A stretch of 64,000 bases of DNA from Balanoglossus misakiensis (lineage: Eukaryota > Animalia > Hemichordata). The DNA lies in the NCBI GenBank assembly GCA_040954595.2, contig CM082584.2, positions 2,945,344 through 3,009,343 on the forward strand, given 5' to 3'. The notes beneath the pieces are model-generated. The model ran no database searches and had not been told where the DNA came from. It saw nothing but the letters and a program-made list of their open reading frames with translations. Both the position numbers and the translations under genes were made by a program. Positions within the stretch are counted from its first letter, which is position 1. Every line of letters begins with the position of its first letter. Shown piece by piece: positions 1 to 64,000 of the stretch.

Positions 1-473
1 CATGTCCAATTGATTGGAATCTTGGTATGAAGGTTCATAGGGCTTACCTGAATCACATTTGTGCAAACGGTGGTGAAATTTGAAACTTGTTAAAGAGGTT
101 CTTAGGCATGAACAGAAATCAGATTTGTTGAAATCTGGTGAAATATTAATACTTTTTGGTATATTTCTTGCCATTTTTGATCAAAGAGAATTCCATAGAC
201 TTATCTTTTTATGCAGTTCAGGATGGGGTACATGACTCATATTTGTTGCAGATATTCAAAAAAAGTTGTTATCAAATGGGAGCAATACTTTTGTCATTCG
301 CAGTATTTTATGATAGGGTGACATTTAATTGGCATGTACTTTCTACTGGTTTTTTAACTTTCACTTTTGCACAGCTACCACTCAAACCATACATTGTTTT
401 TATTTATTTTACAGATTACATCTACAAGACGAAGTCGTGTGAGACTGCTCAAGACATTGATTTGGTCATTAAC

Positions 474-2407
474 AGGCTCACATTTGGCTGTTTAAAGGCT
501 CATACTTGCATATTTGGCCATTGGAAGGCTCACATTTGAACATTTGGCCGTTGGAAGGCTCATATTTGCACATTTGGCCATTAGAAGGCTCATATTTGCA
601 CATTTGGCCGTTGGAAGGCTCATATTTGAACATTTGGCCGTTAGAAGGCTCATATTTGGGTGTTTGAAGGCTCATACTTGCATATTTGGCCGTTGAAAGG
701 CTCATATTTGCACATTTGGCCGTTGAAAGGCTCATATTTGCACATTTGGCCGTTGAAAGGCTCATATTTGCACATTTGGCCATTAGAAGGCTCATATTTG
801 CACATTTGGCCGTTGAAAGGCTCATATTTGCACATTTGGCCGTTAGAAGGCTCATGATTGGCTGTTTGAAGGCTCATACTTGCATATTTGGCCGTTGAAA
901 GGCTCATATTTGCACATTTGGCCGTTAGAAGGCTCATATTTGAACATTTGGCCGTTAGAAGGCTCATATTTGGCTGTTTGAAGGCTCATACTTGCATATT
1001 TGGCCGTTGAAAGCACATATTTGCCCATTTTGCCGTTAGAAGGCTCATATTTGGCTGTTTGAAGGCTCATACTTGCATATTTGGCCGTTGAAAGGCTCAT
1101 ATTTGCACATTTGGCCGTTGGAAGGCTCATATTTGCACATTTGGCCGTTGGAAGGCTCATATTTGCACATTTGGCCGTTGGAAGGCTCATACTTGCATAT
1201 TTGGCTGTTAGAAGGCTCATATTTGCACATTTGGCCATTAGAAGGCTCATATTTGCACATTTGGCCGTTGGAAGGCTCATATTTGAACATTTGGCCGTTA
1301 GAAGGCTCATATTTGGGTGTTTGAAGGCTTATACTTGCATATTTGGCCGTTGAAAGGCTCATATTTGCACATTTGGCCGTTGGAAGGCTCATATTTGCAC
1401 ATTTGGCCGTTAGAAGGGTTATATTTGGCTGTTTGAAGGCTCATACTTGCATATTTGGCCGTTGAAAGGCTCATATTTGAACATTTGGCCGTTGGAAGGC
1501 TCATATTTGCACATTTGGCCGTTGGAAGGCTCATATTTGAACATTTGGCCGTTGAAAGGCTCATATTTGCACATTTGGCCGTTGGAAGGCTCATATTTGA
1601 ACATTTGGCCGTTAGAAGGCTCATATTTGGCTGTTTGAAGGCTCATACTTGCATATTTGGCCGTTGAAAGGCTCATATTTGCACATTCGGCCGTTGGAAG
1701 GCTCATATTTGCACATTTGGCCGTTGGAAGGCTCATATTTGAACATTTGGCCGTTAGAAGGCTCATATTTTGCTGTTTGAAGGCTCATATTTGCACATTT
1801 GGCCGTTGGAAGGCTCATATTTGCACATTTGGCCGTTGGAAGGCTCATATTTGAACATTTGGCCGTTAGAAGGCTCATATTTGGCTGTTTGAAGGCTCAT
1901 ACTTGCATATTTGGCCGTTGAAAGGCTCATATTTGCACATTTGGCCGTTGGAAGGCTCATATTTGCACATTTTGCCGTTAGAAGGGTCATATTTGGCTGT
2001 TTGAAGGCTCATACTTGCATATTTGGCCGTTGAAAGGCTCATATTTGCACATTTGGCCGTTGAAAGGCTCAAATTTGCACATTTGGCCGTTGGAAGGCTC
2101 ATTTTTGAACATTTGGCCTTTAGAAGGCTCATATTTGGCTGTTTGAAGGCTCATACTTGCATATTTGGCCGTTGAAAGGCTCATATTTGCACATTTGGCC
2201 GTTGAAAGGCTCATATTTGCACATTTGGCCGTTGAAAGGCTCATATTTGAACATTTGGCCTTTAGAAGGCTCATATTTGGCTGTTTGAAGGCTCATACTT
2301 GCATATTTGGCCGTTGGAAGGCTCATATTTGAACATTTGGCTGTTAGAAGGCTCATATTTGGCCGTTGAAAGGCTCATATTTGCACATTCGGCCATTGGA
2401 AGGCTCA
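474..2407. repeat. 30-bp minisatellite (GGCTCATATTTGCACATTTGGCCGTTG(G/A)AA) with interspersed 22-bp variant unit (GGCTCATATTTGGCTGTTTGAA)
   Basis: Directly visible tandem periodicity. The many overlapping repetitive ORFs in the track come from the repeat, and the 22-bp units shift frame repeatedly. Confidence 0.97.
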
Positions 2408-2772
2408 TTGAACGCTCACTATTATAATAATCACACTTGCTATCATAAGAATCAATTAAATATTTGAAAATTGGAAGATTTGAGTACTTGCTTTTATCTT
2501 AGTGTGACTGCCACAAGATATATATTCACAACATACAGAGATATATTTTATTTATTCTTGGTGTTTTATCAAATAATCCATCCTAGAGAAATACAGAGAC
2601 CATTTGCATTTACTCCAGATCATATCTTTTTGATACTGTAAGTACTTGAATAATCTGAAGGAATCTTATCACATCTGTAACAAGTTGAATACATCAATAC
2701 AATGAGAGTAAAGAAATTAAGCACAAAGGCCAAAAATAAAAAGAGAAAGTTGCATCTCCAACATAAAAGACA

Positions 2773-3273
2773 ATGTCATCAAATTCTTATGGAAAGGTTG
2801 TTATTGAGGGTGATGGCAATTGTCTATTTAGGGCTATAAGTCAAGGCCTATTTGCAACTCAGATTCATCATAATGCTGTTAGATTACAAACTGTAAACTA
2901 GATATGTGATCATTGGGATGAATATAAAGATTTCATTATTGCTGAATATCAGAGATTTAGTGTAAATAATCAAGATGACTACAGGCAGTACATGTCTAAA
3001 TCTGATCCAGGTTTTGCAACTTTTGGTGGCCATATTGAAATAACTGCAGCTGCTTCAGCATACAATGTGAAGATTGCAGTTCATTTAGATATTCTCAATG
3101 AACCATTTCTCATAGAGGGTGATTCCTCAGTGACAATACACCTGTTATATCATGCAATCCGTGAACAAGGACAAATTGATAGTGGTCACTATGACTTCCA
3201 TGAGATAACAGATACACATCTTACACAGACACTTGAGGACTCTGATCATGAATCGGGCAAACACATGATATGA
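2773..3273 (+). pseudogene. OTU-like cysteine protease domain at the Helentron N-terminus, in-frame stop TAG 2899-2901
   Basis: ATG 2773 translates MSSNSYGKVVIEGDGNCLFRAISQGLF...QTVN*ICDHWDEYK..., in frame with the ORF 2992-3273 (FGGHIEITAAA, IHLLYH, GHYD). Confidence 0.88.
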
Positions 3274-4553
3274 TCACAACACATAATATAGGCTTTGCAA
3301 GTTATAGGGAAAGGGAAAAAGAGAGAGACAAGAAGAGAAAGCAAGAAAAAAGAAAAAATGTTGACTTTAAGGAGAATGAAAAACAAAGAGACTTATCATA
3401 TAAAAGAATCAAAAGATCTAATAGTTGGTGGAGGCAAAATGAACAGCAGAGAAATGTAGAATCAATGAAATTAAGACGGTCTGATGAAGTGTACAGAAAA
3501 TGTGAACAACAGAGAAATGTTCAATCAATGATATTAAGACAGTCCGATCAAGGGTACATACAAAGTGAACAACAGAGAAATGTTCAATCAATGAAATTGA
3601 GACGGTCCGATGAAGTTTACAGACAACGTGAACAACAGAGAAATGTTGAATCAATGAAATTAAGACGGTCTGATGAAATGTACAGACAACGTGAACAACA
3701 GAGAAATGTTGAATCAATGAAATTAAGACGGTCTGATGAAGTGTACAGACAATCTGAAAGGGAAGCAGATGCAAGAGCTAAGAAAATTAACAGAAATTGT
3801 GTTGGTGCCAAATCAATTAAAGAGCTTATTGATGTATTTCATAAATCAGTTCAGAATGGTCCAACATTTGTATGTGTGTGCTGTGAACAGCTGTGGTACA
3901 GAGAAAGTGTTGTAAACTACAATAATATCCAAAGTAAATTTTCATTATTTTCATCAACCCATGTAAATGCAAATGCCACAACTGATGAAATGTCACCATT
4001 ATGTAGAACTTGCTACTCGTATTTAAAAGACTCAAAGCTGCCACCCTGTGCTGTAGCAAACAAAATGTCATTTCCAGTAATCCCACCAGAGTTACAATTA
4101 CATCCACTTGAAGAAAGACTTGTGGCCTTGCGTATTCCTTTCATGCAAATAAGAGAATTGCCACGGGGTAGACAAATTAGTCTCAAAGGCAATATTGTCA
4201 ATGTCATAGCAGATGTCTCTAGTACTGTTTCGACATTACCGAGAACTATCAATGAATCACAAACAATACCAGTCAAATTCAAGAGGAAAATCAGCTACAA
4301 TCATGCCTACCAAGTTGAAAATGTTAGACCTCAGAAAGTTTTAATAGCAGCAAAGTGGTTAGTTGAAAACAGTCCTTTGTATAAAGCAGAAAAGATAACA
4401 ATTGGTACAAATTGGAACGTTTGTGATCAAAATGAGTCTGATGATAACTGGGAAGAATTTTTGAACAATAATGGTACAAATCTTGCTTCTGAATTATGTG
4501 AACCGGTCCAAATGGATACATCTGCTGAAAATTCTTGGCAAGACAGTTCATGA
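3270..4553 (+). pseudogene. Helentron Rep/Hel N-terminal part: charged 21-aa repeats, CVCC...CRTC Zn-finger, DUF6570-like region
   Basis: ORF 427 aa with EQQRNVESMKLRRSDEVYRQR repeats, GPTFVCVCCEQLWY, LCRTC, LHPLEERLVALRIPFMQI, GNIVNV. Frameshifted relative to the OTU part. Confidence 0.85.
3441..3756 (+). repeat. 63-bp in-frame tandem repeat, ~5 copies
   Basis: GAACA(A/G)CAGAGAAATGT recurs every 63 bp (3441, 3504, ...). Confidence 0.93.
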
Positions 4554-5516
4554 AAAGGAGTACACAGACAATGATATATTAAATATGTCGTGGAACACAA
4601 AGTCGGAACTGATCAAATCAGACCTTGTTACTTGTGCTCGACACTTTGATCATTGCTTTCAGCAATTAATGCATGATTTTCTTCTGAGCTCACATCATCC
4701 ACTTGGTAAAATACAGGACTACTTTTACAGAGTTGAATTTCAACAAAGAGGGTCACCACATGTACACATGCTTGTATGGATCAAAGATGCACCAGTATAT
4801 GGTGAAAATGATAATGATAAAATTACCAATTTCATAGATCAGTATATTACATGTAGCAATGAAACCAGTGATGAAAACCTTGCAGAATTGATAAATTATC
4901 AAATGCATAGACATGCAAAAACATGTAAACTGAAAGGTCAGTGTGTTTGTAGATTTGGCTTTCCTCTTCCACCTATGCCAAGAACAATGATATTGGAACC
5001 ATTACCCATGGATATTGATGAAACAACAGAACAGAGACTTACAGAACACTATAAACATATTAAAAGTGTACTTGCTGATTTACAATGTGGAGAAAATATC
5101 TCATTTGATGAATTCTTAGATAAAATACAACTAGATGAACAGACCTACATTAATGCACTACAGTCATCTCTAACATCAGAGAAAATCTTCCTCAAGAGAT
5201 CCCCAAATGAAATCAGAATCAATAATTACAATGAAATTCTACTGAAAGCATGGAGAGCAAATATGGACATTCAATTTATTATAGATCCATATGCCTGTGC
5301 TATGTACATAGCATCTTACATCAGTAAAGCTCAACGAGGAGTGAGTAACTTGCTCGCTAGAGCTGTAGATGAAGTGAGAGAAGGAAATCAAGACATCAGG
5401 GAAAGTGTCAGACACATAGGAAACAAATTCCTAAATCATGTTGAAGTTAGTGCTCAAGAAGCTGTCTATCTTACAATGCAAATGAAATTAAGAAGAGCTT
5501 CACGAGATGTCATATT
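4509..5516 (+). pseudogene. Helitron Rep (HUH endonuclease) domain, N-terminally deleted, interrupted at 5516
   Basis: KWIHLLKILG, DLVTCARHFD, YRVEFQQRGSPHVHMLVW (HUH motif), QMHRHAKTC, CRFGFP, ANMDIQF, YACAMYIASYISK (catalytic Tyr motif), VSAQEAVY. Confidence 0.92.
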
Positions 5517-5970
5517 GAACACCTATTGCCTGGCCATGAGGGCCATAGCGGCCGTTTATTACACCCGAGGGGCTGTGAGTTACCAGAATCATATGCTATT
5601 TCCCGAGGCCGCAGGCCGAGGGAAATAGCATATGATTCTGGTAACTCACAGCCACGAGGGGGTAAAAACGGCTGCTATGGCCCGAATATAGGCCAGGCTA
5701 TAGGTGTTTTATAATAAACCTCATGCTAACAGCTGGGAAAATCTTGCAATTTTCTCTTGAGGTTGGCAGACGACATCTTCCGCGGTGGCCATTGTGTCAG
5801 ACGACGCGACGCTGATTGACGTGACCGAGTCTGCGCACTCACGCTGGTCACGTGACCGGTTTATATTTTTTGTGCTATTTCCCTAGCGGTTCATAGTCGA
5901 TTCTATTTTCCTATCACGTGACGGATTCTGGCGAATCACGGCACAGTATTAGCATGAGGTATATTATAAT
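5517..5970. mobile_element. ~454-bp non-autonomous element with a ~190-bp palindrome and a 21-bp inverted repeat pair, inserted without TSD (Crypton-like, tentative)
   Basis: Removing it restores gat gtc ata tt|t gtt aat aca (DVIFVNT) in frame. Palindrome ~5518-5709 centred on GAGGCCGCAGGCCGAG; TTATAATAAACCTCATGCTAA (5709-5729) vs TTAGCATGAGGTATATTATAA (5949-5969). Confidence 0.85.
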
Positions 5971-6483
5971 TGTTAATACAGCACCTCCTAATGATCGAGT
6001 TATCCTACTGAAACCACTGGACGAAATACAAAATATGCCAGCAAATGCTACTGATATAGAAAGTGACAACATCTTGAAAAAATATGAGCGTCGTCCAAAG
6101 GCCCTTGAGAATTTGTGCTTGGCAGATTTTGCAGCTTGGTATAAATTTGAAAAGGAAAAAGATGATGAGCTAGATAAGAAAGACAACGATGATTTGTACA
6201 ACAATGAGGACGAGGAGGGTCAAACAACTTATCGTGTGGGCAGCCTTATCTACAAGAAACGCACAAAAAGTAAAGTCATCCGATATGTTCGTTTCCATAA
6301 AGAAAGAGACACAGAAAATCATTACAGAGAGTTGGTAATGTTGTTTTATCATTGGCGATATGAAAATCAACTAATGGCTGGTTGTAATACATACTACGAG
6401 CGCTATTTACAAGTCAAACAGCAAGTAGATACTAAACAAAAAGAATACAATAAAAATGCTGAGGCATTAGATCAAGCAATTGA
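5971..6483 (+). pseudogene. Helentron Rep-helicase linker region
   Basis: VNTAPPNDRVILLK, KYERRPKALENLCLADFAAWY, VIRYVRF, ENHYRELVMLFYHWR, typical of Helitron Rep/Hel proteins. Confidence 0.85.
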
Positions 6484-8912
6484 TAACTTCTCCTACACAT
6501 CGTGCTGGCCATACTATTGACCATATCATTACTCGTGCTGATGACAGTACCATCGCTGATGTCCGAGTTGAACCGATCCATGCGATCTCTGATCATTTCC
6601 CAGTGTTATTCTCAATACGCAATTACTCTTACGTTAGAAACACGCGTAAATCTGTTACATCAAGTGATATGAAATCCTTTTCCGCTAATGGTTTCGCTGC
6701 TGAATTATTTGCATCCATCCGCCTTCAACCCGATGCTGACGTATCTACTAATTGGGATTTGCTTAAAAACACTGTTAGCGATATATTTGATCGCCATGCA
6801 CCAACCCGTGTGAGACTAGTGCCAAATAGGCGACCAGTGCCATGGATTAATCAGTCAATCATCGATGCCCGGTTGAAAAGAATGAAGGCAGAAAAAATGT
6901 GGAGAAAATCTAGGTTGGAAGTACATCGCCAGATTTACAGGGCCTGTCGGACCGACGTCGTTCGCCTTGTGGATGCTGCTAAAAAGAACCATTATGTCGG
7001 CCTTGTTGACGAGTGCTCAGGTAACCAAAAACAATTATTCAAGGTCGTAAAGGGACTGCTTGGTCACAATAACACATCCACTGTACTACCAAAACATGAT
7101 GATTCTCTGGAATTAGCAAATCGTTTTGCAAAATTCTTCATTAATCGCGTAAAATCACTAACTATAAATATGGGCAATTCCATTCGACATCATTCACAAC
7201 CACAAGCTGAATTGAAATCCGATTGTCGCCTTAATGCCTTTGAGCCTACAACAGCTGATGAAATTGACAAGGTTATTCGTGCATCGCCTTCATCTACTTG
7301 TCGCCTTGATCCGATTCCTACCAAGATCTTCAAACATTCTGACATTTTACAAGTTTTGTAACCACATATCACAGAAATCTTCAATAACTCTCTGCAGTAT
7401 GGTGTTGTACCTGCCCATTTCAAGGAAGCCATCGTTAAACCTCTACTTAAAAAGCCATCTCTTGATCATGAAGTTCTCAAAAATTTCCGTCCTGTATCCA
7501 ACCTGCCGTTTTTGTCGAAGATCCTGGAACGTATTGTTGCCAAGAGACTGACTTCTCACATTGTCAACCATTCATTGGACGAGCCTTTGCAATCTGCTTA
7601 CAAGCCAGGACACAGTACTGAGACTGCTCTCCTCAAAGTAACAAATGACATTTTGCTTGCTCTTGATGAAAAAAGAGATGTTTTCTTGGTATTACTCGAT
7701 CTTTCCGCAGCATTTGACACTGTGAACCATATCATTTTACTCAATCGCTTAAGAGACCGCTTCGGTCTCTCAGATACTGTTCTCATGTGGTTTAAGTCAT
7801 ACCTTTCCAATCGTAGTCAGTGTGTACTTGTAAATTCCACCCAATCACCTTTCTATCCGCTCGACACTGGGGTACCACAGGGATCAGCTCTTGGTCCCAT
7901 ACTTTTCAATATGTACACGTCTCCATTAGGTGAATTAGTTCAAAGTCATGGTTGTCTTTATAGTTTTTATGCAGATGACTCTTCACTTTATATGTCTTTT
8001 AGTAAAGACAACGCAGCAAGAACTGTTTCAAATCTTGAACTTTGTATTTCTGATGTTAGGTTTTGGATGTCTGAAAACTTCTTGTGCTTAAACGATGATA
8101 AGACTGAATTTGTTATTTTCTCTGGTATTTTGGGTGATCTGTCTGCTAGAGGGATTTCAGAAATTCGTGTTGGCGATTCTCTGATTCCCGTCCATTGTCA
8201 GGCTAAGAGCCTTGGAGTGATCATTGACTCTTGTCTGACAATGAAGCCACATATTGGACAGATCTGCCGCTCTGCCACTTTTCATTTACGTCGCATTGCG
8301 CTTATCCGCAAATATTTATCTCATTCAGCTACAGAGCAATTAGTTCATGCATTCATTACGTCTCGAATTGATTCATGTAATTCACTTTTATTTGGGCTCC
8401 CGAAGTATTCAATCAACCGTATCCAACGCGTTCAGAATATTGCTGCTAGAATTGTAACTCGTTCTAAAATCACCTGTCACATCACTCCAATTTTGTATCA
8501 GTTGCACTGGCTACCTGTTACAGAGCGTATTGTTTTTAAGATGTTAGTTCTCATTTTTAAATCCATTCATAAACTTGGTCCAATCTATCTTTCTAGCATG
8601 ACTAATCTATATGTTCCATGTCGCAATTTAAGGTCAGCTGATCAGTTCAAACTCTGCCCTGTTCGATCACGCACCAAGAGTTATGGTGATCGTGCTTTTA
8701 CTGTTGCTGCTCCAATTCTTTGGAATAATCTTCCACTCACCATTCGCCAGGCACCAGACTTATCTGTTTTTAAATCAAATGTTAAAACTTTACTTTTTAA
8801 ATCTGTTTTTTAGCCATTTGTTGTATTGTACTTTTGCTTTAAGCGTCATTGATCACATTTTTTTGTGGATTCTGACGCTATACAAATAAATTATTATTAT
8901 TATTATTATTAT
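6484..8912 (+). mobile_element. 5'-truncated L2-clade LINE (end of APE domain + RT), one nonsense codon TAA 7359-7361, (TTA)n tail
   Basis: [73 protein letters not shown]; ORFs 6480-7361 and 7512-8813 are in the same frame. 3' GCGTCA...TGACGC stem then AATAAA(TTA)n. The empty site is visible in the duplicate at ~16040. Confidence 0.93.
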
Positions 8913-10410
8913 AGTACAGAGTACAGCTGTGGATATGTTTGACAACATTGTTCCAAATACAGAACATCAGGAAAGACAAGACTCTGCAGAAGGATGTAGA
9001 CAAAGTAACACAATGAACATATTTGCCCCACAGGATGACAGTCATTCACATTATGACATAGGTCAAGACATTGGTATTGCTGTAAACAATCCTAATATTA
9101 ATGAACTTCTACACCCACGAATGCCTGACACTGAACTTTACCCCCTTTTACAGACTCTTAACAAGAAGCAAAAAGAAATATTCTATCATGTAATTCAATG
9201 GATTAAAACAAAAACAGATCCTTTGCATGTATTTGTAACAGGCGGAGCAGGTGTTGGTAAATCTCTTGTTCTGAAATCACTCTATCAAGTACTATTGAAA
9301 CATCTTTCAAGTCTTCCCGGTCAAAATCCTGACAATGTATTCATTTTACTCATGGCACCAACAGGCAAGGCGGCATACAATAGTAAGGGTAGTACAATTC
9401 ACTCAGCACTACAAATTCCTGCAAGTCAAGGATTTCACTATCGACCATTAACATCAGAAAGACTAAATACTTTGCAAGCAAAATATAGAAATCTGAAAGT
9501 CATTTTCATTGATGAAATCTCCATGGTTGGCAATGGTATGTTCAACTACATCAACCTTAGACTGAAACAAATCATGGCAAATAATCAACTCTTTGGTGGT
9601 GTCAATATAGTTGCATTTGGAGACCTATATCAATTAAAGCCTGTCTTTGATGGCTGGATATTTCATGACCTTAGGCATGATTATGGGCCACTTGCTTTGA
9701 ATATATGGAAAGAACTGTTCCAAATGTTTGAACTAACAGGTATTATGTGCCAAAAAGATTACTTGAATTTTGAAGAATTACTGAATCGTGTACGGGAAGG
9801 AAAACACACATCAGATGACATAAGTATTCTCAAAACTCGGATAGTACAAAGCAATAATGTAAGTCCACCTTATGATGATTCAATAGTTCATCTGTATTGT
9901 GAGAACAAACTTGTTGATGATCATAATATGTCAGTGTATGATAGACTCACAGAAACTAAAACAAATGTATTTGCTACTGATACTGTAATTGGGGATGTCT
10001 CTGAAACAGTGAAACAAAAAACATTAGCCATAGTTACAATGTTAGGCCCTCAAAAGACAATGGGATTAGTATCTCAATTATCTGTTGGAATATATCAACG
10101 AGTTGAACTCTGTATGAATCTGTGTGTTGATGATGGATTAATAAACGGTACTCCAGGAATAATCAAGTTTATTGATGGACCAGACTTGGATGATGTCACA
10201 ATTCTATGGATTTTATTTGATGATAGCGCTGTTGGCAAGGCACTGCGACAAGAAAAACGTCATTTATACCACAGAAAAATAACCAAATCATGGACACCCA
10301 TTGCACAGATATCACGGCAGTTCAGAGTAGGAAGACACAGGAATGCTGAAGTTGTTAGAAAACAATTTCCCATTAGACTAGCCAGTGGAAAAACTGTCCA
10401 CCGTTGCCAA
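8913..10410 (+). pseudogene. PIF1-family helicase of the Helentron (left copy), truncated after GKTVHRCQ
   Basis: Walker A GGAGVGKS, APTGKAA, STIHS, IDEISMV, FGDLYQLKPV, DGLING, QFPIRLA...TVHRCQ. Sequence switches to LINE DNA at 10411. Confidence 0.93.
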
Positions 10411-10479
10411 ATCTCAAAACAATAGTTGGTAGTCAAACAACGCGGTGACAAAGTAAACAGGTTTATAAAAGAGGTTAAA

Positions 10480-13402
10480 TTAATCTATGCTCAACAGATA
10501 CATTTTCAGAGAGCTTTTAAATAAATTCCTTGATTGAATTGATTTTATTTGTGTAGGAATTTCATTCCAATGCTTGGCAATAGAATAGTATAAATTATTT
10601 TGAGATGAAGTAAGTTTTACTTTGGGAAGCGTAAACTTATCAGTAGAGGCAAATCTTGTAGAATATTTGTGTGATACAAATGAAGCATAGCGATCTAGTG
10701 AGTGGGCGTAATGCCCTGCCTTTAGATCATACGCAAAAACACAAGTTTGAAATTTACAGAGTTTGTAAACATTAAGAATTCCAAGTTGCTGAAAAAGTGG
10801 TTCACTATGTGTATTGGGGCTAAAAAATGTTATAAGTCTTACAAGTCTCTTTTGCAATTTGAAAATACAATCTAAATAGGTTTTATACGCATTTCCCCAT
10901 ATTTCGATCCAATACATTATATGGGGAAGGATAAGACAATTGCATAATAATAAAATTATAGACTTAGGGAGATAATGGCGTACATATGAAATAATACCGA
11001 TTTTTTGGCTAACCTTCTTAAAAATACTGTTGATGTGAGACTTCCAGGATAATGATGAGTCAAGAGTAACTCCAAGATAAACAGCAGAAGAAACATTATG
11101 TAATGGTAAATCAGAGACATATAAATCCCCCTCAGGCTTAAACTTTGCCTGGGCTGTTTTGAAAATAACATAGTTTGTTTTGTCAATATTAATAGTAAGT
11201 TTATTTGACTTACAGCAGGTCTGTACTTTAGTTAGCTCAACATTCAGAGTGGCAAGATCGATTTTGTCCTGCTTATCTGAACAAAATAAATTGGTATCGT
11301 CAGCAAATAACCTGAATTGAAAATAGTCTGAGGAACTGCAGATATCATTTATATATACTAAAAAAAGAAGTGGACCTAGAATTGATCCCTGTGAAATCCC
11401 CCAGGAGATCCTTTTCGCTTTTGAAGTGCAATTATTGACCTTGACATACTGCTGTCGGTCTTCTATATAAGTCTTAAACCAATTAAGTGTGGATCCCCTA
11501 ATCCCATAGTGGCATAGCTTAGCTAACAAAATTGTGTGGTTAATCGTATCAAATGCCTTTTTAAAATCAATAAAGATACCAAAGGTAACAAGACCGTTAT
11601 CAATGTGCTTTGATATTTCAGTTGTGAGATCTGCTAAAGCTAACTTAGTACTATATTTCTTACGAAATCCATATTGGCTGTTAGTGAGAATATCAAATTT
11701 TTCGAAAAAAGAACACAGTTGCTTATTTACAATAGACTCATACAGCTTACTAAAGATTGGCAAGACAGAGATAGGTCTGTAATTTCCTATTTCATGAACA
11801 CAGCCCTTTTTAAAAATTGGTGTTACTCTTGCCATTTTCAGTTTCTCTGGAAAAATACCCTGTGACAAGGAAATATTAACAATATGAGCAAATGGTTCTG
11901 TAATATAATCAGCTGCTTCCTTTACAAGTTTTGGATATATTTCATCAAAACCAGCAGCTTTACAATGGTCTAATAAATTAATTTCTCTGAGTATATCACC
12001 AGAATGCACAGGATGCAAAAAGAAAGAATTAAAATGACGAATACCAAGGTAATCATTGAAATTAGTGCTACAATTGTATTTGTGATGCTAGATTTTGTCC
12101 AATGTTGACAAAAAAAGAATTAAAAGCGTCAGCTATATCAATATTTTTAGTAACAAAATTCCCAGGGTTTTTGTCATCTTTTATTTTTTGTGGAGCATTA
12201 ACCTTTGAATTTTTGTTCAGGATTTTATTGATGACTTGCCATTTCTTGTGGTCCTTCCCAGAGGCTACAGACAATTGCAATTTATCACAAAAATGCTTCT
12301 TTTTTGCTCGTCGCATCAGCTTTGTTAACAGGTTGCGATAAAGTTTGTACTCTTGATGAATAGATGAGCTTGCAGAATGGCGTTTTGTTTTGGAGAACAT
12401 CTTATGCTTGTTTTTGATTGAGACCAGAAGTCCTTTTGTGATCCATGGTTTCCGTAAGCGCTTACGCTGGTTTGAACACCGTTTGACTGGCACGTGTCTT
12501 GTTGCCATATCATGAAACAATTTGTAAAAGGTATTATAGGCAACATTCGGATCATCAGAGTCGTAAACATCCTGCCAAGAAATATTTGCAAAGTCATTTT
12601 TATAAGAAACTGGATCAAATGAAGAAAAATCACACTTGAAATCAGTTGTTTCAACATTGAATACATGGCGTAAATCCTTAAAGATGGCAAAGATGGGATA
12701 ATGGTCACTTATATCAGTCTGTACTGTCCCACTTTCAATGAACTGGTCACGAAAATTTACATGACAATGATCTATTAATGTGGAGGTGTGAGTAGTTATT
12801 CTGGTCGGTACATCCATGATTTGATAAAAATTATTACCACTAAGAGTAGCGATATATTCATTAAAGACAGTGTTATCGCCATCTATATTTATATTGAAAT
12901 CCCCAAGTAAAACGCATTTTTTGTTGGTAATGCGTAGATTATCAAGACAATCTGATAAACTGGTTAAAAATTCCTGAGTAGGTGTATTTGGTCTGCGATA
13001 TAAGACACCTATGATGACCTTGCTTTTTTCAAGTAGGATTTCAACAAAAGGACATTCGCAATGTTGGAGAACAACTGAGTCTATTATAGAGTATGATAAC
13101 GACTCGTGTAAATAGAGACCAACACCTCCTCCTCTGGAAACAGCTCTACATTTATGAACAAAGTTGTATGAAGGGAGGTTATATAATGATGCATCAACAC
13201 CTGGGTCTAGCCATGTTTCACTGAGGGCAATGACAGAAAATTTGCATTTCAATAGCGACAGAACAACTGACAAGTCATCAAAGTGACGTCTGATCGATCT
13301 ATTATTCAAATGAAGAGTTGAAAATGACTGCAGTGTTAGAAGGGAATCGTTTGCATTAAATTCGTCCAAAGTATAAGACTTACAATTATAGTTATTTTGC
13401 AA
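10480..13402 (-). pseudogene. LINE ORF2 (APE endonuclease + reverse transcriptase), frameshift near 12070
   Basis: LSETWL, RGGGVG, GDFN, PTRIT..LIDH, SDHYPIF, KPWIT in 12068-13402; NYRPISVLP, QYGFRK, FIDFKKAFDT, QGSILGP, FADD, YLGV in 10480-12018; the two ORFs are in different frames. Confidence 0.92.
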
Positions 13403-13484
13403 GAAGTGGTCTGTGGTTTCGCCGATGATGAGTTTGCTTGTACACTATGAGGTGATGAATAAACAATACTAAGCTTTACCAGTA

Positions 13485-14351
13485 TCACAAAATCTTGTGT
13501 AGGTCCTCTTCATTGTTAATTATGATTGGCATTGACCCTTGTTGTTTACGAATATAGATACGTCCATTATGAGTCCACAAATAGTTATAGTTCAGAGTTT
13601 TACGCCGGTCATTTGCTTTTGCCATGAGAGTACGTTTCTTTTGGGTCAAGTTTTCATTGATGTATATGTGATTTCTACCTGCATATCCAAGCTTATCCGA
13701 AGTTGTACTTCTTATCTTCCTCGATCTCTGTAAACTTTGTCCCGAGTCTTCCTGCTGTTGAATTTCACAAGTATTAGCCTGTTTGTTCGGTCTGTCTTCC
13801 CAATTCTGTGTGTGACTTCAATCTCTCTCTCTGATATGTCTGGATGGATTTCTTTTAAGACTTTCATTACAATTTCATCAGTATTTTCATTTGACATCTG
13901 CGATATTCCCTGTATTTCTAGGTTTTCTCGCCTGCTATATTGGTTTTGTTCTTCTTGGTCTTTCTCCAGTATGCTCACTCGTTTCCTCAGATCTTCATTT
14001 GCTCTTCTTAGTTCTTTGTTTTCATTTTCAATCTTGCGCATTTGCTCACATGATTCTTCAAGCATTTTGTTGAAGAAGTCCATAGACGTTGTTATTGACT
14101 TCTGTGATTCTTTGATTTCACGGACAGATTCCAGGAGACTTGATAAACAGCTCAGCTGTTTTGTAATTTCTTGGAGTTGCCTATCCGTAGACTCTAGCAC
14201 CTCACTGCTCTCGCTATAAACTTGTCCTGTTTTCGGAGGAGTTTTCATTTCGAGTTTACGTTTCTTTTTTGCATGCTTTGCATAGCGGCACATCATTTTT
14301 GGTAAGGCTAACATACCGTGTTTCACCACAGTCCGCACACGTCTTAGGCAT
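13485..14351 (-). pseudogene. LINE ORF1: N-terminal CxxC-CxxC zinc finger, coiled coil, RRM-like region and C-terminal domain; two frameshifts
   Basis: ATG 14351 gives MPKTCADCGETRYVSLTKNDVPLCKACKK; frameshift in an A-run; then QYSRRENLEIQGI...HRIG...ILVKF; second shift near 13715; then IYINENLT...YLWTHNGRIYIRK...DLHKIL* (stop 13485-13487). Confidence 0.85.
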
Positions 14352-15967
14352 GGTCGCTTGCTAAGCGTGTTTTCCGTTGTAACAGGTGCTGGAGATAATA
14401 TGTAAATGTATTCTACTTTTTATACTGAGAATGGTCTTGGTACTTAAATCGAACTAGCTATCAATAAGATAACTGTATAACCAAAAACATCAACAATAAA
14501 ACTCCATTTTCCATAGAACACAAAATCATAAAAAAAAATTGCACAAGCTTCCAAAAGTAACATATAGTAATACATAGTTTCACTTGATAATGGCCAATTT
14601 TTTACAAATGATATTCTCTGTTCATCAAATATATATTTTAAAAAAACAGCATCTATGCATCAAAATACAGTTTTCTTATTGTGTGTATGACCTGAAAAAA
14701 GACCCTCAAGAAGCATGTTTTTACCATTTTAAATTTGGCTTTTGATAAAATTTAACATTTGAAAGATTAACAAACAATTTTGTCTGATATGTAGAGCACT
14801 TGTCAAAACAGTTTAATTAATATAAAACTTTGTAAAAACTGACTATTTTAGTCCAAGTCTTTTTATGGGAACATAATTTTTAATCATTTAACAACAAAAC
14901 CATTCAAAATATCAAGGCTTACTAGAAAATTGTCAAAAAGACTGGAAAAAAGATTGCTAAATAGCTACAGATTTAACAATTAGTTGAAAACACCTAACTC
15001 AGTGTAAGATGTATCATCAGCGGTATTGGTAACAGAAAATTCTGGTACCTCAGTCAATTAAAGAATAAAAATAATACTAATATGACCTTATTTGATATGA
15101 CTTTTGATTAAAAAAGGATAAATTATTTCAAATCAACTCCTAAGATTATCTTTAAATCTACCATTTTTGATAGTTTTCGCCTGATGTACAAATTGAACTG
15201 TTCAAAGTCGTTTGTTTTCTCCAATTTCTATCCAGATTTTCTTTGTACATAGCAAAAACGGAAAGAAGTCTATGATCAATCGCAAATCTTGATGACAATT
15301 GTACAGGACAGATTGTAAAGTGTCATGTTTCTCATTTTAAAGATAATTTTGCCCGGATGTTAAACATACTAGTGTGAAAGTTTTGGTTTTTACCAACTTC
15401 TGTCCACTTTTTCTTGATGAACAGAAAAAATGGAAAAAAAAGCAATGAAAAGTTTCAATTTTTTAGAACTTTTGTGTGCTACAGAATATGCAGTAATATT
15501 TTGGACAGTTATATTCATTTTATTTCTATTACTCAAATACACTAGCAAGAACATTAATATACAAAAGATCATGATTTCAATACCAAACAGTTCCATCATT
15601 TCCTCTCTAACAGAATTCTCAAAGCGCAAATGTTGTTTCACTTCACCAGAATCTATTCAGTCATATAAAAACTGCACTTGATAGACTGTACAAGACTGTC
15701 CTACTTGCTTCATCATGGATGCATACTCCAGACAGTGAGGGCGCTAAACATAAACATTCGGCACTGCAACCGCAGTTGAAGGATCAACAGAACGCTACAT
15801 TGTTCGGAATGTGAACGAAGGCACGATAGCAGCCATCACTTTGCTTCGTGAACATTACCTATTTCTATGTCCCGTTGAGGTAGTTTCCGTGAAATAACAT
15901 TCAGAAGAACACACACCAGACGACATATCTTAATACCTAACCATGGCTGTATGCGAAGCATTCCAAT

Positions 15968-18418
15968 ATTTACAAGTCAAACAGCAAGTAGATACTAAAC
16001 AAAAAGAATACAATAAAAATGCTGAGGCATTAGATCAAGCAATTGAAGCAGTACAGAGTACAGCTGTGGATATGTTTGACAACATTGCTCCAAATACAGA
16101 ACATCAGGAAAGACAAGACTCTGCAGAAGGATGTAGACAAAGTAACACAATGAACATATTTGACCCACAGAATGACAGTCATTCACATTATGACATAGGT
16201 CAAGACATTGGTATTGCTGTAAACAATCCTAATATTAATGAACTTCTACACCCACGAATGCCTGACACTGAACTTTACCCCTTTTACAGACTCTTAACAA
16301 GAAGCAAAAAGAAATATTCTATCATGTAATTCATTGGATTAAAACAAAAACAGATCCTTTGCATGTATTTGTAACAGGCGGAGCAGGTGTTGGTAAATCT
16401 CTTGTTCTGAAATCACTCTATCAAGTACTATTGAAACATCTTTCAAGTCTTCCCGGTCAAAATCCTGACAATGTATTCATGTTACTCATGGCACCAACAG
16501 GCAAGGCGGCATACAATATTAAGGGAAGTACAATTCACTCAGCAGTACAAATTCCTGCAAGTCAAGGATTTCACTATAGACCATTAACATCAGAAAGACT
16601 AAATACTTTGCAAGCAAAATATAGAAATCTGAAAGTCATTTTCATTGATGAAATCTCCATGGTTGGCAATGGTATGTTCAACTACATCAACCTTAGACTG
16701 AAACAAATCATGGCAAATAATCAACTCTTTGGTGGTGTCAGTATAGTTGCATTTGGAGACCTATATCAATTTAAGCCTGTCTTTGATGGCTGGATATTTC
16801 ATGACCTTAGGCATGATTATGGACCACTTGCTTTGAATATATGGAAATAACTTTTCCAAATGTTTGAACTAACAGATATTATGCGCCAAAAAGATTACTT
16901 GAATTTTGCATAATTACTGAATCGTGTACGGGAAGGAAAACACACATCAGATGACATAAGTATTCTCAAAACTCGGATAGTACAAAGCAATAATGTAAGT
17001 CCACCTTATGATGATTCAATAGTTCATCTGTATTGTGAGAACAAACTTGTTGATGATCATAATGTGTCAGTGTATGATAGACTCACAGAAACTAAAACAA
17101 ATGTATTTGCTACTGATACTGTAATTCGGGATGTCTCTGAAACAGTGAAACAAAAAACATTAGCCATAGTTACAATGTTAGGCCCTCAAAAGACAATGGG
17201 ATTAGTATCTCAATTATCTGTTGGAATAAATCAACGAGTTGAACTGTGTATGAATCTGTGTGTTGATGATGGATTAATAAACGGTACTCCAGGAATAATC
17301 AAGTTTATTGATGGACCAGACTTGGATGATGTCACAATTCTATGGATTTTATTTGATGATAGCGCTGTTGGCAAGGCACTACGACAAGAAAAACGTCATT
17401 TATACCATAGAAAAATAACCAAATCATGGACACCCATTGCACAGATATCACGGCAGTTCAGAGTAGGAAGACACAGAAATGCTGAAGTTGTTAGAAAACA
17501 ATTCCCATTAGACCAGCCAGTGGAAAAACTGTCCACTGTTGCCAAGGTGATACTCTGAATGATGTGGTTATTGATTTTAGCACTGCTTCAAACAGAAACC
17601 AGTGTCATATACACTATGTTGCGCTTAGCAGGGTCACAAAACTGGCTGGTCTTCACATAACCACATTACACGAAAATCAAATATCTGTCAGCACTGATGT
17701 CACACAAGAAATGCAACGCATGTGATCTCATTCCATGTTACAACTTTGTTTGACTTTTCCCTATGATATACCAAACAAATTTATTATAGCTTATCAAAAT
17801 GTAAGATCTCTCCATTGCCATTTCCAAGATGTTGTGAATGATTTCAATTTGACATCAGCTGATGTACTTATTTGCAGTGAATCATGATTACAAAGTGCTG
17901 ATCAGAATGATGATTACAGAATTCCAGATTTTGAAATTTCCAGACATGATGACAACAGTAATCAACAAAGAAGACCATACCATGGGCTAGTATTGTACAG
18001 CAAAGCTAACACCCTGGAGTCTCTTCCACATTCACACCATTACTTTCACTGTGAATTTGTCACAGCAGTATACAAAACAACACTTGGCTTACTTCAAGTA
18101 GTTGCTATTTACATTCCTCCTTCAACATCAATAGACACCTTACAAAGTGCTCTTCTAAACCTTAGCGAACAACTGCATGAAAATCTACCAACAGTGCTAC
18201 TTGGTGATTTCAATGTTGATTTGTTACAACAAACATCTTCAGCAAAGCAATTAATGGAATTTATGACAAACCAACTCAAGTACAAACAACTTATTCAAGA
18301 ACCAACAACAAACTATGGATCTTGCCTTGATCATATTTATACGAATATTCAGTCAACACAAGTTGGTGTACTTGAATCATACTACAGTGACCACAAACCA
18401 ATATGGCTAGCAGTGTAA
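15968..18418 (+). pseudogene. Second copy of PIF1 helicase plus C-terminal APE-type endonuclease, multiple stops and frameshifts
   Basis: Same helicase motifs continuing CQGDTL...HYVALSRV; endonuclease IAYQNVRSL, ICSES, YIPPS, LLGDFNVD, PTTNYGSCLDHIYTN, YYSDHKPIW. Stops at ~16848, ~16911, ~17723 and ~17885. Confidence 0.9.
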
Positions 18419-20302
18419 AAAAATTATTACAACAATCACTAGTGATTACTATTAGATCTCTGTACTCAATTATGAAGTCATGTCAAGCACAAAACAATGC
18501 AAAAGATAAAGTTCAAATGGGCTTTTAAATGCTATTAAACATTAAAAATCACTTTGTCAATTATGCCCTGTTAGTGCTGTTAGTGTCATTTCAAATTTAC
18601 CTCCGTTTCTTTGATATCTCTATACCAAATCTTAAATCTTGAATTCCACATGCAAATTAAAAACTGATAACTCACTAAATATTAAACCCCCTCATTCGAC
18701 CATAATTTCACAGCTTTATATCTAGCTATTCTCTCGGAAAATGTATTCTACTTTTTATACTGAGAATGGTCTTGGTACTTAAATCGAACTAGCTATCAAT
18801 AAGATAACTGTATAACCAAAAACATCAACAATAAAACTCCATTTTCCATAGAACACAAAATCATAAAAAATTTTGCACAAGCTTCCAAAAGTAACATATG
18901 GTAATACATAGTTTCACTTGATAATGGCCAATTTTTTACAAATGATATTCTCTGTTCATCAAATATATATTTAAAAAAAACAGCATCTATGCATCAAAAT
19001 ACAGTTTTCTTATTGTGTGTATGACCTGAAAAAAGACCCTCAAGAAGCATGTTTTTACCATTTTAAATTTGGCTTTTGAAAAAATTTAACATTTGAAAGA
19101 TTAACAGACAATTTTGTCTGATATGTAGAGCACTTGTCAAAACAGTTTAATTAATATAAAACTTTGTAAAAACTGACTATTTTAATCCAAGTCTTTTTAT
19201 GGGAACATAATTTTTAATCATTTAACAACAAAACCATTCAAAATATCAAGGCTTACTAGAAAATTGTCAAAAAGACTGGAACAAAGATTGCTAAATAGCT
19301 ACAGATTTAACAATTAGTTGAAAACACCTAACTCAGTGTAAGATGTATCATCAGCGGTATTGGTAACAGAAAATTCTGGTACCTCAGTCAATTAAAGAAT
19401 AAAAATAATACTAATATGACCTTATTTGATATGACTTTTGATTAAAAAAGGATAAATTATTTCAAATCAACTCCTAAGATTATCTTTAAATCTACCATTT
19501 TTGATAGTTTTCGCCTGATGTACAAATTGAACTGTTCAAAGTCGTTTGTTTTCGCCAATTTCTATCTAGATTTTCTTTGTACATAGCAAAAACGGAAAGA
19601 AGTCTATGATCAATCGCAAATATTGATGACAATTGTACAGGACAGATTGTAAAGTGTCATGTTTCTCATTTTAAAGATAATTTTGCCCGGATGTTAAACA
19701 TACTAGTGTGAAAGTTTTGGTTTTTACCAACTTCTGTCCACTTTTTCTTGATGAACAGAAAAAATGGAAAAAAAGCAATGAAAAGTTTCAATTTTTTAGA
19801 ACTTTTGTGTGCTACAGAATATGCAGTAATATTTTGGACAGTTATATTCATTTTATTTATATTACTCAAATACACTAGCAAGAACATTAATATACAAAAG
19901 ATCATGATTTCAATACCAAACAGTTCCATCATTTCCTCTCTAACAGAATTCTCAAAGCGCAAATGTTGTTTCACTTCACCAGAATCTATTCAGTCATATA
20001 AAAACTGCACTTGATAGACTGTACAAGACTGTCCTACTTGCTTCATCATGGATGCATACTCCAGACAGTGAGGGCGCTAAACATAAACATTCGGCACTGC
20101 AACCGCAGTTGAAGGATCAACAGAACGCTACATATTGTTCGGAATGTGAACGAAGGCACGATAGCAGCCATCACTTTGCTTCGTGAACATTACCTATTTC
20201 TATGTCCCGTTGAGGTAGTTTCCGTGAAATAACATTCAGAAGAACACACACCAGACGACATATCTTAATACCTAACCATGGATGTATGCGAAGCATTCCA
20301 AT
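15968..20302 (+). repeat. Right copy of a ~4.3-kb tandem duplication internal to the Helentron (left copy 6405-15967 carries the two LINEs)
   Basis: Junction ...GCATTCCAAT|ATTTACAAGTCAAAC. 15968-17545 matches 6405-6483 + 8913-10410, and 18739-20302 matches 14404-15967, with only scattered substitutions and indels. Confidence 0.95.
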
Positions 20303-22202
20303 GAAAGTGTCAAAAATAGAACTAAGATGGCTACTAATGTTTTGAAAACAAAAATAGAATATTATGCTAAGAAAAAAAGACATTTCCGGTAACCCGACGT
20401 ACTTCAAACCCCTGACCACTAACTTTCTTTTCGCTGCTGTCAACTCAAAACGATATGTCGCTGGTTTCCGGATACATTTTTTTTAGAATCAACTCACAGT
20501 TTTTAACTCTATTATAAACTCAGGTCGAATTGTGGACGATAAAGGGGAATTTCGATGACATCCTAACACAGTTTGCCAGGAATAGGACAACCAACTTGCG
20601 CGTGCTCACACGGCGCCTGCTACAACTCTCTCTTGATAACGCGACAAATGTTGCAAGTTGTGGCTGGCTGACTTCAGTGTGATGAGCGAATTTTGATTTC
20701 ATTCCACAAAATAATGTGATTTTACATTACTTTTTATCGGTCTTGGTCTATTCAAACATCATTTTTCGTGTATTTCTCGATCTTTGCCGTGAAGAGAAAA
20801 CTGTAGTGGGCGTCTCTCGGCACACGTTCTAAAATTATCTATTCTCACATGTGAAAATACTCTGTCTTAATCTTCGCTCTGAGAACAATACAGCAATAGC
20901 GCAGTGGCATACAGGCGTTGCATGTATGATAAGCTCCTCTTTTCCAATCGCAAACATGTTTCCGTGGTGTAATTTATCGCATACTCCTTTGATTTAGAAT
21001 AATATGAACAAAACAAATCTAATTCGCCTAACCTATTTCTGAACCGCGTGTAACATAAAAAAACGTTTGGCGTAAACGACCAGCCTCCACTACAAACGAA
21101 ACATAAATTTCAATATAAAACGACTAAAGCCATAATTTCTACAAGTTGTTGTTGTTGTTGTCACCCTTTCTCACTGTTCGTTCAAATTCTCTAAAATGTG
21201 AAACTCATGCTTCCATTTCTGTATTCATTTAAATTTTGAAAGTAGTAGGCCAACTGGAAAATTTACCGGACAAAAAGTAGACATTCATTAAAAGTCGTTT
21301 TCGAACAAGCTTTGTTTTTGTAACTAAAACTACAAAGTTATAGCTTCGCGCAGTAAATCTGTCTTTGAATTGTTACTATTGAAGCCCAGTTCATTATCAT
21401 AAAGTTTCGATTATAAGTTTAGTGTGAAATAAGATGTTTTTCATTCTGCCTGCTGGTGTAGAATCTACAAAGTCGGACTTATAATCACAGGATACATCAA
21501 ATTTCAACGTTTTATTGCCGTTTTTGTACATAGTCTGATGGTACAGTTTTGACCCAACGAACACCGTGTTTATAAATTACAAACATTTTAACGATACATT
21601 TTGATACTTTTGTTTGATTAGCGGTTAAAAATTTCTATGGGCGGTATGTCTTCGACTTCCTTTATTTTGTGTGTTTTGTTCCAAAAAAACGTCAGTGTTT
21701 GCGTATCATGTTGCACAGGTGCCCGTACGGCGCCCGCTACGACGGCTCTGCGTAGTTTCATGAAATCTTGAAAAATGATATCGAACATTTCATCAAATAT
21801 TCAGCGGGAAAAATAATACCTATCAAACTTTACATTATACTATACATAACGATGGTGAAGATTTTTCAACACTAGTACAACGCCTCAACTTGCGTACGCA
21901 TCTGCAAATGAAAAGTGACCAAAACACTGATTCTCGGTTAAAGTTTCAACACAATTAACGAGAATACTCTGCATGGTTCAGATCGAATACCTTTTCATTC
22001 TAATAGGATCCTGCTCACCTAATTGTGTATGCATTTCGATTTTGAATTGTCATTGGCCCATCTTCAAACTTGCAACATTTTTGGAAACTACACTTGGACA
22101 CACCCACTCCCTTGCTCACTTTTACGTTCGATCTCTTCTTTCCCATACCTGCCATTGGTTCGGACTTTGCAGGCTCAGAATCCACTGAATATTCATGAGC
22201 AG

Positions 22203-22210
22203 TATATAAA
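22203..22210 (+). promoter_or_regulatory. Candidate TATA box (TATATAAA) of the OB-fold gene
   Basis: Lies ~200 bp upstream of a strong donor AA|GTGAGT (22406) that could splice to acceptor TTCACAG|G (22727), 24 nt before the ATG. Confidence 0.5.
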
Positions 22211-22750
22211 CCCACCCTCGTGCTCTGGCGTGGGTCATTTTTACGGAAACCTGCTAGGAGAAAAGTTTCTGTCCTGTGCGTCTCAGTGACGTATACTTGG
22301 AAAAAAAGTGTCCGCCATCCAGAAGTGCGTCTCAGTAACGTGTACTGAAAAAGTGTCCGACACCCAGAAGTGCCTGTCGTCCACAAGGAATCATTAAATA
22401 AGCAAGTGAGTAAAGTTTTTTCCTATTTGTATGGTAATACTAAAAGGAATGCCTTTGCGTTATTGCGAAACCATGTCGCAGCATTTCATATTTTATTCAG
22501 GACAAGATTGCATGACAACCGTTTCACCAGTTTTGCCTGAATACGTTACCAGTCGGTATTATGATTTATTATCATAGACATATCAATGTGTACAAAAATC
22601 ATTCGTCTAGCGTTCGACGCAATCATCATTAACACAATCACAGCTCTCAGGAGAAATTGTCTAACTTCGCTGCAACTGTCTACTGTTTTCATGAACTCAT
22701 AAATACCATTATCCACTTGTTCACAGGTTGCATCAGATCCCAGTCTGAAA

Positions 22751-25700
22751 ATGGCAACCAACAGTCAAGATCTAGCCATAAAAATAAAGGTTCTGGAAGA
22801 ACCTGAAGAGCGTTACGCCGCAACTGGACCCTTCTACAACTTAACAGCAATCGACGACAACGGCCACTTCCACGAAATTAAAATCTGGAAAGACGGGTGC
22901 GTCGATAAATTCACAAAAGGCACATTTCTGGAACTACGGCGGTTCACTAATTGTCGAGACGGTGGGATTGGCGTCAACAAATATACCAAGGTTAACACTT
23001 GTCTTGACCCTTTAATCGTCAGTTCCCTCTATAAACCTCAAAACTCGACATCGCATGATATTACAATTCCGATAGATCTCGTCTTTTCTCTCTACTAAAC
23101 GGCAACGTCAAAAGATTGATGTTTACAAAAAAATGATCAAGTTTGGGGGTTGGGTTTTTGGGCCAAATTCATGTCTGCAGTCAAAAACGATTCGACTTTT
23201 TGGCAAAACGAAAGATTTCAAGACTGCTTTTTGTTGTGTTGCAATATGAATATTTTTGTCAATTAATAATGGTTTTCTGTTTTCACTCAATTTAATAGTA
23301 CGCTGTCTGAAAGAATTAATGCAGGGTACGCTTCGAATGTTTTTCAATTTTCGGTCTGTTTAGTTAGAGTGGGGGGGTGGTGGGTGGGTCTGAGACCAAA
23401 CTTTTAAACAATTAAGTTACTTTTATTGAACTTTAGATCTTGCCCCTAATTTATTCAAAAACGAGATTTATTTCATGACCCATTCCCGAATTTTCACTTA
23501 CATGTTGTAATCTTCAAATAATATCGCTTTACATTTTAATTGATTTTTTTTCCTTTTTGCCGTAGATTGCCCGTACTGGGAACAATGCATTCAAAGTTGA
23601 AAAAGAACAGGAGAAACTATTCAATGAACCAGAGGAGGTCCCACTAGCTGATTTACAGCACTCGCCTCGAAAAAGGAGGGTCAGTGTTGTGGCTAGAATT
23701 GATAAGGTAATCACATATGCACACATTATGACAAAATATTTTGTTTACTCAGACAATAAACGCCTACTTTCCTCCAATAGATTTCTATGCAAATTGACTG
23801 TTCTCCCCCTGATTCCTCACAGTGATGACTAATTTCTACAACATTGCAGGTTAAAATTCTTATCTTGATGATTTCTGATTGTCATCCAAAATTATACAGG
23901 CAGAAAATGCTTCGGTGAGAATAATTTAATTTCACATCAATAACTGTAAACTTACCATACTAAACAACACCTTTTCTTACTCTTATTTCACCAATTGACT
24001 AGCATTACTTGTACCAGTCAAGACACATTTCCATTGCACAGTATCACCTTGCAATGTACTTTCTTTACATTTAGGTTTCACACGAACAGCAAACAACAAA
24101 TAAAACACGTAGAAGAGATATCGTTTTAACAGATGGTTTGAGGTCAATGCAAATGAACCTTTGGGGCAAACAGTGTGACCTGCAAGTCAGAGAAGGTGCA
24201 AAAGTGAAAATTGGACCTGTAATCGTAGACAAGTACAAGGATGTCAATCATGTCAATAGCACAGTCTCCACAAAAATAAAGGTCAGTATTCATCCACTGT
24301 CAAAATTCAGCCTCAGTATTTCTTGTTTCGACATATTTTTGTTTGAAATATCTGCAATTTCTAAAAGTAGATAATAATTGATAATGACTCTCACAGTTTT
24401 TATGACCAGCCCTGCTCACAAATGTATATACTTTTCAATATAACAATTGAAAATGACTTTCTGTCCGGACAGAAAGTCAGGCATTGTTGACACATGGAAT
24501 CCAATCTAACCCCTGCTGTGCCTATACAACTAAATGTACACAGATTCAGCCATGCATAACATTTATAGAACCCACACTGAAGAGGTTTGATTGTCCCAAA
24601 TCTAGTAAATTTTTGAAGAAACTCGCAAAAATTCACATATGCACCATTTCTGTTGTAAACAAACCTGTCGGTCATTTCAAATTTTACAGGCAATATTTAG
24701 GGTTTGCACATAGTTACAGCAGCACAAATCTTGCTAATATCTTTATTATCTAGTATTCCAAGATGAATGCGTAAAAAACAGGAAATTTTTGATGATGAAA
24801 AATTGTCAAAATGAGAAATACTGGGGCTTTAATGTGTTCTCTAACAGTCACTACACACTATCAACACTACTATACAGATATTTCAGATTCATTAATATGT
24901 CTCATACTTATTTTCAGACTATAGAAGATGATGCTGAAATTCTTGAGGCAAATGGTACACTTAAATGAATAGACACAGACGAGAAGTTAGTACATCTTCA
25001 TTATCACTTCCACACATGTCAGTGTGGCGTTATCTTTGGCTAAACTACTGGACAAACGACACCAAATTTAAATTCTTCATATTGGACAACGTCTGATGGT
25101 GATCTCATCTGCCAAAAATACTATTAATACACGATCATGCACTCTATTCTGACCAGTAGCATAACCTGGTTATGATTAAAAATTTCACTTTTACAACCAA
25201 TTTGTATATTGTCAATTTCACATCCATTGAAAATACTTAAATCATAACATTTTAGTATTTGGCACAAACCAACTTGGCTTTCCTTGGGACATGTGAAGAA
25301 AATCATAGCTGTGTTGTCTTCCCCTTTCAAAAAGTTCATCCAAAAAATGCGTGAACTTTTTTTTCTCTTCCACAGATGTCTGGTCATAGATGGTGTGTAC
25401 ACGCCATACAAGGCAGATATCAGTTCCCTTGGCTCCGAAGAGGACATTATATCCAAACTGCCAGTGCAGATTGTATACAAGAAAGACAACGGAACAGTTG
25501 TACAATTGAGGTAAAACTACTTTTTAGGTCTGCTGTCGGTGACAACTGAGCTCATCACATTGGTGGAATGTCTGTCATGGTGTACAGGTTTCTATGGATA
25601 TTTTCAGTAACATGTATTCAGATTGTCCTGACATATGCAGGATTGGATTTTTGGAGCAAATTTTGCCATTCTTTGTTTGTTAAAACTATCTGAAACCAAG

Positions 25701-26087
25701 GGTCCAATTGCTTTGAAACTTTGTTTGCAAGCTTCCTAGAGATTTCCTTACTCGCTTAAAATTGCAGTGAACTTTGAATACTTCTCTCTTGAGGGCAATT
25801 CTTTCCGTTTTTTGACCAAATCATTTTCTCTGAATCCACTTATCAGATTTCTTTCAAGTTTGGTGTGTAGGATCTTGGAGATTGTATTAGTAAGATGTAA
25901 CCAAATTGTCCTGAAATAAATATTTCAAGATCTCCAGACATCTTAAAGTAGCTTGACAATGAATATCAGTCAGGTTGCAAACATTAGATTATTACCACAA
26001 CCTGCATTTTATCACCCATTCTTACAATGTAATTATTTGCCTCTTATTTCCAGGTACAGAACCAAACCTAGCAAGGGCAGACGCTGA
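22751..26087 (+). CDS. Spliced RPA70-like OB-fold ssDNA-binding protein (~275 aa); coding exons 22751-22990, 23566-23706, 24075-24281, 24918-24985, 25376-25510, 26054-26087; in-frame TGA at 24966-24968 (probably pseudogenised)
   Basis: All introns are GT-AG and phases match (0,0,0,2,2). OB-fold signature RVSVVARIDKVS...RRDIVLTDG..MQMNLWG...KVKIG...VNSTVSTKI; C-terminus RYRTKPSKGRR*. Confidence 0.78.
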
Positions 26088-26239
26088 GCTTTCCCTACCA
26101 TACATCACATTCTTTTACAATGACTCTGCAGGCGCATTGCTAGGATTTCAATGTTTTCAGCCACTATTAGAGTGGTGAATAGTTTCAGTTTTGTTACCCA
26201 CACGAACTCGTTGGACATTAGAATTTAGGATAGTTTCTT

Positions 26240-26810
26240 CACAAATATTTTAGAAGTCTTTTTCATCAAACGTGCACATCAGACGACTTTGATATATTTG
26301 GTACTCAGACACAGGAATGACAGTAATAAGATTTTTTAAAAGTGTGCTTAAAATATGTACATTTGTGTTTTGAGGCAGTTTGTTCATTAATTCATTTGAA
26401 CTCTTCTCCAAAAAAATGCACATTGGACAGCTTTGATATTAGGTATTCAAAAGCCCAGAAATGACAGTGAATAGAGTTTTTTTCAGTGTGCTTAAAATAT
26501 GCAAATTTGTGTTTTAAGGCTGTTTGCTCAGTTCTTTTGAAATCATCCTAAAATACTGCACATCAGATGGCTTTGATATTAGGTATTCAGAAGCCTAGGG
26601 ATAACAGTAAATAGATTGTTTTAAGTGTCCTTAAAAAGTAATAATTTGTGTTTTAAAGCAGTTTGTTCAGAAATTCTTTACAAATCTTCCTAAATACTGT
26701 ACATGGGATGGCTTTGATATTTGGCATTCAGAAACCCAGGGATAACAGTAATCAGTTTGTTTTTATTAATGTGCTTAAAATATGCAAAGTTATGTTTTAA
26801 GGCATTTTTT
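26240..26810. repeat. Four diverged ~142-bp tandem repeats
   Basis: GCACAT...GCTTTGATAT.T.GG.A.TCA...ACAGT.A...GTG.CTTAAAA recurs near 26274, 26418, 26558 and 26699; similar to internal repeats of non-autonomous Helentrons. Confidence 0.75.
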
Positions 26811-28594
26811 GTCAAGTTCACTTTTCTATCAGAGTACTCCTAATAGCTTTAAAATTTACTATGCACATTTTTCGGGATGTGAGATGAATCATTTGATCGA
26901 GGTGTAGGAAAACCCACAAATTTGTATTTTGGGGGGAGACCATTTTCAGCAATATTTCTAATACGAGCTACACTTATATAGCTGGCATAAAATATGTGGT
27001 GTGTACGTCTTCCAGACCATTCTCATCCATAGTAAGTTCTAAGACAATTGTTGCTTTTTTTAAATTTGTTTACTTTTTTCCTGTTCTTGTGTCTGTTAAA
27101 ATTAACGCAACTTCACACTTTGTATCCACACCAATGTGAGCTTTTACCTACCAGATATCTGATTCTGTTGCCAATGTAGGACACATTCATTTTCTTACCA
27201 GATGTTTGAATTATTACAACCACTAGTGTAGAACAGGGATGTTTTCTACATCTGTTTTGGTACACATACCAATGCAGGTTTATAGCACAATTCAGCATCG
27301 ATATATTGCAAAAAAACTTGAGAACTGCTGAAGTTTCATTCAAATGAAGGTGACATTGCCCAAATTATACTAAGCTCAAATGTGGAAAATTGACTCCAGA
27401 ACTGCTGTTCGGATTGCTTTGAAAATTGGTATGCAGTACCTTGAGTAGACCACCTGTTGTGAAGAGATCTTTAGTTTTCTATTTTTTGGTGTTTTATCCC
27501 TATTTGGGGAAATTGTTAGTTCTGATCAATAAAACTTCTCTAAAAGTATTTGTCTGCTGTGTCTGAAATTTGGTGTTAAAGTCCCTATGGATGTTATGTG
27601 TTACGAAACCTCAAATTGGTGTTTTAGGAAATTTTCTCATTAAACTTGAATGACCTACACTAACCCTGGGTATGATGCAAGACCATAATGAAAGCAGAGG
27701 ACAATTTTTCTCACATTTCGTATCAATTTGTAGTGAAATTTTATCAAGAAAACAAATCTGACGTAAATTTTTCTTTGTTCAGGAACTGGTATAAGACTCC
27801 TTTTTTACTATTCCATGTTGGATATTGGATCTCATCCATAGCTCTACACATTTTATTTAAAATGCAAACGATACAAAGCTCAACCTGCAACCTCGAATAT
27901 GTAAGAGCGCCCTCAACAGCAATGGTTAGCCGTCTGACTTCATCCTCTCTTCTATTAACACACGAGGGCACACCTGTTGCACCACAACCACCTCAATTTC
28001 CAGTACCCCTTGCCAAGTTAAGGGACCATGTCAAAGGATTCAGGTCTGATAAAAATCTTACTTCTTGAAGTTTAGGGGGTGGGGGTTTTGACCCAAAAAA
28101 GTTTTCCATCAAACAAAATAGTTGAGTAAGTCGAGAATTCTTTACATTGCATATTCTTATTCTATAAGCAGAAAAATCAATCAAGACCTGATGTAAACTC
28201 AGAATTGAACAGAAATGTTTTCATTCAAAAATTGTCGAAATATCAATATGTGTGATAATGTACTTTTCTATCCTGGTTATGGTTTAAATATGGAGTTGTC
28301 ACAATAATGAAATAATAAGATGCACTGATCAGTATTCAACAATTAGGTTACAAGGGGGAGTGCAGGGGTTTCAAGCTAAACTTATTTTTTGTTATTTGAC
28401 ATCGTCCCTAACCCCTTACAAAAATTGACAAGGCGACAATTCCACAAACGTGTTTACATTTCACAATGGTGCAACTCACAAGCCTTACACCATATACACT
28501 ATAAACCAAAATGGTTTAACACTGGTTTTTCTAATCTTGTTATTCTGTCAACCAATCACAGTACTGCACGTGAGCATATTCAGTTAATATCTGG

Positions 28595-31500
28595 TTTTGA
28601 GTGTTTGGTGGGGTCAACCTTTGCGTCAACATTAACCAGAGCACACTGTAACCAGGCCAGAGTGGACAGTATGCTGCCCATTAATTTTGAGTGTTTGGTG
28701 GGGTCAACCTTTGCGTCAACATTAACCAGAGCACACAGTAAACAGGCCAGAGTGGACAGTATGCTGCCCATTAATTTTGAGTGTTTGGTGGGGTCAACCT
28801 TTACGTCAACATTAACCAGGCCAGACAGAAACCAGGCCAGAGTGGACAGTATCCTGCCCATTAATTTTGAGTGTTTGGTGGGGTCAACCTGTGCGTCAAC
28901 ATTAACCAGAGCACACAGTAACCAGGCCAGAGTGGACAGTATGCTGGCCATTAATTTTGAGTGTTTGGTGGGGTCAACCTTTGCGTCAACATTAACCAGA
29001 GCACACAGTAACCAGGCCAGAGTGGACAGTATGCTGCCCATTAATTTTGAGTGTTTGGTGGGCTCAACCTTTGCGTCAACATTAACCAGGCCAGACAGTA
29101 ACCAGGCCAGAGTGGACAGTATGCTGCCCATTAATTTTGAGTGTTTGGTGGGCTCAACCTTTGCGTCAACATTAACCAGAGCACACAGTAACCATGCCAG
29201 AGTGGACAGTATGCTGGCCATTAATTTTGAGTGTTTGGTGGGCTCAACCTTTGCGTCAACATTAACCAGAGCACACAGTAACCATGCCAGAGTGGACAGT
29301 ATGCTGGCCATTAATTTTGAGTGTTTGGTGGGCTCAACCTTTGCGTCAACATTAACCAGAGCACACAGTAACCATGCCAGAGTGGACAGTATGCTGGCCA
29401 TTAATTTTGAGTGTTTGGTGGGGTCAACCTTTGCGTCAACATTAACCAGAGCACACAGTAACCAGGCCAAAGTGGACAGTATGCTGCCCATTAATTTTGA
29501 GTGTTTGGTGGGCTCAACCTTTTCGTCAACATTAACCAGAGCACACAGTAACCAGGCCAGAGTGGACAGTATGCTGCCCATTAATTCTAAGTGATTGGTG
29601 GGGTCAACCTTTGCGTCAACATTAACCAGAGCACACAGTAACCAGGCCAGAGTGGACAGTATGCTGCCCATTTATTTTGAGTGTTTGGTGGGCTCAACCT
29701 TTGCGTCAACATTAACCAGAGCACACAGTAACCAGACCAGAGTGGACAGTATGCTGGCCATTAATTTTGAGTGTTTGGTGGGGTCAACCTTTGCGTCAAC
29801 ATTAACCAGAGCACACAGTAACCAGACCAGAGTGGACAGTATCCTGCCCATTAATTTTGAGTGTATGGTGGGGTCAACCTTTGCGTCAACATTAACCAGA
29901 GCACACAGTAACCAGGCCAGAGTGGACAGTATGCTGGCCATTAATTTTGAGTGTTTGGTGGGGTCAACCTTTGCGTCAACATTAACCAGAGCACACAGTA
30001 ACCAGGCCAGAGTGGACAGTATGCTGCCCATTTATTTTGAGTGTTTGGTGGGCTCAACCTTTGCGTCAACATTAACCAGAGCACACAGTAACCAGACCAG
30101 AGTGGACAGTATGCTGGCCATTAATTTTGAGTGTTTGGTGGGGTCAACCTTTGCGTCAACATTAACCAGAGCACACAGTAACCAGACCAGAGTGGACAGT
30201 ATGCTGGCCATTAATTTTGAGTGTTTGGTGGGGTCAACCTTTGCGTCAACATTAACCAGAGCACACAGTAACCAGACCAGAGTGGACAGTATGCTGGCCA
30301 TTAATTTTGAGTGTTTGGTGGGCTCAACCTTTTCGTCAACATTAACCAGAGCACACAGTAACCAGACCAGAGTGGACAGTATGCTGGCCATTAATTTTGA
30401 GTGTTTGGTGGGCTCAACCTTTGCGTCAACATTAACCAGAGCACACAGTAACCAGACCAGAGTGGACAGTATGCTGGCCATTAATTTTGAGTGTTTGGTG
30501 GGCTCAACCTTTGCGTCAACATTAACCAGAGCACACAGTAACCAGACCAGAGTGGACAGTATGCTGGCCATTAATTTTGAGTGTTTGGTGGGCTCAACCT
30601 TTGCGTCAACATTAACCAGAGCACACAGTAACCAGACCAGAGTGGACAGTATGCTGGCCATTAATTTTGAGTGTTTGGTGGGCTCAACCTTTGCGTCAAC
30701 ATTAACCAGAGCACACAGTAACCAGACCAGAGTGGACAGTATGCTGGCCATTAATTTTGAGTGTTTGGTGGGCTCAACCTTTGCGTCAACATTAACCAGA
30801 GCACACAGTAACCAGACCAGAGTGGACAGTATGCTGGCCATTAATTTTGAGTGTTTGGTGGGCTCAACCTTTGCGTCAACATTAACCAGAGCACACAGTA
30901 ACCAGACCAGAGTGGACAGTATGCTGGCCATTAATTTTGAGTGTTTGGTGGGCTCAACCTTTTCGTCAACATTAACCAGAGCACACAGTAACCAGACCAG
31001 AGTGGACAGTATGCTGGCCATTAATTTTGAGTGTTTGGTGGGCTCAACCTTTGCGTCAACATTAACCAGAGCACACAGTAACCAGGCCAGAGTGGACAGT
31101 ATGCTGCCCATTTATTTTGAGTGTTTGGTGGGCTCAACCTTTGCGTCAACATTAACCAGAGCACACAGTAACCAGACCAGAGTGGACAGTATGCTGGCCA
31201 TTAATTTTGAGTGTTTGGTGGGCTCAACCCTTGCATCAACATTAACCAGAGCACACAGTAACCAGACCAGAGTGGACAGTATGCTGGCTATTAATTTTGA
31301 GTGTTTGGTGGGGTCAACCTTTGCGTCAACATTAACCAGGCCAGACAGTAACCAGGCCAAAGTGGACAGTATGCTGCCCATTAATTTTGAGTGTTTGGTG
31401 GGGTCAACCTTTGCGTCAACATTAACCAGAGCACACAGTAACCAGACCAGAGTGGACAGTATGCTGGCCATTAATTTTGAGTGTTTGGTGGGCTCAACCC

Positions 31501-34500
31501 TTGCATCAACATTAACCAGAGCACACAGTAACCAGACCAGAGTGGACAGTATGCTGGCCATTAATTTTGAGTGTTTGGTGGGGTCAACCTTTGCGTCAAC
31601 ATTAACCAGGCCAGACAGTAACCAGGCCAAAGTGGACAGTATGCTGCCCATTAATTTTGAGTGTTTGGTGGGGTCAACCTTTGCGTCAACATTAACCAGG
31701 CCAGACAGTAACCAGCCCAGAGTGGACAGTATGCTGCCCATTAATTTTAAGTGATTGGTGGGGTCAACCTTTGCGTCAACATTAACCAGAGCACACAGTA
31801 ACCAGACCAGAGTGGACAGTATGCTGGCCATTAATTTTGAGTGTTTGGTGGGGTCAACCTTTGCGTCAACATTAACCAGGCCAGACAGTAACCAGGCCAG
31901 AGTGGACAGTATTCTGCCCTTTAATTTTGAGTGTTTGGTGGGGTCAACCTTTGTGTCAACATTAACCAGAGCACACAGTAACCAGGCCAGAGTGGACAGT
32001 ATGCTGCCCATTAATTTTGAGTGTTTGGTGGGGTCAAGCTTTGCGTCAACATTAACCAGGCCAGACAGTAACCAGGCCAAAGTGGACAGTATGCTGCCCA
32101 TTAATTTTGAGTGTTTGGTGGGGTCAACCTTTGCGTCAACATTAACCAGGCCAGACAGTAACCAGGCCAAAGTGGACAGTATGCTGCCCATTAATTTTGA
32201 GTGTTTGGTGGGGTCAACCTTTGCGTCAACATTAACCAGGCCAGACAGTAACCAGCCCAGAGTGGACAGTATGCTGCCCATTAATTTTAAGTGATTGGTG
32301 GGGTCAACCTTTGCGTCAACATTAACCAGAGCACACAGTAACCAGACCAGAGTGGACAGTATGCTGGCCATTAATTTTGAGTGTTTGGTGGGGTCAACCT
32401 TTGCGTCAACATTAACCAGGCCAGACAGTAACCAGGCCAGAGTGGACAGTATTCTGCCCTTTAATTTTGAGTGTTTGGTGGGGTCAACCTTTGTGTCAAC
32501 ATTAACCAGAGCACACAGTAACCAGGCCAGAGTGGACAGTATGCTGCCCATTAATTTTGAGTGTTTGGTGGGGTCAAGCTTTGCGTCAACATTAACCAGG
32601 CCAGACAGTAACCAGGCCAGAGTGGACAGTATTCTGCCCTTTAATTTTGAGTGTTTGGTGGGGTCAACCTGTGCGTCAACATTAACCAGAGCACACAGTA
32701 ACCAGGCCAGAGTGGACAGTATGCTGCCCATTAATTTTGAGTGTTTGGTGGGGTCAACCTTTGCGTCAACATTAACCAGGCCAGACAGTAACCAGGCCAG
32801 AGTGGACAGTATGCTGCCCATTAATTTTGAGTGTTTGGTGGGGTCAACCTTTGTGTCAACATTAACCAGAGCACACAGTAACCAGGCCAGAGTGGACAGT
32901 ATTCTGCCCTTTAATTTTGAGTGTTTGGTGGGGTCAAGCTTTGCGTCAACATTAACCAGGCCAGACAGTAACCAGGCCAGAGTGGACAGTATTCTGCCCT
33001 TTAATTTTGAGTGTTTGGTGGGGTCAACCTGTGCGTCAACATTAACCAGAGCACACAGTAACCAGGCCAGAGTGGACAGTATGCTGCCCATTAATTTTGA
33101 GTGTTTGGTGGGGTCAACCTTTGCGTCAACATTAACCAGGCCAGACAGTAACCAGGCCAGAGTGGACAGTATGCTGCCCATTAATTTTGAGTGTTTGGTG
33201 GGGTCAACCTGTGCGTCAACATTAACCAGAGCACACAGTAACCAGCCCAGAGTGGACAGTATGCTGCCCATTAATTTTAAGTGATTGGTGGGGTCAACCT
33301 TTGCGTCAACATTAACCAGGCCAGACAGTAACCAGGCCAAAGTGGACAGTATGCTGCCCATTAATTTTGAGTGTTTGGTGGGGTCAACCTGTGCGTCAAC
33401 ATTAACCAGAGCACACAGTAACCAGCCCAGAGTGGACAGTATGCTGCCCATTAATTTTGAGTGTTTGGTGGGGTCAACCTTTGCGTCAACATTAACCAGG
33501 CCAGACAGTAACCAGGCCAAAGTGGACAGTATGCTGCCCATTAATTTTGAGTGTTTGGTGGGGTCAACCTGTGCGTCAACATTAACCAGAGCACACAGTA
33601 ACCAGCCCAGAGTGGACAGTATGCTGCCCATTAATTCTAAGTGATTGGTGGGGTCAACCTTTGCGTCAACATTAACCAGAGCACACAGTAACCAGCCCAG
33701 AGTGGACAGTATGCTGCCCATTAATTGTAAGTGATTGGTGGGGTCAACCTTTGCGTCAACATTAACCAGGCCAGACAGTAACCAGGCCAAAGTGGACAGT
33801 ATGCTGCCCATTAATTCTAAGTGATTGGTGGGGTCAACCTTTGCGTCAACATTAACCAGAGCACACAGTAACCAGACCAGAGTGGACAGTATGCTGGCCA
33901 TTAATTTTGAGTGTTTGGTGGGGTCAACCTTTGCGTCAACATTAACCAGGCCAGACAGTAACCAGGCCAGAGTGGACAGTATTCTGCCCTTTAATTTTGA
34001 GTGTTTGGTGGGGTCAACCTGTGCGTCAACATTAACCAGAGCACACAGTAACCAGGCCAGAGTGGACAGTATGCTGCCCATTAATTTTGAGTGTTTGGTG
34101 GGGTCAACCTTTGCGTCAACATTAACCAGTCCAGACAGTAACCAGGCCAGAGTGGACAGTATGCTGCCCATTAATTTTGAGTGTTTGGTGGGGTCAACCT
34201 TTGCGTCAACATTAACCAGGCCAGACAGTAACCAGGCCAGAGTGGACAGTATGCTGCCCATTAATTTTGAGTGTTTGGTGGGGTCAACCTTTGCGTCAAC
34301 ATTAACTAGAGCACACAGTAACCAGGCCAGAGTGGACAGTATGCTGGCCATTAATTTTGAGTGTTTGGTGGGGTCAACCTTTGCGTCAACATTAACCAGA
34401 GCACACAGTAACCAGGCCAGAGTGGACAGTATGCTGCCCATTAATTTTGAGTGTTTGGTGGGGTCAACCTTTGCGTCAACATTAACCAGAGCACACAGTA

Positions 34501-34646
34501 ACCAGACCAGAGTGGACAGTATGCTGGCCATTAATTTTGAGTGTTTGGTGGGCTCAACCTTTGCGTCAACATTAACCAGAGCACACAGTAACCAGACCAG
34601 AGTGGACAGTATCCTGCCTATTAATTTTGAGTGACTTGTGGGTCAA
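28595..34646. repeat. 90-bp satellite array, ~67 copies, with higher-order variant patterns
   Basis: Unit TTTTGAGTGTTTGGTGGGGTCAACCTTTGCGTCAACATTAACCAGAGCACACAGTAACCAGGCCAGAGTGGACAGTATGCTGCCCATTAA with a strict 90-bp period. Confidence 0.98.
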
Positions 34647-35058
34647 TTTGATCAAATACTGCCTACTGCTGGTGCTGCCTATTTGAAGAAATGTGAAAAG
34701 ATGGCAAGACAGGTTTTGGTAAGTGTGGGCCCCCTAACTGAAGCAAAAGCACAAACTGAAAACAAAGATATGAATTTGGAATAGTTTTATTTATTACATA
34801 TGAAAAATAATGAAGACTTATGCTTCAAAGTAAGTATCGACGGAGTCGAACCGCCAATGCTGCAATGGCATTATACCCATAATACTTTTTTTGCTTTTTG
34901 CATGAATTTCATTATTTTTCATATGCTGTGCAGCTAAAGTGTGGCTAGATGGCTAACTGCTGATGTAAAATATCTTGCATACCAATTTGGAACATTTACC
35001 CCAAGTAGTGGTCAAACAGAAACAATGCTTGCATTCAATTTGAAACAAGGTGACAAAA

Positions 35059-35164
35059 GTGGTCGAAATGAAACAATGAGCAAAAACAGTGTTTATCAAA
35101 CTGAAATAATGTGGTCGAAATGAAACAATGAGCAAAAACAGTGTTTATCAAACTGAAATAATGT
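35059..35164. repeat. 52-bp tandem duplication
   Basis: GTGGTCGAAATGAAACAATGAGC... at 35059 and 35111. Confidence 0.9.
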
Positions 35165-35591
35165 GCCAAAATAGCTCCTGTTGATATTGCACAAAATTAA
35201 CTGTTGCATTCTACCCTTGAGTTAATTTTTATTTCTAGGCAATTATGTGTTAATACTAATTATTACCTATGGGTAAAAACCATCAGTTTCTTAAGTGCAA
35301 ATCGCAAGAAGCTCCCCCATACAATTTTAGTGTTTTTTTAAATCAAGCAAGATAATTACATTCTGTGTGATAAACTAACTAACTTTACGCGCCTGGGGAC
35401 AGTTAAAAACCTCGAGCCAAATATAAAATGAGGAAAAACTGCCCCCTCCCCCGTTGTGAATTTTAAAAGTTTGGGGCTCACACTAACCAGAATTGTCTTG
35501 CCGACTCCTATTTTTCTGTGTACATTTTGATGTATTGTTGTTACGTGAGATTGAGGTTCGTGTTGATGCGGGAATTACGATGACGAAAGCA

Positions 35592-35783
35592 AAAAATCCA
35601 TCGGTGAATCAAACGGGCACACGGCGAAATTCCATTACACGACGAGCGAACTGCGATGAAGAACGCGAACGCGGGTAACGTTGTAAAAATCCATCGGCGA
35701 ATCAAACGGGCACACGGCGAAATTCCATTACACGACGAGCGACCTGCAATGAAGAACGCGAACGCGGGTAACGCTGCAAAAAA
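35592..35783. repeat. 93-bp CpG-rich tandem duplication
   Basis: AAAAATCCATCGG.GAATCAAACGGGCACACGGCGAAATTCC...GCGGGTAACG occurs twice. Confidence 0.9.
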
Positions 35784-36203
35784 TCGGCAGACAAATTACA
35801 CGAATGCATAGCAAAAATTATTTTACCCAACCTGACACTAATAAATTACCCAATGATTTTAAATTTCTTATTATTACACCCCAATTAATCATCATACCTT
35901 TGTAATATTAACACCATTTATACACATCCCATAATGTTTATACCATCAAGTGTATACCATTTTATTATTATTATACCACCAAAACCTTGTGTTACCCATT
36001 TTTTATTATTACACCATTGATGTTTACACCCTTATATATTATACCGGCATTTACCCTCTGTACATGTACAGTTTTTATTTACCACGTGGCATTACCCTTG
36101 TTTTTATAGTATTTTAATTACTTATCATACCCTTGAAACCATAATATTATACCCATGCAGACAGTTTTGTTACAGTACCCTTGTGCACACTGTTTTATTA
36201 GTC

Positions 36204-36385
36204 ATCATACACCAACCCTTCCCCATTCCATTACATTATACCATTTTTTATTAGCCTAACCTATTCATACACCAACCCTTCACCATTCCGTTAGATTATA
36301 CCATTTTTTATTACCCTAACATATTCATACACCAACCCTTTACCATTCCCTCAGATTCAACCATTTTTATTAACCTAACCTATTG
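36204..36385. repeat. 60-bp tandem repeat, 3 copies
   Basis: CATACACCAACCCTT..CCATTCC... with a 60-bp period. Confidence 0.88.
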
Positions 36386-36566
36386 ACAGCATCCCTCTGC
36401 TTATGATATTGTTATCTGGCACGGCGTTGTTGTAGATATTGATTAGACTCCCTCCGGCGATGATATTACCAATGAACCTATTACAAAAAAAGAATGAATA
36501 TTATTAATTAGATCAGATCAACAAATCATGGCGTTGTTCGTCCCTCTGGTCACAGAAGCATCATCT

Positions 36567-37182
36567 GGCGTCGTTACAAGTTTAAGTTCATCCCTCCAGT
36601 ACAGTATTAGGTGGCGGCGTCGTTACAAGTATTAAGTTCATCCCTCCAGTACAGTATTAGGTGGCGGCGTCGTTACAAGTATTAAGTTCATCTCTCCAGT
36701 ACAGTATTAGGTGGCGGCGTCGTTACAAGTATTAAGTTCATCTCTCCAGTACAGTATTAGGTGGCGGCGTCGTTACAAGTATTAAGTTCATCCCTCCAGT
36801 ACAGTATTAGGTGGCGGCGTCGTTACAAGTATTAAGTTCATCCCTCCAGTACAGTATTAGGTGGCGGCGGCGTTACAAGTATTAAGTTCATCCCTCCAGT
36901 ACAGTATTAGGTGGCGGCGTCGTTACAAGTATTAAGTTCATCCCTCCAGTACAGTATTAGGTGGCGGCGTCGTTACAAGTATTAAGTTCATCTCTCCAGT
37001 ACAGTATTAGGTGGCGGCGTCGTTACAAGTATTAAGTTCATCTCTCCAGTACAGTATTAGGTGGCGGCGTCGTTACAAGTATTAAGTTCATCTCTCCAGT
37101 ACAGTATTAGGTGGCGGCGTCGTTACAAGTATTAAGTTCATCTCTCCAGTACAGTAATAGGTGGCGGCGTCGTTACAAATAT
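36567..37182. repeat. 50-bp minisatellite, ~12 copies
   Basis: CGTCGTTACAAGTATTAAGTTCATC(C/T)CTCCAGTACAGTATTAGGTGGCGG, near-identical units. Confidence 0.96.
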
Positions 37183-37508
37183 TACACTCCCTCTAGCAGC
37201 AGTGTTACCAATGAACCTAATATAAAAAAGAATGAAATTATTTTAAAAAACTGATTAGATCAAGTCATCATCATTGATAAAAAAACAATGATAAGAAGAA
37301 ATCATTTAAAAATTAAAGCTGCCAGCACCATTGGTGGGGCCCAAACAGTTCCCATTGTTACCAGGGTTAGTATGCCAAGGCTGTATTGTGCTGTGAATAC
37401 TAAGATATAGGAAAGCTGGTCAAAGGTTACCCTGGGGTCACTGAAAATCGCGTCAGGGACACTGTGGTCTCATTTAGTGATTACACTAAAAGAAGTCTAC
37501 ACAGGAGT

Positions 37509-37543
<35 letters not shown>

Positions 37544-37592
37544 CAGAGAGGCAATAAAATATGACCCCCCCCCCCCCCCCCCCCCCCCCCCC
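37509..37592. repeat. (ACAG)n microsatellite followed by a long C run; possible end of a HINE/DINE-like element
   Basis: Directly visible; the HINE interpretation is inference. Confidence 0.8.
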
Positions 37593-40500
37593 GAAAACAT
37601 ACGTTGTCCTTGAGATCTTATGTATGCCGGCCGGGTACAATAGACAAACCAGCCAATTAATGAACATTTTGTACAAATACAGAGCTCAAAGTTGCATTTT
37701 AGTGAGCCCAAAAGCAAATTAGCTCAATGTTACGACAATTTTACTTATGCCACTCAAAGTTTGCATCGGTGGGGTGGGATGGCAAGTAGCCTGTCCTGGT
37801 ACAATAGACAAACCAGCCAATAAATGATATGTGGTGAAGAATGAAGGGGTGGGTGTGATTAGTACATTTTGTAAAAAAAAGACCTCGGAACTGTAATTTT
37901 GTGGGGCAAAAAGAATGGGATCCCCCCTTAAAGGTTTAAAAAAGAAGATGACCTCCGTCCCATTTGGATTTTAAAATTTAAAGCCCAAAGAAGTCGACTC
38001 ATCAATTCTAGAAAAGTAGACTTTTTTGCTAAAAATGATGAAAAAATGCATAAAAATAGAATATTCAAACTATTTGTTCAAAAAAAATATAGGACTGTAT
38101 GTGGTTGACATAAGGTACTTGCATACCAATTGTCAAATCAATCTGACCAGTGGTTGTCGAGTTTCTGAGTTTTGACCAATTTCAAATTGTCCCAGCTAAT
38201 TTGCATTAATTCAAAAAGTTTAACTGAATATGGCTGCCAGGTCAAATAACTGATTTGAATTTCAAGGTGCACACTCGTTGGCAAGGACAGCTGTGACAAA
38301 GTTTAGAAGCCTAGGTGTGGCAGCTTTTCAAAGCCAGGTGTGCAAAAAAAATCCAGGGAATGGGGCCCCAGCTCCTGAAAAAAACAGCACAATACCAAAA
38401 AGGGACTGATATTACTAACAAAATGTAAGCCTGTAAGAAGTCAAAAGCTGCACATCTTTTTACCACCTTGTGTCAGTACTAAGCAATAAGACTTTTTATA
38501 GAGTTGCTGTTTTAGTGGTCTTTGCAGATGCTAGAGATTAAAAAAGAAGATTTTCAGAAACAATGATAGCTATATCAATTACTGTTTGAAAAAATGTGAT
38601 GTTCACCACCTTGTTTTCAGAAAAGTATTTAAATAAATGTTTTTCCAAAGAGTTAAAACAAAGATTGGCAGCCATCTTGAATTTAAAAAAACTGCAACAA
38701 TATCCCATATGCAACAAATATGCAAATTATACTATTTGACAAGGGGTTTCAGAGAAGAGGACTACTCTTCAGACTCAGACATAAAATACTAATGCAATAT
38801 TCAGCAGAATTTAAAAAAAAATGACTAAGATCACTCAGGGACAATTCACAACAAAGATCGAAACAATTAGACGTACCAATTTTAAAGACCATTATGAAAA
38901 CTTTACAGATTCGGTCATAATGTAAACAAAGAATATCACCCCTGTGGACATGACAATCAGATATGCATATTCTAATATGATTTTTAGTCCAAATAAAAAG
39001 GCAACTGCCCCAAAATACAAAATTGCAGGTTATGTCACAAACCTCATGGAGATACATACTAAATTTCAGAGAAAATTCCCCCCCCCCCAAAAAAATATGC
39101 AAATTTCACCACATTTTGAAGAAACAACTTGCGTCATCCCTAGAAACTTGCATAGTCAAAGAAATCCTACAAGCTTATTTCTTCTGCCAAAAACAGCAAC
39201 AACTCGTTTCAAACTACAAATATGCCGAATTCAACACAATTTGAACACGCATTACTTCGCTACCCCCAGAAACCTGCATACCAAATTTGAAAGCACTTGC
39301 ACCAGTGATTTCAGAAAAGGAAAAGTGTTGACAGACATAGGATGACTGAACATCTATCTACCTGTCTGATAACATTTGCAGTGCTAAGAGCAGAGATTGG
39401 TGTTGTCTTTTCACATTTTAAATCATCACACTTTGCTTCTCAAAGCTACTATTCTGCTCTGCTTGAGAAATGACTTGGGACCATTTTTGGCAAACAATAG
39501 TCACTAATCTTCCTGAGTTTATAGTACAATGTACCTACACTGTTTTAGTAATGTACTGATTATGTTCAGACTATTTCTTGTGTCTGCATATGTCTTTATT
39601 ACAGAGGAATAATCTATCCGGTTGTCATTTCTCTGTTTACTCAGAAATAAACTAGTCTGGGTTGAAACAGTAGAAATTTTAAAATTGTCATACCTATTTC
39701 TGAAGAGAGTTCAAAACCAATACCTTGGGGAAGCATTATATCAAATTTGCTGGGTAACTGTGGATTTATAACTTTGGCTAATTACAATGCTAACTCACAC
39801 TGGATGATTCGATGGTATTTTTAGATTCAGATCAAAATATAAAGAACAGTACAAAGTGGCAAAATGGGATTGTTTTGTGAAAGCAAGTGGCTTGCATTGA
39901 GAGACAATAGGGTACTATACATAGGCCAAGTTGCTCAAAAAGCATGGAGAAATCACTTTTGATGAATGCATGGATGGGATGCGTTTCATTACTGTCAGTA
40001 TTAATTGTCTTTTTTCGTGGTCCAAGCAATACCTTCTAAATTGAAACCAGTTTTATCACTGCTTTTATCACAGTTTAGTTAACTTGAAATGAATATGGGT
40101 TATATCATTACTCATACCATTGGTGTTGTCTTATCATTTTTCACTGGAGATAGGAAGGCGAGATTGCGACTTACAGCATTAGATTATTACGTTTTGAACC
40201 CTTCTGTTATGACGGAAATAGTTTCAGCCTTTACTATTTAAGATAAGAATCCTTTGGAATCAGTCTGTATTTTCTCGGCAGATTTTTATTGAAAATAATA
40301 GTTTTATCGACAGTCACAAGCTGAGTACAACCAGAGTTTTGATCGGCTACCAGCTATTATCAACAAATAGTTTAAAAGATACGATTTTTGATGGAAAATT
40401 GCAAAAATTGCCCCAAGAACACAAATTTCACTAACATTTTACAACATCTTACTTGGGTAACCCCAAGGAACGTTCCAACCAAATTTAAAAGCAATCTGAC

Positions 40501-41582
40501 GAGGGATTTCAGAGAAAATGATTTTTGAGCAAAATTGGTAAAAATCTCCCAAACTTACAAATAGGCAATTTACAAAAACCACCTTAGATCAAATATAGGA
40601 AGCTTCATGCTAAATTATAAAGAAATTGGCTATCACTTCCATAAATTGTTTATTTACAAAAAATATGGAAAAGTCCAAACAAGCATAAAAAATAGAAAAT
40701 TCATGATATGAGCTCAAAACATGCAGGACTTTGAAGTCGTCATGCATACAAATGTATAAAGCAATTTGCCCAGTAGTTGATGAGTTTAGACTAATTTAAC
40801 ATTTTTCAAGCTCATTTGCACATTTTTGGCCATGACAACTTAAACAAAATTATATCTACAGAACAGCCTTTACACTCCAAATATTGCGGCTATAAGTTTT
40901 TGTTGTGGATGGACATAGATACAGAAGCAGCTGAATCGCATAAGGTCCCAGTGGTATACACATATATTGAATGGGGCCTACAAAGATTGACTAAATTTAC
41001 AATCAATCTGACAAGTAGTTTCAAACAATTTTTGATGAAAAGTTGCAAAATTTCCCAGAAGTTTCACCAAATTTCACACCAACATTTTACTTAGGTTTAC
41101 ACCCCTCGCCTGAGTAGGAACACGCCTTCCAAATTTCAAAGCTATCTGACAAAAAGTTTCCGAAAAACGATTTTCGACTCGGAATGGCAAAAATTGACCA
41201 AACATTACAAATATGCAAAACTGGCAACAATTTGCGCCAAACTAACTAAGATCACAAAATGAAGGAAAAAAATCTCCAATGAGTTGAAATGAGAAATCCA
41301 TGTACACAAACATTTGTGAAATACTTCCCCTATACCCTTAATACAATTAGGTACCCTATTCAAATAGTCATAATCAACCCACTTCTTGATCGTGGAGGAT
41401 AGCACTACATAAAGGTTACCAAGTGGAGAATATTCATCCGACAAGTGATTATTAGAGGTGTGCATAATAAACCAACGGTGGATTGCTGCCCCAATAAAAT
41501 TGAGAGGGTGAATTAACTATTTGATTAAAAACAGTAACATATAAACTGGCTATGAAGCATGTATACAACAAGTTGTGGTTAC

Positions 41583-41684
41583 CAGAAAAAGGTACTTCAC
41601 GGGGCCGCAAGGGTCTTTAACATAGGGTCCAAGGTCTTCTCCCCCTCCTGCACAGCCTAATGATGACCATTTAAGACAGTCCAC
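41583..41684 (-). ncRNA. Exon B1 (102 nt), purine-rich arm GUGCAGGAGGGGGAGAAGACCUUGGACC
   Basis: tttgattcacag|GTGGAC...TTTCTG|gtaacc; complementary to A1. Confidence 0.68.
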
Positions 41685-42197
41685 CTGTGAATCAAATATA
41701 TGTGCATGTTTATAAGTAACCAATCACAAACTTGCATTATGTCATACTAATAAGTCAAAATATGCAGAACATGGTATAATGTAGGGTCAAGGCTGTGTTG
41801 TGACAACGCATAACAATAGAATACTTAGCAGATAAATCTGTGAAACAGCAATTTTGAAACTCCATTTACAACTGACTAAGTAATAGTACTGCAGAGTATA
41901 GAAGCTCCATATGGGTATACTCTTACATGGCAATCAGGTGACAAATGATATTTATGTGTAAACAACAAAAACATGCACACAGACTTAATAACACTGTACC
42001 TAAAACATACCCACCCATGGACGGCAAACAAATAATTAAATTCAAGGCGCCTATATACAATTATAGCTATGGGTAATTCTGCCAATTCTAAATGTGTCCA
42101 AACTGAATTCATGTCCAGTTCATTCACCTCATCATAATCACATTACAGGAAATCAATAATGCCCTAAAAAAGCAAATAAAGATGAACTCATGCTTAC

Positions 42198-42282
42198 CAG
42201 AAAGTAGTCTTAACCAAGCTTCAGCGCACAGGAGAACGAGAAACCCTGGACCAGTTGAAATTGCGACAATCATGGCTTCCAT
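42198..42282 (-). ncRNA. Exon A1 (85 nt), pyrimidine-rich arm GGUCCAGGGUUUCUCGUUCUCCUGUGC
   Basis: tactaac...tttcattcacag|ATGGAA...TTTCTG|gtaagc. Confidence 0.7.
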
Positions 42283-42829
42283 CTGTGAATGAAATATGCA
42301 TAGCAGTTAGTAACAAATCATAAACCTGTAGGTCGCAATATATGGGATGTGATATAAGGGAGTGTTGAGAATATACTTCCCCAGGAATTGAGGTAGCTGT
42401 AGGATTTCCAGGGGGCCATCGATTTTTTTACATGAGAAATTGGGGGGGGGGGCACATAACACCAGACTTTTAGGGATGGCTATGAAAAAATAGCGTCAAG
42501 GACACTGTGGTCCCATTTGAGGATTACACAGAATTAGTTATAGACAAGAATAAAAATCACATGCGACACTGGCAAGCAGATATGACCTAACCATATATAA
42601 ATATGAAAATGTAAAACAATTAACAAGGACCATGCCCAATAGACTGTCATGTGTCATGGCAGTCTTACAAGTGATGCAAGAAAAATTTATGTTTGACCAA
42701 AAATTGTGTGTAGAAACACACATGACAAGCAACTTCTTACAGTCAGCCCTTGGACAGACTGACAGACATTCAATAGCTAGTGGTCTCTGTAATAGCTGGC
42801 CTATTAAGTTATGTAAACATGTAGTGTAA

Positions 42830-43606
42830 ACAGTCTCGGGGTACCAATACCTTGTAAACAGTAACTTTCAATGCAACTGGTCATGAGTTTAGAAGATTTG
42901 CTAACCGAAATCAATAATTTGCAAAAAAACTCGCTAAATATTTGTTCAAAAGTGGCAAAAACACATACAAGCAAATATCACCAAAATTGTTCAAAATCCT
43001 AACTTCAATCACCACAAGGAACATGCCTGCCAAAAAGGGAATCAATCAAAGCAATCTGACAAGCGGTTTCAGAGGGGAAAAATAACAAAAAAATTATCAT
43101 CAAAATTATAAATATGTAATTTTTTGCAATAATTTGAACAAAACCATGGTTGCTCAGACAACCTATAAGAAGCTTCATACTAAATTTCAAAGAAGTAGGC
43201 CGATCACTTTCAGAAATGAAGATTTTTTACCAATAATGTTGAAAAATTAATATAAACAAATGCATCAAAAATAGAAAATCAATATTAGCTCTAAACATAC
43301 AGGACTGTTTGAGGTAGACATAAGGTACCTGCATACCAATTTCCAAATTAATCTGATTAGTAGTTGGTGAGTTTGAGTTTTGACCCATTTCATATTTTTC
43401 CACCTAATTTGCATATTTTTTAAAGTCAATGACAACTCCATTTGAAGAAACTCCCTTTTACAGCCCAACATGCATCTACACACCAAATATCAAGGTGATA
43501 CACGCAGCGGTTTTCAAGTTTTTGATGTGGACGGATATACAGACATACATCCATCCATACATACAGACGCAACTGATTCCATTAGGTCCCAAATGGGACC
43601 TAAAAG
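42830..43606. mobile_element. Degenerate non-autonomous Helentron-associated (HINE/DINE-like) element; further copies near 40.4-41.0, 45.1-46.9, 49.4-51.0 and 53.1-54.6 kb
   Basis: Repeated AAATTTCAAAGCAATCTGAC...GTTTCAGAGA-type internal units, (CATA/CAGA)n tract, then terminal hairpin TAGGTCCCA-AA-TGGGACCTA (43583-43602) followed by an A run. Left boundary approximate. Confidence 0.6.
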
Positions 43607-46600
43607 TTCAAAGCAACCTGACAAGCGCTTTCAGAGAAAAAAGTTTTTGATAAAAATTGTACAAAAATTCCCCAATAACACAAACACGCAATTTTAAGCA
43701 TATTTTACATCTTACTTGGGTTACCCCCTAGGAATCTGCGTACCAAATTTCAAAGCATTTTGAGCAAAAATGGCAAAAATTGTTCAAAATTAAAAATGCC
43801 AATTTTACAACAATTTCGATTTGAACAAAACTATGGTAACTCGGACCATCTATAGGCAGCTTCATACTATATTTTGAAGGAGTCAGTCTATCGCTTTCAG
43901 AAATGAAGATGTTTTTACCAATAATGCAGAAAAAGACAAAACGATAAAAAATAGAAAATTCATAATATTAGCTCAAACCTACAGGACAGTATGGCGTTTA
44001 TTGACATATTTATATGAATATGGATAGCGTATGATGGGGGAGGGAGTATAAATTCTGAGGGTGTCATCAATTTTTTGTCATAACTTTTGGGGGGCATATA
44101 AAAAAATAACCTAAAATGTAGGAAATCCTACACCCCTCCCCCCCCCCAAGCTTTTATTCTTGCCAACAACTTTTTATAAAGGCCTCTGCAGTTTTGAAAG
44201 AAAGATTGCCTGCTATGTTAGACTATCAATCTACAGAGGGGATGAAAAATCCTATGTGAAGTGTCCAGTTTTTGATCAACTTCCGTAAGTTTCAACAGGT
44301 AAAAATATACCCGTAAATGTTTATCAACTTCACTACGTCTGAAACAGTATGCTTGCAAATGTATTAATATAGTCAGATAACATGAATAGTGAAGATAGCA
44401 AAACAAACAGGTTTATGCTTATGGCCATACCTACTATTAGCGATTGACATGTTGTACATAGCAAATTATTGTTTGGAGTTATGATCAACATGTTTTTATT
44501 GCATAAAGTCTCTTTATTGCATGTTTCATTTTACTCTGGAGAGAAATCTGTCCAAAGACGTTTACAGACTTGATGGGGATGATTTTGAATAGTGTTCTCA
44601 AAAACCTGCAATTTCATGCCCTATATTATGAAGTTGAGGAGGGGTTGTATTCCTAGTAGGATGTTGAAATCACTGGAGAGAAACCATGTCAGTATAAAAA
44701 ATTGCTAGGGGTGGTATCAAAGTTTGAAGATACCCAACATGATAAAATCAGTGTCCACACAAGTTTTAAGCAGCTTGCAGGACTGTAAATAGCAAGTAAT
44801 TCAAGTGTGTGTTTTTCAACCCAACATAACAAGTGGACTGATGAACTGACTAATGATCTCTGAAATGCCTAAATGTTTTTGGACATTGGCTAATCAAGGG
44901 GCTAAAAGTGTCTAATGGGAGACCTGTTCGAGACGATTTTGTGATATCAAGAAACCATGGAATACCTGCTCAAAAATTTTGAGTGACCTGCCACTGGGTA
45001 ATTCAAAATAGAATAGCTGGTGGTCTGTGTAAAAGCTGGCATATTAAATTTACGTAAACATGTGGTGAATACAGTCTAAGTTGGGTATACCATCACCTTG
45101 TTAACATACAGTAACTTTCAAAGAAACTGGGCAATTGGTTCAAGAGAAGATTTGCTATCCAAAAACAAAGAATTTATAACAAAACTACCTAAATATTAAA
45201 AACCAGACTTTAATAAAAGTCGCACATACAGGTACATGTGTTATGAAATTGTAAACTAACTTCCAAAGCAATCAGAAAAAATAGTATTACCCCTAGGAAT
45301 ATTCCTACCAAATTTCAATGCAATCAAAAGAACAGTTTCAAAGAAAAACACATTTGTTCAAAAGTGGCAAAAACACAAATATGCAAAAATCACTATAATT
45401 GTTCACCATCTTATTTTAATCACTACAAGGAACATTTCTGCCAAAGTTTGAGATTTGGGGACCTAACCCACCATAAATTGCAACAGAATTTTTTTCTTCA
45501 GAATATATTTTGGAGAGGTGTCTAGATTAATTGAACCCGAATCCACCTTGTAGAAATATTTCTAATTTGCATACATTTAATATTGAAAATTTTGGGGCCA
45601 AATATCAAGAAATAAACACGACCTTTTCTATGATTTTAAAGTATAAAAATATTTCATGTACATTAAGAACCATCTTGAAGTAATATTTATGGGCAGATTT
45701 CATAATTTGCATAAATTCAATATGCTGAACAGTATTCCTAGAGTCCCATATTTGGGCTGTATATTGGGTATTACACAAGCTATTTTAGTGTTTTTATTCA
45801 AAACTATCTGTATGACATTTGGAACAATTTTGAAAAAAAAAAAAAAGTTTACGTTTGCACTTTATATTTTGAATAAATTCAATATGGCCACCAAATGAAT
45901 GTTCTACAGCTTATCATACTCCAGCATATGTAATATAACCCCATACTAAATTTAGAAGGATTCAGACTATCGCTTTCAGAAGTGAAGATTTTTTTTGCCA
46001 ATAATGTGGAAAAAGAAAAAAAAATTAATAAACATTAGAAAATTCATAATATTAGCTCAAAACATACAGGACTGTATGGGTTCATTGACATACCAATTTT
46101 CAGATCAATCTGACCAGTGGTTGTCGAGTTTCTGACTTTTGACCAAATTTCACATTTTCACAGGTAATACTTTCGGCAATGACAACCTCATTTGAACAAA
46201 ATCCCATCTACAGCCCCGACTGCATCTACACACTAAATATGGAAGTGATACGCGCAGCGGTTTTCATCCATTCACTCCATACATACAAATGCAACTGATT
46301 CCTCGGGTCCCAATCATATACATGCACATAAACCAAATGGGACCTAAAAATTGCTCCAAAATTATAAATACCCAAATTTTGGCAATAATTTAAACAAAAC
46401 TAAGGTTGGTAACACAGATCACCTATGAAGCTTCATACTAATTATCAAACAAGTCAGCTGATCAATTCCAGAAAAGTAGATTTTTTACTGCTAATGTGGA
46501 AAGAAACAAAAAATGCATTTAAAAAAATCACATTATTAGCCCACAACATATAGAATTGTGTGAGGTTAACGTAAGGTACATGCACACCAATTTTCAATTT

Positions 46601-48001
46601 TGAAAGCAATTTGCCCAGTAGTTGTCGAGTTTCAGAGTTGACGAATTAGACACTTTCCCAGTTAATTTGCATATTTTGGCAATGACAACTTCATTTAGAC
46701 AAACTCCCATCTACCCCTGTGCCTGCATCTCCACACTAAATATCAAGGTTTCCAAGTGTTTGATGTTGACGGACATACAAACATCCATACATACATCAGG
46801 TGCAACTGATCCAATAAGGTCCCATGGTATAAATACAAATACCAAATGGGACATAACAATTCTGATAAAATGCCTACATAGCTAGTGTAAAAACACTTGT
46901 ACCTTCAACGCCCTTGGACAACACATTTTTGTAACTTCCCCAGATCAATGGCTAATATGACTTTCCAAAGGCGACTAAAATTTGGGGGGGGGGGGGGGGC
47001 TGATGCAAATTCTGATACATGTACTTCATGATTTAGAGAAATGGTGAAAATCCTGTCAACCAAATTACAGGGAAATCAGATTTTCCATGTAAAATCATAT
47101 CACCCAAAAATGTCAAAAGTGTCGAAAATAATTTTGAAACAAAAAGTCTACTCAAAATCATACCAAAATTTAAAGTTTAATGCAGTTGGGCAAGTAATTT
47201 GAGAATGAGGAAATTTACAAAATAATTTATAAATAATTTACAAATGCCGCACACAAACTTACAATTACTACCATGGTACCAGCAGAGACATTGCGATCGA
47301 GCAATCCCCAAGATATACATGACATGGTCTAATACAAATATTGAATATGTAAAATAAGTACACAACACTTCCAGTCTTTCAGTACAGTCAGCTGCTTGTG
47401 AACAATTTGCAGGTAGGTATTTCATCAAATTTACAGACCAAGTCATGCCTATACAATTCTCCCCTGAAATACGTTTTAAGCTACCCTAAGTGAGTGATGA
47501 AAATCTCATATTGTCGACAATTTCAAGATGGCCGATTTTTGCCATGTTAAAGAAATGGGAGTTCATAAGCTAAAGTGATAATGGGTCATTCTTGAACTTT
47601 TTAACAGAAAAAATAACAAAATGTGAAAAAAGTTTAATGAGTTTAATATGCTAACTACAGAGAACGACATGTTTGACCAAAGCATGAAATACAAAAAATG
47701 TATCATTTCTTCTATCTCTTACTACAGTGGGTTGTGGACTTTTCGCCCAGAATGCAATGTGATTTGACGCCTAGTGCAAAGTGAAAACCTATTTAAGGCA
47801 GCCAGAATGTTCTGCACAGTATGACGGGAAACATTTGTAAAGTCATGGCTAGCGTGGGCTGGTAAGTTTATGGGACTCTCCATGATAACCGATTGTGGCT
47901 TGCCACCACCATAATTTTGAAAGGGCGACTTCACTGTTTGATGGGAAAAGGTAGCATTTACAAACAAGCTATGGAGCATGTATACAGCAAGTTGTGCTTA
48001 C

Positions 48002-48074
48002 CGGAAAGCGGTCTTGGAAAAGGCCTAGGTATTCTCTTCCTCCTCCGGCATACGTTGAAATGCTGTGTTTAAGA
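48002..48074 (-). ncRNA. Exon B2 (73 nt)
   Basis: tactaat...tttgattcacag|TCTTAAAC...TTTCCG|gtaagc. Confidence 0.7.
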
Positions 48075-49258
48075 CTGTGAATCAAATATATGCAAATATT
48101 AATTAGTAACCAATCAACTTTGTTTTAGAATTATGTGGGCCATACTAATTAGTGAAAATATGCAAAACATGGTATAATGTACGGTCAGACTGTGCTGCGA
48201 TAATGTACAACAGTGGAATACGTCGATCTTAAAACTCCATTTACATCAGTACTGCAGTAAAGTGGTCCACATGGGTATATACCCCAAACATTGCAATTAG
48301 GTGACAACTGAAACTGACATGATATCAGATTCTGTAAATGACAGAAGGTGTACACGCACTTTGACATCTATGTAACACTGTACAATGATTTCTTTGTTTG
48401 TTGTGAAAATGAAACTTGCATTTGATCCATCTCACTTTTCATACAACTGATTAGCATAAGAATGTACATTGTTGGCAATTATAAAACATTTATTTAAGTA
48501 TAGAAAAGTAAGCCTTAAAATTTAAACTTTAAATATCAGTATACTAAAATGTTTCAAACGTGGCTGTTAGTATATCTCATATACGTGGTGGCGGAAGTAG
48601 ATGTTGTTACCAGGGAAGACATATTGAACACAGACAAGCCCAATAGTCGCTTGGTGATTTTTTATCTTTATAAAGATTCTCAAAACTTTTTGTGCATTTA
48701 GTAGCTTTGAGCAAGTTTCTGGTACTGATCAGATTTCCGAATTCAGGACTGCGCTTCTCTGGCTTTGGTCACCATCAGCCAATGTGATCCTACGCACACA
48801 TTTTTGAAGAAAAAAAATCCAGCCTGTTTGTGTCATGATTTATATTTTCTTTGCGGCCTAAGGTATTGTTTTATTTCACTCTAAACAACATTACTTTCCT
48901 TCATGTGTCTATACATAATAATAGATCTCTTAGCCAGTTTGATTAAGCATGGTGTTGGACTAGCACACTTTCAGCCAAAGTTACGGTATCTCCCTGTGTA
49001 TTGATATGGGAGTAATTTCTAGCTATATGGTTAAGGAAATGCATCCAAATTTAATTTATGCATCACATGAAGATTTGAACTTGACCATTTAATTCATGTC
49101 ATCACGATCATATCACAGGCAATCGAGGCCAGAATTCGAAGGGAAAAAAAAGTATTGATAACTGGAATGTGTAAATTAGTTCGTAGACATACAAATTGCT
49201 TCCTATTGCTTCGGTTGCAAAGCCCGATAAAAGCAAATATATAGCAAGTCATGCTTAC

Positions 49259-49333
49259 CATTGAGCGGTCTTAAACTCGCCCCAGACGAGGAAGAGAATC
49301 CTGAGTTGAAATGCAGGCAATCTCAGGCAGCAT
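49259..49333 (-). ncRNA. Exon A2 (75 nt)
   Basis: tactaac...tttgattctcag|ATGCTG...CAATG|gtaagc. Confidence 0.7.
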
Positions 49334-52300
49334 CTGAGAATCAAATAGACCTAGAAGTTAGTAACCAGTCATAGTAGCTCTAAGTTGGATGTAAAAGTCT
49401 AAGTTGGGTGTACCAACTCACCTTGTTAACAGTAACTTTCAAAGAAACTGGGCAATTGGTTCAAGAGAAGATTTGCTATCAAAAAACAAAGAATTTACAA
49501 CAAAACTACCTAAATATTAAAAACCAGACTTTAATAAAAGTCGCACATACAGGTACATGTGTTATGAAATTGTAAACCAACTTCTAAAGCAATCAGAAAA
49601 AAAATTTGGGTTACCCCTAGGAATTTTCCTACCATATTTCAAAGCCATCAAAAAAGCAGTTTCAAAGAAAAACACATTTGTTCAAAAGTGGCAAAAACAC
49701 AAATATGCAAAAATCACTATAATTGTACACCATCTTACTTCAATGACTACAAGGAACATTCCTGCCAAAGTTCAAAGCAACCAGACAACGGTTTGAACGT
49801 TTTCAGAGAAAACAGTTTTTGACAAAGATTGCATAAAATATCTCCAAATAAGACAAAGATGAAGTTTTAACCATTTTTAAGACATCTCACTTGGGTTACC
49901 CCTGGGAATCTGCCTACCAAATTGCAAAGCATTCTGACCAAAATTGGCATAATTGCTCAAAATTATAAATATGCCCATTTTACAACAATCTGAAAAAAAA
50001 TATGGTAACTCGGACCACCTATAGGAAGCTTCATACTAAATTTCGAAGGAGTCGGACTATCGCTTTCAGAAGTGAAGATTTTTTTACCAATAATTTGGAA
50101 AAAGACAAAAAATTAATAAACATTAGAAAATTCATAATATTAGCTCAAAGCATACAGGACTGTATGGGGTTTATTGACATACAAGTTTTCAGATCAATCT
50201 GACCAGTGGTTGCTGAGTTTCTGACTTTTGACCAATTTCACATTTTCACAGGTAATACTTTTGGCAATGGCAACCTCATTTGAACAAAATCCCATCTACA
50301 GCCCCGCCTTCATCTACACACTAAAAATGGAAGTGATATGCACAGCAGTTTTCATCCGTTCATCCATACATACAGATGCAAGTCATTCCATAGGGTCCCA
50401 ATCGTATATATATATATACACAAACCAAATGCCATGGGACCTAAAAATTGCTACACAATTAAAATACACAAATTTTGCAACACTTTAATCAAAACTATGG
50501 TAACTCAGATCACCTGCGAAGCTTCATACTAAATTTCAAACAAGTCAGCTGATCAATTCCAGAAAAGTAGATTTTTTACCGATAATGTGGAAACAAAAAA
50601 TGTAAAACATTGGAAATTCACATAAGCTGACAACATAAAGGGCTGTGTGAGGTTACTATAAGGTACATGCATATCAATTTTCAATTTTTAAAGCAATTTA
50701 CCCAGTAGTTTTTGAGTTCCTCAGTTTTGACAAATTTGACACTTTCCCAGCTCACTTGCATATTTTGGCAATGACAACTTCATTTAGACAAACTCCCACC
50801 TACTGCCTTGCCTGCATCTCCACACTAAATATCAAGGTCACACGCCAGTAGTTTCCAAATGTTTGATGTTGATGGACATACAGACAAACAGCCATACAGA
50901 CATCCATACATACAGGTGCAACTGATCCTGTAAGGTCCCATGGTATAAATACATATACCAAACGGGACCTAATAATTTTAATAAAATGCCTTCATAGCTA
51001 GTGTAAAAACCACTTGTACCTTCAACGTGCTTGGACAACACATTTTTGTAACTTTCCCAGATCAATGGCTAATTTTTTTTTGGGGGGGAGGGGGCGATGC
51101 AATTCTGATACATGTACTTCATGATTTAGAGATCTGGTGAAAATCCTGTCAACCGAATTACAGGGAAATCAGATTTTCCATGGAAAATCATTTTACCAAA
51201 AAATTTCAAAAAGTGTAGAAAATAAATTTGAAACAGAAAGCCTACTCAAAATCATACCAAAATTTAAATTTTAATGCAGTTGGGCAAGCAATTTGAGAAT
51301 GAAGAAACTTAGAAATAATTTATAAATTGAAAATAATTTACAAATGCTTCACACAAACTTACAATCACTACCATATTACTGTACAAGTTAAAAGGACATT
51401 GTACCAGCAGAGACATTGCGATCGAGCAATCCCCAAGATATACATGACATGGTCTAATTACAAATATTGAATATGTAAAATAAGTACACAACACTTCCAG
51501 TCTTTCAGTACAGTCAGCTGCTTGTGAACAATTTGCAGGTAGGTATTTCATCAAATTTACAGACCAAGTCATGCCTATACAATTCTCCCCTGAAATAAGT
51601 TTTAAGCTACCCTAAGTGAGTGATGAAAATCTCATACGGTCGACAATTTCAAGATGGCCGATTTTTGCCATGTTAAAGAAATGGGAGTTCATATGCTAAA
51701 GTGATGATGGGTAATTCTGGGACTTTTTAACAGAAAAAATAACAAAATGTGAAAAACAGTTTAATGGGTTTAATATGCTAACTACAGAGACAGACATGTT
51801 TGACCAAAGGAAGTCATGAAATACAGTAAACATATCATTTCTTCTATCTCTTACTACAGTTGGTTATGGACTTTCCGCCTTGAATGCAATGAGATTTGAC
51901 CCCCTAGCGCAAAGTGAAAACCTATTTAAAGCAGCCAGAATTTTCTGCATAGTATGACGGAAACATTTGTAAAGTCATGGGTAGCATGGGTTGGCAGGTT
52001 TATGGGACCCTGCTCATGTTCCCTCGAATAAAACATGATACATGTTTGGTGACTTATTATTCTGTATTTGTTGATTTTGTCATATTTTCAGATAAATCCC
52101 TATCAATCAGTCATATTTGTTGGCCTTGCTATACAGCGAAATATAAATCTTGTTGACTGAAATTGTTGAGGATAGTGTTACATAAAGGTTACCCATTGGA
52201 AAATATTAAAATGATTATTAGTGGTGTCCAACTCTTCATGATAACCAGTTGTGGCTTGCCACCACCATAATTTTGAAAGGGCGACTTCACTGTTTGATGG

Positions 52301-52357
52301 GAAAAGGTAGCCTTTACAAACAAGTTATGGAGCATGTATACAGCAAGTTGTGCTTAC

Positions 52358-52430
52358 CGGAAAGCGGTCTTGGATCAGGCCTAGGTATTCTCTCCCTCCT
52401 CCGGCATACGTTGAAATGCTGTGTTTAAGA
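52358..52430 (-). ncRNA. Exon B3 (73 nt)
   Basis: Paralog of B2 with intact splice sites. Confidence 0.68.
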
Positions 52431-52996
52431 CTGTGAATCAAATATATGCATATTAATAAGTAACCAATCAACCTTGCTTTGGAATTATGTGGGCAATACT
52501 AAATAGTGAAAATATGCAAAACATGGTATAATATAGGGTCAGAAAAAATATCCAGCCTGTTTGTGTCATGATTTACATTTTTCTTTCTGACCTAAATTAT
52601 TGTTTTTGTCACTTTAAACAACATTACTGTCCTTCATAAGTCTAATATGATAATAGACTTCTTAGCCAGTTTGATTAAGCATGGTGTTGGACTAGCGCAT
52701 GTTCAGCCAAAGCTACAGTATCTCCCTGTGTATTGGTATGGGAGTAATTTTAGCTATATGTTTAAAGAAATGCATCCAAATTTATTCTATGCTCCATGTG
52801 AAGATTTGAAATTGTGAGTTGTCCATTTAATTCATGTCATCACTACCATATCACAGGCAATCAAGGCCAGAATTCGAAGGGGAAAAAACAAGTATTGAAA
52901 TCTGGAATGTGTAAATTAGTTCGTAGACATACATTGCTTCCTATTGTACCGTTTGCAACGCGTGATAAAAGCAAATATATAGCACGTCATGCTTAC

Positions 52997-53071
52997 CATT
53001 GAGCGGTCTTAAACTCGCCTCGGACGAGGAAGAGAATCCCGAGTTGAAACGCAGACATTTTCAGGCAGCAT
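52997..53071 (-). ncRNA. Exon A3 (75 nt)
   Basis: Paralog of A2 with TACTAAC (plus-strand 53095-53101) and intact splice sites. Confidence 0.68.
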
Positions 53072-55962
53072 CTGTGAATCAAATAGACATAGAAGTTAGT
53101 AACCAGTCATAGTAGCTCTATTAAAAACCAGACTTTAATAAAAGTCGCACATACAGGTACATGTGTTATGAAATTGTAAACCAACTTCTAAAGCAATCAG
53201 AAAAAAAATTTGGGTTACCCCTAGGAATTTTCCTACCATATTTCAAAGCCATCAAAAAAGCAGTTTCAAAGAAAAACACATTTGTTCAAAAGTGGCAAAA
53301 ACACAAATATGCAAAAATCACTATAATTGTACACCATCTTACTTCAATGACTACAAGGAACATTCCTGCCAAAGTTCAAAGCAACCAGACAACGGTTTGA
53401 ACGTTTTCAGAGAAAACAGTTTTTGACAAAGATTGCATAAAATATCTCCAAATAAGACAAAGATGAAGTTTTAACCATTTTTAAGACATCTCACTTGGGT
53501 TACCCCTGGGAATCTGCCTACCAAATTGCAAAGCATTCTGACCAAAATTGGCATAATTGCTCAAAATTATAAATATGCCCATTTTACAACAATCTGAAAA
53601 AAAATATGGTAACTCGGACCACCTATAGGAAGCTTCATACTAAATTTCGAAGGAGTCGGACTATCGCTTTCAGAAGTGAAGATTTTTTTACCAATAATTT
53701 GGAAAAAGACAAAAAATTAATAAACATTAGAAAATTCATAATATTAGCTCAAAGCATACAGGACTGTATGGGGTTTATTGACATACAAGTTTTCAGATCA
53801 ATCTGACCAGTGGTTGCTGAGTTTCTGACTTTTGACCAATTTCACATTTTCACAGGTAATACTTTTGGCAATGGCAACCTCATTTGAACAAAATCCCATC
53901 TACAGCCCCGCCTTCATCTACACACTAAAAATGGAAGTGATATGCACAGCAGTTTTCATCCGTTCATCCATACATACAGATGCAAGTCATTCCATAGGGT
54001 CCCAATCGTATATATATATATACACAAACCAAATGCCATGGGACCTAAAAATTGCTACACAATTAAAATACACAAATTTTGCAACACTTTAATCAAAACT
54101 ATGGTAACTCAGATCACCTGCGAAGCTTCATACTAAATTTCAAACAAGTCAGCTGATCAATTCCAGAAAAGTAGATTTTTTACCGATAATGTGGAGACAA
54201 AAAATGTAAAACATTGGAAATTCACATAAGCTGACAACATAAAGGGCTGTGTGAGGTTACTATAAGGTACATGCATATCAATTTTCAATTTTTAAAGCAA
54301 TTTACCCAGTAGTTTTTGAGTTCCTCAGTTTTGACAAATTTGACACTTTCCCAGCTCACTTGCATATTTTGGCAATGACAACTTCATTTAGACAAACTCC
54401 CACCTACTGCCTTGCCTGCATCTCCACACTAAATATCAAGGTCACACGCCAGTAGTTTCCAAATGTTTGATGTTGATGGACATACAGACAAACAGCCATA
54501 CAGACATCCATACATACAGGTGCAACTGATCCTGTAAGGTCCCATGGTATAAATACATATACCAAACGGGACCTAATAATTTTAATAAAATGCCTTCATA
54601 GCTAGTGTAAAAACCACTTGTACCTTCAACGTGCTTGGACAACACATTTTTGTAACTTTCCCAGATCAATGGCTAATTTTTTTTTGGGGGGGGAGGGGGC
54701 GATGCAATTCTGATACATGTACTTCATGATTTAGAGATCTGGTGAAAATCCTGTCAACCGAATTACAGGGAAATCAGATTTTCCATGGAAAATCATTTTA
54801 CCAAAAAATTTCAAAAAGTGTAGAAAATAAATTTGAAACAGAAAGCCTACTCAAAATCATACCAAAATTTAAATTTTAATGCAGTTGGGCAAGCAATTTG
54901 AGAATGAAGAAACTTAGAAATAATTTATAAATTGAAAATAATTTACAAATGCTTCACACAAACTTACAATCACTACCATATTACTGTACAAGTTAAAAGG
55001 ACATTGTACCAGCAGAGACATTGCGATCGAGCAATCCCCAAGATATACATGACATGGTCTAATTACAAATATTGAATATGTAAAATAAGTACACAACACT
55101 TCCAGTCTTTCAGTACAGTCAGCTGCTTGTGAACAATTTGCAGGTAGGTATTTCATCAAATTTACAGACCAAGTCATGCCTATACAATTCTCCCCTGAAA
55201 TAAGTTTTAAGCTACCCTAAGTGAGTGATGAAAATCTCATACGGTCGACAATTTCAAGATGGCCGATTTTTGCCATGTTAAAGAAATGGGAGTTCATATG
55301 CTAAAGTGATGATGGGTAATTCTGGAACTTTTTAACAGAAAAAATAACAAAATGTGAAAAACAGTTTAATGGGTTTAATATGCTAACTACAGAGACAGAC
55401 ATGTTTGACCAAAGGAAGTCATGAAATACAGTAAACATATCATTTCTTCTATCTCTTACTACAGTTGGTTATGGACTTTCCGCCTTGAATGCAATGAGAT
55501 TTGACCCCCTAGCGCAAAGTGAAAACCTATTTAAAGCAGCCAGAATTTTCTGCATAGTATGACGGAAACATTTGTAAAGTCATGGGTAGCATGGGTTGGC
55601 AGGTTTATGGGACCCTGCTCATGTTCCCTCGAATAAAACATGATACATGTTTGGTGACTTATTATTCTGTATTTGTTGATTTTGTCATATTTTCAGATAA
55701 ATCCCTATCAATCAGTCATATTTGTTGGCCTTGCTATACAGCGAAATATAAATCTTGTTGACTGAAATTGTTGAGGATAGTGTTACATAAAGGTTACCCA
55801 TTGGAAAATATTAAAATGATTATTAGTGGTGTCCAACTCTTCATGATAACCAGTTGTGGCTTGCCACCACCATAATTTTGAAAGGGCGACTTCACTGTTT
55901 GATGGGAAAAGGTAGCCTTTACAAACAAGTTATGGAGCATGTATACAGCAAGTTGTGCTTAC

Positions 55963-56035
55963 CGGAAAGCGGTCTTGGATCAGGCCTAGGTATTCTCTCC
56001 CTCCTCCGGCATACGTTGAAATGCTGTGTTTAAGA
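55963..56035 (-). ncRNA. Exon B4 (73 nt), same sequence as B3
   Basis: 3605-bp offset duplicate. Confidence 0.66.
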
Positions 56036-56601
56036 CTGTGAATCAAATATATGCATATTAATAAGTAACCAATCAACCTTGCTTTGGAATTATGTGGGCA
56101 ATACTAAATAGTGAAAATATGCAAAACATGGTAAAATATAGGGTCAGAAAAAATATCCAGCCTGTTTGTGTCATGATTTACATTTTTCTTTCTGACCTAA
56201 ATTATTGTTTTTGTCACTTTAAACAACATTACTGTCCTTCATAAGTCTAATATGATAATAGACTTCTTAGCCAGTTTGATTAAGCATGGTGTTGGACTAG
56301 CGCATGTTCAGCCAAAGCTACAGTATCTCCCTGTGTATTGGTATGGGAGTAATTTTAGCTATATGTTTAAAGAAATGCATCCAAATTTATTCTATGCTCC
56401 ATGTGAAGATTTGAAATTGTGAGTTGTCCATTTAATTCATGTCATCACTACCATATCACAGGCAATCAAGGCCAGAATTCGAAGGGGAAAAAACAAGTAT
56501 TGAAAGCTGGAATGTGTAAATTAGTTCGTAGACATACATTGCTTCCTATTGTACCGTTTGCAACGCGTGATAAAAGCAAATATATAGCACGTCATGCTTA
56601 C

Positions 56602-56676
56602 CATTGAGCGGTCTTAAACTCGCCTCGGACGAGGAAGAGAATCCCGAGTTGAAACGCAGACATTTTCAGGCAGCAT
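56602..56676 (-). ncRNA. Exon A4 (75 nt), same sequence as A3
   Basis: 3605-bp offset duplicate. Confidence 0.66.
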
Positions 56677-56879
56677 CTGTGAATCAAATAGACATAGAAG
56701 TTAGTAACCAGTCATAGTAGCTCTGCGTAGCAGGGCTGCGTGTTAACAGCTATGCCATAGCTGACACTGGTAGCTTATAACAGTCTCGATGGTGCCAAAA
56801 ATCTCCCCAACAACAAAACTAATTCTGGTCAGTTTATTCGCTATCGCTTTGCCTTAAAAGTTATACTGTAGTGTGTTTC

Positions 56880-57300
56880 CACAGGGGGCTCTCCCTCCGC
56901 GATTTTATTGTTTGTTTGTTTGTTTGTTGTTGTTGTTGTTGTTGTTGATTGGCATTATAAACAAATACATATTTCTTTATTAATAAATATGGTTTGTTGA
57001 CATGTAAGTGTTAGGGAATATTCAACGGTTAGCATTAGTGTTGGCACTTTTTTCGATCTACGGCCCCGGGCATCACTAAGCCACGAAGAGAGGGTGATGC
57101 TGGCCGTGGATCGCAAAAATGCCAACACTAATACTAACAGTTGAATATACCATAACCTGTCAAATATACCCTAATAACCTAACCCTTACATGTCAACCAA
57201 CCATATTTATTGACAAAGAAATATGTATTTGTTTATAATGCCAATCAACAACAACAACAAACAAACACACAATAAAATTGCGGAGGGAGAGCCCCCTGTG
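56880..57300. mobile_element. 421-bp foldback MITE, CACAG termini, imperfect 7-bp TSD (P-superfamily-like)
   Basis: CACAGGGGGCTCTCCCTCCGC...GCGGAGGGAGAGCCCCCTGTG with most of the element palindromic; flanks GTGTTTC (56873-56879) and GTGTTAC (57301-57307). Confidence 0.88.
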
Positions 57301-57545
57301 GTGTTACGGTACCACCTGCCCCACAATGACAAAGCTGACTCGAGGCCACGAACGACGTACAATTTACTCGCACGGTGTAAAACAACGCATGAATTCCATG
57401 CGACTGTGAGTTTACTGTTCGGCGCTGTAACGCTTCCCAAAGTCAGAATTTCGATGTTGGGATGACACTGTCGCCCTACCACTACCAGTTTTTGCAAGAA
57501 GGAGTGTACATGTACTTGTAAAATAACATTAAATGCCATGCTTAC

Positions 57546-57660
57546 CAGAGAAACGACATCATCAAGCATGGAGGCGACCGGGACCTCCATGCTTGATGAA
57601 CGTCGAAGCTGCAATGATTTTTCAAATGCAACGGTCAGCGGGACGAGAACGAGGCAGCAC
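57546..57660 (-). ncRNA. Exon H (115 nt) with self-contained ~21-bp hairpin
   Basis: aactaat...cag|GTGCTGCC...TTTCTCTG|gtaagcatg. Perfect 15-bp inverted repeat CATCAAGCATGGAGG (57560-57574) / CCTCCATGCTTGATG (57584-57598), extended by flanking pairs. Confidence 0.62.
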
Positions 57661-60254
57661 CTGCTCGTCAATTATGCAAATTAGTTACTACTCAATCAGA
57701 ATCTTGCTTTCGCATTCTAATTAGTCAAAGTATGCAGTGCAACGTTTGTGTGCGGGTGGAGAATGCGCCTCGCCAACTGATGAATTCTCTGTCACGGCGT
57801 TCTTTGGAAGTGCGATTATGTAACCGATTATCTCATTAGGGACATAGATAATATATTTTGTCTTCTTCAATTTGTTTGTACTACGAAAACAATTGCGAAA
57901 CGAATAGCAAGCGCTTACGCTATGAAACGTAAATAAATATCAGTTATGGCCATGTAGAAACGGAACGTCAATCCGCATTTGTCAAAAAATAATAGAAAAG
58001 ACAAAGAAGCTGAGGGGAATGACCTCCGTTCTGACCTATCTGGGGAAGGCCTATTGCAATACGCAATATGTCAGATCATGCTACCATCCGCCATTCTGAT
58101 TGGACGAGAGCTCAATCCATCGATACGAAAGTACTCAATAGAGCACTGCTGAAACTGGCCCTGAACTAATCGCATGCAACAGGGAAAACGCGACCTTTCA
58201 AATCAAATAAATACAAAAAATACAGCCAATGAATTTACGGCCGGCCGGTTTATTTCTTAACTGCTCTATAGGAATTGTTGTCACTGCCATGGACCACTTC
58301 GCGGATAGCATAACACAGGGTGTTGTGGGACAGTTTGCGTTCTGAGCGCGTGCATTAGCCATGCAGTAGACGCTATGTTGAACGCAAATTATACCATCAT
58401 GCATTGCAGATACCCTATCCGCGTAGTGGTCTATGCACGATGCATGTCTTGTCAGTGCGCACTCGACAAATTGGACCGTTTCTATAAAAAATATGAACTG
58501 TGACTTTTGATTTTATTGAGAAATATCTCTCGAATTAAACCATGTAACGTAAATCAAGGAAATGTATTCTGCTAAAGTTGCTCCTGACGGGTTCGCTGAA
58601 ACATTGTGTTATTGGTAAAATACGTCAAGTGTAAAATATTGAGTTACCTAATATGATAAAATATCAGATTTATGTGTTTAATCAAGATAGGCCTCTCTTC
58701 ATATGTTTCATTTATTTGGTTTGAATAAAGGTTATCTGATTCAGTTTCATGAAGTATACACGGCTTAAATGTTTATCCACTGTAGTGCCACTGAAATGGC
58801 TTTCACGTTTGAGACTTCGGGCGGTAATCTTATATTTACTTTCTTCATTTCTATTGGAGTAGACTACACCGGGGTCGACCTAAAATATCTATAAGCAATG
58901 CGCAATGGGAGTATTTCAGCCGTGATGACCGGACGATGTCGGACAAAGTCTACAACTTAATACACGATCCCCTCCAATTTGCATATGTCCATAAATGGCT
59001 AAACTTGCGTATCCTAGTGTTCTAAAGAACAAATGGTGGCGCTCTTATTGTCGCGTGTGCCACCTCCTGAATATCTGTGATTGGCTGTATCTCAATTTGC
59101 CATGGTAACAGTAGCTAAATTTGCATAGGTTACCGTATACCTTTAAGGCACGTCAAGCGTATGTCCTTGTTGGGCTGTCTGACAGGAACGAATCGAGACC
59201 CACCGCACAGTCACGCAATGATGAAATCCACATCGCCAAAAACGATGTTTCACTAGACTCGGGTACATGCAACTATCTCATGCCATTTACAGAATTGAAC
59301 ACCCCAGGCAATGTTACGTGTTGCTCCATGACTGTTGCTCCATGACCAACCAAACAGCAAACAACAAACTCATGTCCAAACCAATGCAACTCATTGCATT
59401 AAACAATATAGATGGGGATCCCAAAGAATAATTCAAATATATTTGCAGAATTGCCACGCAAGTCGGGCATATTGTCCAAATTTAAGCACTCTGCAACTGA
59501 AACATAAAACCCAAGCTTTTTACAATACAGGAATTAAAAATTCTGATTGAATTAATGCCAACATAAAACGAAAAAAGACAACTCACAAAATGTATATGTA
59601 GTGTTTCATGTAGCGTTTTGATCTCAAGAAGATATGAAAAAATCGTCGGGGGAAAAGCAGGTGAGAACATCACCTCATTTTTGGGATATGAAATAAAAGT
59701 CTATTTTACGGAGACACGTGGTAAAAAGTCCACCCTAGTCTCAATTTTCCAGACCCCTCTGGGATAGTCGAGTAGTCCATCCCCATGAAACTGCATATTT
59801 TAAAATAGCCAAAATGAGTCAATGGGGCATTTTTTCATCCTACCTCAACCTTGCTAAGAGTTTCCGTGCCAGTCACCTGCAAAAATTAAATTTACCACGG
59901 ACAAATTGAAATACAGCCAATCGAAAAAAGTGCGCCACCACATGGTCATTTGAAGACTTTGATGCTCTCTTCTGGCCGTAACCGCATGTGATCCGGAATA
60001 AAATTGAGCCTTGATCGCGTTTTTTATTTTATTTTCACCACCAACGAAAATCTACGACGGCCCAACCGCAGATTATTGCTGCTCCATACAACAACCGGCT
60101 TATACTGTACATAAGTTTTGTGTTCTGGTGGCATTTGCGGGTCTGAGACGTCATTTCTAGAAGGCCCTATTCGTTTTATACCAATAACTTTTACCACCCA
60201 TGCTGGATTTTTTACGTTTTCTTTGACGACGCTTGACCCTTTTCTTGCTTTGTT

Positions 60255-60307
60255 GTAGTCTTGGTTACCCAGATGCCTTTGCAAAGGCGAATGGGTAACA
60301 GAGACCA
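60255..60307. mobile_element. Tiny palindromic element
   Basis: GTC...GTTACCCA / TGGGTAAC...GAC arms around the inner palindrome GCCTTTGCAAAGGC. Confidence 0.55.
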
Positions 60308-60445
60308 GCTTTGTTGTTGGTAGTTTGTTTGTTCGTAACGTCTGTAACTGGGATTCTTCACTTGTGGAATATACTGCTTATTTCTTGTGTATCTGCATTT
60401 TGTTGATGCTGTCGCTCCTCTGGCAGTGAAGCAAGGGTGCTAGCT

Positions 60446-60702
60446 GGGACTGTTCAGGATTTACTTCCGGGGGGCGGAGGATTTTCAGGAGGGACCGCCC
60501 ATTTTCTCCAAGAACAATTTAGGGAGGAATAGACATAAAAATCACAATCCTTTTGGGGGGACCATGGAAAAACCCCAGGAAATTTAAGGGGTACAACAGA
60601 TTTCCTCCACAATTTACTGGGGGTACGTCCATGGAAAAAACAATCACCAGGAAAATAAAAAATCCTCCGGCCCCACCCTGGAAGTAAAATCTGAACAGTC
60701 CC
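60446..60702. mobile_element. MITE with ~40-bp imperfect TIRs (PIF/Harbinger-like, tentative)
   Basis: GGGACTGTTCAGGATTTACTTCC...CGGAGGATTTT / AAAATCCTCCG...GGAAGTAAAATCTGAACAGTCCC; TSD not clearly preserved. Confidence 0.8.
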
Positions 60703-61695
60703 TAACTTTTGTTTGTTTGTTTGCTTGTTTATTTGTCTGTCTGTTTGTGTATTCTATATTATGTTATATGAAGCTTCTGCTACATTTTGCATTTCCTTTT
60801 GCATAAACAATGACTAAACCGACTGGAGCGCGTTTGGGCGCAGGATAGATTTGAGAGTTAATCCATCTGTGTTTACCGGCTAAAACCGTTCGATTTTTGC
60901 AACAAGTGAGACCGTAGTAGTAATCCGAAGGCCAGTCAGTGCATGTTTGCATGACTGGCGTGTAGTGATACCTACCACAAAATGGTATCGCCCAAATAAT
61001 GTTTGCCGGAATTTATAAGCCTGGCGCTCTCCTAACAAGTCGTCATGTTCGCCCTCGTAGTCATGCTGCCAGTCGGGGAAAATGACGTACTTCATGTAAA
61101 AGTTTATAAAAAATAAACCAAATTTCACTGCCATGTATCCCAAAACAATTTATGTGACAGATTTTTAAAAAGAACACTAACTTCGGCTAAGGAATGTCAA
61201 GTCATAGCTCCGCGTTCAGGTCTGTGTGTTCCCCACGCACCACAGCCCTGCATAAGGCCCCATAGACAAAACTGGTGCGCTTGCGGTCCGGACCCGGACG
61301 CCCGACCGCAGCTTTTTCTGTCGAAATTCGATTTTATCGAAGCAAAATCCTTTCCCTTATTACTTCAACCGACCCCAAATATGATGCGTTTAACTTCTTC
61401 TAACGTCCGTGTAACGCCGGGAACACACAGACCTGCACGCAGAGCTAGTCAAATCAGTGCACTGTGCAGTCGGTCGGTACACTCTGCTGGTGTATACAAA
61501 CGATCGTGGCGACAGAATCTCTCCCTGGGACGGCCTTACACAAATTTAATCGATTGTCTAACAATTTTACTGCGACTTGTTGCCACGTCTTATACATTTC
61601 GTTGACCGGTGGAATATAGAGGTTCAGTCGTCACGCTGAACTGGCTCGAAACCATTCCCCACGCTGATTCGACTCTCGCGCCCGGGATATATGTC

Positions 61696-62117
61696 TGTGG
61701 TAGCTCCATGGTAACAACCGTAAGGGGCCAGGTCATGTGATTGTGGGTTGCCTATCATTTGCTATAAGGCGCCTTCTGATTGGTTTATATTCCCACTAAA
61801 TCTCGTAGAGTTCAGCGGGATCTCCATTGAGAGTTGGTCAGATGTAGTGTGAGGCGACAGCATAAAAAACAAGTCGCCGTTCCCTACATCTGATTTTAAT
61901 CAGATTGTGGTGGCTCCATGGTAACAACCCAAGGGGCTAGGTCATGTGATTGTGGGATGCCTATCGTTTGCTATAAGGCGCCTTCTGATTGGTTTATTCG
62001 CCCAGTAAATCCCGTCGATTTCAACGGGAGCTCCAGTGAGAGTTGGTCAGATGTAGTGTGAGGCGACAGCATAAAAAAACCACGTCGCCGTTACCTACAT
62101 CTGATTTTAATCAGATT
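61696..62117. repeat. 211-bp tandem duplication, each copy ending in a hairpin
   Basis: TGTGGT.GCTCCATGGTAACAACC... at 61696 and 61907. Confidence 0.92.
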
Positions 62118-62118
62118 G

Positions 62119-62590
62119 GGGACACCCCCTCCCGAACCCACCCCCTTCATTCTTCGCCACATTTCATTTATTGGCTGGTTTGTCTAGTGTACCAGGGCAG
62201 ACTACTTGCCACCCCACCCCACCGATGCTTACTTTGAGTGGAGTGTCAACATTAAAATTTGTCCTCGCCAACATTGAGTTAATATGCCTTTGAGTTCGTT
62301 AAAATGCAACTTTGATCACCGTATTTTACAAAAAAAATTCTTATGTGGGAGGGGGACACCCCCTCCATTCTTCACCACGTTGCATTTATTCGCTGGTTTG
62401 TCTAGTGTACCAGGGCACGCTTCTTGCCACCCCATCCCCGATGCTTACTTTGAGTGCAGTGGCAAAATTAAAAAAAAATTCCTCCCTAACATTGAGTTAA
62501 TTTGCTTTTGAGTTCATTAAAATGCAACTTTGAGCACCGTATTTTACAACATTTTCTTATGTGGGAGGGGGACACCCCCTCCCACGCCCA
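62119..62590. repeat. Two ~225-bp tandem units of a dispersed repeat; an inverted copy lies at ~37630-37900
   Basis: GGGGACACCCCCTCC...GCTGGTTTGTCTAGTGTACCAGGGCA...AAAATGCAACTTTGA twice; reverse complement GGTACAATAGACAAACCAGCCAA...TCAAAGTTGCATTTT near 37633-37830. Confidence 0.8.
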
Positions 62591-62789
62591 ACCCCGACAC
62601 TTTTCTTGTTTTACCAATCCTACCAACTATTGTATTGACTTGTCATTTTAATTTATTCATAGATTTCTTTATTGCAATGATATACTATTATATACTTCAA
62701 TTACTTTAAGAAAATTATAATTGACGTGTTGAGGAGCCTCATTCCCTTTATTGCATACAGTGTACATAGGATCATGACGGCGAATGTTT

Positions 62790-62960
62790 TCGGAGAGGGG
62801 GGGGGTCATCATATTGTTAGGCCTGTCAAGGGGGGGGGGGGTCGTCGTTTTTTTGGTCCTGGGTGAAGGGGGGGGGGGGGGTTGGCCTGATTTTGAAAAC
62901 CGATGACACAAACTTGCCAACCCCCCCCCCCCCCCAGCCGTAAAAACTGAACGGTCCCTT
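62790..62960. mobile_element. One-ended MITE fragment with G/C runs
   Basis: Ends CCGTAAAAACTGAACGGTCCCT, resembling the TIR of the 60446-60702 MITE; no matching left TIR seen. Confidence 0.5.
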
Positions 62961-64000
62961 ATTGGATTGGTTACAAAATTGCTGTACGAGCTTTCTATGA
63001 TTTGACCGCCGAAACCGCGATCAGCGAATTGCGTTGTGCTATACGATTCGAGGATAGTCATTCTGAGTAATTGAATTCAATTAGCCTTACATTCCATGCC
63101 TGCCTAGCTGCAATAATTGTAGCCTTGTTGGGCTGGTTGGGTGGCTGGATGGCCCACCATCTACCCACCCAACTAGGCCACCAATGCTTCAATTATTGCA
63201 TATAATGCCAACCTAGGCCTACTTGATTGGTGATGTGCGACAAGCATGCTAATAATATATTGCGCTGCACATAGGGTAAGGCTTGCATGCCCAGAGACAG
63301 AGTAAAATTTTAACGTTAAACAATATAAACAATAAAATGTTTTTTCACCAAAAAATTAATTTTCCGGTCAGTAGCTGACTTGTTGGAACGTAGGGACAGT
63401 ATGACAGGTCATACATCTGCCGCCATATCACGTAAAAACATCGGTGTAACATGGCCAGAAATATACATCGTTGTGATTGGTTGGGATCCTGTTTTGGCGT
63501 GCTTCATTGACGCATCCATGAATAGATTTTTGTTTGTGTTTGATAGAAAAAAAATGCCCGACCGGGTTGCACAGTTAAGTGGTTTTGGCTAATGACGGGC
63601 ACTGGGTAGATATATAGAAACCATGTATAGAGACAACCATGCTTTTTTTCCGAATTGTGATTGATACTTAGAACTTCGAAAATCTATACGATTTAACTAA
63701 ATGCATTTTCTGGTAAAGGTGAAGTCTGTCAGAACATGATGTACAGTTTTTAAAGAGCAGATTACGAATAAAAATTTAAATGCAACTGAGAACCACGTGA
63801 TTCTTGTCGTAGATTGTCGCATCATACAGCCAGGTCTGTTGTGACTTCACAAATGACACGTCGAAATTTCGTGTGGCAAACGGTATTCGCCATCAACAAA
63901 AAGGTACCGGGAAAGTTTCGACTGGCATGCCGGAATTCTGCATCATGTACACCGGCAGGTTTTTTTGAGATGACAAAGTCGGTTTTTCACAACTTTACCT

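Follow-up and report, generated by a model that had tools for sequence, protein, structure and literature searches.

Paired exon-like cassettes in an acorn worm genome: a candidate gene for intron-split hairpin RNAs

The minus strand of this Balanoglossus misakiensis contig carries a row of nine paralogous putative exon cassettes, one H, four A and four B, in which each A arm is complementary to the arm of its B partner over 21-27 bp. The reading that we favour, tentatively, is that the locus makes a spliced non-coding RNA whose intron-split hairpins would feed Dicer-1 in the manner of a polycistronic pri-miRNA.

Array of putative exon cassettes

Positions refer to the window, the whole 64,000-nt stretch that was analysed. 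All cassettes lie on the minus strand, and their exon status is assigned from motifs alone. In the order of the putative transcript, these are: H (57546-57660; 5' boundary uncertain); A4 (56602-56676; pyrimidine arm 56625-56648) and B4 (55963-56035; purine arm 55985-56009); A3 (52997-53071) and B3 (52358-52430); A2 (49259-49333; arm 49282-49305) and B2 (48002-48074; arm 48024-48048); and A1 (42198-42282; arm about 42226-42252) and B1 (41583-41684; arm about 41626-41653). H is placed in the series by an nhmmer match to the A and B cassettes, a donor motif and flank identities. The same search of the window returned no tenth cassette, the next-best match having an E value of 0.18. The four minus-strand A/B pairs with 0.5-1.2-kb introns of the preliminary description were thus recovered where it had placed them, with putative A-B introns of 566, 566, 1184 and 513 nt in units 4, 3, 2 and 1 and a spacing of 2.9-5.7 kb between successive pairs. 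The count of four holds less well. Units 3 and 4 form a 3605-nt duplication with 4 mismatches, in which A3 is identical to A4 and B3 to B4. Pairs 3 and 4 are a single recent 3.6-kb duplication, leaving three distinct pairs and about two deep lineages.

H contains a hairpin of its own (57554-57605, 52 nt), with about 21-22 bp, one bulge, one G:U pair and a 7-9-nt loop. Its minimum free energy of -45.3 kcal/mol (z -6.0) was matched by none of 200 shuffles. Both arms lie within one putative exon. A canonical bilaterian miRNA has a compact hairpin with a loop of about 8-40 nt; the H hairpin is of pre-miRNA size, and its loop is borderline by that measure. A 154-codon frame across H has no Pfam or Atlas match. 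The stretch at and upstream of H (57001-59000) is CpG-rich, with observed/expected ratios of 1.11 and 1.01 compared to 0.38 across 38-54 kb, and is a candidate promoter region.

Complementarity between A and B arms

Pair 1 has 26 of 27 positions paired, including 5 G:U, with one GxG mismatch and one bulge, and pair 2 has 20 of 21 paired; both counts reproduce those reported earlier. Pairs 3/4 retain 19 of 21, and in pairs 2-4 a C.A mismatch lies immediately beyond the 21-bp span originally claimed. Dinucleotide-shuffled controls had been named as one test that could refute the earlier interpretation. The native arms outperform arm-only dinucleotide shuffles, with duplex z values of -4.1 (pair 4), -3.9 (pair 2) and -6.3 (pair 1) and native stability reached by 0/5000, 2/5000 and 0/5000 shuffles, respectively. 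Other segments of the window pair equally well with the A exon in 0 of 3108 cases for A1 and 1 of 3123 for A2 and A4. The B1 arm favours A1 (-47.6 kcal/mol, versus -27 to -28 kcal/mol with other A arms), and A1 also cross-pairs with B2 and B4 at about -35 kcal/mol. Targets of the arms were sought within the window and none was found, the best match being 16-17/21.

On the splice strand G:U combinations outnumber A.C by 9:2 (p 0.033), a modest excess, and the sense duplex is stabler than the antisense duplex in all three arm pairs. This agrees with the earlier proposal that G:U compatibility on this strand points to selection on RNA. Each A or B arm taken by itself forms a weak hairpin (-4.7 to -6.8 kcal/mol), and five of the six such hairpins have the pyrimidine or purine tract as their loop, as expected if the two arms arose by inversion.

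Divergence between the paralogues largely spares the duplex. Over 24 stem columns, pairs 1 and 2 differ by 9 A-side and 7 B-side substitutions, with 5 columns changed on both sides, and these 16 substitutions break just 3 pairs. When neutral change is simulated from a perfectly paired ancestor, 8.2-10.9 pairs are broken (P 2e-5 to 7e-3 across 12 settings); the comparison uses three sequences, with a register picked to preserve pairing and with indels of ambiguous placement at the ends of the stem. Pair 1 had been described as strongly different from pairs 2-4 yet still paired. The retained pairing stands, but the arms, identical at 15/24 and 17/24 positions, are homologous and not unrelated. 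From pair 2 to pairs 3/4, three of the four arm changes are neutral for pairing, as had been said of most of them, and one breaks it (G-C to A.C). Between pairs 2 and 4 there are 0/39 changes in the junction region and 6/48 at the outer exon ends (p 0.03, post hoc). Together, these patterns make it probable that RNA-level selection of some form acts on the duplex.

The complementarity might instead be a functionless relic of exon duplication and loop inversion, maintained by occasional conversion between the inverted arms. An inversion origin requires no selection, the G:U excess is small, and A1 shares a Watson-Crick identity of only 21/27 with reverse-complemented B1. Conversion would, however, yield Watson-Crick pairs rather than G:U, the neutral simulation never gave P above 0.007, and the flanks described below are under constraint. 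A neutral relic is unlikely in our judgement.

Conserved splice-like flanks

Each cassette is preceded by a counterpart of the ~45-nt flank upstream of A4 (56677-56721), which contains a branch-like CTAAC, a 42-nt AG-free zone and CACAG. Each is followed by a counterpart of the ~30-nt flank downstream of A4 (56572-56601), with a GTAAGC donor and with GCATG and YGCY motifs, which we take to be RBFOX and MBNL sites. Between units 4 and 1 the flanks are identical at 131/150 positions (87%), compared to 259/376 (69%) for the intron (p 8e-6), and the excess persists without the 30 core splice bases (p 1e-3). No part of the locus is better conserved than the intronic flanks; the exons, at 101/143, do not exceed the intron in conservation (p 0.75). 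By this comparison, the flanks are under constraint. Within the window the flank pattern picks out 7 of the 9 cassettes, and it occurs in none of 100 shuffles.

Upstream of the B cassettes lies a second acceptor-like conserved block (B4 example, 56101-56146). It is identical at 40/46 positions between B1 and B4, and its final 22 nt are common to H (18-19/22 between H and B). At the B cassettes, a distal acceptor (56103 for B4, 52498 for B3, 48144 for B2 and 41746 for B1) competes with the proximal one. Most A and B proximal acceptors combine a branch-like motif with an AG-free zone of 40-44 nt; the exceptions are A2, with a 15-nt zone, and B1, which has no branch-motif match. The pyrimidine fraction of the acceptors is modest (0.62-0.69; 0.50 for H). 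The flanks of H are B-like upstream and A-like downstream.

The upstream blocks could be read as DNA promoter elements, with the cassettes as separate short transcripts or alternative first exons and with trans pairing between the RNAs of A and B. The blocks contain TGATTGG, TTTGCAT and TGA(C/T)T motifs, the first two presumably CCAAT-box-like and octamer-like; they stand in tandem at B and H, and the modest polypyrimidine tracts suit this view. Against it, the motifs adjoin the cassettes at branch-point spacing and with AG-free zones, H alone among the cassettes lies in CpG-rich DNA, and searches returned no U snRNA, SRP, tRNA or SL match. Promoter elements of this kind are a quite improbable explanation.

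Coding potential and related sequences

The earlier view of the locus as non-coding is supported, with no open frame common to the paralogues and junctions. It bears on a further alternative, in which the cassettes encode a small secreted peptide that evolves fast, hydrophobic in A and Gly-rich in B, and the pairing is a by-product of codon content. One open frame does cross the A4-B4 junction, and B1 and B4 have an open frame in common with several synonymous-looking differences (by eye). However, A1 and A4 differ by two 5-nt indels, the A1+B1 frame ends early, and the constitutive exon chain is interrupted by 7-11 stops in each frame, its longest ATG ORF reaching 65 aa. Of the 10 changes that separate the exons of pairs 2 and 4, most would alter the amino acid in the A4-B4 frame (by hand), the B4 frame has no homologue, and six frames gave no significant Pfam match. 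We regard a peptide gene as very unlikely.

Covariance-model and ARAGORN searches for tRNA, snRNA, snoRNA, SRP and SL RNA found no match. Rfam gave no match at gathering score and, at E values up to 10, chance-level matches of which none fell on the arms. Likenesses to U6, a 7SL/Alu B-box, a tRNA T-loop, SECIS, a C/D box, SL RNA and an RSS heptamer were set aside, Rfam and ARAGORN giving them no support. The exon-core pattern had no match in metagenome or viral contigs, and the flank pattern had none in viral contigs. Four metagenome matches to the flank pattern were rejected: none had profile or blastn support, and the two checked both lay inside long ORFs. A search of the literature in main text, with miRBase/MirGeneDB lists and supplementary Saccoglossus/Ptychodera miRNA tables outside its scope, found no paper on the locus, the arm motifs or an animal intron-split miRNA array.

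Predicted effect of the intron on folding

The preliminary description held that the hairpins mature by splicing, and folding predictions uphold this in part. Splicing would bring arms that lie 572-1233 nt apart into an A+B hairpin with a loop of 49-59 nt. A second stem of 7-9 bp, with its 3' strand in A4 in the case of pair 4, is predicted across the A|B junction; in pairs 1 and 2 its probability rises on splicing from 0.15-0.18 to 0.76-0.97, and in pair 4 from 0.82 to 1.0. The gain is confined to this junction stem and falls mainly in pairs 1 and 2. Even with the A-B intron retained, the main stem has a predicted P of 0.84-1.0, and on this prediction it does not need splicing.

A stem in unspliced RNA is what would be seen if pairing in the pre-mRNA tied the inclusion of A to that of B, the two being regulated 5' UTR cassette or poison exons of a host with its coding exons beyond the window. 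Regulated exons have conserved intronic flanks, the most conserved sequence here, and the B flanks pair across the exon at -12 to -15 kcal/mol, which ranks in roughly the strongest 2-7% of background pairings. (A MITE-like reading of these paired flanks as terminal repeats was rejected: it applies to B only and leaves the flank conservation unexplained.) Coupling would struggle to account for the tandem multiplication of whole A-B units and for an H hairpin contained within one exon, and none of the 80 minus-strand non-transposon frames tested, from 157 listed in the window, has a Pfam match. This explanation, too, seems improbable.

A further possibility is a structured lncRNA made by splicing, or A+B circles of 148/187 nt made by back-splicing, with short imperfect duplexes that would bind dsRNA proteins (as decoy or scaffold, or in editing or localisation) without giving rise to small RNAs. 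Consistent with this proposal, structure is conserved here and arm sequence is not, A-B pairing would place the A acceptor near the B donor, and circular A+B folds retain the stem (-44.3, -44.8 and -60.5 kcal/mol). The GCATG and YGCY motifs in the flanks could also fit it. PMC6537376 proposes that circRNAs with 16-26-bp duplexes bind PKR but do not activate it; the 21-27-bp stems resemble these in length, in imperfection and in their potentially back-spliced exon pairs. In contrast, those circRNAs derive, in the same text, from ordinary mammalian mRNA exons, whereas the exon pairs here are dedicated and covarying and their circles hypothetical. The circular folds are also 4.6-5.8 kcal/mol less stable than the linear ones, pairing between upstream-A and downstream-B flanks is ordinary (-8.4 to -11.4 against a background of -7.1, sd 3.1), and no binding partner is known in the acorn worm. 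On balance we think such an RNA rather unlikely.

Proposed mechanism and comparison with known systems

If the locus is instead a small-RNA precursor, as we favour, transcription would start from the CpG-rich region near H and the exons would be joined in the order H-A-B-A-B. Removal of each A-B intron would shorten the loop from 570-1230 to 49-59 nt and close the 7-9-bp stem across the junction. The spliced A+B stem-loop, about 100 nt long, would then be a substrate comparable to those of miR444 and miRtop14 in plants, from which Dicer-1 would cut one ~22-nt duplex. The array may have originated when an ancestral stem-loop exon was duplicated and the loop of one copy inverted, which would make A and B complementary in a single step. 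H would retain both arms in one exon, and the A-B unit would then have been duplicated in tandem three times.

Support for this reading comes from the retained pairing, the arm-only shuffle z values, the G:U bias, the flank conservation and the pre-miRNA size of H. Against it stand a main stem that is predicted to form unspliced, modest acceptors, the competing distal acceptor of B, the cross-pairing of A1 with B2/B4, and exons conserved no better than the intron; according to PMC4007103, conservation is usually highest in the mature miRNA.

The closest parallels are in plants. According to PMC11706861, MIR444 and miRtop14 are the only intron-split miRNA genes known, and splicing, which shortens the loop, was shown to be necessary for miRtop14. 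As in that account, the arms here are complementary over at least 20 nt, the 5p and 3p arms are separated by an intron (the exons being putative), and each hairpin has room for one ~21-nt duplex. The present locus differs from the two as described there in belonging to an animal, in its tandem array, in arms that lie on paralogous exons and change fast in sequence, and in small RNAs that are predicted.

Bilaterian miRNA clusters share the hairpin size seen in H and a polycistronic layout from tandem duplication. Unlike them, the hairpins here are exonic, adjoin splice-like sites and match no Rfam miRNA family at gathering score. The A+B loops (49-59 nt) exceed the canonical range, the basal stems are weak, and the arms, at 15/24 and 17/24, are less conserved than the flanks (87%), a comparison among paralogues only. 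An animal precedent for an intron-split hairpin would be Drosophila hp-CG18854, if its loop indeed holds an intron.

Drosophila hpRNAs had been offered as an analogue. PMC12697358 describes hp-CG4068, Dps-hp551 and a multiexonic transcript of four hpRNAs as extended hairpins giving several, sometimes phased, siRNAs via Dicer-2/Loqs-PD/AGO2. The analogy holds for tandem diverging hairpins on one putative non-coding multiexonic transcript. It is weak for the pathway: the 21-27-bp stems are not extended and have space for one ~22-nt duplex each, and a preprint reports neither Dicer-2 nor an siRNA Argonaute from the three deuterostomes that it sampled (sea star, fish and chicken, with no hemichordate; 10.1101/2023.05.08.538551).

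A broader idea, possible but doubtful, is that an animal generates small RNA or dsRNA from a single exon module used over and over, in which the splice flanks are fixed and the arm is free. The hairpin would lie within H or be split over an A and a B made complementary by loop inversion, and alternative splicing would choose among hairpins and fast-evolving guides. Finders of compact stem-loops that scan genomic DNA are blind to intron-split precursors. If the reading is true in a deuterostome, it would suggest that animals have such precursors as a hidden class, place guide production under splicing control, and show how simply a new hairpin can arise, by exon duplication with loop inversion. 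Exon pairs conserved only in structure between splice flanks conserved in sequence would be an unusual lncRNA design even if they yielded no small RNAs.

Paralogous cassettes with conserved flanks

All analyses of the locus rest on comparison of paralogues inside the window. A scan for donor motifs found 1 match on the plus strand and 10 on the minus strand, 9 of which are the ends of the putative exons H, A4, B4, A3, B3, A2, B2, A1 and B1, in which each A exon carries an arm complementary to one in the B exon of the same number. They extend from H (57546-57660) to B1 (41583-41684), and a profile from seven of them recovers exactly these nine in the window (next match E 0.18). The A, B and H cassettes are paralogues: they have blocks in common upstream (~40 nt) and downstream (~30 nt), with A versus B identities of 0.60-0.80 and 0.60-0.73, respectively (random 99th percentile, 0.63), and beyond these blocks similarity is mostly at background level. 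That the cassettes are separate small genes is quite improbable. Units 3 and 4 are a tandem duplication of 3605 nt with 4 mismatches, identity between units 2 and 4 is 88-94%, and unit 1 is much older than the others.

Homology among A4, A3 and A2 starts at one AG located 46-48 nt before the A acceptor (56722-56724, 53117-53119 and 49379-49381, respectively), where it meets three unlike upstream sequences, each ending in a pyrimidine and AG. A near-perfect, MITE-like palindrome of ~420 nt (56879-57301) lies inside the H-A4 intron.

Between units 4 and 1, identity is 131/150 in the flanks (the 45 nt preceding and the 30 nt following each exon), 259/376 in the intron interior (shuffled control, 64%) and 101/143 in the exons. 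This pattern points to sequence constraint on the splice-like flanks and, on the exons, to constraint on structure alone. Most proximal A and B acceptors have a branch-like motif and a 40-44-nt AG-free zone with modest pyrimidine content. In B and H, another conserved block resembling an acceptor lies 56-70 nt further upstream, so the positions of the exon starts are uncertain. With the longer B exon, the main stem, formed by the A and B arms, is retained in 3/3 folds. A possible extra small upstream exon, seen by eye at about 59840-59877 (-), has a strong-looking acceptor followed by donor-like sites within about 35 nt. In each B cassette, the flank upstream of the exon can base-pair with the one downstream (-12 to -15 kcal/mol; for example, 55940-56085 (-)), which would cover the branch region and donor.

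Arm pairing, its proposed origin and probable selection

The A-B arm pairing is real. The counts in the preliminary description, 26/27 positions in pair 1 and 20/21 in pair 2, were reproduced, and 19/21 are paired in pairs 3 and 4. The pairing also held against dinucleotide shuffling within fixed 32-33-nt windows around the arms, with shuffles as good in 0/5000 (pair 4), 2/5000 (pair 2) and 0/5000 (pair 1). Folds of the entire spliced A+B give z of -2.6 to -3.4, and H by itself folds to a 52-nt hairpin (z -6.0). A second, junction stem links the A 3' end with the B 5' start through 9 bp in pairs 2-4 and at least 7 in pair 1.

Each arm alone forms a weak hairpin, with a pyrimidine (A) or purine (B) tract as its loop in five of six. 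We infer that A/B complementarity arose when an ancestral exon was duplicated and the loop inverted between its short inverted repeats, which would yield two complementary paralogues in one step. This would explain why the arms occupy matching places in homologous exons. The same origin yields a rival, in which the complementarity is a neutral relic of duplication and inversion; this is unlikely, as covariation and the flank comparison argue against it.

A single gapless register, 24 columns long and including a conserved bulged A, was picked with pairing in mind and tested on three sequences. In it, pairs 1 and 2 show 9 A and 7 B differences, with both sides changed at 5 (hypergeometric p 0.04). 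Just 3/48 cells are unpaired; when equally many changes are placed at random on an ancestor with perfect pairing, 8.2-10.9 are broken (P 2e-5 to 7e-3). In an alternative alignment, the last four stem columns derive from indels on both arms. G:U outnumbers A.C by 9:2 (p 0.033), an excess that DNA-level conversion would not yield. Between pairs 2 and 4, the junction-stem region has 0/39 changes and the outer ends 6/48 (p 0.03, post hoc). From these comparisons, arm pairing looks to be under selection.

Coding potential

The exons had been described as non-coding, in agreement with 7-11 stops per frame in the constitutive 746-nt chain. A peptide-coding gene would account for the single open frame across A4+B4 and for the frame common to B1 and B4, with the same stop position 30 nt beyond the donor. 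It is very improbable given those stops, the two 5-nt indels separating A1 from A4, a protein search that found no homologue of the B4 frame, and the lack of significant Pfam matches for six cassette-region frames. Pfam searches of 80 of 157 listed minus-strand frames gave no match. A 154-codon stop-free frame (57207-57671 (-)) spanning H into the intron, without match in Pfam and Atlas searches, is likely due to chance.

Setting of the locus

The window is AT-rich animal DNA (GC 0.30-0.48 per 2 kb) composed of transposons, satellites and dispersed repeats. Two broken plus-strand Helitron-like elements (2902-10425 and 15934-18418) carry Rep, PIF1 helicase and endonuclease; a LINE reverse transcriptase (about 6471-8813) splits the first. 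The PIF1 frame at 8890-10422 has its best match, at 89% across 55% of the frame, in Ptychodera flava, source of 3/4 top matches; other nearby matches reach about 52% or less. Judged by this single transposon protein, an acorn-worm host is likely. OB-fold-like frames at 22703 and 24075, without Pfam match, may be part of a Helitron-like element. A second LINE (10480-14419 (-)) shows by eye ORF1, endonuclease-like and reverse-transcriptase-like frames. Satellites occupy 28595-34633 (67 x 90 bp), 36567-37184 (12 x 50 bp) and 479-2408 (a 30-bp array); in the first, open frames of up to 1176 codons run along both strands. A second CpG-rich stretch (61000-62100; o/e 1.03), possibly a promoter, contains a 162-codon plus-strand frame that lacks a Pfam match and two copies of a ~210-nt block carrying CCAAT-like motifs.

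Predicted splicing and processing, and known systems

The proposal that the RNA matures by splicing is partly supported by structure prediction. The main stem is predicted to form with the intron present or removed (P 0.84-1.0). For the junction stem, the predicted probability in pairs 1 and 2 is 0.15-0.18 before splicing and 0.76-0.97 after it; in pair 4 it goes from 0.82 to 1.0. Splicing would also reduce the loop, which spans 572-1233 nt with the intron, to 49-59 nt. In plants, a miRtop14 gene that could not be spliced yielded almost no mature miRNA (PMC11706861), so cutting can depend on splicing even if pairing does not. That pairing instead couples splicing in a host gene is improbable.

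Tentatively favoured is a polycistronic, intron-split pri-miRNA-like RNA that would be cut by Dicer-1, because each stem matches a single small-RNA duplex in length and the hairpin in H, part of the same module, has the size of a pre-miRNA. A lncRNA or circle bearing the duplexes and giving no small RNAs is somewhat unlikely. The fly hpRNA route is the least fitting version of the small-RNA reading, since a survey found neither Dicer-2 nor siRNA Argonaute in the deuterostomes sampled, no hemichordate among them (10.1101/2023.05.08.538551).

The locus is closest in layout to MIR444/miRtop14 and in array form to Drosophila hpRNA clusters (PMC12697358). It can be assigned to neither family, because it fails on the extended stem and the conserved arms, and small RNAs here are a prediction. 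Fly hp-CG18854 may have an intron in its loop. A literature search of main texts found no description of the locus or design. Judged from its paralogues, the locus is a real RNA structure of unusual design, probably under selection, with expression predicted.

What the first reader, a model, noticed from the sequence alone, without database searches (positions are those of the whole stretch)
48002..49333. An apical stem is completed exactly across the A|B splice junction
Seen: spliced A2|B2 (also A3|B3 and A4|B4) reads GUUUAAGAC-CGCUCAAU-G|UCUUAAAC, a perfect 9-bp stem with an 8-nt loop. Its 3' strand is built from the last base of exon A plus the first 8 of exon B. The divergent pair 1 has the equivalent UUAAGAC...|...GUCUUAA (7 bp) plus a middle helix AGCUUGG/UUAGGCU. 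Both versions leave a 10-12-nt bulge on the 3' side between the apical and long stems. Inference: the architecture (long stem, 3' bulge, junction-capped stem) is conserved while the sequence is not. Either the compact hairpin exists only after splicing, or the pairing juxtaposes donor and acceptor to direct A-to-B splicing.
Basis: partly seen in the sequence, partly recalled or inferred. Interest (0 to 1): 0.8.

Follow-up and report, generated by a model that had tools for sequence, protein, structure and literature searches.

The report
Hairpin arms split across paired exons
An animal genome carries four pairs of short exon-like segments whose sequences match each other, so that splicing would likely join each pair into one RNA hairpin, likely a source of small regulatory RNAs; this layout is documented mainly in plants, and no RNA data confirm it here.

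Summary
The letters are right; the headline is overstated. Nine related exon-like units (X0, A4/B4 to A1/B1) lie on the minus strand at 41.6-57.7 kb, with conserved branch, acceptor and donor signals and no shared reading frame. Joined A|B folds into a 19-26-bp stem plus an apical stem. The 9-bp apical stem beats shuffles (25 of 20,000) and is predicted at P 0.96-0.99.

But exon A supplies only 1 of the 9 bases of its 3' strand. The intron's own AG offers the same G before splicing, and in pair 1 the strand lies wholly inside exon B. The 'conserved 3' bulge' rests on helices with P of 0.22 or less.

What holds is wider. The arms of pair 1 and pair 2 have co-diverged (1-13 of 1,000 simulations), pair 1 favours G-U over A-C 11 to 2, and the junction always sits in the terminal loop. 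Best reading: a spliced non-coding RNA with intron-split hairpins, likely small-RNA precursors (0.42), working like plant miR444/miRtop14 or fly tandem hairpin RNAs. The stems fail the canonical 35-bp Drosha test. Splicing, expression, small RNAs and orthologues are unverified.

The parts
57546..57660 (-). X0: predicted 115-nt exon, paralogous to A and B, holding both arms of its own hairpin
   Evidence: nhmmer with the A profile E 0.002; fold z -6.0, 0 of 200 shuffles, but the opposite strand folds as well
57554..57605 (-). X0 self-contained hairpin, 22 pairs at P>0.5, 7-nt loop
56602..56676 (-). A4: predicted 75-nt exon, identical to A3
55963..56035 (-). B4: predicted 73-nt exon, identical to B3
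52997..53071 (-). A3: predicted 75-nt exon; long-stem arm 53021-53040, apical strand 53006-53014
52358..52430 (-). B3: predicted 73-nt exon; long-stem arm 52383-52403, apical strand 52423-52430
49259..49333 (-). A2: predicted 75-nt exon; perfect TACTAAC branch site 30 nt upstream; donor 9.1 bits
49282..49302 (-). A2 pyrimidine-rich arm of the long stem (20 pairs at P>0.5: 19 Watson-Crick, 1 G-U)
49268..49276 (-). A2 5' strand of the 9-bp apical stem
48075..49258 (-). Predicted 1,184-nt GT-AG intron inside the hairpin loop of pair 2 (566 nt in pairs 3 and 4, 513 nt in pair 1); its last G can stand in for the last G of A2
48067..48074 (-). First 8 nt of B2: 8 of the 9 bases of the apical 3' strand
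48002..48074 (-). B2: predicted 73-nt exon; purine-rich long-stem arm 48027-48048; donor 10.7 bits, acceptor 3.8 bits
42198..42282 (-). A1: predicted 85-nt exon; arm 42226-42252; apical strand 42207-42213
41583..41684 (-). B1: predicted 102-nt exon; arm 41626-41653 (26 pairs with A1: 20 Watson-Crick, 6 G-U); apical strand 41671-41677, 7 nt inside the exon
49515..56724 (.). Recent tandem duplication of a 3.6-kb unit giving pairs 3 and 4 (99.86% identical); pair 2 unit about 86-94% identical to them
57700..62000 (-). CpG-rich zone upstream of X0 with CCAAT, octamer and YY1-like motifs: possible promoter region, start site unknown
   Evidence: motif labels recalled; inference only

Best explanation
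This is likely a spliced non-coding gene whose paired exons carry complementary arms, so that splicing would put each A exon next to its B exon as one compact hairpin, likely cut into about one small silencing RNA per pair. SHOWN in sequence or by calls: nine paralogous units with splice-type signals; A:B complementarity of 19-26 bp; co-divergence of the arms; the junction in the terminal loop in all pairs; no common reading frame. INFERRED: minus-strand transcription from a CpG-rich region above 57.7 kb; removal of a 0.5-1.2-kb intron shrinks the loop to 8-16 nt; the apical stem caps each junction locally. The family likely arose from a single-exon hairpin like X0: after tandem duplication the pairing moved from within one exon to between neighbouring exons, and the A-B block was then copied three more times. 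UNTESTED: cleavage by a Dicer-type or non-canonical Microprocessor route, the product, and its target. The broader claim 'selection acts on RNA pairing between A and B' is firmer (about 0.75) than the small-RNA step.
For: Splice signals: 8 of 9 donors score 9.1 bits or more on a generic matrix, against 0.9% of 3,997 minus-strand GT sites at 8 or more; 4 of 4 A units have a 7/7 branch site. Across X0, A1, A2, B1 and B2 the invariant letters cluster at acceptor CAG and donor -1 to +7. Paralogy: the A profile finds B2-B4 at E 4e-9 to 4e-10, B1 at 0.001 and X0 at 0.002. Folding: A|B z -2.5, -3.3, -3.2, against +0.4 (A2|A1), +0.8 (B2|B1) and +1.3 (A2|B1). Co-divergence: cognate minus cross arm energy is -21.5 kcal/mol, reached in 1-13 of 1,000 simulations in each of 12 settings. 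Strand: pair 1 has 11 G-U to 2 A-C in a strand-neutral alignment (P 0.011) and folds at -65.2 on minus versus -49.2 on plus. Duplex sizes are 26, 20, 19 and 22 pairs (X0), about one small-RNA duplex each. CpG o/e is 0.42 over 37.5-57.7 kb versus 0.87 above, and the minus strand is T-rich over the same span, as expected of a transcribed, methylated gene body. Precedents: intron-split miR444 and miRtop14, where splicing is needed for processing (PMC11706861); tandem hairpins in one transcript with fast copy-number change (hp-CG4068, PMC10317233).
Against: No stem reaches the ~35 bp that Microprocessor prefers (PMC7174388), and a 5 x 18-nt internal loop separates the long and apical stems in pair 2. 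G-U bias is seen only in pair 1: pair 2 gives 5 to 3 and pair 3 gives 5 to 6, and pair 2 and X0 fold slightly better on the plus strand. The co-divergence signal comes mostly from B1 (A1 -47.4 versus A2 -27.4); B2 barely tells A2 from A1 (-35.4 versus -33.9), the arm windows were chosen by eye, and only two independent pairs exist. B|A joins also fold well (z -2.75 and -2.39). In the full 746-nt model the long stems of pairs 2-4 choose their own partner only at P 0.23-0.47. Exons are no better conserved than their flanks (B1/B2 exon 0.47 versus flanks 0.67-0.80 with gaps counted). The X0 acceptor is weak (0.8 bits), as are those of B2-B4 (3.8 bits; 16% of AG sites reach 3). No target in the window (best 15 of 19).
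Confidence: 0.42

Rival explanations
1. The spliced RNA is not cut into small RNAs. It works whole, as a structured long non-coding RNA or a long 5' leader whose 19-26-bp duplexes bind double-stranded-RNA proteins (ADAR, Staufen-type or innate sensors), or as small circles of A plus B.
For: The stems are too short and too interrupted for canonical Drosha cleavage (PMC7174388). A related 10-11-nt motif precedes the arm in A1-A4, B2-B4 and X0, which gives a pseudo-symmetric duplex that could be a protein site. Circular A+B also folds better than shuffles (z -2.3 to -3.1).
Against: The basal closure needed for a rod-like circle differs in register between pairs 2 and 3. B1 lacks the shared motif. 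No Rfam family matches.
Confidence: 0.2
2. The pairing acts in the pre-mRNA: A:B pairing bridges the intron and couples inclusion of A and B as a cassette.
For: The long stem forms across the intron in all three unspliced models, and the apical stem forms at P 0.87 in unspliced pair 3 using the acceptor G. Long-range pairing is known to modulate splicing (PMC2724269, PMC8052449; search listing and start of abstract only).
Against: The apical stem is about P 0.1 in unspliced pair 2 and is replaced by another helix in unspliced pair 1. It would bury the 3' splice site. No downstream product that needs coupled inclusion was found.
Confidence: 0.15
3. The complementarity is a DNA-level relic. A self-complementary exon or repeat was duplicated, and inversion or conversion between arms keeps them matched without selection on RNA. 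The locus may be silent or its RNA inert.
For: A and B are paralogous and also align as inverted copies over most of their length. The region is full of tandem duplications and mobile elements. Exons are not more conserved than flanks. The simulation null does not include conversion between arms.
Against: DNA-level matching predicts equal G-U and A-C; pair 1 shows 11 to 2. Branch, acceptor and donor letters persist in units whose farther flanks align at only 0.32-0.55.
Confidence: 0.18
4. The units are mutually exclusive protein-coding cassettes.
For: X0 (115), A+B (148) and A1+B1 (187 nt) are all 1 modulo 3, and X0, pair 2 and pair 3 are open in the same frame.
Against: A shared open frame arises in 9% of shuffles. 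Pair 1, with the best helix, has 2 or more stops in every frame. Six of 9 changed codons between pairs 2 and 3 alter the residue. No Pfam hit for the three exon peptides, and 0 hits at E<=0.001 among 1.84 billion proteins for the X0 peptide.
Confidence: 0.05

Closest known systems
Intron-split plant miRNAs: miR444 family and miRtop14 (PMC11706861; abstract, introduction, start of methods and passages read)
   Same: 5' and 3' arms on separate exons with a 0.5-1.2-kb intron in the loop (about 700 bp between arms for miRtop14); splicing gives the compact hairpin.
   Different: Animal genome; an array of four pairs plus a single-exon hairpin in one predicted transcript; the two exons are paralogues of each other; no small RNA or target shown. 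That paper knows of no such genes outside these two plant families.
Inc-miRs of C. elegans (Zhang, Maniar and Fire 2011, PMC3182020; not held, seen only as a title and one citing sentence in PMC12219410)
   Same: Shows that an animal miRNA hairpin interrupted by an intron can still be processed after splicing.
   Different: The citing sentence describes an intron introduced into a canonical hairpin. Whether the paper reports natural cases I could not read. The stems here are not canonical.
Drosophila hairpin RNAs: hp-CG4068 tandem cluster, hp-tHMG cluster, mini-Tmy complex (PMC10317233 and bioRxiv 10.1101/2021.08.05.454923; passages read)
   Same: Spliced, polyadenylated non-coding precursors; tandem hairpins from one transcript; fast change in copy number and sequence; mini-Tmy has four local copies of a ~130-bp inverted repeat.
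   Different: Those derive from, and match, target genes and need Dicer-2. Here each duplex is only 19-26 bp, each arm is its own exon, and no source or target gene was found in the window.
Canonical animal pri-miRNA (PMC7174388; passages read)
   Same: A duplex of about 22 bp within a longer transcript; polycistronic layout.
   Different: No ~35-bp stem; large internal loop; 16-18-nt single-stranded stretch on the 3' side; hairpin split by an intron.
Mirtrons (recalled; search listings)
   Same: Splicing creates the hairpin substrate.
   Different: In mirtrons the hairpin is the excised intron; here it is made of the joined exons.

Membership tests
Intron-split miRNA (miR444 / miRtop14 type) | The two arms of the hairpin lie on different exons with an intron in the loop | tested here: met
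   Met in sequence, with predicted splice sites.
Intron-split miRNA (miR444 / miRtop14 type) | A spliced primary transcript exists | not testable with these tools
Intron-split miRNA (miR444 / miRtop14 type) | One precise small-RNA duplex is excised and loaded | not testable with these tools
   Needs small-RNA sequencing.
Intron-split miRNA (miR444 / miRtop14 type) | A complementary target transcript | tested here: inconclusive
   Only the 64-kb window could be searched; best match 15 of 19 outside the units; no whole genome is held.
Canonical animal pri-miRNA (Microprocessor substrate) | Stem of about 35 bp between basal and apical junctions | tested here: not met
   Continuous stems of 26, 20, 19 and 22 pairs; criterion from PMC7174388.
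Canonical animal pri-miRNA (Microprocessor substrate) | Basal UG, mGHG, apical UGU and CNNC motifs at set distances | not tested
   Without a ~35-bp stem no cleavage register could be fixed.
Drosophila-type hairpin RNA (endo-siRNA precursor) | Inverted repeats in a non-coding transcript, often in tandem copies | tested here: met
   Four A:B pairs plus X0; no shared reading frame.
Drosophila-type hairpin RNA (endo-siRNA precursor) | siRNA output that depends on the RNAi Dicer | not testable with these tools
   Needs knockdown and small-RNA data.
Drosophila-type hairpin RNA (endo-siRNA precursor) | Arms homologous to a source or target gene | tested here: inconclusive
   None in the window.
Mirtron | The hairpin is the excised intron | tested here: not met
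   Both arms are inside the predicted exons.
Any curated Rfam family | Match at the family's gathering score | tested here: not met
   0 matches in the window; none of 7 weak matches at E<=5 overlaps a unit. Only unspliced DNA could be scanned.

The most novel reading that the evidence does not exclude
A natural animal gene in which small-RNA precursors are assembled by splicing from one-arm exons. A single-exon hairpin was duplicated and domain-swapped so that each exon keeps one arm; splice choice and partner choice then decide which duplex, and which silencing RNA, is made, and the arms co-evolve quickly as in a genetic conflict.
Probability: 0.2. Interest if true: 0.85.

Novelty: new variant of a known kind. 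Interest (0 to 1): 0.55.

Why it matters
Small-RNA annotation folds contiguous DNA, so hairpins whose arms sit on separate exons are missed. The one paper found on natural intron-split miRNAs lists only two plant families (PMC11706861; searches listed no natural animal case, but the library lacks most subscription papers and the C. elegans inc-miR paper could not be read). A natural animal array would show a hidden class and a route by which splicing gates small-RNA output. The locus also preserves a possible evolutionary series (single-exon hairpin, split pair, tandem copies), and it gives a cheap genome-wide search rule: paralogous adjacent exons with complementary cores.

Tried and rejected
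No whole genome is held for this window, so copies and targets elsewhere are unexamined.

No RNA holder was listed for 47900-57800; this is no evidence either way, and no reads could be laid.

Orthologue scans found nothing: two patterns in metagenome contigs and one in viral contigs, 0 matches each. These collections are not expected to hold this animal.

Rfam: 0 matches at gathering score; 7 weak matches in 39-62 kb, none on a unit. Earlier scan findings: nothing by place, words or sequence.

More units: a matrix trained on the units ranks the nine at 52.8-65.3 and the next site at 21.6 (circular, used only to look for further copies). nhmmer shows only an insignificant relic at 47432-47524 (E 0.42).

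A plus-strand spliced gene: exon-like sites occur at similar rates on both strands (13 listed on plus; the minus list was cut at 20), so it was not adopted.

Coding cassettes were rejected. Box C/D or H/ACA snoRNA, hammerhead and spliced-leader readings of the units were considered by eye from recalled motifs and dropped: box order or core motifs do not fit, and each unit has an acceptor. The circular-RNA reading was tested by folding only. PMC6211395 (passages) and PMC4604436 (reference list only) added nothing. No supplementary files were read.

Full report
SETTING. The window is AT-rich animal DNA. It holds a Helitron with LINE insertions at 3-25 kb, a 90-bp satellite at 28.6-34.6 kb, and the locus at 41.6-57.7 kb. 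The only organism named among the 120 listed relatives of the LINE protein is the acorn worm Glandiceps talaboti (3 hits, 44-56% identity). The host may therefore be an acorn worm or another marine invertebrate; a transposon at this distance does not settle it. No whole genome is held.

ANATOMY. Nine exon-like units lie on the minus strand. In transcript order: X0 57546-57660, A4 56602-56676, B4 55963-56035, A3 52997-53071, B3 52358-52430, A2 49259-49333, B2 48002-48074, A1 42198-42282, B1 41583-41684. On a generic matrix (recalled frequencies, not trained here) 8 of 9 donors score 9.1-10.7 bits and B1 scores 6.4; 0.9% of 3,997 minus-strand GT sites reach 8. All four A units have a perfect TACTAAC 30 nt upstream. 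Acceptors are mixed: 6.7-7.4 for A1-A4 and B1, 3.8 for B2-B4, 0.8 for X0. A, B and X0 are paralogues (nhmmer E 4e-10 to 0.002). Among X0, A1, A2, B1 and B2 the invariant letters cluster at the splice sites, while farther flanks between unit types align at 0.32-0.55. CpG o/e is 0.42 over 37.5-57.7 kb and 0.87 above it, and the minus strand is T-rich over the depleted span. That fits a methylated gene body with a promoter above X0, but a second CpG-rich zone at 35-37 kb means CpG alone does not fix the direction. Pairs 3 and 4 are a near-identical tandem copy (5 differences in 3,606 columns), possibly very recent or an assembly duplicate.

THE OBSERVATION. The 9-bp stem with an 8-nt loop is there. 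It arose in 25 of 20,000 shuffles, and its closing pair has P 0.96-0.99. In the full 746-nt model the apical stems form at P 0.99, 1.0, 0.99 and 0.79. The headline is weaker than stated. Exon A gives one base, the usual last G of an exon, and the acceptor AG gives the same G before splicing (27 of 20,000). In the unspliced pair 3 model that pair forms at P 0.87. Exon B alone gives 8 bp (152 of 20,000). In pair 1 the 3' strand is B1 nt 8-14; an 8-nt indel separates it from pairs 2-4, and since B1 starts like X0 and A the shorter state is likely derived. The 7-bp core is letter-identical between pairs 1 and 2 while the loop letters differ: conservation, not covariation. The middle helices behind the 'conserved bulge' have P 0.17-0.22, 0.14-0.17 and 0.00. 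What is shared by all pairs is a long stem, an apical stem, and a junction in the terminal loop.

THE LONG STEM. A|B folds at z -2.51, -3.33 and -3.20 (4, 1 and 0 of 300 shuffles); A2|A1, B2|B1 and A2|B1 give +0.41, +0.81 and +1.34. A1|B2 (-2.9) and the reverse joins B3|A2 and B4|A3 (-2.75, -2.39) also fold well, so folding alone does not pick the partner. Stems have 26 (20 Watson-Crick, 6 G-U), 20 (19, 1) and 19 (17, 2) pairs at P>0.5; X0 has its own 22-pair hairpin. Arm duplex energies are A1:B1 -47.4, A2:B2 -35.4, A1:B2 -33.9 and A2:B1 -27.4. The cognate advantage of -21.5 kcal/mol was reached in 1-13 of 1,000 runs in each of 12 simulations of independent decay from a perfect repeat. Caveats: the windows were chosen by eye, the signal rests mostly on B1, and conversion between arms was not modelled. 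A strand-neutral alignment of A1 with B1 gives 11 G-U to 2 A-C (P 0.011), pointing to selection on minus-strand RNA; pairs 2 and 3 show no such bias (5 to 3, 5 to 6). Of 4 stem substitutions between pairs 2 and 3, 3 keep the pair (read), which is too few to weigh. The long stem also forms in unspliced models of all three pairs. In the full model the near-identical pairs 2-4 swap long-stem partners (own partner P 0.23-0.47).

CODING TEST. The three cassette lengths are 1 modulo 3, and X0, pair 2 and pair 3 share an open frame. A shared frame arises in 9% of shuffles, pair 1 has 2 or more stops in every frame, and 6 of 9 changed codons alter the residue. Pfam and a search of 1.84 billion proteins with the X0 peptide gave nothing.

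MECHANISM. I infer a spliced non-coding RNA. Splicing would shrink each loop from 0.5-1.2 kb to 8-16 nt and leave duplexes about the size of one small-RNA duplex. A and B are both direct paralogues and inverted copies of each other, and X0 holds both arms. The simplest history is a self-complementary exon that was duplicated, with pairing moved between neighbours. Small-RNA output (0.42) is my committed reading. Rivals: the RNA works whole (0.20), DNA-level relic (0.18), control of splicing in the pre-mRNA (0.15), coding (0.05).

COMPARISON. It works like the intron-split plant miRNAs miR444 and miRtop14, where an unspliceable gene gave almost no miRNA (PMC11706861; abstract, introduction, start of methods, passages). 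It also resembles Drosophila tandem hairpin RNAs (PMC10317233; bioRxiv 10.1101/2021.08.05.454923; passages). An intron placed in a C. elegans miRNA hairpin is tolerated (citing sentence in PMC12219410; the original was not held). It is not a canonical pri-miRNA: the ~35-bp stem (PMC7174388, passages) is missing. It is not a mirtron, and it matches no Rfam family. Membership in the first two kinds cannot be decided without small-RNA data. Searches listed no natural animal intron-split case; one search listed nothing on acorn-worm small RNAs that bore on it (listing only). Supplements were not read and may list such cases.

VERDICT. Observation partly confirmed; interpretation partly supported. 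The junction coincidence is minor. The paired, co-diverging exon array is real in sequence and unusual, but rests on two independent pairs in one window with no RNA evidence. New variant of a known kind; interest 0.55.

Noticed in passing
window 39550-39671 (+): Weak full-length match to the H/ACA snoRNA family SNORA28 (28.8 bits, E 0.23, gathering score 65), with an H-box-like motif and a terminal ACA; fold z -1.7. May be chance or an intronic snoRNA of a plus-strand host.
   Followed up: partly
window 56879-57301: Long inverted repeat (arms of 46, 83 and 42 nt, 88-96% complementary) in the intron between X0 and A4; looks like a miniature inverted-repeat element.
   Followed up: no
window 49305-49314 and 48054-48063 (-), with copies in pairs 3 and 4, A1 and X0: A 10-11-nt motif (GCATTTCAAC-like) lies just 5' of the arm in both A and B2-B4, unpaired or weakly paired, giving a two-fold symmetric duplex; B1 lacks it.
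   Followed up: partly
window 47432-47524, 51558-51633, 55163-55238 (-): Possible decayed extra unit in each repeat block (nhmmer E 0.42-0.59; not significant). A 15-of-19 match to the A1 arm lies at 47814.
   Followed up: partly
window 3252-25500: Helitron (Rep domain, two PIF1 helicase pieces, endonuclease) with a plus-strand reverse transcriptase frame and a minus-strand LINE inside; duplicated blocks 8913-10410/16050-17545 and 14404-15967/18739-20302. A spliced plus-strand gene appears to lie at about 23.5-26.1 kb (seen by eye).
   Followed up: partly
window 28595-34646; 460-2408; 36567-37184: Tandem arrays: 90-bp satellite of about 6 kb with long open frames on both strands; a short-unit array; a 50-bp array.
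   Followed up: no
window 47383-47412 and 47728-47861 (+), first also at 51509 and 55114: Strong plus-strand acceptor and donor pairs inside the repeated block; similar sites occur at comparable rates on both strands, so likely chance.
   Followed up: partly
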